A stretch of DNA of 64,000 bases from positions 112,406,001-112,470,000 of the forward strand of contig OZ296649.1 of assembly GCA_965655095.1 (NCBI GenBank), read 5' to 3'. Position numbers and translations under genes: made by a program. The notes under the pieces are model-generated. The model worked only from the letters and a program-made list of their open reading frames with translations, was not told the origin of the DNA and made no database searches. Source of the DNA: Haplodiscus bocki (Eukaryota). This document shows positions 1-64,000 of this stretch, in pieces. The first letter of the stretch is position 1; each line of letters begins with the position of its first letter.

Positions 1-99
1 TCCAGGCAGACATGTTTCCACTTATGCTCCAAACTGTTTTTATCCGACTTTCCTGGAGGAAAAACTACAACATATTTTCAGAAGTTTACAGTGTGCAGC

Positions 100-3000
100 A
101 AAAACTAACATGCCGCTCGGATTTGTTTTTGGTAACGTTCAAGACGAAGTTTATCGCTAATTTCAAGGACATGAGAATAATTTACTTCTAGAAAGGTCAC
201 TACATTTGCAAACGAAGGAGCCTTGTTGGAGTTGCAGAATGGTGTGGACGGTTTGCACAATAGAGAATTGAGTGCACGAGAGAGACCTCAACCAAATGGA
301 ACTTTTTATTTGCTACGAACTTGACGTTTTTTGCAGCATTGCCAAGAAGCGTTCCTGTTGGTTTTGAATCTGTTTTCTCATCACTTCACCTCGACAAATG
401 TAGGCGAACAAAGAACGTTACAACAACAATTCATGTTTGTGGAGAGCTACTTGCATGCAAAGGACAGGTCAAGAAACATTTGTTGAAAAAACAGCTCATT
501 TCTTGAATGCAATCTTCAATGTCAATTCGAGTTCAACAGTTACGAATTTCCGAGGGGTAGCTCTAAAAGATTTTCCCATCATTGATCACTTAGCAAAAAA
601 TGACATATTAGTGTATGTTTTTGAGGTATCAGATAATGGAAAGGTGGGAAATATTGCTCAAAGATCTTTGCCAAGATTCAAATCAACGGCTACTTTTTTT
701 TGCGTTATAACAAACAATTTCGGTAGTTTACAGATGTGCAAAAGATCTTCAAGGCGTTTCGCTAACCTACCTGGGTTGGTTTTTTCGGAAGAATTGGAAA
801 CACACAAAGACATTTATCGAAGTGCGAAGAGTGGTTAGAAAAAATCCATCCAAAAAAGCTTACCAACACAGTGAAGCGCTTTTTGACAAACTGAGAGCTT
901 TCGATATTGAAATTGTGGAACTCAAAATGTTCTTTAACGACTTTGCCATTTTTGACTTTGAATCGTTTTATGAGAAAGAATATTCCTCGGTTGATGCAGA
1001 AATTATTTTTTGGGTTGGTAAGCAAGAACCAATCTCAGTCTCTGTAGCCTCAAATACGCTCCAGGAACCAATTTTCCTGTGTTCCAATGAACATCACTCA
1101 CTAGGATCTACCTTGGTATCCACTATCGAATTTTTTGCCGTGAGAAGTAGGCTCGAAATGCTTCTCAACTTTCACGTTTTTGGCGCAACTGTTAAAGACG
1201 ACTTGAACGTGTAATGTCAGCAATCAACAAAACAAGAAGGACAACATCGCAATGCGAAGCTTCAATCGAAGCAAAAGATGAGGGAGATGGAAAAATCGCT
1301 GCCTCCACACAGTTTCTATCAACTCAAAAGGAGAAAATAATTGTGCTCCCAGATCAGTTCTACTGTTATGTAAACATTCTGCTTGTTTTTGGATTCAACA
1401 GCGCCGAGTATGATTTAAACTTGATCAAATCGTATCTAGTTCCTCAACCAGTTAATGAAACAGGAATTGAACCAACAGCTGTTATAGAAGTGACTCAGTT
1501 TGAGTCCTTCAAATTCGGCAACATTTATTTACTCGATATCATGAACTTCTTCGGATGTGCTACCAATCTTGATTTTTGTCTCAAAGCATACAAAAGGAAC
1601 AAAACCAAACGATTTTTCACCTAGAAACGATTTGAGGCTATTGGAAAACTGTCCTATTAATCGCTTCCCGCGCACGAAATCTTTTTTTGTCAGTTCCGTA
1701 ATATTTATTAAAACAAGGGTTTTGTTATAATGAAACTCAGCAGTACCTTACCAAACGTGTCGATCTTTTGCTTTCACAGCTCCACGACAGCCAAATTTTA
1801 CCCATTCTCAGAAGGAGTCAAAAATTTGCCGGAGAAAATGAGTGAAGATATGGTGGCAGCACCTTCAAAAGTTTTCACTCGAAAAACGACGGTTGGTAAT
1901 TAAAAAATTCTTTATTTCAGATTGTTTGCAAACAATCGTAGGTATTGAAGCTAGTTGAACCTTTCCATACGCAATGTGTCAGCTAATGCCTATTGGGTTG
2001 TACAAACGCTGGGAATACGTGGTTGACTTACAACGGTTCAAACGAAGATCCAAGACAGCACCATGTTTCGAAAATATAGTTATGGTGTTTTCCCAAAACT
2101 CGTGTCCGAAATGCAATACAGAGAAAGTTAAACAATAGGAATTCAAAAAAATTGATTCTTTTGACGTTGATAGATTTTGTGGTCAATGACACAATTCTTG
2201 AGGCTTGGGGGTGCCTTTTTCCTTTTTCGCAGTGTCACGAAGTAAAACCTGGTGTCACCGATGAAGGCATTGTCATAGGACAGAAAAAGAGGGAAATGGA
2301 TTATTTACGTTGGTCTGATTTGCGAGAGAAGATTAATTCCATCTTAGAGATGTGGAATTGTGAACGGAAACAAAATCTCCGAGAAAACCTTGAGATCAGG
2401 ACTTTTGTTTGATCAGCTTTTCTCCTCAGACGACCTTTGATTTGCAATAACTCTCTTTCTCCCGTATTCGCAGTGGAGACCTCTTTGGTTACGTTCATTG
2501 TGATATCAAGGTTCCACACAGCCCAAAAAAATGAAACCTTCCAAAAAATTTTTAAAAAGTGCTCCGTTCGGACATTGGGTAGTCAATCAAAGAGTATGCG
2601 GAACAAAACAGACTGTAAACTCAACCTCGAAGAAGGTATATATCGAGTTTTCACATTACAGACGGAACGATTAGTGCATCACTTTGATTTTTCAACTAAT
2701 TTTTGTTCTAAAATATACCCAAATTTAACATTTTGTTCAGTAGATTCCATTGAGATGCTTCATCAGCTTTATTCAGTCTGAAGTGAATGCTCGGGGACTA
2801 AGTGACAAAAATCCACATTCTGTTGTATTAGCTGAGACGATGAAACTCTTGGTTAAAAAGTCGTGCGGATATCAATCTATGGATACGGACCGACACACAA
2901 TCATCAAAGATCTGAATGAGAAAAAGCACTCAGAGCCATTGACAGCAACTTTTTCATGAAACTAAAATACCTGAGCGATAATTTTTACAAAGTTGAAGCT

Positions 3001-3652
3001 CTTAAACGCAATGTAGAGCATATGGAATCCGTTATTCCTGGCTCCTTCATCAAACAATAAGCTATGCTGCTCATGCTTGAACTATATGACAACCTTTTCC
3101 GTAAGTTTTGCGGCTTCAATTCATTGAAAAGATGGAAACGGAAACCAATTGTCTCTGCCTAGATCTGCCACATTATTCAGTGGAAGATTGTATCAAAGCT
3201 GAATCGAAAAGTTTCGATGAACAACAGGAAACAGGACTGTAGGCACAATTTTACTGAGAACACGTCCAGTAATTTCTTCCCTCAAATGTTTTGAATCGAA
3301 TAAATCAAATACGACAAGCGACAACCTTGGCTTTTCAAGGAAGAGTTTTGTTGCTCTGAAATGATTTGTCTCTGCAGTAAGACTTTTTACTGCTTCTACC
3401 AGAATACAGAAAAACGGAGTTCAGCAGTAAATGTTTCAACAATAGAACTCCAGAGGAAACTGACGCAGGACCACTGGAAAGATACAGACAAGTGCTTCAG
3501 ACCAAACGAGTGTTTAATCTACGAGTCGTGGATTCCGAGCAATGCAACATTCCGCCTGTACATACGAACAAACGAAGCGGGACTTGCCACATTTTCGTAC
3601 AAAGAGAATTGTTCTGAGTGATGGAGTTCATACAAAACCCCTCCCTTTGTAA
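100..3652 (+). pseudogene. Degenerate Polinton/Maverick(adintovirus)-type protein-primed family B DNA polymerase, with many frameshifts and stops
   Basis: Collinear motifs across broken frames: ExoI 'FAIFDFES' (~940), ExoII 'VFGFNSAEYDLNLIKSYL' (~1385), 'LLDIMNF..ATNL', motif A 'IVGIEAS*TFPYAMCQLMPIGLY' (~1935, DxxSLYP-like), motif B 'MKLLVKKSCGYQSMD' (~2840, KxxxNSxYG-like), motif C 'METETNCL' (~3132, DTDS-like), 'LFKEEF..EMICLCSKTFYC', and C-terminal 'KRIVLSDGVHTKPLPL*' ending at TAA 3650-3652. The 5' boundary is approximate. Confidence 0.85.
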
Positions 3653-6600
3653 ATAAGCTGTCAAATCTATTAAACCTACACTTCGTACTTGAATGAACGT
3701 TTTCCCATTTCTTTAGATTTTCAATTTTGTAAACATTTCTTCTTGTGGTCTCTGACTAATCTTTTTAGGACCTTAATCGAAACTTTTACACAGCAGTATC
3801 CGCAGGCATAACAAGATGTCCGGAGGAGTAATATATTTTTCGCGGCCATAATGTTATTGCATGAATAACTAACTGCCGGTGGAGCGGGGCCCTGTGAAAA
3901 TTGTTCAGCAACCGATAAAGACACATTGGAGTGGGAGAGATGAGCTTTTTCGGCTCTCGGACCCTTTAATCTATTTTAAAACATGAAAGTCATCACACCC
4001 CTGGCTCTCCTGTTCGGCTACGTACTATTTATGACGTTACTCGAGGGAACAACGAGTAACTAGACTGAGATTGGAATGAGAATTGACAAGAAAGAGAAAC
4101 GACATGACCACGACACGGACCTGTACTTACTCTTTCGGACTTACAAGTAAACATTCAACAAAAAGATCATTCGGATTTCGATAAATTCTATCAAATGGGT
4201 GCAGAAAAGACTAAACGAACATACAACAGATCACCTTTGGAAAGGACCCAAAAGTGACGAAAGCCCTCGCCAAAATGTTTGTTGAAAAAATTGATGCCAG
4301 TAGCTTCAGAGATATCTGAGTTCAAAAATCGACGAATTATGAACCCTGGAAGTAGTTATTAAGATTCCACTGTAAGAAACAAAATGGGAAACACGTATAC
4401 TTTTGTCAGTTCAGCCAAAAACATAAGAAATCAAAGCAGTGATTTTTGAGAAAAATGACTTGGAACATTGAGATAAGTATTTAATGATAAGATATATGGC
4501 TCATCAACGTTCCAATTTTGTTGTAAAGAACGATTTTCAAGATTTTTAGAACACGATTAGACTGCCTCAAAAAGCTATTTTTTGATTGTCATTTTTGTTG
4601 GAAATTGAAAAAGATTCAGCTGAATAATCATGACTTTGGAAACCGCGTCATTTTAGGACTACGAGCACTTTCTGGAATTTTTGTTACATCAGGATTCCCC
4701 TGCACGGCAGAAGAAAACTGATGATTTCCAACGGAATATTCCAATACAGGTAGGAAAAACTAAATTAGGACTTTGAGCGAAAAAATTAGGTCAATAGTCT
4801 TGCAGAAACGTGAGGTTGAAAATCAAAATGAGCCCACGCTAAAAACTCTTCTGGCACCTTTGGGCTAAAAGCTTTCTGATGCATGAATGGTATTGATAGT
4901 TTTCCTACACCCAAGACTCCTTTAAAAAGAACCTGTTCACTTGCAATCTTGGTGGAGGAGAATTTATTTGCATTCATGGAGAAATATGACGTTGTTTTTA
5001 GAGATTTATCAAAATTTTTAGCATATTGGCATCCTTTTACTATCAAGATTCCAACGCAAGAAATCGAAGGAATCATTTTGAAATCCAACAGTCCACCACA
5101 AGTGAACACTTTAGGTTGAGACTGTCAAGCAAGAAATAAAATCAGTGGTAATCGAATAGTATGAATTAAAAAAACAGGGAAGAAATGTCAGAACCGATGG
5201 AAAATAGGTGGTATTCTTATAGTTTGAAATTTTAAACAAAAAAAAACCAATGATTCCTATACCAAACTTCAACTACATTAAAAATCTTTTGAGTGAGATA
5301 TTGACGAGATAAATCTACTTTGTACGACGAAATCTGAATATGGATAACGATGTACTTCAGAACTGAAATCATTTTGAGCACTTTGCACTTTTAGGCTTGC
5401 GGCGCAAACATCACAAGGGGCACAGAAACGAGTAATCGTAAATTCATCCACTAATTCGACAAAAAGATTTTGTACGTTGGATGTAGGAGGTAACACGGAA
5501 GTAAAAGGAAACTGAACCAATTGAACTTGCTGGCATTGCTACAGACAGCTTCAAATGTCCAACAAGGTTGCAAAAAATGAGTTTGCAATCATCTAAATAC
5601 CTTATACAAGAATTGGGTTGGGTTCCTGAAAGAAAACAAACGAGACATTCGAAAGAATCCTGATAATCTCCGCCAACCGTTCTGCCTGAGCGCACCAGAA
5701 AGAAGTAACCATACCTTTTTTTCCTGAGGGAGGGCTTCCCCAAAAACTCTGACTTTCTGTTTGAAAGAAAGATTCTGTCGAAGAACAAACCTTTCAATAG
5801 TCGTTTTGCGGCGTTTGTACTATCTTCTTCACTTGTGACAAACTTCTGGTTTCATAGAAGCTTTCGGTCAGAAAAGCGTGTTTTTTGAAACTAATCTTCT
5901 TGTTGAAAGCTGCCAGCAAGCTCGCCAGACATTTTTTATCCAGAATCATGAATTTCTTTCCATATGCAATTGGCAAATTTTTTAAAAAAAATCGGAAAAT
6001 TGAATGATGTTTTTCCATGTAAGAAGTATATGCAAAAACGACGGCAAGTTAACCAATATGATGTAATTTGACCAAAATTTCTGGAAAAACAAAAACCTAA
6101 CGAACGATAAAAATTTAGACAAATTTCTGTGAAAACTTGTAAGCTGACACAAAATGGCGCTCCGATACACTTCCAATGATGTTTAGCAAGGGCATCAATT
6201 AACTGAGGAAAACAGCTCAATTCTCTCTCGTGAAAGTTCCAATAGAATAAATTGTACAGAAAAAATGTCACATTGTATACGAATTGGAAAAAAACAAACG
6301 CTCGAAAGCGACCCTGCGCACAAACATTCAAATCCAGCAATATATGTGCGCAATCCATCGGGTACGCTTCGACAAATAACCCATCAAAATCAGCGGAAAC
6401 CTCTGGGAAAGTTTGAGGATTTTAACAAAATCCTTGAATTGGATTTATACCTTTCTCAAAGGACTGAAAGTGGCAGACCGTCTCGGGAAAACCTATTGAG
6501 CCTGCTACGAAATTTTTTCCATGAGAACGCGCGAGACCTCTCATGAAAAATGCGATTTCTTCAACTTTTCATTTTTGAAGTTTTTTGTGCATCTTCGGAA

Positions 6601-9600
6601 GTTATACTTAACAGAGGCAGCCTCGTGAACAAGCAAGCTCGGATTCGACTGACAAAAAGGTGTTTTAAAAGCATTGGGCATGAAGAACGTATTCAGAGCG
6701 GTAGCTGGCGCGAATTTATCCTATCTGACATGTTTGTGGCAGATTGCCCAATTGGAAGGAGGAAACTCCGAGAAAAAGCTTCAATCACTTCTATAGTTGA
6801 TTGACTTGGAAGTCCTCAAAGAGTCATTCTGAAAGAACCTATCAATTTTTGATTTTTCTGAATATGATCTTTCTGTTCCCAAGTAGCCTGTATTGCGCAG
6901 TCACACAGTTGATTTGGGAGACAGAAGAACACCAATCACGCAAAGAATCCATAAATTGGCGACGTGCTGGAAAGGACGTTTCTCTAGCATTGTATGTTTT
7001 ATTTCACAGAAAATTACAAAGCAAAGTCCTCGCTAATAATTTTTTGCACTCCTCTGTAGAAAACGAAATTTCATTTACTTCCGAAAACTAGCAATTTCTT
7101 GTTCACCTTGAACCACTCAAAACAAATGGTAAGGTACATTTTTGGAAATGCCGAATTCGTAACGCCGTATCTGTGCTTGTTTTGTTTCAGTTAGGTCTTT
7201 TGGGTAAAAATTTAACAAGTGAAGTGCGATAATTAGGTAGAACTCCCGAAAAAAGTTGATTCTTGTGTAGCTCAAACTGTTGAAAAGCCCCAATCAGGCA
7301 TATTCTTCAACACAAGAGTTGTTCTGGTTTGTAATTCCGCCTCTGCAGCGCATTTGTTTGGCCTAATAGCCGGACAATTCATATGGACGTCAAAACTGAA
7401 GAAGGTTCAGGAAATTTGTAAATTGGATCTCTTTGCCTTGTTTATAATGGTGAAAAGCATTTTTTCAGAAAAACACCGAACACTTGGCACAATTTTCCCA
7501 AAAAATCATGTTTTTAGTTAAATTGATGCTAGATGCGTAGTAAAAAAGGTAAAAAAAGTCGACGGCCCCTCCAACTATCGGGTTTTTGAATGAGCACTAG
7601 ATGGCTTCAATCCAACACATTCACTCTGATGAAATAATAATTTCAAGAAGACACCACTAAATTTCACTCCAACCCCAAGTTTCGTGAAAGGATTTTTCTC
7701 GCAATAAGAATCCTGTTCTTCCAAAAAACATTTTTATTTGAAAAAGTTGTTCAAATAAGAAAATTGTGATCGAAAAACGGACAAATTTCTTCTGATTTTG
7801 AGAAAATGAGTTTTGCAGCGGATATTTGTCTTTCTCGGGTGCTTCGCCAGAAAAAACATCAAAAACCGTTTTTCGAAGTTTGGCGCTTCCCATGTAATTC
7901 TACAAGGTTAACGAATTAATTTGACATCAAAACATTAGCACAAAATTTCAGGACCACAATTGACCTAAACGAGCAAACTGACAAAATCGAGCATGAACAA
8001 AATCTCGCAACAACAAAAAACACCCATCGTTCGTCATTAGCCGGAGCTTTGTCAGCTTAATAAGCAATAGTTGACAATGAACAGGACATATCTGCAGCAA
8101 CTTATCATCTAGAAATAAAGAAGGACTCTAAACAGACGTTAACTACCTAAGCAGAATTAGAAAGGGGCAAATCACACCCAGGAGGTCACAGAAAGTAAGC
8201 ACAGGCACTATTCTACTCTCTCCCAATTTGATTCTTCCCTTCTCTCGGTTTATCTGTCATTCACTGGTTACTTGGCGTTTGAGATTTCAGAATTTGAAAA
8301 AAGAAAGCATTTGAGCTTAAAACTATTGCTTAACACCTAAAAATTAACGTAAAATTGTTTATGAAAAATTTTCTGTGCCGAAACTCAATAGGAGTTTTGA
8401 AGTGCAAACTTTTTATTGTACCTTTTTTTACAGAAACTGAACTCCAGATGATCCAGAACCCAATTAGTTATTAAAAATTTTAATTTCTCAAATTCTGAGC
8501 CAAAATTGAAGTAAAAATTTTGTATTCATAACCTTGGTCGATTAATTTGTTGATGCCGATCATTCTTTCCCTTTTTTTACTACATATGTTTTTATTCATG
8601 GTTATTTCGAGCGCTTAAATTCTTGAGAACTCGTGCATCATAGCAGTCTTCGTAATAAAGCTTGAAAGAAATCTTTCTTAGAAAGGATTCGCTTTCAATT
8701 TACTGCTGCTTTCGGATTGTATTCTTTCTGCGTGTAAACTGTCTCCCATAAAAACTTCATTTTTGTCACAGCAACCTAGGAATTACATGCATCATTTTTC
8801 CGTCTGGAGGAGCACCTGGTAGAAGAAATGCGAAAAATTGCCACAGTGGCATCACATTAAATGAATCGACTGTTGTTATTTCAGTTGGATTCACATGAAA
8901 GTTGATCTTCCGCCGTTGCATGAATAATTGATTTGTCTGCCACGGTCACCGCCGCTGGCTGTGATGTTTGGAGATGAAACAAGCCTTCTCTTCCATTTGT
9001 GGTATTATTATTCTTCCCGACCCCTCCCCTGGAACGCGTCCCTTCTCCCTTGGCTTGGCAGGTTGGTCACGTGCGTGGTGGAGTTTGACTAAAGATGACT
9101 TGATTGGATTGCAAGTTTCAACTATGATGCGCAGCGCAAGCACAGGCCTGCAAAGCTGGACCCTTTAATGTTTCTTTTTCTCGGGACATGTGTATGCTTT
9201 TTTTGGTCTTAGCTTTCACATTTTCCTCAGGAGCCTTTGATGTCTCACAATACCGCCACAAGTGGGAATGACACGCGTGAACAAGTAGTGCTCTCACTAA
9301 ACAATGCAACTTCTTCTTTGCGAAAGCCAGCCGACCACAAAAGGGGTGTCAGCTTTCATTCAGCCAGCCTTGGCATAGTTCCACTCGTTACTCCTATACG
9401 CACATCTTTTGTTTTTCATAGAATTACTCATTTTTTTCAGACTTCAAAGAATTTTCAGCCGCCTAATTGTCAATTCGGCTACTTGGTGCGCATTAATCAT
9501 GTGCAATGAAACTCCAGCGGTGATTAATTCGGCAGAGAAAGCAATAGACCCTTGATTTCACAAAGCTAGTTTTTCTTCCTAGTTGCTGGATGAACAAGAA

Positions 9601-10949
9601 ATACACAATATAATAATAAGGTTTGGATGCTATTCATCGTTCTAGCTTGCTGTACAAGCCAGAATCCACTGATTATTAATTAATCTCAAAGTAATTTTAA
9701 AAACCGGCAGATTTTGAGATCAAATAAACTAGAACAGTGCACTTATCAGTATGCGATCAGAAATGTTTTCATTAAAGACGAACATTTGATACACATTCCC
9801 TGTCTTTTCAAGGGTACGAGCCTACATTCAATTGATAAAACTCTCTTCTAAAAACACGAACAATATCATTGGTCCGAATTTTTTGCGCTACTCCGTTTTC
9901 TTGATTCGAAAACTTTTCAAAAACGAACAGTTAATAGTTTTCATAATACATAAAAAGCATTCACTATCACCAAATTTTGAACAACCATCAACTTTCAGTT
10001 TCCGGCTTATTTCAGCACGATATGAAATAAATAACTCGACATTTTGGTCATCCAAGCCACTGACTGACATGTTAGCTAACTAGACGTCCCGCTTACAACG
10101 GTACTGTTCCGTTCTTAGGCGAGCGGAGCGAAGCCTATTTGCACAATGACACATCAAAATGATTTCCTTTATTTTCCGTCCGTGACATCCCTGTGCGATT
10201 CATTTCTTTAAATCTTAATTTCTCAACACCTATTGGTCGAATTTGACTGACTTTTAGAAAAACTCTACGACGGGTTCACGATCCATCATATCTCAAACTT
10301 TCGGCCGCCGAATTTTTTTTCGGCGAGTTATTAGCGAAACGAAATTCAATTTTATGATTTTTCAGACGGCAAAGGCAATGTTTTCGAGTCAAGTTTTTTC
10401 AAAAAGCTAGGAAATGCTGATGTTTTTGCAAAATTCTACGGAACACTTTTCCATTGAGTGGCTCGTTGTATTATTTTAGGTCAAATTTTTTATCGGCCAG
10501 CTTTTGCCAACAAACAAGCTCAAATCTATTTCTTTGAAATATATTGTGACACACCGCTTGCCCACTGCGTTTTTTAACTTTGATGCCAATTTTTTACAAG
10601 CACAATAGTAGGGTGCGTTTCTTGATAGCTCACTTGGAATTGAAAGGTCATAATTGACCGGGGCAGAAATTTTTGACAGCCGGAATAATTTCGCCTGAAA
10701 TTTTGGCCAAAACAATGGAGAATCTAGGTCTTTCGGGAAACCCAGCGGTACCTTATTAAACGTTTCTGGCATACTGTGATTTGTATGGCATCCCGAAGCT
10801 GTCTAAGTGATAGAATTTGAAGCGTCACCTGTCTCAACTTAATAGCCGAAAATTTTCTGATTTTTCCACGCGATTTTAGCCGAGTATTTTCAGGGAAAAA
10901 AGAATTTCAAATAAATTATTGCATCATCCAAGTTTCCGCGTTGAGCGTG

Positions 10950-12300
10950 CCCAGTTAGGATACATATCACTCGTATTGGGAAATGCAATAAGCAAGGCAA
11001 ACAGTGGTTGCTTTTTGAAGCTAGATTTCACTCCGAACGAACTTCTCAAGAATTATTGCCGAAAATTTTCGAAAGTAGGTTTCCTTAGGACTAAGTCTTT
11101 TCTAAGGACATTTTATTCCGTTCTACGAACAACAGAAGTAAACTGGGTTTTTTGACTCCCACTGGGATACACGGAGAAACAGTCGAAAGCTTTCGAGTGT
11201 ACGATAAGTCGTAGCAAGTTGGTCTGCCAAAGGTACTTTTTAGATGCAGAGCTGTTTATGTCAATTGCTTCCGTCTTTCACTATAATTTAAAACCTCTCA
11301 CAACATGTATACTTTAGGCTCCCCTGTGGGAACTCAATCAACATTCACATCCCCTCAGTGTCCATACGACCTTCGAGTTTTACGAAAAATATTTTAATCG
11401 AGATGTTTGAGAAAAAATATCGAACATACGTGTTTCCGGGACTTTTTTTGTTTCTTTATTCGTATTTCGTAAGATGATACCTAACGCCCTAGTTGTCAAA
11501 CTCAGACACGCTGTTGGTCTGAAGCCACATTTGCCAAATGGGGACTGAATTTCGCTGACTTTTAATTCGAAGTGTTTTTGGTAGATTTTTTGGAAAAAGG
11601 ATAATTGGGTTTTCTCCGCACTTATCTTCATTCTACGTCCTCCGCCTAATCTTTCCGATTTTTGCCACATGCTCTTTGGCATTGGCTTGTAATGTGGCCA
11701 GAGATGTATTTCAGAGGTTGAGTACTTTCGCAAGTGCTGCTTGAAGCAACTTAGCGCCTACGTTTTGGCTCTATGTCGACCATCCTGCTTAATCAGGATT
11801 TAACACCGACAATTTACAAAATTGAATTTTAAACCCTTGAATTTGCCCTAAAATCTTCAACTTATCGCCGTTGATTGCATCTCCCGATTAGTTGAAAACC
11901 CTCCGTCTTCATTCATCGCACTCATGGTATTTTTTCTAGAAAATCGTCTTGGACAGTGGAAATTTACCCGATGATGGGAGCTTCTTTGAACTTGGATAGG
12001 AATTCGGTTTTTGGCGATAACCGTTTCATGTAAATCTGCGTAGAGAGCTTCTTGCGGGGAGTACCGTTCATTCCCAGAAAAATTTCATCAAACCCTCATG
12101 ACTTGCGAGTGGCCAAGCCTCGTCTGGATGGTACATCGCATCCTTTTTTGAAGTTTTCCTTTTTCCAAATTGACCTGCCAGCCTCACTTCCAGGTATTTC
12201 TTCCCTAAACAATGTTCGAAAGAATCAATGTTTACAAAAGTTAACGCTTTCATACATTTTCAGTGTGTAAACGGCCATATTTTTGCCCGAACATCAGCCC
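10950..12300 (-). mobile_element. Highly degraded non-LTR retrotransposon RT fragment
   Basis: Minus-strand 'GTPRKKLS' (~12060, GxPQG-like) followed by 'RRMKISAEKTQLSFF' (ORF 11380-11733), which resembles the post-YADD 'W+MK+N..KTQ' block of LINE RTs. Boundaries are approximate. Confidence 0.4.
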
Positions 12301-15093
12301 AGATTAGAAAAAGGAAACATTCCCTCACTTAACTTTTCCGGTCACTCCCACCACCAACTACTTCGTCAGTAACTCATTCACCTAAGTTGAAATAAGTAAC
12401 CTCAACTTCACCGGTCATTCCAACGACTAGTGTCCTTCAGTAAGGTCACCTTCACAGTGATTAAGAATTTTTTTAATTTGCGCAATCTCGCAGGCTGTAT
12501 GCTATTCCACAGGGTCCCTCCTTAACCCTTGTTCCGTTTTCCCGCGAGCTGGCACACATGACTTCAAAAGTTCCCAGAGTTTACATTTTTCTCAAGTATA
12601 TTGACAGGGGAACAAAAAAAATCAAATCCATTTTTTATTTGCGCTCTCACCGCTACTAAGATGGTCCCTACTTCACTGTTACGCAGCGTTGCTGCATTCA
12701 GAAAAAATTCAAAGTGACGAAAAAGTTTTTGTACACACTCTGTTTTGACTGGATTGGCAAATTCTGCTTCGACAAGAAATTTTTGTCTGTAGCGTAAAGA
12801 ATGCTGATTTTCATCACTCAAATAAACATTTTCCAGGTGCTCAAAAATTCTAGAATCGAAGAATATCAAAAACTTCAGACGATCCATCAATTTCGAAGTT
12901 GATTATATTTTAGAATATACCGTTTGCGTTTCGGCAGTTTTTGAATCTGGTCAGTCTATTTACATGAGGTGTATATTTTATTATTTTATCTTTTAACTTC
13001 TCATTTTCAAACTTTTGGGTTAGTCATTGGTTTCAGCAATTGTAATTCTATTACAAACTGGATTTAGTGACCTCACCCCCCCCCCCCCCACTTCGCAACC
13101 CAACTTAATTCGAAAGACGACAAAAACATGCAGTTTTGAGCGTTACATGCTCTGAGCAGACGCACTATGCGTAATTAGAGGTTCTTTCGCTGTAACTGCG
13201 TACATGGTTACAAGGACTTCACAAAAAAGCAACATTGAAACATTTTTTTTTCTACATTGAAACATTTTTTTCTTTCAGTTAGATTTTCAAAAAATCGGCT
13301 TCAAAAGCAATAAGTTGCTGCCTTCAGATGAAAGAGACCGAAACAAAAGCACCACGAAAGTATCTCTCATCTTTTTTTGCTTCACGTAGTAAGTTCACTT
13401 GATTACACTTTAAATTATCTGACTGGACATTTTTACAACTCTTTACAACAGTGGTCGCCACAACCAAAACTAAAATTAATAACCTATCTTCGATTGAGCT
13501 AATTTGGTCAATTAAAAAACAATTGTGAAGAAATTGATTTGCAAACTACATGCCATTTAAGTGCCATTTAGCAAACAATGGAATGTAAAAAATCTACAAA
13601 AATTATGTACAAAATATTCTTTTGTTTTCTCCAGTAAGAGAATTAAAATTTGCCATAAACAAATTTTACCGGCGAGCAATTCTAGTTTTGTCTCAATGGA
13701 TCAAATGGGAAGTTTCACCGGGAAAATGGATGACTAGGGAGTCGTGGATCTTCCCTTTTTTTCATAGCCATTTAAATTTCTTCGACGAAAATAATACGTA
13801 TGATTTTCTGAGGGCAAATTTTCATTTTCAGGCACTTTCGCAATTACAACTTTTGTCCCTTTTTTCCTCAATTGAGAAGATCCAGTTTGAAGAAGTCCCA
13901 ATAAAGCAAGAAAGGCTTTTGATCAATGAACATAAGAAGGTTTTTTTTCTAGAGAAGTTCAATGGTATGTATTTTTTGAACAAATTGCAAAGTGGTCATA
14001 ATAATAATTAAACAATTCGGAGAAAATGTGAAATAAATATTAGCGCTGAGGAGCAAAATATTATTTGAAAAAGAGAAATGGCGATATCTTCGAGAAGCCG
14101 AGGTGGCGACGGTGGACAATGAGGGCTGGCGAAAGAAGACGAGAGGAGGATGGGGCAACGAGGAGAGATAGAAGAGGGAGAGAAAGCTGTTGAAGAAGGA
14201 TGAGAATGGATCAAAAGATTCAATAGGTGCTGGTAGCCATAAAGTGAATTGATTAATTAATGCCTTCAGAGAAAGATAACCAAAGCGGTAAAATCAGCAT
14301 ACAAAAGTACAAACATTGGCCGGAGCAAAATGCATTCGAGGACACGGAAAACCCAAGTTGACATTTCGCACGGCATGGCCAGCAAAAATTGGACAAAATT
14401 CATTACCCTTCTCATTTTGAATATCAAACTCATATTTGCACAAATTGCATGCCGCGAGAAACCATCAAATTGCATAACATTGCAGAAGGCGGCTCCAGCA
14501 CAAAATGATCATGAGTCGAAATGAAAAAAAAGAATTCAGGTAACAAAAATTGCATCAAATTTAGCAACTCAAGTTTTTGTTGAGAAACTATTTCTACAAA
14601 TGAGAACAGATTTTATATGAAAGAAAGCTTTTGGCGAGTTAAATATTTGACAACAAACAATTTGAGTTAGTACACTCCACTGAGTGCAAAAAATAATGCA
14701 TGAAAAATTTGCAGTTTGTTTTACCAAATTAAACAAGCTAATAATGTGAAGTTGAAGAAGTGCACTAAATCAGAAGACCATGAACAAAATCTCCCAAAGT
14801 AAGAAACGAGCGACGGTCTCAGTTTCAAGCACCAAGAGATCTAGACTTCAAGCAAGCAAATCAAGTGAAGAAAGAAGATAGTAACACATATCAAGTTTGG
14901 TTGCCTATCACACTTGTTAATCCACAAAAGTCCATAACGCAAGATAGAAGAGTAGGACGAGATGAAGAAAAGTAGAGTCATGAATAGGAGAGAGTTGATC
15001 GGCGCACAAAGGAAGAGGAGCAGGATAAGAGCATTAAGTGAAGAGTCGTTGCCGTCGTAGACATGATCACGGCGTCATCATGACGTCACGTCA

Positions 15094-15666
15094 TCAGCAA
15101 CTACTGTCAACATTGATGGAAGTTAAAATAGTCAACATATGGGAGAACGAGGGTCTGTTTATTGCGCACTCTTCCCAGCACTTCATCATAATTTCTGCCA
15201 CTTGTGGGGGACAATCTATCGGAGGCGACAGCTTCAGTTCGCCCACAGTCATTCCTTTCAGCACCTGTTCATTGGTCAATTCTTGATAAGGCAAAACTCC
15301 CAGACTGAAAATTTCCCAGAGTGTCACCCCAAAGGAGTAAGCGTCACTCATTTGGGAGAATGATTCATCGTATACTGCTTCCAGGGGCATCCATCTGAGA
15401 GGTATGAGTGCGTCATGATACTCGAAGTATTCTGACCGGTAGACGTCCTTGCACAAAGAAGCATTTGATAGTTTGACACCTAAATCGGCTGTGAGAAGGA
15501 AGTTTCTGGCCGCAATGTCTTTGTGCACGAGTTTATGATTGGCCAAATACTCCAGCCCCCGAAGTGCTTGGTAAGCGATGTGCAGTTTGTGTGTTAGTTC
15601 AATAGCAGGAGCTTGAGGCAGCCCACTGTGTCCTTTGGTTGACATCAAAAAGCGCTTCAAGTCGCC
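15094..15666 (-). CDS. PTK7: PTK7 coding exon 14: kinase C-lobe and stop
   Basis: Acceptor tttag|GGC GAC at 15667/15666. Encodes GDLKRFL...HKDIAARN...PLRWMPLE...SDAYSFGVTLWE...CWEE..RPSF...DSSC*. Confidence 0.97.
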   Translation of the reverse strand, partial: GDLKRFLMSTKGHSGLPQAPAIELTHKLHIAYQALRGLEYLANHKLVHKDIAARNFLLTADLGVKLSNASLCKDVYRSEYFEYHDALIPLRWMPLEAVYDESFSQMSDAYSFGVTLWEIFSLGVLPYQELTNEQVLKGMTVGELKLSPPIDCPPQVAEIMMKCWEECAINRPSFSHMLTILTSINVDSSC

Positions 15667-18600
15667 CTAAAACAAGTAAATCAAACCATAAATTGATCAC
15701 AAGTTGGGGTCACCAAATACATGCAGTAACTCTGCAAATTTCTCATTCGATGACATTTGTCAATAGTTGCCGAAGATCTTCCTCGAATAACAAAGAGATG
15801 GACGCTTTGTTAATAATGATTGTAATTTTTCACAAAACGTTTGCTGTAAATAGAGCATCCAATTTTGAATGTTAGATTTACCCATTCAGTGTACTCGAAT
15901 ATCAAGTACAAAGGGTCCGTCTCAGTGCACACTCCGAGTAGTCGAGTAACATTGACACACCTCAGCTGTGCATACTGCTCCATCTCAACCTGGAACTTCT
16001 CCTGAAACAACAAACTAATATTCAAACAACAGCCCAGATGTAAAAGGATTCATTATGTAATGCAATCTGATTCCATATTCAACATTGGGTTGGATCTTTG
16101 GAGCAGTATGAAAATGACAGATAGTCACTTAAAAATTCACCAAGACAATTCACATACAAAATGAAAGGCAGACTGTAATCAAAAATCAGCTATGAATGCA
16201 TCAAGAAGTCAAGGAAGTCTTCCAACCTGTAAGTTCTTCTCCTTCTGCAGGAGCGACTTCACCATCACTAACTGCTCTCCCGAAGGAGTGGGAGACGAAC
16301 TAGCAGAGCCGGCGGTACTGCGTGGCACAGAGGAGTCGTTGAGATGCAAGCCCTGAGCAACGGCTAGAAACACGTCTCCATACTCGCCTCTTCCTAGTAG
16401 AGAGGTTGTTTGCAACTCTTGACGAGGAAATTGTAGCTTTTCTACATTCAAGTTCCGCCTTTGCAAGGGCATCAATTCTCTCGTTGGACTAAGGCGACCA
16501 TTTGCATTGACTAAAGGCTCGTTCGCTCCATCAGGGACACCTGCTCCGCCTTTCTCATCCCCGTTGAGTCCTCCGTTTTTGTTTAGCTGTCTGTTTCTAC
16601 TGGCAAGCCTTTTCCTGCGGCAATATATGGTTAAAGCTAACATGAAGAGAATGTAGCCGACCGCACAAGCGACTGCGATTGCAATGGTCCTCATGCTCTG
16701 GTCTCCTGATGCTGAAACAAACTTCCAATCAAAACACATAACATTACCCATCCTTGATAAGTACCGTTAGGTGAAGTATCTCGGTGGCATTTCAGTAGCC
16801 CGAAAATAATTTTCTTTCGGAATGCACAAATCACAAAAAAAACTATTTTTTAACTTGATTTTTTGAGCAGAATCGGAAATTACTTCGGAACGTTTTCATT
16901 AATACGTATTCTCCGTTTCAGTTACAGACTTCAAATTTTTACCTCAAGGTTCAGATTTACAATTTGAAATAGTGAAAATAAACAGATATTTATTTATCTC
17001 AAACATGTTTTCACCTGAGCTGGCAGCAACAATGAGTCGAGCCTTTTTCGTTGAATTAAGATCCTGGTTGCCATAATTGAAAGTTCTGTTGAAAATGCAC
17101 CAGTATTTGCCTTGATCCTCAGGTTGCACATCTTCGATCACCAAAACTGTACTGTTCACAATCTACAGCACAAATCACCATTCATTCTCAAATTTGTCAT
17201 TATGCTTAAGCATCCTTAAGAAGCTAGTTAGTCTTTCTTTTAGCTTCCAATAACACGAAAAAGATGAACCTGATCGGCATTTTAGGAAACCATGATATTT
17301 GTTTTCCAAACTCTTCTTGTATTCAGAAGCTACGTGCTAAGAATTTTGCCAAAACAAAAACGTTGATGATTTGCACGACAGTGCATTTACTTCCCAATTC
17401 ACAAATGTCAATTACTTGATATCTGCTTGCATATATTGTTATTAATTGATAACAGCTTGCAGAAAGATTGATGATGCCTTCCTCAATTACAGCAAAAATA
17501 GAAACTTGATTTTTTTGCAGCAGCAGGGAATGCTTTCTTTCAGCAGCTTTTTATGTTGAGCAAAGCGTTAAGAAGAATGAACGGCAGAAATAAATCCGTC
17601 ATTACATTCAACTCGAAAGTTAAAGTTTTTTTTTATAGAAATTACAAGCAACAGGATTTTAAAGTGGACTGGTTATTTAATTTGAAATGTACACGTGCCT
17701 ACTTCGATTAAAAGTCAAATATTTTCTGATACATAGAGTCTGAAGACAAAGTCAGTGTTACAGTAACGTTGCTATTTTCAAGCCTTTCTTCCATTTTATT
17801 GATGAGCATTGATCCAACCAGTTGGTTACTGGAATTCGGCCGACTTCAAAAAGGATTTCATCAATGGATATGAATTAGCTCAACGTTTCATTTTAACCGC
17901 ATTTCGTGTATTCTTACCAGTGAAATCGGGGAACAACACAAAGACCCAATCTTTAGCAAACAAAAAAATAATTTCAACAGAAATCACGTTGATGTGGATT
18001 TGTTGCCATGCATGGCACATCATCATATAGCGACTTTAAAGTCAACTTTAAACGTTGAAGGAGTTCAAATTCGAATGGAGTAATTGCGGTTTAAAATATG
18101 GAAAAGGTATTTCATACTTTGATACGAGGTGGTTTTAGTTCTAAGTTTGCATCGTCGGAACTGTTGGTAAGTGCCATGAGTTCGATCCGTTGTTGTTGCT
18201 GTTTAGCAGCAATCACTTTTTCCACAGGCTGCGGAGAAGAGCTAGGAAAGGCCTCGTACCACCAGCGAGTGTCAGGCTGATCGTCACTGTTCATCAGTTT
18301 GGGTTCACAGCTGAACTCCACTCGGTCTCCCTTCGCAACTGTCTGATCAACGGGCTCTTTTTTGATCAACAAGGCAACTAAAAATGAAAAAAATCATTCA
18401 TGTTCACTAAATTCACAATAAATGAACATGAATACAGACATCATCCTCATCATTGCTTGAGTTTCATGTTAGAAAGACTAGAATTTTGACACAATCGCAA
18501 AAACGACAGTAGGCTACCAATCCAATTTTCACAGATCATTCAATCTTTTCAATCGAATACTACCTGGAGAATCAAGCCAATCGGTATTCAGCAGGGACTT

Positions 18601-21600
18601 GATTGAATGTTCCATAGTTTTCGAAAGTTCAACTTTTTTGCTCGTTTATCTAGCTACCACGCCACCGAACACGTTGTGAAACACAAATGATGATAGTGAA
18701 ATAGAATCAAATTTTGACCCTAACAAAAACTTCACTTGGTTTCGCAAATGCTCTCAATCAAACGTGTCCGACGAGCAACATCTTGCATCAAAGTGCTCAC
18801 GTGCCATAAAGCAGGCTACCCCTTTTACCGAATGCCAAACAACAACCTTAATTTTCGCAGTTAGACAGCTTGCCGATCCAAGATGAGCAAAGTCTACGCC
18901 TCGAGATTACAAAATCTCATTTATGAGATCAAGACAAACTCGCAGTTTACCCAACCTACCCACTAACTCCGTTCCGACCACATACATCATTTTGACTCTA
19001 TTTACTAGAGTGCTTCATCAAAAAACTGGACTGGACTCAGATTTCATACATGAAATTATAACATTTCACCCAAAAATTTCAGCACGTTATGAATTTGATT
19101 CCATGCGTACACTTACACTCTTTCAGCCAGGATATGCGAGCGGCGCCAAGATGGTCCCCAGGTCTAAACTTCAAAAGCGAAACTTGGGCATCATTTGTGG
19201 AATTTGTGAATTCCGTAATTCCAGGAATGCCCTTATGTTTCACATTACGACCGGCGAGCGGAATTGCAATATTACTTGTGAATGATGAATACATGTAATA
19301 AATATATTATATCGAGGCAGCATGTTGGGACGAGCAGATCCCAGCAATCAATGACTCCTGCTTGACAAGGCAGCAGGCGCATGACGTATTGAGATCGCAC
19401 AAACTTTGCCGGTCGGCCGAATAAATTAAGTTAAGCAACTATGTATGTTACACATGGACCGGATCGGGTCGAGCAGCCGAACCGTTCATTAGAGAAGAGT
19501 GTATATTATACAACTTACATACAAGTTCTTCGCTAAGTGAGGTATAAAACACTCAATGGTGGTCATGTCGGCGGCGGCGGTGATACATAAAGGAGAGAAA
19601 ATTGGTCATAAACTTGATTTACGAGCACTCTCTTGTCATGTTTCTCATTCTTTCTAGACAGCTGCTTCTACAACAAAAGCGGCCGCCTGATCACTACAGC
19701 ACAACTGCCATGGTGTTTCTCAGTTCCGAAAGAGCGTAGCTCCAGCAGAAAAGACGCGTCATTGGAAGGTAGAACCAGTGTACATGTAAGGTACCTGCTC
19801 TGCTGTAGTAAGTACATAACAAGGCACGCAGATCACCACGCCGCCGTTAATATCCAAGCCTTATCCCGATACTATCTGCCGACAATTGGACGGGACAATG
19901 TTTTCCGTGGATCTTCTATATTCCACAGCTACATTTGACATGGCTAGAATAACATTTGGACTACAAACAATCCCACGAATACTAGTACATACTCTTGACT
20001 TCTATTGTTGTTCATAGTACTTACTGTACAACAATACAAAATACCTACTGGACACACTGGTATGTTTTTCAGACTGTTGGCAACCAAGTCAGTCTTGGTT
20101 ATGGCTAGTTAGCTCAACTAACAGTGTCTTGAAGTGAACGAAGAAAAGAACAAAGGGGAGAAGAGATTAATGATAAAGAAAATGAAAGAAAATTGGGCAG
20201 CCGAAGCCGTCGCATCATGACACAATGCCATCTGTAGCCTCGGGGGATTATAGGACATAAGTCAAACGTTTTATGCTTGCTGGCTTTTGAGACTTGGACG
20301 GTTGAACTACAGTGCGCTAAGTGTTTATGAACTTTAGTCTTGTCGGCACTTGAGCAGTTACTCTGCTATTTTTAATGTACTACTTTAAACGCAGGGAGGA
20401 GCTTCTACAGCATGAACAATATTACTTTGAAGTTTGTGTTTAGGTGACCACTATTACCAAGTAACTTAATCAACACAAGTTGAAGAGGTTCACATTTTTT
20501 ATGATTCTGAAGGTTTCTTGTGTATGATTCATGTTTCAGGTTTCTTGTCTAATTTAATTACGATCTTCTTTCTTTTCAAAGGAACATGAAGACTGGACTC
20601 GATTCGACTCAAATTAGGAGCCAGACCAAGCTCTTGTTTTCAAAGCAGCTACTACCAACCACACATGAAAGACGAACCAATTTCGATGTTCAATGACACT
20701 GAATTATATTGAACAAAATTCAATTTGTCACTTAATGCTTCTGAAAAACATCAAACGCAACAGGATTGAAAATCGTTGAATTAGTTTATCTAATCCCCTA
20801 AACCTAAATTTGCACTCACAACATTGCGTGGCCGCGGCCTAAGATTCCTAATGATCCTGACCAAAGCACCGTAAATCAGCAATGACATGCTTCAGCAATT
20901 CTCCCGAGACAAGTTCTAAGCGACTATTAATGCCCCTACTAATTGGTCTCCTACAAGTTGAAGCGAAGCAAAACAATTCAAATAACAGCCTAACGGCACC
21001 AGCGAACGGAGTCCCGCTCCGATCTCTGCTCTGGCCGGTGATCATGAAAACAAACCAACTTCCAAAATTCATCGCATTTTGCAAAAGTGTTGAAATTCGT
21101 CTGCCAAAAAATTAACTTCAAACATCTTGTTGACCAACAGCATACAGCATCCTTTCACAGCTTTTGATGATGAAAGCAATCATACAATTTTCTACCGACT
21201 TTTCGCGCAGACAACAGGTAGCCGCTAATTACTAACGGAAAGTGTAAGAAAAGGGCCGATCAAACCATCAGTTCAGACCAAGAAAGTAACTCATAATTGA
21301 TATATTCATTTTATAGCTAATCCACAACCTTCGAAGTTTCAAACTATATTGTCTGTCATGATAAGAAAAAATTGCGTTCGCATTTTCTATTAAATTTGCT
21401 CCAGAATTCAATTCAATTCAGAATTTGTAGAACGCTTTATAGAATCGTAAATCAGCATTGAAATAATTCCAGATGTTTGTAAATGCGATTCATATCGAGA
21501 CTGCAATCGCTAAGTGGTTCATCGCGGTATCAAAAGCGTATTCTGCTACCGAAGCAAGAGCATAATAAAAAGTGCGATAATCGTTTAAATAGTTGATAGA

Positions 21601-24600
21601 AATTAATTTCAGATCTCAAGGTTCACTCTTCAAAATTAAAACGCAACAACTGAAGTTTTTGATGAGGTTTTTCAAAAAAACACCCAGAAGGCTCAAATTG
21701 GCGCTGCTCCTTAAAGTTCTAAATATTCTGTGGCCTATCAAAACTTCTGTTTTCGGTATACTTAACTCAGAATCATATTCTTGGAGGGGTTTATTGCGAA
21801 CAAACATTTAAAATTTTTAGTCTATGCAGAAGGGATCAACCCTAAAATTTCTGCAACAAACCTTTTCGTAAACTTTTTGTGATTGAAAAGGGGCGTGGTC
21901 GCGGACTTTGAATATTCCATTGTCAAAATTTTTTCAATTTGCGCAAAAATTAGATCACGAAAACGTTTTGCCCTTAAATTTGCTTCAGTGTGTACCTCCC
22001 AAGCTGTTTGTCCTTAAAACACGATGCCTTTTGAACATCAGGATCACAAGTCATTAGGAAACGCTCAACTTTTTTGCTTGTCAGAATTCACATATACTGA
22101 AAATGGTTTCATTTGAGCTAGATGCTAATGCCTTCTAGGTAATCGTTGGGGTCTGACTTAGCCCTATTTCCTATAATTCTGTAGTACCTGTGAGTTCCCA
22201 TAAAATCCACGGTGCTTCAGGGATCCCTCGATGAAGTTTGGCCCTATTGTTGGAAATTTTTCAATTGCGCTTTCCATTTTTTTGCAACGTTCCTCCGTGC
22301 CACCCGTTCCCGAAACACTTGACTCATTAAGGAATTTGGGAATGTGATGGTGGAAGTTTCCCGAGGAAGTTGAATAAATTTTTACACTAATTATTTTGCC
22401 TCCTTACAGAGCTTCACAGATGGTTAGTAGGATGCCTCCTTTGCTCCAATACCGTTTTGGTGTCAAAGATGTTTCCAAATAACTACAGCGTAGCTTGAAG
22501 TTTTCAGAAATTTTCCTATTTTATGTGCTCCAAGCGCTTTTTCAAGTTTCCCGTTTGCCCCATATACAGCTTCGGGAGGATTTCAACATTAACAAGCTGA
22601 GCACAGCTCAAAGTAGGTGCTACCCATGTGTCGGGCACGAAAATTTCAGTAAACCATATCACGAAGAAAATTTAAATTTCTATCGCACAGTACTAAAAAC
22701 TTTTGTAGGGAGACCTTTCGGTGTTTCTGATTTACAGGGCGAGGGGTATCACGATTTTTGCACAAAATTTTTTATGAAAACTTCTGGGTGTTTCTGGCTT
22801 TGACCATTTGTGGGGCGAAAATTTCGGTAAACCATAGAGGAGGTATCACAAGAAAGATGTCGAAAAGTTTTCGTGTCAAAAAAATTCGTGAGGGGGGCCG
22901 TTACAGTGTTTCAGACAGTTTCTGCTATCGAAATTTATACATGAAGGCGGGGGGTCACGAATTTTGGATAAATTTTTTTTTGTTTCACTGCCGAAAATTT
23001 CGAAGGCACATTTTGAACTTTGTGAGTAATTGCCCGTGCATGTTATAGACTGTACTTTCATGCTTTAAAATTATACTTTCATGCTTTAAAAAAATATGGC
23101 AGGGAAAAAACATAAAGTAGACAATTCGTTGTGATCTTGAACAAAAAGAAACTAACTACAAAAGTCGGCTTTTTTACTGAAGTAAAAACGCCGACTAAAA
23201 AATTTCAAACGTACGAAAAGAATTGGCTATAAGTAGTTTTGAAGTTTACAACTTTGCCAAAGTGTAGAAAATGTTTCGCACCCATAGCGGTCTTCAGAGA
23301 AACAAGCCGAAAACAGCAGTCAGTTCGGCCCCTTCATTCGGAACAACATTTTCGGATGACTTTTGGATATAAGCAAGTTTCGGATAACTTTGGGTATAAG
23401 CAGTAAATCACAATTTGGGTGCTAGCAAAGTCACAAACACTCGACACTTCCGGTGCAAAAATTTGAGCCTTTGCAAGGGGCGTAGTCGCATTTTTGACAA
23501 TGGTTTTCGGGAAAATTTTGAAAAGAGTATTTTTGATATTTTCCTTTTCAGGTTTTGATCAAGAAAGCATACGCAACGAGTTGTGATAGAAATAATCCAT
23601 TTTCATCACTTGGATATTTTTACGTAAGCACAATATGCCCCTTCGGGGCTTGGCTATGGAAGCATTGAAAGTCCTGTTCTATCCGCCAAACAATACTTTA
23701 TGCCAATTTCAATCAAATGCAACAAAAACTTCCTCCTCTTTACCATTTTTCTATCAACAAAAAGTAAAACTCTGACTGAGGCTCTGATGAGCGATAATAA
23801 CTGGGTAATTAGCTTTCGACTCTACGCTCAATGACCAAAATCGGACACGTAGTTACGAAGCAAATCAATTTTGAAAATCGACAAGTCAACCATCCCTCTT
23901 TTTCGGTACTTTGGATCATTTTCTTTCAAAAATGAAAATGAAGGCCAAACTCTGTTCCATGGGCACCTTTTTTGATAGAAGTAGCTTTTGTGTGAGTTTT
24001 CAATGATCAAAATCGAATAATCAGAAACTAAGAAAACACATTAGCCAATACCAATCACAGTCAACCACCATTGATTATTTGTAATTTCTTTTTCGCAAAA
24101 ACTAAATTCGAAATTCAAAAAGTCTTCTAGATACCATTAGCTGTTGATTAGGTGTTCAATGACCAAAATTGGATATGTAGTTACAAAAATTGGGAGGCCC
24201 AACTAAGTTTCACAACATCATTTCCATTAAAACTAGTTCCTGAAGAGGCCCTCAACTGAATCAATTGTTTAAGTAGTTTCTGATAAAATTATTTGAGCAG
24301 TTGCTTCTGAAAACCGTCTTCATCTTCTAACCACGTCAGCAAGTTTAGCAGTTTTGTGCCAGTTTTTTTGCCCCCATTTCTTTTCAAAAAATGCTATAGA
24401 TTACTAAAAACTCGTAAAGTTACTCGTAAAATAGTCCAAAAACTTGACAGAAAGCCAAATTATCCCAGAGAAGAGAAAATTTGAAAAATGTATCAAAAAT
24501 AGGGAAAATAGAAACCGCAAATCATAATCTATTCGCCAGTGATTTAGCCCTCTAGCTATCAAACGTGGAATTACTGCTTGTTTTCTTGCCTCTACATGTA

Positions 24601-27600
24601 ACTCAGCTGACGTAACTGTTACGCAACAGTGTATTTTTAAATAAAATTCAACATTTGCAAGCCAGAGAAAAAACGGATACGCTTGGTTTTATTAGTATCT
24701 TCACATTCGCTTCCAATATTGAATAGGTGGCTAGGATAAATATGAGTTTGCGTTTTCGAGAATTTTTTGGTATACGCGAAGGAAATTCCAAAGTGTTTTT
24801 ATTAATTAAAGGTTTTATTGTTTTTTTTTGTCAAAAATGGCATCATTGAAAGAGAATTTCGCTCGAAAACTTTTTACTACGCATTTTGCGGAAAAATTGC
24901 TATCTTCCGCCTCAAAGAAAAATTGCTATATTCTGCCTTGAATTTTTGGCACATTTGCAGCATTTTAGAAGTTGAACTTTTAAAAGCATTTTAGAAGTTT
25001 TAGAACTTTCAAGTTTAAAATCGTTGGTAGGTTCTATGCACATGTTAAATGGATGATTTTCTTTTTAACTGTAAAATATAAAATAAATAATTAAAGATTA
25101 AAAATTAGCAACCAAATTTCGAAGTCATTTTGCAATTGCACTCGATGAGTTTTCTACTTTCACTTTTCCGCTTGTCGATATTCGACAGAGTTGCATGCGA
25201 CGAGTTTTCCCGACATTCAAAGAACTCCCTCATATAACCAGCCACTCTTTATCCTAAAGGCCCAGATAGAATTACTTTCAACAACGGTGTTAAAGTCCAC
25301 ATATTTCTTGTATTTAGGATGATGGAAGCGAGACGGAGCTTTCCAAAACGATCACATCTCCCTAGTTTTCTCCTTACTTGATAATCAACTGAAATTCCAG
25401 TGACCAATTTAAATTTTGAAGCAAAAAGTGCATCAATTTAGACAAAACTAGTCTGAAACCTTTACAATCTGATATGACATTTTCATACTTGAATGTTCAG
25501 GAGGTTTCGATTTTTAGGAGCAAGCGAAATAGTGACTTGAAATTAGTTCCCAACTTCCAACTTAACCATATAGCATTTAGAGACGGCAAAGCCATCTGAA
25601 TGCATGAAAATTCGACGTTGACACAGTGAGCATACATTTTGTGTTTGTGAACATAATGAACGCATGATTTTCAGACTTTCCACAAAGCAACAGAACTTGC
25701 GAATAGTGAAGAGGAAATAGTCAAGATAGACAAAATCAGAGTCCCATGCCCTCCAGAAATTCTGTCGGGAGTGAAAAGATCAATAAATTTATCAATATGC
25801 TTTACCTGGTCTTGTCTGTCGGCCAGCTTGGAAAGATTCACAAGATAGAAATCGATAGTCACACGCTGATAGATAAGCAACTCCTAGGGTAATGCAAAAA
25901 TCGAAACTTGTCCCCTATGTAAACTTTCACTTGTCTGTCATCAAAGCACTTGAAAGCCCCTGAGGCTCTGTTGTATGCTTAACTTGATGCTATAGGGCAC
26001 AATGAAAGAAGAAGTTGTCATGCAAGATAATGAAATATTCAAACAATTTTTTGGAATCTCAAACTCGCTTCTACTAAGTCTGTAATAAAGCATCCGAATG
26101 ATGCGGCAAACGAACTTTCAGAGATAAACAAGTCAAGAAAGCTGAATTCGGCGCCCTATGTACGTTTACTTATAATTTTTTCGGCCCCCGTTGATGTTTT
26201 GTCTTCAAGGAAATTAGACTATTTTTTTTCAAGAAAATTTAATATAACGAAGTAGTTTTGTCAAAAAAACCATCTCGTGCTGTTGGAAAATTTCGTTAAG
26301 AGAGAAAAATTGGTGTCTTGACCATTTTCAATGTTTTTTTTCTACCTCGTTTGGTTCTATGACTATTCTTCCCTTGTGAACGCTAATATATGGTACCGTG
26401 CAAAATATCTTCACTGTAATGGCCGGGCACTTCTTCATATGGAGAAAAATCGCCGAACAACATCTAGGTCGCCTAAAGTGAATTCTTTTATTGTGTTGGA
26501 ATAAAATGTAATTCGCAGTTAGATTTTGAAAACCTATTTCGTACGCGATGAACCGCCTGTGCTCGATCCAGGTTTTCATGGTAGCATTTCAAAAACTGAA
26601 CGTCTTCAAGACCTCTAAGTACAGACTAGTTTATGATACTAACTATCGTCAAGAACTTTAACGTTGAATTTCAGAGTCAGTTGCTCTGGTTCATTTCCTG
26701 GGTTCTCCAGTTTTGCTAGACATTGATAGATGCCGTTTTGCGATGCCGCTGCTTCCTTGAATACCAAATCTTTCGTCATTGTTTGATTTGGGCTAATGAA
26801 CACCCCACTTGGGAAGGTTCCGCTGTTATTCGCAGTCGCAGAAGGGACCGCTGACTCCATAAAGGACCACGAAATGCTGGGTGCCACATCTCCTGGGCCT
26901 TCGGCTTGGCACGAAATGGTGCTAGTCTCGTCAGCTTTTATGTAATGAACGAATGTTTTGTTTTCCCACACATTTGGGTTCAAAAACTTGAATCTCTCTG
27001 CAAAAACAGCAACAACACCGAATACATCATCTCATCAGTACACGAAGCTTATCTCCAATCATCAAGAGTGTAATCAAAATGTTAAGCAGCAAGAATCAAA
27101 CATGAAGCGACCGACATTAGAAGATATAAACTGCGGATTTTACAATCCCAGGCATGATAGAAATCCAATCCAAGTTCATGACATTTTTCATGCTTGCCCC
27201 GAAAAGCACCTTGATTGAGAGGAAACTCTTCTACGTGTTTCAACAAATGCTGATTCGGGACTTCAATTTGAAGCGCGTACCCTTCCATTACTTCCATTCC
27301 TTATTTTTGATTCTTACTTTTTCATGTACACAAAAATGAATTCCTTGCTATGCACATCACATTCTCCAGCATAAAAATCATCCTAGCAGTTGAAGAAATA
27401 GATTTTGTTGGTTGCTATTCTTGACAAAAATTCGTTTTCATCTTTTACATCCAAATGCTTTTGCGCTTTTCTGTTTGTTTCAATCCATCTTTTAAAGTGA
27501 CATTTAATAATTTACATGCATATATTAAATTTGCAGCTATATTAAAGACGCAAATCAAATGACAGCTCGATTCAGATTCCTTCAATGTGAAAATGGAATC

Positions 27601-30600
27601 TACCGTTCCAATGTCCGCTGTTCCCAGAGAGAACCCCAAAAGGCAGCAGCATCAACTTTTCCCTGCTCACGGGCAAGCAATCAATTGAACGACCGAGCGA
27701 GGGGTGACAATTAGCACAAGCAGCAGTAACAGTAAAGTGGAGCGATTTAGCAGCCGTGATGTGACAAAAATCAGTCGAGGTTAGCTATGCCAACTGAGCA
27801 ACATCTATAAAAGTTGAAAGTGACGGCGGCGGTGCCACGAGTAAAGTTTACACCCGGGGTTACATCAATGTTAACAGTATTTGGGGATCAAAAGGAGCAT
27901 TAAAAGCCGACTGAACTTCATTATCTTCACAATTTCCATTTTGATGCATCCTGATCCTGTTGGATTAATCTATGTTAATCACACAGAAAAACTTAATTAT
28001 ATTTTTTCTATGATTGATAAGATATGAGTTAGTGGACCAGAAGTAAAATGTCCTCAGTCAGTTGCATACAGTTTAGGAATAAGAACGAGCTAGTAAAAAG
28101 AGCAACGGATTAGTCAGTTTGCAGTAGATGGCAACTACAATAACAACAAAGCGGGCATGTTCCAATTAGGTTTAAAACGCGGGGTATTGGATTCAGATTG
28201 CATTATTAAAGGCCAGGTAAACATTACTCAAAATAATTACCCTTTGATTCCCGTTTTGGGGGAATTTCTACGTTATTTGCAACAACTTTTTCGCCGCCTT
28301 CTTCACCAGACGGGGAACTGTTAGATGAATAAGTTTGCAAGGCCGAGGGTGGAGGTTCATTTTCAGGGGAGGAATTTTGTGAAAGGGGGATTCGGCTGTT
28401 GGTAGAAGGAGTTAAAGCAATAATATTCAAAGCATGATTGGCGGCTTCATTAGCTGCATCATCATCATCATCAGCAACAGGTTGTAGGGAAATAGAAGAA
28501 GAGAAGGGGGAAGACTCTGCTGCCGCCGCCGTCGCAGCAGCAGAATCAGCAACATCCCGTCTTACCATCAGCCTTTCATTGGCCTCACTGCGGCCACCTA
28601 TTGAAGTAGTGTGACAAATAAGAATCGATGCTTTTCTTTATCCTTCTAATTCAACACAATGAAACAAGATCAAGAAGCACTGGCTGCTTTTATACCATTT
28701 CGTGCCATTATCTACCTGATCAATAATTAAGCCAAATAATTAAGTCACAAAGGAGGGTCTAAATGAAGATATGAGATAATGCCTGGGAATGAACTATAAA
28801 CATTTTTCTTTCAATCCTAATACACTAATCTTTGCATTTCCTCAAGCCATAGATGATTTGGCAATGAAAAATGCAACTTTGTGTAGGACACCCGAACAAA
28901 ATGCAGTGAACTCAAAATTTGTGACCGATTAACAAAATGAAAACTAAAACACAAATAAAGCATGCCAAAATATATAATAAATATCGCTAAGCACAATTAA
29001 CAGCAAATGATATAATTTACCCCAAGAGCCCGAACATTGATTGCCAAAAACTTCATATTTATCACCAAAAAACCTGAAAAGCAACTTAGACTGAGATTCC
29101 GTCAATTTTCACTGTGAAGCATTGTGTGAATCGAGCCGCCATTAAAATCAAAGGAATGTGAAAGGATTTCATGCCAGGTGTGTGTGACATTCAATCTTCC
29201 GCAATTGTGAAGTTCAGAATATTCGGGAGAAGCCATCTCCTGAAAATTCATACGCGCTTGGCTTTGGTTTGATCAAAATAATGAGCGTTGGGAATGGGAC
29301 CAAAATTCAGTGCACAGCTTTGTACAAATCATATTAAATAACCAAATAGTTGTCCCACCAGTTTCCCAAGTAATGCATTTCACCATTGCCCATTTGACAA
29401 TCTGCCCAATTTTTCTCAAATTTTACACGAACATTCGACAAGAATGACGAGCCTATATCAATTCGCCAGCATCTTTAAGTTCATCATGTGGAAATTCAAT
29501 CAATCATGAAAGCTCTTCAAGAAACCTGTTCTCAGTAACATTTTTGGTTCGCAGCATTTTGTTCGAGTTAGGTTTGTTAAGTTGATGAAATCTTAATCGA
29601 TTTCGTCGCAATTCATGTAATTGAAGCGTTTGCATTAACATGAAACACCCATTTTGTTTTGTCATTATTTTGGAAACGATAACTTACACAACATTAACCA
29701 AGCAAACGTCTGTGGTGACGTCGGCTATAGCTGACCACGGTTCTATTCTGTTGTTACTCATACAGAGTTTGATCATGACAGTGAGACGGAGAAAACCTTT
29801 TGGTTGTGTATTTCTAACTTGATTTCCACATGATTTAATTGGGGTAGGAAAACTTCTCGGTTGTAGTTAAAAGGGGCGAATTGACAAACGCTCTACCGCT
29901 GATTTCTTTATGTTTCGACAACAACTGTTTAAGAATAAAAAGACTTAGCCAGTCGGCTGACGACGACCCGGTTACTGTGCAAAGTGTTCTGTTTACATTC
30001 GTTCAGCCAATTAGGAGTGATTACAGCTTCTTGGTTATCAATGTGGAAGCGCAGAAATAAATACAGAAGAAAAACAACAACAGCTAATGTCAGTTAAGAA
30101 ACCAACAAAGGTTATACTGTAACAAAGGTTACACACTAATTTGAAGAAAATACAGATCTTAAAAGTGGTACCCTAATCGATTGAAAGTATATGATTAAAC
30201 TGGAAATTAAGCAAAACTCACTCAAGACATTAATGGTTAGAGTGTTGGACAGGGCAAATGAAGATATTTGAGAGAATTTGCCCAAAGCACCACACGTGAT
30301 TTTAACTGAATCGCCCGTTGAGGCATTTTTCAAGGTTAACACGTTGCCATTGTTTGATCTCTGCGATCGTTCGATCTGAAACCAACAGAGAACTCAATAA
30401 CAGACAGAAAAATGCAACCTCTACCAAATTTTTTAAGAATTGAAATGACCTATTTGGATTGATGTTGAATAGAAAATTGCGAAATTATTCACTATATTTT
30501 ATATTATAGCCGCGAAGTTTAAACCATTTCCAACAACTTCTTGCAGATGTCAATTCAGCGATAATGCTTATTTTGCTTCGATGTTTATGTTCCATCCAAG

Positions 30601-33600
30601 TCATCAAGAAAGTTCCAATTCCGCTCATACTTCTATATATTTATGAGTCATAAAGTAATAAAGTCATATAATAATTGTAGTCGTTGTAATCGATTAAGTT
30701 GATGAACTTACCAATGATTTGACAGCAGCGTCGGCATTATGATCGAAGGGTGTCCAATGAAACTCAAACAAGTCAATGTCACTTCCATTGGCCATGCACT
30801 GCAACCTCAACATTTCGCCCTCTTTGATCTCAAACGAGGTCTTCTCAGCCGGAGAAAACTTCACTATAACAGTTATTATCATCAAATCCATCGAACTAGC
30901 GACTATTTCAAACCCCAAACAAAACATTCAGGTTTCGCTAGTATTTACTCAATGTGACAATGAACTCAATTAATTAATCAAGTAGTTCTACAAATAAGGT
31001 ATTCCACACTTGAGAAAAATTATTCTTAAATTTTGCCCAGTCTCAGAAAACATCAACTTAGATTCTAACCGAAAATGATTTTAAGCAAAACACTCATTGC
31101 CTTCTCGTTTGTCCCTATATGGCATTCAAACTTCTCTCCAGGGATTGGCTTGTAAGAGGGTGGAAGATTCAACACAATTGCATTAGTTACGCTTGTCACG
31201 GTGGGTTCTCCGGGACGTGTCGAAGCACTTTCTTTTTCGCGCAGCGGCTGGTTATTTCGGAACCACGCGTACTTCGTGGGAGGTGGGTTTGCACTGCCAG
31301 CAGTGCAGATAAAGCTTGTCTCTGTAATGGTACCCCCACCGAAGTACATAGTATTGGGTTGCAAAGTTGGTGGATCCATGTCTAAAAAGCAAAACGTCAT
31401 TCTCTAATTCAAAAGCACTCCTTCATTTACACTTAACCTAAACCCATTTTCAATGTTGAGGAAAAACTAGTCATTGAGCATTGATCAAGTTATTAGACTT
31501 GACATTCAATATTGATGATTTCGGGAGAGAAACAAAAAACTGGGCCATTTGAAAGTAACTCTTGTAGATATTCTTCCACTGTTCCAAAATTTCGCGGTAT
31601 CTCCAGTCTATATTTCAAAAAAATCGCATCGCTCTCGGTGCGACCAAAATCCGGAAACTTGATTTGACTGACAGCAGTCCCAGATACAGTGTCATTCTGG
31701 TCTGCAGACCCTTTTGGACAAAAGGTGCTTTGAGATCCAAATAAACCCAGAAGGCTCAAGTCGGCGTCGCTCATAAGGCTCAGCATACTTCAAAGCGGGG
31801 AGGTTTTCCTTTTAGGGGAAAAGTTTTGGAGATCTATATCAGGTTATTTAGATAACACTTTGGACCGATGGATCTCATTTTTTTCCAAAATAAGTAGGCA
31901 GTTGGTATATTCAAGAACAGAGGCGAAGCTGGGCTTCGCAATACTTGCGCCAACGGAATGCTAGTGAACAAATCGAACAAGTATAGCTGATTTTGAAGGG
32001 GCCGTGGGACTACGAAAACTACTCATTACACAATTGAACAAATTTAATAAATTCAGTTAATTCTTATATAATCATTTCTAGGTACAAATAACAACTGCGA
32101 ACAACTATAGGAGTTAGTTAGTTCACTCTATATTTAAATAAAACAAGCACGCAAGCTGGAAAACAAGCACGCTTTTGCAAGAAAGCAAGTGCGCATAAAC
32201 AAAATCTAGGACACAAATGCGAGTTCTGAACGGATCGGAAAAAAACCTGTGACATGACACTCGCTTGCGCAAGTTAAAAACATAGCTTAGATTTGTGGGT
32301 TCGGAACGCATTTGCCCAACCCACTAAGCTACCGGGATACTATACGGACCAAAAATAATCTTCGCTAAAGCGGGTTCTTTAGCAGTAAGGCTGAAGAAAT
32401 CGAGCCCAGAATGAATCGCCTGAGTCGGGCCCCTCCCTGAGGCTCAAAGTAATCGTGACTCGTAGGAGGAGACATCAACATGTTCAATGATATCAGTCTT
32501 TTAGAGAAATTTCTGCATACCAGAGAGAGTTTTAGAAGTTCCTCGATTTTCCGCCAGAAATCCCGCAGCTTTTTTCAGCGCATAGTTAGAGTCGGCCCGA
32601 GTTTTAATAACTAATTATTAATAATGAAGCGTCCAAACTTTAATTTTCTGTCGAGGTTAGCGTATTATCGAGTTTGGCGGGTAATTACGTCATCGAAAAA
32701 AGCATGGACGGTAATTTCTTAGTATTTGCGTACAATCAAGTGGAGAAGAATCAAGGAATAGGTTGGGCCGATCAAGAAATTTTTTGATTGTTTTTCCGCA
32801 AAAAAAATGGAAACGTAGTTTTTTTTCCACGGAAATTCAGTATCCCAACAATAAGTTTAGGAATCCCTCGAATATCCATCATCGCGCAGCATTTTTGTGC
32901 GGATAATTGAGGCCGTGGCCAACTGGCAGTGGGGACGAGTTCGAGTATTTTAGTTTAAACAATAAAACGTCAGAGGTTTTTTGTCGAGGTTGGCGGATAA
33001 TTGCTCCCTCAAAAAAACTATACCAGCAAGAGTGGTGAAAACTAAACAAATTCGAAGGGTTGCCCTGTAGTTAATGCTTTGCAAAATTCGACTTTCTCAG
33101 AGCAAACGGAAAATCATTACAGCTAGCGCGTCTCACGAAAAAAAACACTTTTTTCTAAACCACCGACTAAGAACGAGCCACGCATAGCGTGGCATCTTAT
33201 TATTTTCCTCCATATTTATAACATAGGAGGAAAATCATCCGCTCAATGCAAAACTTTTTTTCACCCAATCTTCGCCAATTGATAATGTCCGATGGTCGAA
33301 ATCGGACACTTTCTGACCATGAGAAATTTTTTTACCACCGAATTGTTGCAAATTTGCCTCAGAAAGTGACTCAAACGGTAAGATTTTTCAAAACGATCAA
33401 AATTTGGGGTTTCTTTTTTGAAAAAAAAAGTTTTTCCAAAAAACCTTGAATTTTTACAAAATCGACAAATGTGGCAAATTTGCTGTAAAAGAGGTATCAA
33501 ATGGTGTGATTTTTTAAAAACGTCTTGTCCACTTTAACCGTGTTTTTTTAGCAAAAAATCAGAAAATTTTTAACGCTGGAGATATTGGAAAAAATGATAA

Positions 33601-36600
33601 AACAGAGTATTTTAAAACGATTTCTGTTTTAAAAGGCATCTTTACCGAAACGGGAAGGCGGAAAGAATGCCGTTCGTAGCCGATCATTTCGTTTTATGAC
33701 GCCTCGAATAAAATTGACAAATTTCAAAGTCTGCTCAACCCGTACAGCTCAAATACAGAGGCAAAGCCGAAATTCGCATCATATTCTGACTTTCCACTTT
33801 CAATAAAAAAGTTGACACATCAAAGGTCCTCAGACATTTTAAACTTGATCAGATACATCATTGACAATTTCAGTTGTATAACAAATGTCTATCAAAAGGT
33901 TTTTTGAAGAAGCCGAATTGAGACATGTGCCTGTCACACTGTTTTGAACTCGAAAATTTGACCTGTTGATCATGTAATTTTAAAATCATCATTCTGCAGC
34001 CGAATTCTAAAAGATATACGTAGTAAAACAACACAAAAATGAACAATCGGGAGTGTCCCAAACAGAAGTTCGTGTTAATCAACAGAGATTCAGAAAGTTA
34101 TTTCACTTTGCAATCATCAGGACTTGAGACTCTCAGTAGAAAATTCAAAAAGAAAGTTGCATAAGTTTGTTCAAATAAGTGTAAACAACTTTCGTCATCT
34201 GAACTCAAGGTGGTCATTTTCAAAATTTGAAATTCAGTGAAGGTGCCAATTTTGATGGTCGAAAGGCGGTGCGTGCCGATTAGAATGAAGTTCATGTTTT
34301 TTTCTGAAACTAAGCATTTTGAGCTCGAATTTGTTATATGTGACGTTTTTGGGGCCACCTAATACAGTGCACTCACTGTCTCTTGTATGAGCAAAAAATG
34401 CATGAAGCATTACTTTTAGAAATCTGTTGTTTTTTTTCAGACCAATGTTCAAAAATTTTTGAACCTTTCAGAACGCATAAATGAACAAACGCCCGTCAAA
34501 TTGTTCCAAAAAGGGCCTTTTTGAACGTTTACACTACAATTCTGATTTCAATTAAGTAAGCTCCAGAGCACAAATTGAGGAAATTGGCGGCTCATTTTCT
34601 CAAACCACAATGACTTCACGAAGAAACAGTAAAAGCAAAATTTTCTTTGACTTTTCATTAAGATTTTAATTGAATTTTGTTTTGAAATCGGGCCAATAGT
34701 CGGACAGTTAAGTCTATCCCAATTTTGGCCCTTTTTGATCACATTTGAGTTTTTCCGAAAACCACGTAAACTACGGAAGACACAGGAAAATGTTGATACA
34801 AATTCGAAATTTTGAATCTTTCCGAAAATTTTAAAATGTTCTAGAAAATCAACTCCTTAAAAACTAACGCTACTTAAGTGAATTTTCTAAATATTCAGTG
34901 ATAAAAAACTTTACCTTTTTCGCAGCTCAAAAGTCACAAAATTGTTAAACCTAAAAGCTTTTGGAGAGATTGTAAGCTCTACAACGGTGCATACGGAGGA
35001 CTGAGGCTTTGAAACTATAATACATGGATAACAACACATCACAATCTAGGAAGAACGAGAGTTTTCAACGAAAATGAACTTCGGGTGGATTCTAAAGTTT
35101 CATTTCAGCTCATTAAACCCGTCAATCGATTTAGTCGATCGAAAATCTGCAAAAATTCAAAGTGGTGAAAAATGAACAAGATGGGGGTCTCAAACTCTTT
35201 GACTAATGATTCGGTTTTCACCAAACCAAAACCTAGGTGATCCTACCAAGATTCTAAGAAGCTTTTGTTTAAACTTTTTCTAAACCTCTTATTTTTTGAG
35301 ATGTTGAGCTTCAAAAACGTCAACTGTTGCACAGAAGTTCCTCTGGTGGCTTCGGTGTTTGAAAAACTATACGCTAAGTTGCAATTCGAGCAATTTAAAA
35401 AACAAGACGCCCGGCTACAACCGGCATATTTTGCGCCTTCCCAAATTGGTAAAGATGCAATTTTGAAAGATGAAAACGTTTTTTCCTCGAAAAAAAACTT
35501 TTTCTTCACATTTTCTAATTTTTCCAAAGTTCAAAGTTTTCTGTTTTTTTTTGCCAAATAAACCTCATGATGAGGGCTGAAAAGACATTTTTAAGAAATA
35601 TCACCAAATGATACATACTCTACAGCAAATTTACTACCTTTACCGATTTTAAAAATGCAAGATTTTTTTTCGAAAAACCCATCTATTTTTTTAACAAAAC
35701 CAAATTTTGAACGTTTTGAGAAATCTTACTATTTTCGTCGCATTCTAGGGCAAATTTGTTACAATTTGATGAAAAAATTGACCTTCAAACACGTGAACAA
35801 CCGATGTTGGCTCCTTTACGTGAGCTCAATTGGCAAACATCGGGTAAAAAAACGCACCCATTTGAGAAAAATTTTGCTTTCCATATTTTCAAAATGGCGC
35901 AAAATAACAAGACGGCTGGCTACCACCGGCAAATTTTCCACCCACCAATTTTGTTAAAGATGCCTTCTAAGAAGATGATCGCGATTTCTTTCCAAAAATA
36001 CTCTTCCATCAAATTTTGTTAATTTTCCAAATTCAAAAAAAAGTTTTTTTTGCAAAGAAACCTGACAATCAAGGTAGAAAAGACATTTCCAAGAAATAAT
36101 ATCATTTGATACGCATTCAACAGCAAATTTGCCATCTTTACCGATTTTGACAAAAATTCCCGTATGTATTTGAGAAATCTTACTATTTCTGTCGCATTCT
36201 ATCGCAAATTTGCTATAATTTAGTGATGAAAAATTTTCGGACCTTTTACGTTTCTTCCCCCCCCCCAGCGGATTATTTCCCCCCAGTCGACGCTGTAGCT
36301 GCTGCTACCAGTGTACATGTATTTATTCAATGAATACGTCTTTCGCGAGTCAGTAGACAGTGCACACAATTCACAAATCTCAAGTACCTTCCAAGAAGCT
36401 CACTACTTGCTGAAGCTAGTTAAAATAAACAAACAGGTATTTGCAATAACTCTATTAAGCAAAAACTTGAACCATACTGCTCAGCTGAGCATATCAGCTA
36501 GGGGGGGATAATAATTTAATATTTTTGTCAGTAGGGCTGGGGAGGAAGAAACGGAAAAGACCCAATTTTTCAAATTCAGAATAGTCCCCCTGTCATTCTG

Positions 36601-39600
36601 CTCGGACAATTGGCAAGTAAATGTTAAAAGAAAACGCGCCACGTTGGGTGGATGATTTTCCTACGATATTATAAATTTGTGCGGAAAAAAACTGGACAGA
36701 TTCAAAGTGAGACTTTGAAAAAATAAACTGTAAAAGTCGTCCTCTTCACTTAAGAATACAGCCGACTCTAAAAGCATAAATGGAAGAGTACTCACAGCTG
36801 AATTTTTTTGGAATGGCGACTACTGCAACAACAAAAAGTGCTAAGAAAGAAGATGAGTACATGAGTGATTTGGTAAATCTCACAGATCCGTCAAGGAGAT
36901 TGCACAGTTGAGAAGACTTCCAAAAAAGATGAAAGCCAATGTTTTCCCTTGCCAGAATAAACAGGCAATGAACAAACATCAATGGTGCCGAGGGTGACTT
37001 TCACTTCATTTGATTTTTCGAGCTAATTAGAAACAAGGTGCCCGGCTAACTCCGGGATATTTTCCATAACACAAATTTTCTATGAAAAGGTTGAAAAAAA
37101 CTAAACAATATGCGTGTCTTTTTTTTCGATTCTTCTCAAAGTTCTGTCTGAATTTTTGATCGAATAAAACTAAATTGACTTTTTGAAAAACTTTTTTCTG
37201 CGATAAAAATCCGTTTACTGTGCAACTTGTGGAAAAATTCAGACTTTTCCCATTAATAAAAAACTGACTTAAAACTGAAAATTCCGGGTTAGTAACTCAA
37301 AAAACCCTTAAATTTTCGGCGAGATAGCTCATTTTTTGAATTAGACGTTTTTGGGTTGTGAAAGATGGAAAATTTCAAGTTCCTTCCGAGACCCGAACAC
37401 TCCACTTCTGTGATTCCACACGCACGCACTGCGTGCACCCCTATGCCAATCTTTCTTCCCAATCCATTGAGCTGCACATAAATTGCATCGTTCAATTGGA
37501 AAATTTCATAAAAAAGAAAAGAATGCTGAATGATTTCACTTCCATATACTGAAAACATGGGTGGAAAATAATTATTCCCAGGTTGGTCAAGCAGCATGTT
37601 TCAAGCTGGCTTTTACAAAATGATTAAACTTCTGGACTAGAACTATGGTCCACATCTCTTTCAGATGTCACATACAACTGTGCGATTCATTCAAACTTCT
37701 AGTTCAATCCACAGATCGAGATCCAAAGAAGATACGCAGACACAACACTGAGATATTCTGTAGATACGAATGATTGTCTGAAACGTTTCAAACGTTTTCT
37801 CCTCCAATTTCCGGCGGTTTTAGATATTTAATCATGTAGAGGACTTTCCAGAACATACAACAAAGTATAGCGGCTGTCAATTCACTTCAACAAAGAGATT
37901 TCAACACTGACGAGACAGCCAAAAATCGAATACATCAATCGAGAATCGTTTTCCGATACAACGGCTTATCGTCAAATGCTTCAACATCCGTTTGGTAACT
38001 TTGTTCTTTCTATTTGAAAGCCACTGAAATCTTTTTGATCAGTCGAAAATCTTAGAATAACTTCCCAGTAAGAGTCTACATTTCTGAAGCTCAATTTTCA
38101 AAAACCAAAACTTTTACGAAAGGAAACAAAAATTTCACAGTTTGCATTGGATGTGAGTTTGAGATCCCTATTTTCCACTCTTGTAGCCACGATTTCTCTT
38201 TCAGTGCGTCAATGTCCCGACTATTCAACTATTTTGAAAAACCATATCTCACAACCCGTGCAAGCTCGGTGCAATAGTTGAATGAATTTTTTCCACTTTC
38301 AAAAATGTCACATTTCTTTCAAACTTTTCGCTCAATTTCAGTTCTCAAAAAGCCTTGTTTTGCTCAATCTTTCACTCAATAACAGACAGTGCTGATGCCC
38401 TCATGATTGTACTTACATGTGACGTTGATGGGGCAGTTGTGTGCAATTCCTGATTTTGTGCTAATTAAGTCAATGCTCTTCAGAGTTCGATTAGCCGCTG
38501 ACACATACACTGATCCATTCCTTGGAAATACGCTGTAGCTAAAAAAATATTCTGATAGTTGCTGACCGTTTATTACCACATGTTTCCGTGAGGCATGTTG
38601 CCACAATATGCTCCCTGCCACAATGCCAATTGCAGCAAAATCCAAAACAATTTTTCAAACAAAAGTGTGCCAATATCCTAAAGAAAAACGCGAAAAAAAC
38701 CATAGCTATCCGAGGCAGATAGCACTTCGCAAAATTTTCCCAAGCTGGGGATAGCCAAACCCTTATTCTGTTTGCCCGCAAATTGGGAAACAAATCAAAA
38801 GGTTACAAAGTTACCTTAATATAAGAAAACTTTTTGAGGAAGAAATAAACATTTTGTTGGATATGCGCGTTCTTACCACTATGGTCCACGGGGTCTCTCC
38901 TGTACTCCCACGCAGCTTTGCTCCATTTTGAAAAAAAAATCTAAAACCTTGGAAAATGTCGTCCGAAAATGCGTTAAAAAACGAGCAATACAAAGAGTAC
39001 ACTTCGTTAAATTAAAAACTGCCGAAGTCCTCAAAATGCTGTTCTTTCAGGCACTACGGCATTTATGCAGTGTCCTGACATTTCAGTGCCAAAAATCCCC
39101 ACATTGGTCCGGTAAATGTACAGTCATTTCAATCCTATTTTAAGACTATGTTGACAAAAAAGCATTACAGTTCAATTTTAAGCTCTCAAACTAACTAAAA
39201 TTGTAGACAAAAAATCAAAACTTTCTTAGACTTGTTGCTTCACTTGTCAATCAAGACAGTTTCTTTCAAGACACCCTATCGAGTTATCAATCACCACAAT
39301 TGACACTTCCAGATATGAAAAGTGTGCGATGATAAATGTGTGAAAGTGAACATTATATTTTCAGGTTTTGAAAGTTGCTCGAAATTAAGCAATTCTCATT
39401 TTGATGACTTCATTTTCACTCCATTCAATAGGTTTCATTCACGTCACTCAAGTATTTGACTCCATCGTGCTGATTTTAATTAACTAAGCTCCTAACCGAA
39501 ATCAGCATTTTTGGAGCTGAAAATCTGGAAAACAACAAGGTTTAGAAAAACATAGGCATCACAGATGTAGGAGTAAAGAGAACCCCCCCCTCTAGCTTGG

Positions 39601-42600
39601 GGAAGCGGAGGAAGTAAATGAAAAATCTAATAATACGGAATTGTCACGTTCACTTTTGCGCACAGTCGCGCGAGTTTGCGAACTGCGGAGAACGAAAGTA
39701 AAATCGATATGCATGAAGACCAACGTAACGCCGTTTAGGAACAAAAGTTTTAAAATTTTAGGAATACAAAGGCCTTTATTTCATCAAAACCGGACAACTA
39801 AAAAAATTACAATCCACCTGAAGAAGCCATGATAAGCAATTTTGCTCCAAATCTCGTTTCTCAAAAAACGATCGTTCTTCAAAGATTGTGATGTCTTGTT
39901 ATCCATGATTAAAACTTCAAAATCTCAGCCCTCAAGAAATGTACAACACAGAGGTAAAGCGGAACTCCGCAACACATTTTGACTTGTCATTTGAGATCAC
40001 GGATCCCGACACAATTAAAACCATGGTCGGAGATAATGTTGAAACTTTTAAAAATAGTAAACCAGCTGTCAATCAAGAGTTTGTTCAAAATAGTCAAAAA
40101 CTCAACAACGCGAAAATATTTGCCCGACTGTTTTACAATCAAAAAATTGATATCAAAGTGTTAACTTCAAAGGACTTCATGTTCCAGAAAATTGTTAAAG
40201 TCAAAGGCTTTGCGGGAGATTCAGAGCTATAAAATTTTACCTGAAGGTTTTTCCTATCTCTTTTAGCTTATGAGATTCTCGAGAAAAACCTCAAACTAAA
40301 AATGGCCAAAATCAGGGTAGTAATAAGTTTTTAGTCGCCGCGTGCAAACAAGCCCGGTTATTGCGGGGACCTTTTTAGCGAGCCGCTTATATTGACAGCA
40401 GCTTGCTAAAATGAAGCCTGCTTCCCCTGAGGTTTGATACTTGCGTTACATATGCATATCGCGCCAATTTGAGCCGTACCTGGCTTGTTAAATATTAGTC
40501 CGATTTTAGATAAAAAGGCACTAATAAAATCTTTGTTTCCTTAAGGAACTATTGATTTCCAAGAAACTTGTTTTTTTTAAAGCTTTCTCGTAAAGTCACT
40601 ACACTTTGAGAAAATAATCACCAAACTTGCCCATGTTTTTGCTCATGAGTTCACTTAATTAAAATCAGCACTGTATTTTGAGCTATGAAATTCCAAATCT
40701 GGGACGCAAATAATTGGGACTAAAACTCCTGATTGTGTGGGAAGGAACTATATGCGGAAAATTTCGTTCTTTCAACTGAGAGGTGTGAAACAGAAATGTC
40801 TAGTCATCGCAGCAGTTTCTTCTTAAAAATTCGCGATGTGAATAGAACATTGAAATGAAACATTTTTGCATAGCATCTAAAAACTGACGATCATAATTTT
40901 TGGTACAAAAGATTCACATAATTTTGTCCAGTTCGAAGCGACATTTGACCGAAACTTCTACAATTATGATCACAGTAGCTCCGTAATTTTAAATTTACAA
41001 GTAACGAGATGGGAGTTTTGTTTCGGAATAATTACCAGTTTCAAAGACTGCCTTCAAATTTTCAGAAATTTGACAAAAGATTTTGAAAACTTATTTTGCA
41101 AACTATCAAATTTTGAAGGCAATCAGTTTTGAAGTGAAGGAATGTTCGGAATTCGTTTGTGAGTTTTTTCAAGTAGTTTGTGAAGTATAACTATGAAAAA
41201 GATCAACTTACCCATTAGACGAATAAAGCTTATTTCCATTTAGTAGGAAGGTGCCTCCGATGTCTCTGAAATGCACCCACAGAGGGTCTCCCTCTTTCAC
41301 TATCAATGGGCACAAGGTGCTCGTTTCCAACCTATTCACTGTCGTTCGTCCTGACAACAGAATACTGAATAAAATGGTGGAAATGGGTCAATCACTTACT
41401 TCATGCAGTTATTACCGATAATCCTACTCAATTTAAATTTCATTCTTCCATAACACGGTTTATTGTAGATAGCAACTCCTCTATTGACTTTGAAACAATA
41501 TTTTAACTTATACAAGACGTACGGCTACCCTGGGATGTTTTTCGCCCTCAAGCGTTGTTAAAAATGCGTTTCAATGAAAAATTACATTTCTCTATATGCA
41601 TCCTATATCACATTAACTGCCTTTTCCTAATTTTCAAAAAATTTCGGCTTTTCCAAGAAAACTTTTCACTACAAGACACTCTTTTCGTACGTTTTCCAGA
41701 AGCCCTACTATTTCATTCCAAGTCTCCTGCAAATTTGCTACAGTTTGGTCATGAAATATTTTCAAACTCGCGCAACTGGCAAGTAAACGATAAAAAACGC
41801 AGGCGCTGAAAGCATCATTTTCCTTCCATACTTAAACATGGACAGAAAATAATAAAACAGCAAAGTACCCAATATACACCAAGTTGAAACGAAAACACCA
41901 GGAGTCTCCAGCGGACTACTGGCTAAGGTCCATATGGCAAAACGTTTCCACAGTTTAGTTTCAAATTTCAATCGAATTGCGCAATGAAAAACACATTTAT
42001 CGAATGAAAAATTCTTTAGAAGATTATGATACCCAAGCCAACCCTGTCCGAAAATGCGGAAAATAGATTCATATAGGTGGGCTTGGAACAAGGGTCTGGA
42101 TCAAGTAAATTGCAAGAGTGTGGATGGGTTTGCGCCAGTAGTTTTCCTGAGCATAAGCTCCCATTGAAATTCGAGGTGAAATTTTGGCAAAAAAGTACAA
42201 GTACAAAAGTTTGTTTGAAAACGCAACGAATTTTTTTTATTGACGGTCGATTTTAGCGTGCAATTTCTCCACGATACTGTTTTAGTGCCAGCAGCACGGA
42301 CATCTTTATTTTTTCGAAATTATTTTGAATTTTCGAAAATGAATGATTTGCTAGGTCTAATTGGGTATGGGTCAACCACTGATTTGGCCAGCCTGGGTTT
42401 GTGTCTATATGTCAGCCACTTCTTTCCAAGCCAGCATACAGGTTTTTACAGTTCAAAGTAAAAATTTGAGAAATCACCATTTGGAGCTTCCAATATGAAC
42501 GGCTTCTCTTCGAAGATATTATCAACTCGGCACACATAAATGGCCAAATCTTCAGCAGTCAGTTGTCGAATAGTTAGAACGTCATATTCAATGGCGATGT

Positions 42601-43595
42601 TGCTACTGTTTGATAACTTTTTGCCACCTCTGTACCAGTCAATTTTGGCAGGCTTTGGGTTGATGAAAAAATTGCACACAAGTTTTACCCCATTCCCCAG
42701 AGACAAGTCCTCAGCTCTTGGAAGAAATAAAGATACAGAAGTTTCTTTACCTTGCCCTGAAATTTAGGAAACGTGCTACATGGGGTAAAATGCATTCTTA
42801 ACTTGAAATCTGATTCGGTAAACGTTCTTTGCATATTTCCAACAAGCTGGCAACGGCCTAAATTGGGGCTTCCTGTACGGTTCAACATATGTAAAGGGGT
42901 ATCACAAAATTTTCGGTATTTGGAATTGGAAAAAAGTTGTTGTAGAGATTTTTGGTATTTTTGGCTTCTTGTAATTAATATATTACGTTTCCCGGCTTTG
43001 GGTTCTTCCCAGGACGGCCGAAGGCCTCGGATCCAAATATTTGACTAGAATTTTTTCAATTTCAATGGTTTTTTTAAAAAAAACAAAAGCCACTGTAATA
43101 TTCGGCACTTCTAAGAAACGCCAGATAAAAACGTTAACTGACTTCCAAAAGGCACCAGAATGTCATTTCCTGTTTATTATGATTTATATTGAAAATGATT
43201 CAACAACGTTTAAAAAAATAGGAAATGAGAAATAACTCACACTTTACAATAACAGGTATATTCTCGGACCGCTGTTTCTTGTCTGAGCTAGCCTCGGAAA
43301 CCTTAAAATGGTAGCTGCCATTGTTGTTTTCCTTCAAACTATCCAGAAGAAGATCACCCGTCTCAGGTACTGCAAAAGAAGTCACGTTCTCTGGGGTTTG
43401 AGCATATAAAGAATCACCATTCAACACAAAGAACCATTGAATTGATCGGATCTCATCTTCGTCTGTACATCCACTTCGAATCCGAAGGTTTTCTCCTATG
43501 TTCAATTTATAGACATCGGTTCTCTCATAATTGCAACCATTTGTGATAAAGTAAAAATTGCACAAAACTAAAGCTACAACAATATGAATTTTCAT
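15094..43595 (-). CDS. PTK7: PTK7/off-track-like inactive receptor tyrosine kinase, 14 coding exons, 1269 aa (1150 aa if exon 28241-28597 is skipped)
   Basis: Join (minus): 43595-43241, 42756-42478, 41350-41212, 38538-38417, 31381-31070, 30863-30712, 30375-30222, 28597-28241, 26997-26644, 18377-18118, 17162-17015, 16711-16227, 16001-15882, 15666-15094. All introns are GT-AG with matching phases; the total is 3810 nt. Architecture SP-7xIg-TM-kinase, with PTK7 signatures 'KLQFPRQELQ', 'VMVKSL', 'GDLKRFL', 'VHKDIAARN', no DFG, and 'KDVYRSEY..IPLRWM'. Confidence 0.93.
15882..16001 (-). CDS. PTK7: PTK7 coding exon 13: alphaC to hinge
   Basis: tttcag|GAG...TGG|gtaaat, 120 nt, phase 0/0. Encodes EKFQVEMEQY...RLLGVCTETDPLYLIFEYTEW. 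Confidence 0.95.
16227..16711 (-). CDS. PTK7: PTK7 coding exon 12: TM helix, juxtamembrane, kinase N-lobe
   Basis: tttcag|CA...CAG|gttgga. TM 'TIAIAVACAVGYILFMLALTIYC' followed by RRKR, then LGRGEYGDVF and VMVK. A second in-frame AG lies 6 nt downstream (16707-16706). Confidence 0.93.
17015..17162 (-). CDS. PTK7: PTK7 coding exon 11: Ig7 C-terminal half
   Basis: ctgtag|ATT...TCA G|gtgaaa, phase 0/1. Encodes 'LVIEDVQPEDQGKYWC', the I-set DxGxYxC motif. Confidence 0.92.
18118..18377 (-). CDS. PTK7: PTK7 coding exon 10: Ig7 N-terminal half
   Basis: tttttag|TT...AAA|gtatga, phase 1/0. Encodes 'EPVDQTVAKGDRVEFSC...WW'. Confidence 0.9.
22620..23040. repeat. Degenerate internally repetitive interspersed element
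   Basis: Recurrent unit 'GAGGG(G)TATCAC..TTTT' / 'GGGGGTCACGAATTTT' and 'CACAGTAC/CACTGCCGAAAA..TTCG' at ~22680, 22741, 22838 and 22950. A similar motif occurs at ~42895. Confidence 0.4.
26644..26997 (-). CDS. PTK7: PTK7 coding exon 9: Ig6
   Basis: ttttgcag|AG...GAT A|gttagt, 354 nt, phase 1/1. Encodes 'STISCQAEG..PSISW...QNGIYQCLA'. Confidence 0.92.
28241..28597 (-). CDS. PTK7: PTK7 coding exon 8: 119-codon low-complexity insert between Ig5 and Ig6 (candidate cassette exon)
   Basis: cttcaatag|GT...AAG G|gtaatt, 357 nt, open frame, phase 1/1, compatible with both neighbours. GC-richer than the flanking intron, with codon-phased trinucleotide runs (poly-Ala, poly-Asp). Confidence 0.72.
30222..30375 (-). 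CDS. PTK7: PTK7 coding exon 7: Ig5 C-terminal half
   Basis: gtttcag|ATC...TTG A|gtgagt, phase 0/1. Encodes 'NVLTLKNASTGDSVKITC'. Confidence 0.9.
30712..30863 (-). CDS. PTK7: PTK7 coding exon 6: Ig5 N-terminal half
   Basis: gttatag|TG...TTG|gtaagt, phase 1/0. Encodes 'IKEGEMLRLQCMANG..FEFHW'. Confidence 0.88.
31070..31381 (-). CDS. PTK7: PTK7 coding exon 5: Ig4
   Basis: ctttttag|AC...TTC G|gttaga, phase 1/1. Encodes 'FICTAGSANPPPTKYAWFRNNQPL...KFECH'. Confidence 0.92.
33172..33693 (-). mobile_element. Helentron/HINE-like non-autonomous element, copy A (inverted relative to the other copies)
   Basis: 33627-33693 is the reverse complement of the head at 35401. Shares the internal block 'CATTTGATAC..ACAGCAAATTTGCCA'. 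Terminal hairpin GCCACGC-ATA-GCGTGGC at 33177-33193. Confidence 0.6.
35401..36240 (+). mobile_element. Same family, copies B (35401-35905) and C (35906-~36240) in tandem
   Basis: Heads AACAAGACG.C.GGCTAC..CCGGC at 35401 and 35906. Duplicated internal blocks 'ACAGCAAATTT.C.A.CTTTACCGATTTT' and 'TTTGAGAAATCTTACTATTT..GTCGCATTCTA'. Confidence 0.65.
37032..37260 (+). mobile_element. Same family, 5' fragment
   Basis: Head AACAAGGTGCCCGGCTAACTCCGGGATATTTT. The 3' limit is approximate. Confidence 0.45.
38417..38538 (-). CDS. PTK7: PTK7 coding exon 4: Ig3 C-terminal half
   Basis: ttttttag|C TAC...ACA T|gtaagt, phase 2/1. 'YSVFPRNGSVYV' resembles the PTK7 Ig3 'VFANGSLLL' segment. Confidence 0.85.
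41212..41350 (-). CDS. PTK7: PTK7 coding exon 3: Ig3 N-terminal half (absent from the ORF track)
   Basis: gttgtcag|GA...AAT GG|gtaagt, phase 1/2, bridging exons 2 and 4. Encodes 'TLCPLIVKEGDPLWVHF..FLLNGNKL'. The acceptor may instead be at 41364. Confidence 0.8.
41512..41860 (+). mobile_element. Same HINE-like family, diverged copy
   Basis: Head ACAAGACGTACGGCTACCCTGGG, then 'CAAATTTGCTACAGTTTGG' and a tail 'AACTGGCAAGTAAA..CATTTTCC..GAAAATAATAA' shared with copies A and B and the fragment at ~36600. Confidence 0.5.
42478..42756 (-). CDS. PTK7: PTK7 coding exon 2: Ig2
   Basis: tttcag|GG...AAT G|gtgatt, phase 1/1. Encodes 'GVKLVC..NPKPAKIDWYRGG...LTIRQLTAEDLAIYVC'. The donor may instead be at 42450. 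Confidence 0.9.
43241..43595 (-). CDS. PTK7: PTK7 coding exon 1: signal peptide and Ig1
   Basis: ATG at 43595; hydrophobic leader MKIHIVVALVLCNFYFITNG; 'IQWF..NG', 'GDLLL..NNGSY'. Donor AAG T|gtgagt gives 'IVKW', like 'NIKW' at the end of PTK7 Ig1. An acceptor tttatttcag at 43658 implies an upstream non-coding exon or leader. Confidence 0.88.
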
Positions 43596-43596
43596 T

Positions 43597-43647
43597 CTAA
43601 ATACAGAGCGCGGCGATAACACCAAGATCGTCCAGAATCATGCGCAT
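43597..43647 (-). promoter_or_regulatory. Candidate uORF (MRMILDDLGVIAALCI*) in the PTK7 5' leader
   Basis: ATG 43647 to TAG 43597 within the exon starting at 43657, followed by A-ATG (main start). Confidence 0.5.
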
Positions 43648-46129
43648 CAATCACTATCTGAAATAAAATGACATGAATTCATAGTCCTCATTGTGTCAAA
43701 ATGAAGAGTATAGTTTTATTTAGAGCCCATAATAGTACAAACACTTGCATTTTGAGCTTAGTATCGATAACACATTTGAAATCTTATGTTAAAAGGAAAA
43801 CTTTCAAAGGAATTCGCAAAATTTTAAAACTTGCATCTTTTACAGACCTTGGAACCAAAAGCAACAAGATCGCAATACAAGTGAGATTGCACTCTCATAA
43901 CTGCTATCAAAGATGATTCTTCCCCATCAAATATGTGCAATCGTCATCTTGAAGATCCGAAGCCAGGTTCACGATCCAGGTCACAAAAACTTGAGCACTC
44001 TGAGAAAATAATGGAGAAAACCTGTACACTTAATCGAGAGCGATCGAAGTGTCGTTGCAGTCTGGGGTAAAACAAGTTTGAAACAAAGTTTTTTGTACTA
44101 TTGCTCTTGCTCTCTATGTTCATACTTTGTGGAACCGGCCCTCCCAAAGGATAGTGCAAATTGATGATGACTATTAAGTTTAGCATTTAAAAATGATAAA
44201 ATCCGCGGAAAATTTGAGGTCTTTCAGCAGCATTGTCGCAAAGGCAGAGAGTTCAGTGATTTGTGACGCAACCGTTTTCACTTCAATTTGTCGGTCTATT
44301 TCAGGGGTTCATTACTCCGAAAATATTTTTAAATCTAGTTGATCCGAAAAATAAATCAACTAATTAAACTGCATATAGGACTGTGTTGCAACTCAGTATT
44401 ATAACTGGTTTCTTCGGCGCTTTCAAATCGTTCCTTTTGCTCGATTTGAAGCTGATTTGCGTGCTCCTGGTCAGCTTGAGACTATTTGCAAAGTGCCGAC
44501 AATCAAAAACCGTTTACCTTATATATAGTCTATTGACTGTTCTAGTACTGAAAAAACTTTGTTATAATAATTCATCAAAGCTTCCGTGCAGTGACTATTC
44601 GTCATTCTGGAGAATAAATGAATTGGTTATATACTACCTGTCAATTTAAAGCACGCGTTATGGCATCCAATAAGATTCATTTTCGAGGAAATGACTAAAA
44701 AATCATTTTCGTAGCATTGGCATGTCAGAGGGGAAAACGTCCCCGTTTAAAGATGAACTTGCTTCGAATCTCGGCTTGACAATAGCTGGATTTTGCAATG
44801 CGTTTTAGATTTCATTTTAGAACTCACGCACAGGATAATGGTGGGGAATTCCAAAACGTCCCTTTGACAGCTTCACATCAATAAAAAAAATCAGTCGAAT
44901 AAATTGTACAAGATACGAATTATCGCCAACTCAATAGTTCATCGGAGGGAACTTCTTCCCAAATGGTAGAAAACTGAAGGTTGCAAATAGGCGAAATTTT
45001 ATCCGATCTCTTTCTCAATGTTGCAAGAATTGATTAACTTCGAACGAAAGGAAGAAAGATTGTACTTTCTGACGCGTACAAACAAAGTTACAGTTGTAAC
45101 AAACAAGAAACACAGCATCATAGGCACCCACCTATAGGCAGAAGCCCTTTAAATCGAGTACCTAGACTAACAAGCTTGCTTCAGAAAATCAAATCTGATA
45201 ACCCTTCATTTCGAACAACCAAGTTACACAATAAGTTTTGTGGACCAATTCTGATCAAGCTGGGGGACATTTGGAAAGAACAAATGCCGTTTCAAAAAGA
45301 CACTTATTAGCTTGGTACCTCCTAGACTGAGACGTCTACTGTTATTTTTTTCACATATTAACGTAGCTAGAAGACCCTTATGTGAATTTATTGTTTGGAA
45401 AGCTTCCGTACGATACAAGTTACTTAAGTAGGGAGGGGAATTTCTTGCCTCGATGCTCTCGAAATGAATTTGATGAGTTCAAAACAAAAGAGTGCATAAA
45501 CTGAGAGTAAATTGCCTCCCTCAAAAAATTTCAGGCGAAGGATAATCACGGTGTTTGCCACAAAGAAACCGTACAAAGTTTTGTACAAACTTTGAATGGA
45601 TTCAAGTTTTCACTTTGACGTATATCCAATAATCATTTTCCCAAACAAAAGAGATGGACTAACACAAGTATTAAAGTTTCTGAAAACGTATTCTGAAACA
45701 ATTTGGTTTTAGTTTTTCCGGAACTGACATTGAATCGCACAACTTTCTTCGCAAAAAAACTCGAACCTTTGTGCAAACTGAGCCGATTATCAGCGAGGAT
45801 AACGAAATAACTGATGTTGTTAGACTTTTCTATAGTTTGGGTTCCCAATAAATCGCTAGCTTTGCATCCGAAGAAACGCAGCATGTGTCTTTTCATTGTC
45901 TTCAAGGAAAGTTTAGATTGATACGTCCCTTCAATGAACTCAAAAAGATGCGAGACCAGATTGCTTTTGTTTTGCTTTTCAGTTGACTATGTAAAGCAAC
46001 TGTATCATCCAAGAACAAATGGGGTATAAACAAATTTCAAAATTTGGTAAATAGTTAAGGTATATAAAGAACAGAAACGGCCCAATTATAGAAAATTAGG
46101 GAACACCAGAAGATGTTGTTAATGAATTC

Positions 46130-46530
46130 CTGTCAGCATCTTGTACCTGCACAAACTGCTTTCTTGTTTGAAATAGCGATGAACCGGTGCAAAAAAAACC
46201 ATACACAAAACTTCTCTAGCTTTTCAATTACAACTGCTTGGTCATTTGTTTTGAGAGTTTTTATCGGATCTGGTAAAATACATGTAACATTTGAGTTATT
46301 ATCGAAGCGAGTATCTTCTGGCAACTCGGCGAGTGCGTAAAGCACGCTGTATCCAGATGAAAATCCAAATTGTTTTTTGTAAACTATTTTTCCCTTTTAG
46401 AGAAATCCATGGCGATTTTAATAAATATTTCATTCCAAGATTTTGCTTAATACAGGGAGCGCAGATATCGATCGAGAAATTTCTGTGTCCATTTTTCATC
46501 CTTTTTATAAAGGTGTGTAACCTAACATTT
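46130..46530 (-). mobile_element. LINE 3'-end fragment related to the element at 50690-53070
   Basis: 'TTTTCCCTTTTAGAGAAATCCATG..ATTTCATTCCAAGATTTTGCT..GCAGATATCGA' (46387-46471) aligns by eye with 50757-50841. Confidence 0.45.
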
Positions 46531-46899
46531 TAAGGGGTTCCCGGAAAGTTTCTCTCTCTATAGACACAATTTCAAAAAGAACAAGAAAGTGTTAAGCAGT
46601 TTCAGATCAAAAGAAATACCACGTCAGCTTTGGTGGCCCTTTGAGTCCTGAGAGGCGAAGGGAAAAATCCTTTGCCACACTTTCTTGAAATCAAAACACT
46701 GACCATTGTTCGAATAAACGGTAACAACCTGGAAACGATCATCAAGCAGAATCAGAGCCTGAAATCGTCAGATTAAGTCAAAGATTTTAAACAAATCATG
46801 CACTTTAAAATCCAGTTCTCTATTTTTTTTTCATTTGCGAAGTCATAGTGATTTACTTCCTTGGCACCAACTAAAGATCAATTCTGTTCCGTGAATTTA

Positions 46900-49800
46900 T
46901 CGGAAAAAAGATGTCAAATCTGCAAGAAGACCATTCCAGTAGTGAAAAAAAAACAATGCGTTTCCTGATATTGCGATATGAATCTTTCCCGCGAATGCAC
47001 TGCATTTTCAATTGTAGCCATCAGTGGAATCATAGAGTTGGCATTGATTGTAATGCTTTTGTGCAACAAATGCGTTGAAACAAAGGAATTTGACAATATC
47101 GTACGAGGCAGAGCGCTAGCGAGTGTTTCCGACAATTTATCAACCCATGATGTAGGTGACAAGTTGAAGATTGTGGAGAAAAATTTGAGAGACCTAGTGG
47201 ATCCAAATGTCGGTGAAGCTGCAAAAACAAGCTGTGAATTATGGGGAAAAATCATACGCTGACGTAATCACCCTGTTGAAGTCCACGGAGACAGGTAACA
47301 CCAATGCGTCACAGAAAGTTAACAAAGGAAAAAGAAATCACAATGTCAGTCAAACCTTGCGAATTCAGTGGGTACAACAGGGCCAGAGAAAAAGGAAACG
47401 AGCATATTTTGATCCGACAAATGCCGAAGTGAACGAATATCCGGGACACAATGGGAGACAAAATGAGCATCGTTGAGCTCAGACGACTTGGAAATTTTGA
47501 CGCCGAATGAGAGAAACCGCGAACGCTGCTGGTAACCATGCCAAATGAAAAAGAAGCACGACTGATGTTGTCAAAATGTCATGATTATAGGGAATTGTTG
47601 AAACATAAAGGATTCTTCATATTTCCTGTTCTGTCATAAGAAGATGCTCTGACGGAAGATCTAATACTGGAGAACAAGAAGTACCTGCAAAATCAAGGGG
47701 TAACTGCAGATAAACCTGAAATCAGCAACCTGGCACTGTTCAAGGAAAAAGCAGAAAGTGGAAATCAAGATGGACGGAGCCGAGCCCAAAAGACCGGGTT
47801 TTCCCAAATGTTTCCCATTAAACACCAGGAGTCTCGACGACTTTGATATTGGAATAACTATTTCCAATCCAGTCTTGATATCGAACTAAAGCATGATAAG
47901 TCCGACGAAACACGGCTAAATGAAAAAATCAACTCAAAACAACTCTTTCTGAACGACTACGACATCTATCGAAAAGACAGAGAACTAGACGGAGATAAAA
48001 ACTTCCAAGGTGGCTCGATGATAGCTGTCAAAAAAAACCTCACCGCAACGCTTTCTCCCGACTCATGCGTAGCTTGCAGACCAAAACTAGGTACATCGGA
48101 ATTAGTTATCTGCGCATTCTGCAATCCCCTCCACAGGAAATGCATATCGTTACGCAGTGGAAAATTTCCAACAATTCCTGAAAAAACTTCTATAGAGCAA
48201 GCCGACTATAGTCTGTGGTGACCTGACTTTCCCCGAAAGCAACTGGAGGACAACCAGCAGTTCTAGTCAGGAAGAGAACTTAATCCTAGCAGGATTTGAG
48301 GAAGTTTTGTTCGGACCAGCCACAGATTTCCCGACGTGCTTTCAAAATATACGTCAAAGTATACTCTCAAAAAACAATCGTTTTGTTTCTTCCTAAAAAA
48401 GATCTAAAGTTTTCCCTTCTATACAATTGCGCACACCACGAGGCAATGCACACCAAGTTAGATTGTCCAGTCATCGAAAATAAACCAGCACTCCAGAACT
48501 TCAGGAGTTTTGGAAACGCGGACTACGAAGACTTCAACCACTACTTTGCACACAATGCGTTCCAACCAACTTGTTAAACGAACATTAACAAAATGTGCGA
48601 AGAACTATACCAGTATCTAGATCAAACGATAGAGATTTATGTCCCGAGACGGACACGGCACAGACGACGTCTAGCACTGTGGATTACCAGCATTTTATCT
48701 AATCTTCCGAAAAAGCTGAAAACGCAGAAAAATCTGCTCTAAAGAAAGCCCACCAGTCACCCGAAACAACAAGTTCTAAAACTAGAGAACCTCGTAACTG
48801 ATTTTTCGGATCAAGACCAGAAAGCGTACCAAGAAGAGTTGCTAGACACAAGGAACACTGATGCAATCCTCAAGCGCTTCAAAGGTCTGAACAAATGGCT
48901 CAACCCACCGAAAACCATAATCAGCTGCAACATCAGCAGCACCATCTCAATAACCAAATTGACATGCTGAATCAATTCTCATAATCAGTTTTCTCTCCCA
49001 GATAACGGAAGTTCAACGTAACCGATATTGGAAGCGAGAATGCTATTTTGACAAGTTTCAATATATCGACGGGAACAATCCCGGAAAGAGTCGACCAGAT
49101 TGATGTAACAAAACGCCGTGGGCCGATTAGCCCTCTTCCAGTGTTCTTCCAGCAGACCTCCAGAGAAAGCCTTGAAAATCTGAGCAAACTCTTCATGAAC
49201 AACAAAAAGTTAGGAAAGCTCTGGATAGTTGGAATATGGCTGTAATTACGGTAATTCACACAGAAGGGGAAAAAATCAGGCCTGTAACTGTCAGCCAGTC
49301 TACTGGACATCGATGCCGAAATATTTGAAAAATGCATCTTTACACTTCTTTACAACCACTTCACCCTTTACCTTACCAAATATCAACATGGGTTTGGGAA
49401 GCACGGATCCGTTCCTCCAACATTTTGTCCTTTCTCAAAAAGATACATGAAGCGCTGTACAGTCACCCAAACTCCGAATAGTGGCTTTCTACACTGACTC
49501 TTCTAAAACCTTTGACAAAGTGCCGCGTTATGAACTCATCCGAAGGGTCGCCCAATTCGGGGTAGGGGGTGTGTACTTGAAATCCTGATCAACTACATTG
49601 AAAATCGCAATTAGTTTGAAAGAATCGACAACTGTAGCTCCAGATCTCTGGATATTACAAATGAAGTACCCCAAGGGCTGCTTCTTGGCTCGTTGTTGTT
49701 CTGCATTTTTATAAGGATCTACCGGAAGTTCTAAAATTTTCTGAGCCAATCATCTTTGCGGGCAACTTGAAAGTAAATTCAAATAAAAATTTTACTAGAA

Positions 49801-50673
49801 AACAAAAATTGATTGGGATGGCATTGAGGAATGGGTCAGAAGGGACAAAATGGAACTTGCCATGGACAAGAGTACGAAATTCACCTTCAGAGGCAGTGAC
49901 CGAAACTTCAAAATCGAGAATCATTAACAAGAACACTCAGCGACTGTAAAGGCGCTCGGCATCCACGTCTTGGATAATCTAACCTGGAAAATACGCATCG
50001 AAGAGCGATCGAGGGAAACCAATAAAGTGCTATATCTTCTCCGGAGAAACGTTGCAGTAATAGTTCAGATAGTTGTAAAACTAGGATTGTACCGGTCGCG
50101 CATCTGGGCAATCCTGCGTTACGGTTTCTCATGTGTCTTCGTATTGAGAACAGATCTCCACATACTGGATAATTTCCAAAAGACGGTAGTGAGATGGTTA
50201 ACCGTGAATCAGACAAAGAGTTATCTGAGCCTACTGAGAATCTTGAACACCCTGCCGCTAACATTGTTTGTACAGCTGAACGATATACTACTGACATCGA
50301 GAATCACACACGAATAAATGGGAACCAGCATCCGCCCACCCAAGAGAGCCGAAAAAGGAACGAAAAAAATGCAATCTTCAAACTGAGGAAGATACGAATC
50401 GGGAAAGCAAGAAGTGAATTCGCCTTCAAAACTCAAAGAGTTGTCAATCGATTGGACGACTATATCGACTTCAGGAACCCGCAAGGACTGAGGAACAGAC
50501 TTCTTGAAGTTGTGTGGAAAAGTGTCACCGAAGTTAACTCAGAATCGAATTTGTGCACCTAAGAGCTACCTTGGGACTGCATCACGTGCCGCAGCAAGTG
50601 GACAATATTTTAAAATGACGACTATGGCAGTGAGTCTTGCAGCTATAGCTGCGAATTCCCAACAACAACAACT
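46900..50673 (+). mobile_element. Near-full-length degenerate LINE (CR1/L2-group-like): ORF1, APE endonuclease-RT, (CAA)n tail
   Basis: ORF1 'LRRLGNFD..KPRTLLVT' (~47480). APE motifs 'TETRLNE', 'YDIYRKDR', 'GGSMIAVK', 'CGDL.FP' (47900-48235). RT motifs 'YTDSSKTFDKVP' (~49490), 'VPQG..LG' (~49665) and decayed FADD 'IFAGNLK' (~49752). CAACAACAACAAC tail at 50660-50673. Multiple stops and frameshifts. Confidence 0.85.
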
Positions 50674-50689
50674 AAAACAAAAATAGCAA

Positions 50690-53070
50690 CTCAACGATTG
50701 CATAAAGTGTGATGTATGTAAAACTAAATCCAAAATGTTTTTTCTTTCTGAAATAGTTTTCCCTTTTAAAGAAATCCATGAAGACTTTCATAAGTATTTC
50801 CTTCAAAAGTTTTGCTTTTTACAAGAAGGGCGGATATTGACCGACAAACTTCTATTTATATTTTTCAACTCTTTTTGTAAAGTGGTGTAACTCAATTTTT
50901 CCACTGGTTTTGGTAAAAGTTCCTTCCTCTACGGACATGTTTATGAATAGAACATGAGTAGGTACAACAACAAGGTAACAAGATCGTAAATGTTGCTCGG
51001 AAGTTCCATTATAACCTACCGACGTTCCCAACTTAATATTAAAGAAAGTTTCCAAAACTTCCCTGTTGTTGTTGCGGGAACGAAAGATATTGTGATCATT
51101 GTTGAAAAAAGTTTCAATATCTGTGGGTCCTGTCACATCCTTCACTCCATTTTTCAATAAAAATCGTTGTTTAAGTTCCTCACTTCCCATTATTTTATCC
51201 AGTTATTTGTTTTATGTGCGCGGATGTTTCAGAACAGATTCAAATTTTTCACTGTAATGCTGTTTTTTTACTGTTTCGAATAAGTTTTCCTACATCCGTC
51301 CTTGATGTTAAGAAGATCTTTACCTTTTTCCTGTTTATGTTTTTTGAAAACCATTGTAATTTTTGGATTTCTTCGCAACAGCATTTTTGATAATATTGTT
51401 TATCCACGTATTCGAACCAGTACGTGTTATTGTTTCATGGGCTGCTGAAAAGTTCTCAAGTCTGTTAGTAAAAGATTCCATGAAGTTGCAATTTATTGTA
51501 TTCAAGTTTTGCGAGAAGTCGAGATCGTTCCAACTAGTTGAATGTGTTTCCTGAAACTAGTTGTTAAACATTTGATTTCTTAAAAATTTATGTTGATTTT
51601 CAATCAACGTTGAATAACCAGCATGAAATGTTTCTAACGGTAATTTTACATCAGCTGCAAAATTGGTCAATCAAATCAGTTTCCTCCGTAGTTACTTGCA
51701 GATCGGCAGAGATATTGTCATGAGGTACCCAGTGCAGGAGTGTTTTTCTATGCTTGGCTACTCTAGTCGGTTCGATAACATTTTGGCTAAAACCATGTCC
51801 ATGATTTGTACTTTAATAAATGGTGGTTAAATATATTTCTTTAAGTAAGTCAATATTCAAATCTCCCAGGATGAAAACAGACGGTTGCAATTCACAGTAG
51901 GGCAGCAAGTCAATGTCTACTTTTCCTTACAAAAAATGATTTATTCTACGAAGGTGCATTGTCAAGACAGAAAACTAGAAATGTTCTCTAATTTCTTGTG
52001 ACACATTTAGCACCAACAATTTTTTAGTGAAGAATCTATTTGTTCTGGATCAAAGGTTATGGTCTGGTGTAAAAACACAGCTACGCTGTCATTCCGAATT
52101 TTTTTCCAAAAATCAGTGTAGAATAATCACGAAGCTTGTATAGTTCCATGTCAAAATCTTCGTTCAGCCGCTTGATGGGTAGGTAAAATACTAGTGAATC
52201 AGGGTACACCACAAATTCAACAAAATTGTACTTTAGAGAAATTATGTTGAGATGCTTGATCCGGTCCTTCAATATTTATCTTTATTCTTTATTCCTTGTT
52301 TTAGTTCTAAGAGAGTCCCTGACCGAACTGCAATTGATTGGCAAACTGATAGGACATCAGAAGGAGCAGTTTTTTGTCCTTCAAAGAGATTGTTTTACTG
52401 ACCGTATCCATGTTCTCATAACATAGTGCTTTTTTCTCATTCAGAAATTTTACATATGTGACGTCCAGTCTATTTGAGTGCACTTTGAACATTTCGGAGC
52501 CGAAGAGAACAATATCGTCAATCATCAAAAAATTACCTTTTCCATTCAGGACCGCTTTACTTTGCATGATTGCACTTTTAACCTCTCTCCTGACGAACTT
52601 CTAAACGATAGCTTTCGTACCACTTCTGTTTCGCAGACGATTGTGCACACGATTGTCTTCTGGGCTGATGGCAACTCCTGCACCGTTGGCAACTTAAACA
52701 ACTGTGTTATGGAGATCCTGATACTGTCACGTCGACCATATTGCACAATAGCATCTGTACTGAATAATCTTCCCAGTCGATGATCCTGTTGAGCAGATTG
52801 GTTGGAACTCTGTACCTTCTCTAGCTTCCCGTTATGGTCCATCTCTCATGGGCTACACAGTATCCACATAAGAAACGCCTTTCATTGAACCCTCTCTGAA
52901 ACTTTTCGGGTTTCCAGACTGATACCCAAGCCACACAGCTGTCATAACTGACCACTTGACCATTGCATTCGACTAGATGCATTGAGCCCTGGTTACCACT
53001 TCGGGATTGTCTACACTTCAGCAATATCATATGCAATCTGAAGCTATGCAATAAGGTTATCAGAAACAAT
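50690..53070 (-). mobile_element. Degenerate LINE with PHD-like ORF1, APE remnant and an internal deletion of RT
   Basis: Cys-rich ORF1 remnant 'KCRQS..VEC..SCVAW..FLCGYC' (52821-53069), 'DHRLGR' RRM-like block, APE-like 'KLRDY..FGKKFG' (52081-52272), and pre-RT 'KLGTSVGYNG..LFINMSVEEGTF' (50852-51190), which then jumps to 3'-end sequence. Confidence 0.6.
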
Positions 53071-54599
53071 TAGGAATAAGAAAGAAAGAAGATGATACTC
53101 CATCATCTTTTTCCAAAAATGTTTGGGGCTACCACATATGGGTGGGGCTAACAACTTCGATTCAAAAAAGTCTTTTTAGCAGAGCATTTAACACCCACGA
53201 GCAAAACCAAGAGTCGGAACGAGCATGTAATGACTTTTTAAAGTACTAACCAACAATTTTGACCAGCAATGCGCAAGTTTCAGAGCCGTTAGATTTGCTT
53301 TCGTTTTCCAGTTTTGGTTGTAGGTTCTGAATTTCTACTATTTGGGACTGCTTTTGATTTGCGACAAACTAAAAAGTCACCGTTCATCAGTGCCTTGGAG
53401 ATAGAAACAGACCTGAACAAGAAGATAAGAAAACACCAAGAAAACACAAAAAAAATTTTGTTGCCGCTTTTGATCAACTAAACGCAGCCTTGTGCAATTG
53501 ATAGAATTCAAAAAAAATGATGAAATTACAGTACGGGAAATAGTTGGGTGAAACACCGAGGCGAAGATGTGCTTCACAATCACTTGCGGTTAATCAAAAA
53601 CGTCTACAAGCTAGCAAAGGCGAAATGAAAGTCGATTGGGTGTTTCTGAAGTACTTCAGTGAATCAGATGTCTCTTGAATGGAAAGAAAATAAAAATAGC
53701 TGTGAGGAAAAAATCTAGTACTTAAAAAGCGAAACCTCAAAACTGTTACTGGTACCTCAAATATTGTGTCTGGAGAAGCTTCACAACGTTATTGCTCCAC
53801 TTGATCAATGCCAGTTCATTGCAAAATTCCAGCTTAGTTAAAAACGAGTTTTTCACTGCCAAACTCATTTACCGGTCTATTTACACACTCGTGAAAACAA
53901 TACTAGCGTCGAAACTACAATCTGTACAAAGTGCCAAAATCACAGAAGTGAGAAGTTGTGCGCAGTTTAATTTCGTGATAGTTGTCTATGGTCAGAAAAA
54001 ATGTACATTATTCGTTGGTCACTCTAATGACAAATTAACACAGGCAAAGCGAAGCTGGAGACCAAGAAGTATGTTGATTATTTGACAATTTGAAACGTTA
54101 AAGGAGGCTTAAAAACACAAGAAACGCTTGCGAAAAGGGATTTATTATGTTTGTCGATACGTTTTCGGTGAACCAAGCATTTGATGCATTATGTAAAAAC
54201 ATAGCCACGGATGAGCTGTGTTTTATGATCGTTGCAAGATCCTAAAAGAATCGAAAAAAATATGCTCTCAACTAGCCCTCGAAGCCTCAGTGTCTCCGCA
54301 TTTTAGTTTCCAGGTAACTTCTCAATTTTAACAATTCAATTTCCAGGAAAGTAATACAACTCTTGAAGCTAGCAATCGCTGGTGGTCAGCAAATCTCAAA
54401 CAACAAATTTTTCAAACGTTTTCGAAAAAATTTGCTTACCTTGATAAAAAACATTCCTGTTCATAGAAAAATGGCTCTTTTGGTACCAGAAACAACCCTA
54501 ATTGTTATGATTAACCTATAGAAAAGTTCATCATTGCTAATATGGCAACTGATGAAAGAAGGAGGAGCAATTCCCTTTCAATAGCTTTATCTAAAGGAA

Positions 54600-55700
54600 G
54601 ATAATACTAACCGACTGCGAACAAAATTGCCAATGTTGACGGCGACGGCTTCAAACACTAGACAAAGACACTTAAAAAGGAGTGCCTTCTCAGATTGCTG
54701 AGTGACACCATGTGTTATCAACGCGAATCTGAGTCTTCGGTAATTACTGTTTCTAGAAATATTGACCAAGTCGATGATATAAAGTCGGAAACTTTAGGAC
54801 TGAAAGAAAAATCATTTTTTGTCCCATAACGACCAATTGTTGCACATAAGGAAGCCTGAAAATGTCCATTGGAAATCATAAAATAGCTCGAAAACGACAA
54901 GAAGCTTTTAAATGATAAACTAATGAAGAAAAGTTTTGCTAAGGTCCGGCACAAATAAGGAGGCCAGATGGAAACATAACTGAAGACAACTGAAACGATT
55001 CGATTGAAGCAAATCCAAATCTTTACTAAACACATTCAAATCAGTGTGAGATTGAGGAGTATGTCTTTCCTTGACAATTCAAAACAAGTTTCACAAAACA
55101 AGGAAAAAGGCTATTGTACCAAAACTATCCGCTAAAGACCGTGTTAAAGGGACACTGATTTTATCGAAACGGTTTGAAAAATTATCTAAAGGAATCGTCA
55201 GAAGACGATCAAAAATCTTCCACTCAAATTTGTTTTGTGATGGAAAAGAAGTGCAAGAAAATTGACTACATTTTGTGGGAGTCATAGATGAACTTTTAGG
55301 AAATTGATCAACATGTCCAAGCGTCCATCTGCCTGGAGCAAGAGCATTGATATCTTATGTAGTTGAAAGTTTTTGAATTATGTTTTCCCATCCAATGATT
55401 TTAAAATTAGCACCTAAATAACAGATCAGTTGGTACTCACGGTAGCACAATTAATTTAGGTTGTAACAGTAACAAAATCCACAAGATTCCAAGCAAACTT
55501 GAGTTCTACAGTGCCGTTATGGTAGATCTGGGTTTTCCCGTCTTGTTAATTTGTATCCACAACCCGGAATGAAATAGAACTTTTGGAATCGACCCTGTTA
55601 TCATGAAAAAAAAATGGAAAAGAATTTTTGAAATGGTTCTGGAAAAGAAACTAGATTGTCGGTGATTTTAACCAACCAGAGACAGTTTGGGATTCCTACT
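54600..55700 (-). mobile_element. Very degraded LINE RT remnant
   Basis: GVPQGS-like decayed block near 55430 and 'FSYVSIWPPY' (Y..xW.PY-like) in ORF 54718-55035. Confidence 0.3.
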
Positions 55701-56559
55701 TTTCCTCGAATTGTTTTTCAACGTTCTGATTGACTTTTTTGGACAATAACGGTCATCAGCGTGTGAAGAAGCCCACTAATAAAATTCAAATGTTTTGGAT
55801 CATATTTGATGTAGCAGGACTTCTGCACGAGAAGACGAAACTCTTAATCTTATTTCATTTTCTGATCTTTATGGTAACCTTCAGGGGGCAATCTAATGTA
55901 AATATCCCACAGATTTGACAAGTTGAAGCCCGGTTTTTTTCGCAATTTTTTATACTGTGTGAAATTTTGAGCGAATGAGTGTTTTCAGTAATTATTCGAG
56001 ATGATAATAAATTCATGGCAGTTCGATTGGAATTTTTCCAATATTTTATTCAAAGTTTTCAATCGAAACAGAAAAAAACGTACTTTTTCTTCTTTTTACT
56101 GTAACTCTACTACGATTTTTCTGTTAGACAAGCAGCAAATTGTTTGCCGATTACATCAGAAGCAAGAACTTCCCTGTAGTCATGCCCTAAATACTTCTAA
56201 GTGTGAGAAAGGCGTTTACAAAAATACAAAAGTCTACTTCAAAAGTTTTTGCATGTTCAATGACCGTTTTAGGGGTTGTTCCAAGCATTCCGGCTGGAAA
56301 CGCAACAAGGAATGGTTGAAACATTCATTTTTGTTTGTTGAAAACAGCGTTAAAAAAGCAGCTTCGTTTTTTGCAGAGGTTTTATTAAATGATCAATTTA
56401 CATCTTTTATTCAGTCGTTAAAAAGGTGTAAATTTTTTAACTGAACATTAGTTATATCTTTTGAACATCAAATTTCGAGCTGTTGCTTTTGCTCAAGACA
56501 AGTCATCTAACGGGAGTGGTCTTGATTTATTCCTTCTGATTTTCTGTCCTCAATATCAG

Positions 56560-57950
56560 AAGTACTGCCTTCTCATCTAACGGACCGTTTTGGTTCTATA
56601 GTCTCTCAATCAATTTCTCCCAGTCAGTGGAAAGAATTTTTCGTGAAACTCCGGTTCAAAAGCGGATATCAGAATTAAATTGTGTCATATCAACCCGTCA
56701 GCAACATCTCCAAACCTTCTCTCGCTTTCGGAAGGATAATTTTCGCTTCATTGTTTTCATTTGTTTCTACCAAAATTTACTCATTTCAGTTCGAGTTCCA
56801 TTGGAAGTGCTCTACACTGCTCCAAATTCCAGTTTTTGGTGATTATCTCTTCCAAAATAACGATGAAGATATTCCTTTCTATTGTTTGTATCTTGACTTT
56901 AGCAAAACACTTGACTGCGTCCCCCTTTATGTTCTAATTAGAAAGTTATTTACCATCAGTATTGGTGGAAATCGACTACAATTATTTTTTACCTATTCAA
57001 GCGACAGACTACTGTGTGCTAAATTTGACTGTTTTCTAAGCAGACTCAAAAGTGTTACTGTTGGGGGACATCAAAAGCCAGTGATTGGCCCACTTCACTT
57101 CATTATCTCTATCAACGACAGGGAAGAGTAATGTTCGTGTTCAGTTCTTCATCTTTAAGCAATTCATTGCGAAATGAATATTGAAAATCTTGAACTATGT
57201 ACACAACGGACCAAAGAAAAAGATATGACTTTGACTATCAGCAAAACCCAATTTCTTTCTATCCGCGATCATTTTCCTGTTTTAAATTTCTCAGACACTG
57301 AATTCCAACCTTCTTCCGTTTTGGAAGGTTCAGGTATCTATGCATCTTCGTCTTTACGATGGATCTCACATTTTACGAAATAATTCTCATCGTGTTACGG
57401 CTTTTTACAAAATCTGAAGAAGCAGTTACCCCAAACACGGACTTCTTACTCAAAATTGAATTTATACAAGACACTCTTTAACCCAGTTCTGTTTTATAAA
57501 TCTGAGGCATGGCATCCACAAACAACAGACCTGACTAAAATGAATTATTTTCCAGAGTAAAGTTTTTAAATGGGTAAAACCAAGAGAAGGTAGTCGTGAT
57601 TAACTCATGAAATTGAACACTCGACCTGTACAGAAGTTTTTGGAATTTACTGTTTTTCAATAAGTTCGTGAAAGGTTGTTTCAGTTTAAACTTTGACAAT
57701 TTCATCGCTTGTAATCGAGCCAAGGACCACAATCTACGACGCGACTTGGTCTTTCCTGACAAAATGACCCTAATATCTTCCGAGCAGAGAGTTTTCTGCA
57801 AGATGTCCAATTTTTCTGCTAACAATTCGGCGAAGAAAAGCAGCATCAATTTTCAAATGGATTCAATTCTGTTTAGAAAAGTGATCAAAATTGTCTTCTG
57901 CAATTATTTTCCTCTAGATATAAACACATTGTCATTTTTCAGTTGCTGAA
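56560..57950 (+). mobile_element. 5'-truncated degenerate LINE RT
   Basis: 'HWKC', 'YCLYLDFSKTLDCVP' (YLDFSKAFD-like), 'VTVGGHQKPVIGPLHFIISIND' (GVPQGSVLGPLLFxxYIND-like), 'SKTQFL', 'SEAWHP'. Confidence 0.75.
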
Positions 57951-58151
57951 GTTTTATGTAGTGCATAATGTATTGTCAATTCGAGTCATGCCGAAAGAAG
58001 TGGAACGGAGCATAGTATCACGTACAGTGTGCTATATCAACTCATTGCTGACTGCTATATGGTGGGTTCCAAAGAACTACAACAAACAATCAAGTGAGTG
58101 ACTGAGCTGGCGTTGAAACCTTTTTCGGGGGTTCTCGAAGAAGCCGTACTT

Positions 58152-58240
58152 CCTACCTACCTACCAACCTACAAACCTACCTACCTACCTACACACCTAC
58201 CTACCTACCCACCTACCTACATACATACATACGTACTTAC
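58152..58240 (+). repeat. (CCTA)n/(CATA)n microsatellite
   Basis: Imperfect tetranucleotide array visible directly in the sequence. Confidence 0.95.
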
Positions 58241-60075
58241 AAATAAAATGACATTCGAATTTGGTTTCCGCAAAATAGTCTGCGGAATTTTTTTCTGTTA
58301 CGGCAATAGGAAAAACTACGTAACATACTAGAGTATCTATGTTATGAGTATGGAAAAGAATTGGCGTTTCTCAGACTCTTCCAAAGGAAGTCGGATTAAC
58401 ATCTAACAAAATCCCTGCGACAGAGGAACAATACTAGTCCCCTTCTTTGCTGAAAACGTTAAACCCCAACTAGACACTAGCAAATACTGCATGGAAAGTT
58501 CTGCTATGACAATAGTTTTGGCCATTTCAATTTCATCTTCGAGGCTATAGGTTTGAGACTTGACAAATGGTGTTCGAAACGAAAATCTGCCAGTGTATAG
58601 ATCTAATGTTTTAGAGGAAGATCTTCAGAAAAAACCTATGGAAAATTTTTCCAATCGCGAGCAAAAAAAGTATATGAAAGACTGTAGTGTTTTTTATGCC
58701 ACCGGAAAATACTGATCCTTCTGTGACATAATTTATTGAATGGAGAATTAGACCAACCTTTACAACGTGTCTCCATGCAGAATGGAGTAGGACAGAATGG
58801 TCGACATATCAGAATTCACTCTTTCTGCAACCAAAGTAAAGTAACCGTTATACTGGAGTCTTCTGATCAAGTCTTCAGAAACTTGAGCAATTGGAATACC
58901 TAAGTGCTAACAAAAACGAGACTAGTGTTGCAAAAATTCTCGAAATAGTCAGAAAATGCTCGGCTTTCATATCTCTTTAACAGAAAACTTGTAGAGTGAA
59001 AATTACTGGTGGAACCAAAGGTTAATCACTTGCGGAACTAAAGCTTAGTAAGTGATGGAATTGATTCTCTTATAACAACTCATTGAAAAATCGCTTGATT
59101 TGGGCGCCTCCTCAGAGAAAGAAGGACGTGTTTTGATACAGAACAAAGTAACCGATAAAAAATTTCTTTGATGAAAAGACTGATCAACAAGTATGTTGCA
59201 TGGAAACCAAATCTCAGTAGGCTGGTAAAAAGCCCAGAATCGTATACAAACGTTTCTGCAAAAAACAGAATCAACAGAATCTGTCATATGGGTAAAAAAT
59301 ATTGATCTTTTAGCTAGTTTTACCATAAAAAATTTGTGAAAAAACGCCCAATACTTCGATTTTTGGAAAACAAAAATTTCATTGGAACTTTAGGACTCGA
59401 AAAGAGCATTCTAAGGCATAGATATTAGGCAGGAAAGTTCAAAAGCAGAAGCGACCCAGACGAGTATGTAATATTATTTAGTTAATACGAGATCTCTACG
59501 GCAGTATAAAAAAACGTTGATAAGAAGGAGCTGGCATTGCCACCTCAATGAACACAGAACTAATGTTTCGCTTCGCAAAAAAAATGCGAAACTGAACTGC
59601 AAAAAAAGACAGACTTTATTTTACACAGGCACTGATGAAATTATGGGGTTTACTGCAACCTAAAGTCATTCTGCTACTGCATTCCAAATCGAAATTCTTG
59701 GCACTGACATGTGATTAAAAACAGCGTTGTGAATTGAAAAAAAAAACAGGAATTGCGTGAAACACTATTTATGTACCGAAACTGCCGTTAATTTCAGAGA
59801 AACTAGCATTTGTGTACAGCCAAAAAACTGCCGTCGAAAATTTATGCCGTGCGTGGCATTCCAACAAGTTATGGGTGAAGCAACTGGTTGTGGCAATTTG
59901 AACAATGGTCAATAAGAAGCCAACTTTTGAGGAAGGATAGGTCATAAAAACTTAAGTTCTCTGTTTGAAAATACAGATACTATTTTGAGATGGGCAAAAT
60001 CTTCTGTCGTTGATATAGATTGAGAGAGAAACCACTGGATGGAGTCGATCAAGTACCAGGGCGTCAAAAGTACTC

Positions 60076-60261
60076 TAGAGAATAACTTCCTTTTTTGACT
60101 TGAAAAAAAGGAATTTTTTTCTGAACTGACAAAGTTAAAGTGTGTTCTCTGACGTCGATGGTTGAAAGCTTTCAAACATCGACTTCAGAGAACACACTTT
60201 AAATTTGTCAGTCTAGAAAAAATTCCTTTTTTTTCAAGTCAAAAAAGGAAGTTATTCTCTA
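60076..60261. repeat. 186-bp near-perfect palindrome (foldback/MITE-like)
   Basis: Two 93-bp arms centred on AAG|CTT (60168/60169), differing by about 5 substitutions and 2 homopolymer-length changes. Begins and ends with TA. Confidence 0.9.
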
Positions 60262-62200
60262 TTTTTATTCGGAGTTTAAGACAGCGAGTATTTGATTGCC
60301 CCCAAAATGGAAAATTTCCGGCAAGTCAAGAAATGCTATTGTTAGGATGAACGGAATTTTAAAAATTTGTTCAATTTTTCATTACCTGATAATGTTTTAC
60401 TTCAAAAACTTTAGCGAGTCACGTTCTCTGGGCCATGGATATGTGAATGTGCAACACATCCAACCTAAACTCTACTTTAGGGGGAAAAAGTTTCACCCCT
60501 AGTGCAAGCAATAAAGTTATAAGGGTTCCCTCGAATCTAACAATTTCTTGCAGAGAAATCATGAAAAACGCAGTTCTGTCGCTGAGAAGATTTAGCGCAG
60601 TTGAGTCCAATCGTGCTGGTTTGCTATCCCATCGCTAGTCAACAAAGGAGAATTTTTATACTAAACCTAATTAAAACTTTCACAAATGGCAAGAAAACAC
60701 CGCCTATTTCAATGCATATTTTTGCCAGTAGCCTTTGCCGGACTGCAACAGCAGATGAGCGCATTCGTTTCATATTAAAAATCAGTTTTGCAGCACCTAT
60801 TTGCAACTGTGAAGCCACCGTCAAAATTCCTTTTTTTTCTCAAAAATGCTCGGATCACCAAATAAGAAAAACACATTGATTGTTTTTGTTACGTCTCCAC
60901 GGAATTGGAATCATCCGTGGCTCTGGATTTGAACGTATGGAAGCAAGACTTGACCAGTGCTCGAAATAGTCACAACACCAGAAAATCTGAGCTGGTTTCG
61001 ACAACCGAAAAAGTTACAGACTTCACCTTGAACAGTGCGATAAACAGCGGACGCCTTTTGGCCTCACTTTACAAATCTTTAGTCACATTCAGACCAGCAT
61101 TCCAGGTTAAAAAGCTAAATTGAACCAGTCATATTAAAAAAAATAGAAACATCAGCCTCTCTCTGAAGAACAATAGAGATTATATTACTATTTAAAAAAT
61201 AGCCGAATTATATTGCTGTCTGTTTGTTTTGCCAGAAAAAATCGGATACTTTGCAGACCTAGAGTTAGAGTCTTGGAGAAAGGTGAGAAAATTGATAAAA
61301 CCTCTACAACAAAAATCACGGTAGACTGTTTTTGCCAGAGAGTTTAGCAGAACGCTCGTGAAAGAAGCGTTTAAAAACAAAAAAACATTGGTTTGTAAGA
61401 ATTGAAGGTCTTCATATTTTTGATGCAACTTTCTAATATTTCAAAAACCTAACTTTCTTGATATAACACAAACCTTTGACCAATTGATTTTGTCTGATTT
61501 TTAAGGTTTTTTCGGAGAAGTTACTTCAAAGAAGACTTTTAACTGAAACGAAAGACTGTCTATAATATTCTGTCTTGGTGGTTATGCCAATCCTTGCTTT
61601 GGGCCACTTAAGAAGCTATGCGACAACTCACAAGATCGTATTTGGACGAAATATGTCTTATAAGGCCACACTTAGTCGTATTAAAAAAGTTTTTTGAAAG
61701 AAAAACTTATGGATTTCTTACATCAATTTCGGCTTGGTTCCCTATAGATCAGCACTTATATACGTTAGTGCAAAATTTTGGTTTTCTGAAGACCTAAATT
61801 CTCTACGACTAAAGACTGAAATTTGACCCAACTCATGCAAAAGGGCCGGAAAATCAGGATTTTCAAGCTTTTTTTCACAAAACATTAGGAAAAAATCTTA
61901 GCGCTTCGTTGACTTGATGACGCAAATTTTGAGGTTTTCGAAAAAGTAGTCTGCAGAAAACAAGATCCAAAGTTAACGAAGCTGAAAATAAGTAGCTGAA
62001 AACGCCCGGAGATTCAAGATGATGTTTATTTTGCGAAAAAACAGTGCCTTTTTAACAAAACCAACGGTGAGTTTTTAATGGGAGGAGTGTTCTTGATGTG
62101 CATTTAGAAAATTTCAGTGATTGGTGATTTGCAGAGATGGTCTATAGGATACGAAAACAATTTTGTACATCACTTTGGCGAAAAAGTATAGAGAAAGAAT

Positions 62201-62279
<79 letters not shown>
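62201..62279 (+). repeat. (GAAA)n-(GA)n microsatellite
   Basis: Directly visible; explains the poly-ER ORF 62163-62354. Confidence 0.97.
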
Positions 62280-62281
<2 letters not shown>

Positions 62282-64000
62282 GGAGCTACTTTTTCAGTCT
62301 ACTTTGCAGGAAGCACCAGTGGGTGACATTCTCACCAAAATATTTCAAAAGTGAAACCGATTCCAGAATGGGAGTCAAAATTGCAGCTTCTTCATATCGT
62401 TACCATAGAAGGATTTTTTGAAACCAAGAAAAGTGTTATCTCGACTTCTCGATGAACAAACCCATCTTACAATATTTTTGTTACATTTTGTCTTATGAAA
62501 TTCTGCAGCCCAACCTGAGTAAGTTAACGTTTAAAAAATTGGTTGATACTTTCAGGTCCAAAAAATATTGAAGGGGGCTTTTTATCTGAGCAACCTTATC
62601 AGAAGGTGCAAATTTTGAACGACTAGTTGAATGATTGCAACACAGGTGCGAAAATAAAATCCTATAGCCAGCGAAACAAGTTCTGCCAATTTTTTGACAT
62701 TTCGGATCAACACTAACCATTTTGGAGCCGGGAAAAAGCTGACAAAAACTATAAGTGTTTTCCGTAATTACCGATACTAAAAAACAGCTCAGTAAAAAAA
62801 ACGTGAAAATTTCAACATTTTTCCAAAAAAACGTTTTCTTTATTGCAGAAAGCCGTAAAAATTTCCCCGGAAAATTAATTTGTGTTAAGTGCGAGGGTTT
62901 TTCTGAGAACCATATGGAGCATACACATAACAGGTTAAAAGAAGGCTCTTCTTTGTCTCAGGGAGTAAATTAATTTTTAGAAAAACTGAGGATCAAAAAC
63001 AAACAGCAGCAGCACTTGCGCTGGATCTCATTTGATGAAATTGTAGCTGAAAGGCTATTTTGGGCTGGCGAAAAAAGTCATGGCTGTGAAAATCAATTAG
63101 TTCAAAGTCAAGCTGAGATTTGAGCTCAAAAATGACTTTTTCAGGATTTCTGAGAGAAAACCTCAGACACCAACAAGTTCCATTTAATTTAGCTAGTTCG
63201 GCAGTCACTAGATGACTTAGAAGGCAAATGGGCAAACCTACTCCAAACTCAGAAAAATAGCTTCTTTTACTACTCAAAAAACACCAGAGAGTTTACTTTT
63301 TGAATCGATTTTTAATATTTTTTGCTTGAACGAAAGATTTATAATATCGTTTTTCCTTTCACTGCTCTTGCGGCCCAAAAAAAAATTCAGGGGCAAACGA
63401 ACGGAAATCGAAAATCAAATTGTTCTTGGTTTACAGAAACACATCGAAAAATTTTAAAGAAAAACAACTTTGGAACAACTAGCTGTATTTAGCTAATTTT
63501 TTTTTGTGTGTTATCAATTCCCACAGGTGACAACATTGTTGATAAGGATTTTGATCTTGTAATAAAAAGTTATTAGTCAATCTGAATTATTCGACTGCAT
63601 CAGAAAAATAATTAAAGCTTTATAGACACCGAATATAGCTCCAAAATATATACTGTCTTTTTACTCTTTCTGCAGTTCATGTTGCAATACTGTATTATTG
63701 CCTCAAAAAAATGATACTGGAACCAGAAACTATTAATAATGTGACCAATTTCAAATTACTGGAAGCTGCTTTTTAGACGGACGCTTTCAATTTTGGAACA
63801 AATCCTCAAAATTACTAGTTTCGTAATGATTTAGACTCCACTAGTAAACCACGGAATCAATCGTGAGCCGGAAACGCGGAAGTTGCGAAAAATACAGCGA
63901 AAACGATTTGATTTTGCACACCGAGTTATTGTTCACAAAAGATAATAAAACTTGTGCATAATTTCTTGTTAGTTTTCTCTCGGTCTTTTTCTGGCCACAA

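Follow-up and report, generated by a model that had tools for sequence, protein, structure and literature searches.

The gene read from the minus strand of the window (the whole 64,000-nt stretch of DNA analysed here) is an ortholog of PTK7, and it contains a genuine, conserved coding exon at the exact Ig5/Ig6 junction. This spacer exon (28241..28597; this and all other features given below lie on the minus strand) is 357 nt long, sits in phase 1/1 between the Ig5 and Ig6 exons and adds 119 residues. We give a probability of about 75% to the reading that it is a conserved lineage-specific coding exon for a disordered, acidic hinge carrying short motifs. At the level of annotation the gene represents a new PTK7 domain-architecture variant in a non-model invertebrate; a regulatory mechanism acting through the exon is putative.

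PTK7 is a deeply conserved co-receptor in Wnt and planar-polarity signalling, with a seven-Ig architecture that hardly varies among animals. Proteins of the PTK7/CCK-4/Otk/Lemon family share seven Ig-like domains, one transmembrane (TM) segment and a C-terminal kinase-like domain with HKD and a degenerate DFG. The gene described here (15094..43595) has the corresponding layout of 14 exons, seven Ig domains, a TM segment and an HKD pseudokinase, and the model translates without a stop into 1269 aa with the spacer or 1150 aa without it. The single TM segment (TIAIAVACAVGYILFMLALTIYC) could be read in the TM exon and is followed by a tyrosine-kinase-like domain; the profile PF07714 (PK_Tyr_Ser-Thr) matched the last exon with an E value of 8.3e-48. 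The pseudokinase signature is present, HKD replacing HRD and the DFG being degenerate, and its motifs (VHKDIAARNFLL...VKLSNASL) have matching counterparts in a fish ortholog (VHKDLAARNCLI...VKVSSLSL) and in Saccoglossus (IHKDLATRNCLV...IKVSNLAL). Human PTK7 was the best single-domain PDB match (6vg3, 147.8 bits), with ROR1 at 137.6 and ALK at 132 bits, and the best full-length single-kinase matches were annotated as PTK7/otk (Branchiostoma, Acropora and Saccoglossus, with 50%, 46% and 45% identity). A search of the gene region against Rfam gave no matches.

The exons are E1 (43595-43241), Ig2 (42756-42478), Ig3a (41350-41212), Ig3b (38538-38417), Ig4 (31381-31070), Ig5a (30863-30712), Ig5b (30375-30222), the spacer (28597-28241), Ig6 (26997-26644), Ig7a (18377-18118), Ig7b (17162-17015), TM/juxtamembrane (16711-16227) and two kinase exons (16001-15882 and 15666-15094), and exons of this gene are conserved in two contigs (L001 and L002) of a relative. 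Compared with PTK7 orthologs the ectodomain is very divergent, to the point that tblastn with orthologs found Ig2 only. Ig2 was also the only domain with a clear Pfam Ig match (E 7e-10), those of Ig4, Ig6 and Ig7a being weak and mostly under the Pfam curated cut-offs. HMMs derived from orthologs assigned Ig2, Ig6 and Ig7 specifically, whereas Ig1, Ig3 and Ig5 were assigned from their pattern of Cys and Trp residues and from their conservation in L001/L002. A 198-nt candidate for an "Ig3" exon was replaced by Ig3a and Ig3b, which were found via the relative's upstream DNA. Conserved intronic blocks at 28976-28872, 30051-29946, 29688-29603 and 19677-19543, considered as missed exons, were rejected on account of stops or frame breaks in both species.

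The anatomy of the spacer exon could be read directly and bears out what an earlier note on this DNA had described, namely an open 357-nt phase 1/1 exon that can be skipped in frame, A|AG then coding for Lys, and a Cys-free segment with dibasic pairs only at its ends. Its acceptor is caatag|GTGGCC at 28597 and its donor AAAGG|gtaatt at 28241. The upstream exon Ig5b (30222..30375), the second half of Ig5 with 86% amino acid identity to L001, ends in ...GTCTTGA|gtgagt at 30222 in phase 1. The downstream Ig6 exon (26644..26997), a whole domain in phase 1/1 for which the Ig6-specific HMM scored best (17.3 bits), begins with ttgcag|AGAGATTC at 26997, also in phase 1, and its first residues, R-F-K-F-L-N-P, match the ortholog junction motif K-L-K-F-x-P. 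Inclusion of the spacer gives ...TINVL-S-GRSEANERLMVRRDV...PPKRESK-E-RFKFLNPN, and skipping it gives ...TINVL-K-RFKFLNPN.

Across the exon 120 residues are read (119 net added), among them 21 Ser, 18 Ala, 12 Glu, 11 Pro, 10 Asn and 7 Asp, with neither Cys nor Trp and with two aromatic residues in all. Ser, Thr and Pro together make up ~30% (35/118 in the window, 32/107 in L001). Dibasic pairs occur just twice, as RR (residues 13-14) and as KR (115-116). We found no tandem repeats in the spacer beyond short GAT and GCN runs, and no repeat or transposable-element similarity when the exon was compared by blast with the window. Modelled alone with AlphaFold2, the spacer came out as coil (mean pLDDT 59.8, pTM 0.21) but for a weakly supported helix at residues 3-26; from its composition and this single-sequence model, the segment is probably disordered and may act as a hinge.

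A MAFFT global alignment put the spacer opposite Ig5 in the ten orthologs aligned, as if it were a decayed Ig5 domain and not an insertion. The domain count effectively refutes this idea: with the two-exon Ig3, which is conserved in L002, there are seven Cys-bearing Ig modules besides the spacer (E1, Ig2, Ig3a+b, Ig4, Ig5a+b, Ig6 and Ig7a+b). The composition of the spacer also speaks against it, as does the failure of the domain-specific Ig HMMs to match there.

The comparative evidence for coding comes from one independent relative (ENA contig L001, with ORF P0001). Protein word searches with the spacer, Ig6 and TM/juxtamembrane exons matched only the ORFs of the window and one relative assembly, in which a second contig (L003) is haplotype-like, 97-99% identical, so that both contigs were counted as one species; no transcript-derived protein was among the matches. 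The "called genes" that ENA gives for L001 and L002 have standard stop codons in them and were not used to model the gene, P0001 alone being truly open. In L001 the orthologous spacer exon (10044-10367) is an open 324-nt frame, again in phase 1/1, and both the acceptor ACTTCAATAG|GTG and the donor |GTAATTA are kept. The first 60 nt of the exon are 83% identical between the two species, and the exon body only ~40%, which is under the intron mean of 53–55%. The exon frame is the only open one of the six in both species (the other five carry 2–15 stops), and among dinucleotide shuffles this frame was open in just 0.29% for the window exon and 0.44% for that of L001. In both species the exon has a GC content of 48.5% and the introns on either side 37%.

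These features bear on whether the frame lies outside the PTK7 mRNA altogether, as a chance open frame or as an exon or ORF of a separate gene nested in the intron. An ATG-initiated ORF is found in both species (P0001 in the relative), and the gene's other introns contain several unrelated ORFs of 100–119 codons, as such an origin would allow. We nevertheless regard it as highly improbable: AG and GT agree between the species in position and phase, the frame has stayed open though the body has diverged more than the introns, and in both it closes 2–4 codons past the donor and has an exon-like composition. We infer that the exon is spliced into the PTK7 mRNA. Its substitution pattern (pN 0.37, pS 0.63, dN/dS 0.375, compared with dN/dS of 0.015–0.15 in other exons) shows purifying selection that is genuine, though weak. 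Counted by codon position (42/41/52), the differences have only a slight third-position excess, and therefore the bulk of the spacer is close to neutral.

In all 14 PTK7 orthologs inspected, from other phyla, Ig5 joins Ig6 directly (V-x-E-K-L-K-F), and none of them has a non-Ig exon like the 119-residue one found here, in agreement with the earlier statement that such a spacer is normally absent from PTK7. The junction formed on skipping, NVL-K-RFKF, is the canonical one of the orthologs. Given this and the direct junction in the orthologs, the exon is best seen as a lineage-specific insertion. It would have arisen within an ancient PTK7 intron, the phase-1 intron between the exons for Ig5 and Ig6, and its inclusion would place ~110–120 disordered, net-acidic, Ser/Ala/Pro/Asn-rich residues between the membrane-distal Ig1-5 and the membrane-proximal Ig6-7, as a flexible hinge or extension. 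The bulk of this segment would evolve almost freely, with in-frame indels, while a few short motifs were kept: ANERLMVRRDV at the start, EPPPSALQT together with a QN-x-SP sequon, and also NNVE. An extension stalk of this kind had been the second choice of the earlier note, after a splice-controlled shedding switch, and accounts for the evidence no less well than that switch.

The motif ANERLMVRRDV (28551..28583, with the RR codons at 28557-28562) is identical in both species, and 32 of its 33 nt are the same. The one change is synonymous; at the gene-wide pS of ~0.6, about five synonymous differences would be expected over its eight sites. The second island, EPPPSALQT (28332..28358), is conserved in protein alignments and follows an N-x-S sequon that is itself conserved, as QNSSP in the window and as QNMSP in the relative. 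Furin-type convertases accept sites in which P1 is Arg and at least two of P2, P4 and P6 are basic. With Arg at P1, P2 and P6, RLMVRR|DV fits this rule and is a candidate proprotein-convertase site; no second R-x-x-x-[KR]-R pattern occurs in the ectodomain of 885 residues, where RR and KR pairs are confined to the spacer and the other four dibasic pairs are all KK. The conserved RR motif may therefore be a protease site, or else a binding site. Near the C-terminal end of the spacer, the KR pair of PPKR|ES (28251..28256) is basic at P1 and P2 only. L001 has no KR at this position and reads ...NNVESETSKP followed by K|R across the junction (SKPK|RFKF, hence KPKR|F), so that the K-R pair is displaced by ~6 residues between the species. 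Of the two dibasic sites for which conservation had been proposed as a check, RLMVRR|DV was thus identical in the one relative available and PPKR|ES was not conserved in position.

In the model of the earlier note the exon is a regulated cassette: inclusion would expose the protein to convertase cleavage after RLMVRR and after the C-terminal KR, and skipping would yield the canonical receptor. The cleavage products would, conjecturally, be a soluble Ig1-5 acting as a Wnt decoy, a ~100-aa acidic peptide and an Ig6-7 stub. We consider this unlikely, even though the skipped form restores the canonical junction, RLMVRR|DV is shared and is the sole pattern of its kind in the ectodomain, and a K-R pair lies close to the C-terminal end of the spacer in the window (PPKR|ES) as well as in L001 (SKPK|RF, across the junction). 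The synonymous sites of the motif and an invariant 17-nt intronic block in the alignment with the relative (AAAGAAAAGCATCGATT, 28623..28639, 26-42 nt upstream of the acceptor) are also unusually conserved, which is sometimes the case at regulated exons. The site at the C-terminal end, however, is not conserved in position and in the window has no basic P4 or P6, at least two dibasic pairs arose in 11% of shuffles of the spacer peptide, and RR falls within the only segment that AlphaFold2 modelled, with low confidence, as a helix.

The splicing context also argues against such a cassette. The sequencing runs of this organism that contain the stretch were four genomic ones from a single study, whose contigs span the introns and show no splice joints. 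Both exons, of 357 nt and 324 nt, are divisible by three and have equal phases, as a cassette exon would, but in this PTK7-like gene Ig exons are as a rule in phase 1/1: all eight domain-boundary introns are in phase 1, and the Ig2, Ig4 and Ig6 exons are 1/1 as well. In-frame skipping therefore does not single out the spacer exon. At conserved alternative exons, both the exon and some 100 nt of the intron next to it are usually more conserved than average. Here the 100 nt of intron on either side are 41% (upstream) and 45% (downstream) identical to L001, below the intron mean, and together with the poorly conserved exon body this is the reverse of what such exons usually show; the first 60 nt of the exon and the 17-nt block upstream are the exceptions. 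We estimate the balance between constitutive and alternative splicing of the exon at ~55:45. In the stretch compared (30400-26600), three of the four GCATG pentamers on the window's strand are conserved (28965, 27519 and 27193), all in introns flanking the spacer; as evidence of Rbfox-type regulation they are too weak.

A different splice choice could act inside the exon. The conserved motif contains a GTAAGA after ATG (ATG|GTAAGA, 28560..28565) that resembles a consensus donor and is kept in L001. Its use would leave a 32-nt exon and shift the frame, so that translation stopped five codons into the exon for Ig6; speculatively, this would yield either a secreted Ig1-5 fragment or a target of nonsense-mediated decay that lowers receptor output. 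The hexamer fits the donor consensus at least as well as most of the gene's 13 donors and lies in the stretch that has remained 32/33 nt identical despite a pS of ~0.6. Moreover, 1 + 32 nt end in phase 0, after which the Ig6 exon reads RDSSF-stop. The same letters, though, encode the conserved M-V-R, so protein constraint alone may explain their conservation, and the excess of synonymous conservation reaches only about p = 0.01 in a rough binomial estimate on two species. We hold this splice-controlled truncation to be very doubtful.

Through one or other of these routes, inclusion exposing the putative convertase site RLMVRR|DV or the internal donor ATG|GTAAGA truncating the frame, the exon might encode a shedding module by which splice choice decides between a membrane receptor and a soluble Ig1-5 decoy in Wnt/planar cell polarity (PCP) signalling. 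We give this, both routes taken together, an outside chance. The preferred reading of a conserved hinge exon offers in any case a natural system in which to study how signalling is affected by the spacing of Ig1-5 and Ig6-7, or by cleavage between them.

The activity of vertebrate PTK7 is tuned by ectodomain shedding. A parallel to the spacer is the mouse chuzhoi allele; the Ig5/Ig6 intron is placed as intron 9 of mouse Ptk7. In chuzhoi, Ala-Asn-Pro is inserted after Leu491, between Ig5 and Ig6, via a new acceptor in intron 9 (PMC2930600), and the insertion has been linked to MT1-MMP (tabulated in PMC5380734); in these points the earlier account of this allele is confirmed. In both cases residues are added at the exact same domain junction, on the acceptor side of the same intron. 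They differ in that chuzhoi is a pathogenic 3-residue insertion from a mutant acceptor, whereas here a conserved exon of 108–119 residues is normal in two species. The parallel shows that the junction structurally tolerates insertions, yet that insertions there can alter processing of the protein: a site where three added residues cause neural-tube defects in the mouse can apparently host a long linker. Were the exon a shedding module, it would be a natural, conserved counterpart of the accidental chuzhoi effect. Vertebrate PTK7 is shed by MT1-MMP/ADAM, with cleavage at PKP621|LI in Ig7 giving soluble sPTK7 (PMC11518688, PMC4007575). This is a precedent for modulation by ectodomain cleavage and a soluble N-terminal fragment, but the vertebrate sites are metalloproteinase sites near the membrane, neither dibasic convertase sites nor exon-encoded options, and that of the spacer is a candidate.

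The spacer resembles in build, with no sequence relationship, several known inserts of other receptors and adhesion molecules. The "acid box" linker of FGFR is a disordered acidic segment in an Ig-superfamily receptor, and alternatively spliced inserts are found in NCAM (the MSD region), neurofascin (the PAT domain) and CD44 (the variable exons). Inserts of this type are disordered, free of Cys and either Ser/acidic or Ser/Thr/Pro-rich. They lie between Ig or FN3 domains, have symmetric exons of their own and alter the reach, flexibility, autoinhibition or glycosylation of the protein; their alternative use is documented. Mucin-like O-glycosylated stalks are dominated by Ser, Thr and Pro, usually in tandem repeats. 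With only ~30% of these residues and no tandem repeats, the spacer does not look like a typical mucin domain.

The gene carrying the spacer exon was modelled as 14 exons with a stop-free translation of 1269 residues (1150 without the spacer), comprising a signal peptide, seven Ig modules, a TM helix, a juxtamembrane region and a tyrosine-kinase-like domain, with an internal intron splitting each of Ig3, Ig5 and Ig7. Pfam recognized Ig domains and PF07714 (8e-48), the top single-domain match among solved structures was human PTK7 (6vg3), and the kinase domain shows the HKD typical of PTK7 together with a degenerate DFG. When the last exon served as query for an exhaustive HMMER search, the best single-kinase matches were full-length proteins annotated as PTK7 or otk, from amphioxus, Saccoglossus, fish, a sea cucumber, a crinoid, Lingula, a gastropod, mites, spiders, insects, a barnacle and Acropora. 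None of the last-exon matches exceeded 50% identity, so the lineage of this organism is without a close annotated relative. The ectodomain is so divergent that tblastn with orthologs found only its Ig2. Ig-specific HMMs (one for each of the seven domains, built from nine orthologs) identified the exon that follows the spacer as Ig6 and the final Ig as Ig7, and none of the seven matched the spacer, which thus lies at the Ig5/Ig6 junction. Long retroelement-like open frames (reverse-transcriptase or endonuclease type) flank the gene on both sides (400–1650, 47800–50600 and 56700–57400), and there is a GA/GAGA microsatellite at about 62150–62350.

Read directly, the spacer exon (28597–28241, minus strand, 357 nt) lies between ...cttcaatag and gtaatt; the upstream exon ends at 30222 (GTCTTGA/gtgagt) and the downstream exon starts at 26997 (ttgcag/AGAGATTC), with phase 1 at both junctions. 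Inclusion reads TINVL-S-GRSEANERLMVRRDV...EIPPKRESK-E-RFKFLNPN and skipping TINVL-K-RFKFLNPN. S, A, E, P, N and D are abundant in the peptide, which has neither Cys nor Trp and contains only two dibasic pairs, RR (residues 13–14) and KR (residues 115–116). The earlier note's picture of a symmetric exon encoding an acidic, dibasic-flanked segment was right in all checkable details.

The spacer peptide, used as query in a word search, retrieved one protein (P0001, 46% identity). It is encoded on a contig of 99.5 kb from an ENA HiFi metagenome assembly, and this contig bears the PTK7 locus orthologous to the window's, from a related species (L001 and L002; ERZ25074608 ctg180643). A second contig of that assembly (L003; ctg182878), 97–99% identical to L001 with two further amino acid differences, was counted with it as one species; the two contigs, 97–99% identical across 13 kb and differing by large indels, probably represent a pair of haplotypes from the host animal. 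Gene calls in ERZ25074608 ignore standard stop codons, as would happen if animal DNA in a metagenome were translated with a non-standard code, and the precomputed genes there are therefore unreliable.

Amino acid identity to this relative was 93–97% in the kinase exons, 96% in the TM and juxtamembrane exon, 68–94% in the Ig exons and about 50% in the spacer, at high synonymous divergence (pS 0.4–0.7, dS about 1–2). The relative's spacer exon, of 324 nt, has an uninterrupted frame and the same phase and splice sites as in the window (acceptor ACTTCAATAG/GTG, donor /GTAATTA), although its body, several indels apart, shares only some 40% nucleotide identity, less than the flanking introns (53–55%). 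In dinucleotide shuffles of either species' exon the frame was open in 0.3–0.4% of cases, and in both species the remaining five frames contain 2–15 stops and GC is 48.5% in the exon vs 37% in introns. The spacer dN/dS (0.375 over alignable codons) compares with 0.015–0.15 in other exons, and changes by codon position (42/41/52) show a slight third-position excess. From these sequence comparisons we conclude that selection maintains the spacer frame, and that the bulk of the peptide is only weakly constrained, as a disordered linker would be. The spacer exon is confirmed as real, conserved and lineage-specific, a new architectural variant of PTK7. An initial alignment had placed the spacer opposite Ig5, which hinted at a decayed domain; an incorrect Ig3 exon had caused this placement, and the relative's upstream DNA revealed a conserved two-exon Ig3, giving seven Ig domains besides the spacer.

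Other features were noted along the locus. In exon Ig7a (18118–18377) there is an insert of low complexity, AAKQQQQRIELMALTNSSDDANLELKPP, whose counterpart in the relative is shorter and differs from it; indel-rich loops seem to arise readily in this lineage's ectodomain. The relative's kinase C-lobe exon carries a 209-nt GT-AG intron (L001 18889–19097; CAG/gttaga...ctatag/G, phase 2, in the Arg codon of DVYRSEY) where the window species reads through (15430–15442), a presence/absence difference between related species. Directly after the stop codon, about 350 nt (14529–14872) are 83% identical to the relative, matching coding-exon conservation, and are probably constrained 3' UTR.

Within the spacer, ANERLMVRRDV is the same in both species, its 33 nt holding one synonymous difference vs about 5/8 synonymous sites expected; further conserved islands are ANE..NH, QN-x-SP followed by EPPPSALQT, and NNVE. 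RLMVRR is the sole R-x-x-x-[KR]-R pattern in the 885-residue ectodomain, where RR and KR pairs occur only in the spacer and KK accounts for the four remaining dibasic pairs. At least two dibasic pairs arose in 11% of peptide shuffles; pairs only at both ends arose in 0.3%, a post-hoc statistic. Of the proposed convertase sites, RLMVRR/DV is identical in the one relative available and PPKR/ES is missing there, the relative's exon terminating in ...NNVESETSKP. In that species K-R spans the junction (SKPK/RFKF), formed by the split codon A/AG and the first codon of Ig6, so both species have a dibasic pair near each spacer end, with position kept for the first only.

The evidence best supports reading the spacer as an intrinsically disordered acidic hinge, one that would lengthen and uncouple Ig1–5 from Ig6–7 and would bear a few short linear motifs. 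AlphaFold2 predicted the isolated peptide as coil (pLDDT 59.8, pTM 0.21) except for a weakly supported helix at residues 3–26. Furin accepts Arg at P1 when basic residues occupy two of the positions P2, P4 and P6, a rule that the conserved RLMVRR/DV satisfies, making it a legitimate candidate cleavage site. That inclusion acts as a switch for ectodomain shedding nevertheless seems improbable to us, and the idea of two cuts excising an acidic peptide is weakened by the shifting second site. A putative internal donor in the conserved motif (ATG/GTAAGA), with conserved letters and consensus-like form, might instead yield a 32-nt exon and a frameshift, with a predicted stop five codons into Ig6 (RDSSF-stop), giving a soluble Ig1–5 product or NMD.

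The exon could be constitutive or a regulated cassette, and the indirect sequence signals are mixed. In favour of regulation, it is evolutionarily new and symmetric, identity to the relative reaches 83% over its initial 60 nt, and an invariant 17-nt block lies 26–42 nt upstream of its acceptor. Against regulation, phase 1 occurs at every domain-boundary intron of the gene, leaving Ig2, Ig4 and Ig6 just as skippable, conservation in the 100 nt of intron on either side falls below the intron average, and the exon is long and poorly conserved, in contrast to classical conserved alternative exons. The four sequencing runs containing the stretch, none of them RNA, are all genomic contigs spanning introns without joints, and word searches with peptides of the spacer and other exons returned no transcript-derived proteins. 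GCATG forms the core of the motif for Rbfox-type splicing regulators. Three of the four pentamers on the window's strand between 30400 and 26600 are conserved at aligned positions (28965, 27519 and 27193, one of them TGCATG), all in the two spacer-flanking introns, which as an Rbfox-type signal is suggestive only. Six intronic blocks of 60–145 nt (28872–28976, 29946–30051, 29603–29688, 27756–27831, 27473–27535 and 19543–19677) are 79–84% identical to the relative and stand out against an intron average of about 55% and dS of at least 1; in both species every block is interrupted by stops or frame breaks, none matches Rfam, and they could be enhancers or splicing regulators.

PTK7 had been said normally to lack such a spacer, and all 14 orthologs inspected indeed pass directly from the last Ig5 strand to the V-x-[EKRQ]-[KTI]-L-K-F-x-P of Ig6. 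Skipping would restore this canonical junction, as proposed, since the window's NVL-K-RFKFLNP fits it; the nearest junction is RVLKRLQF in a Logan transcript protein (P0113). In the mouse chuzhoi allele, a new acceptor in intron 9 inserts Ala-Asn-Pro after Leu491 (PMC2930600). Because the spacer occupies a junction that is otherwise direct in orthologs and is shared with mouse intron 9, the exon arose inside an ancient intron. The chuzhoi insertion falls, as the earlier note held, at the same Ig5/Ig6 junction as the window's spacer exon.
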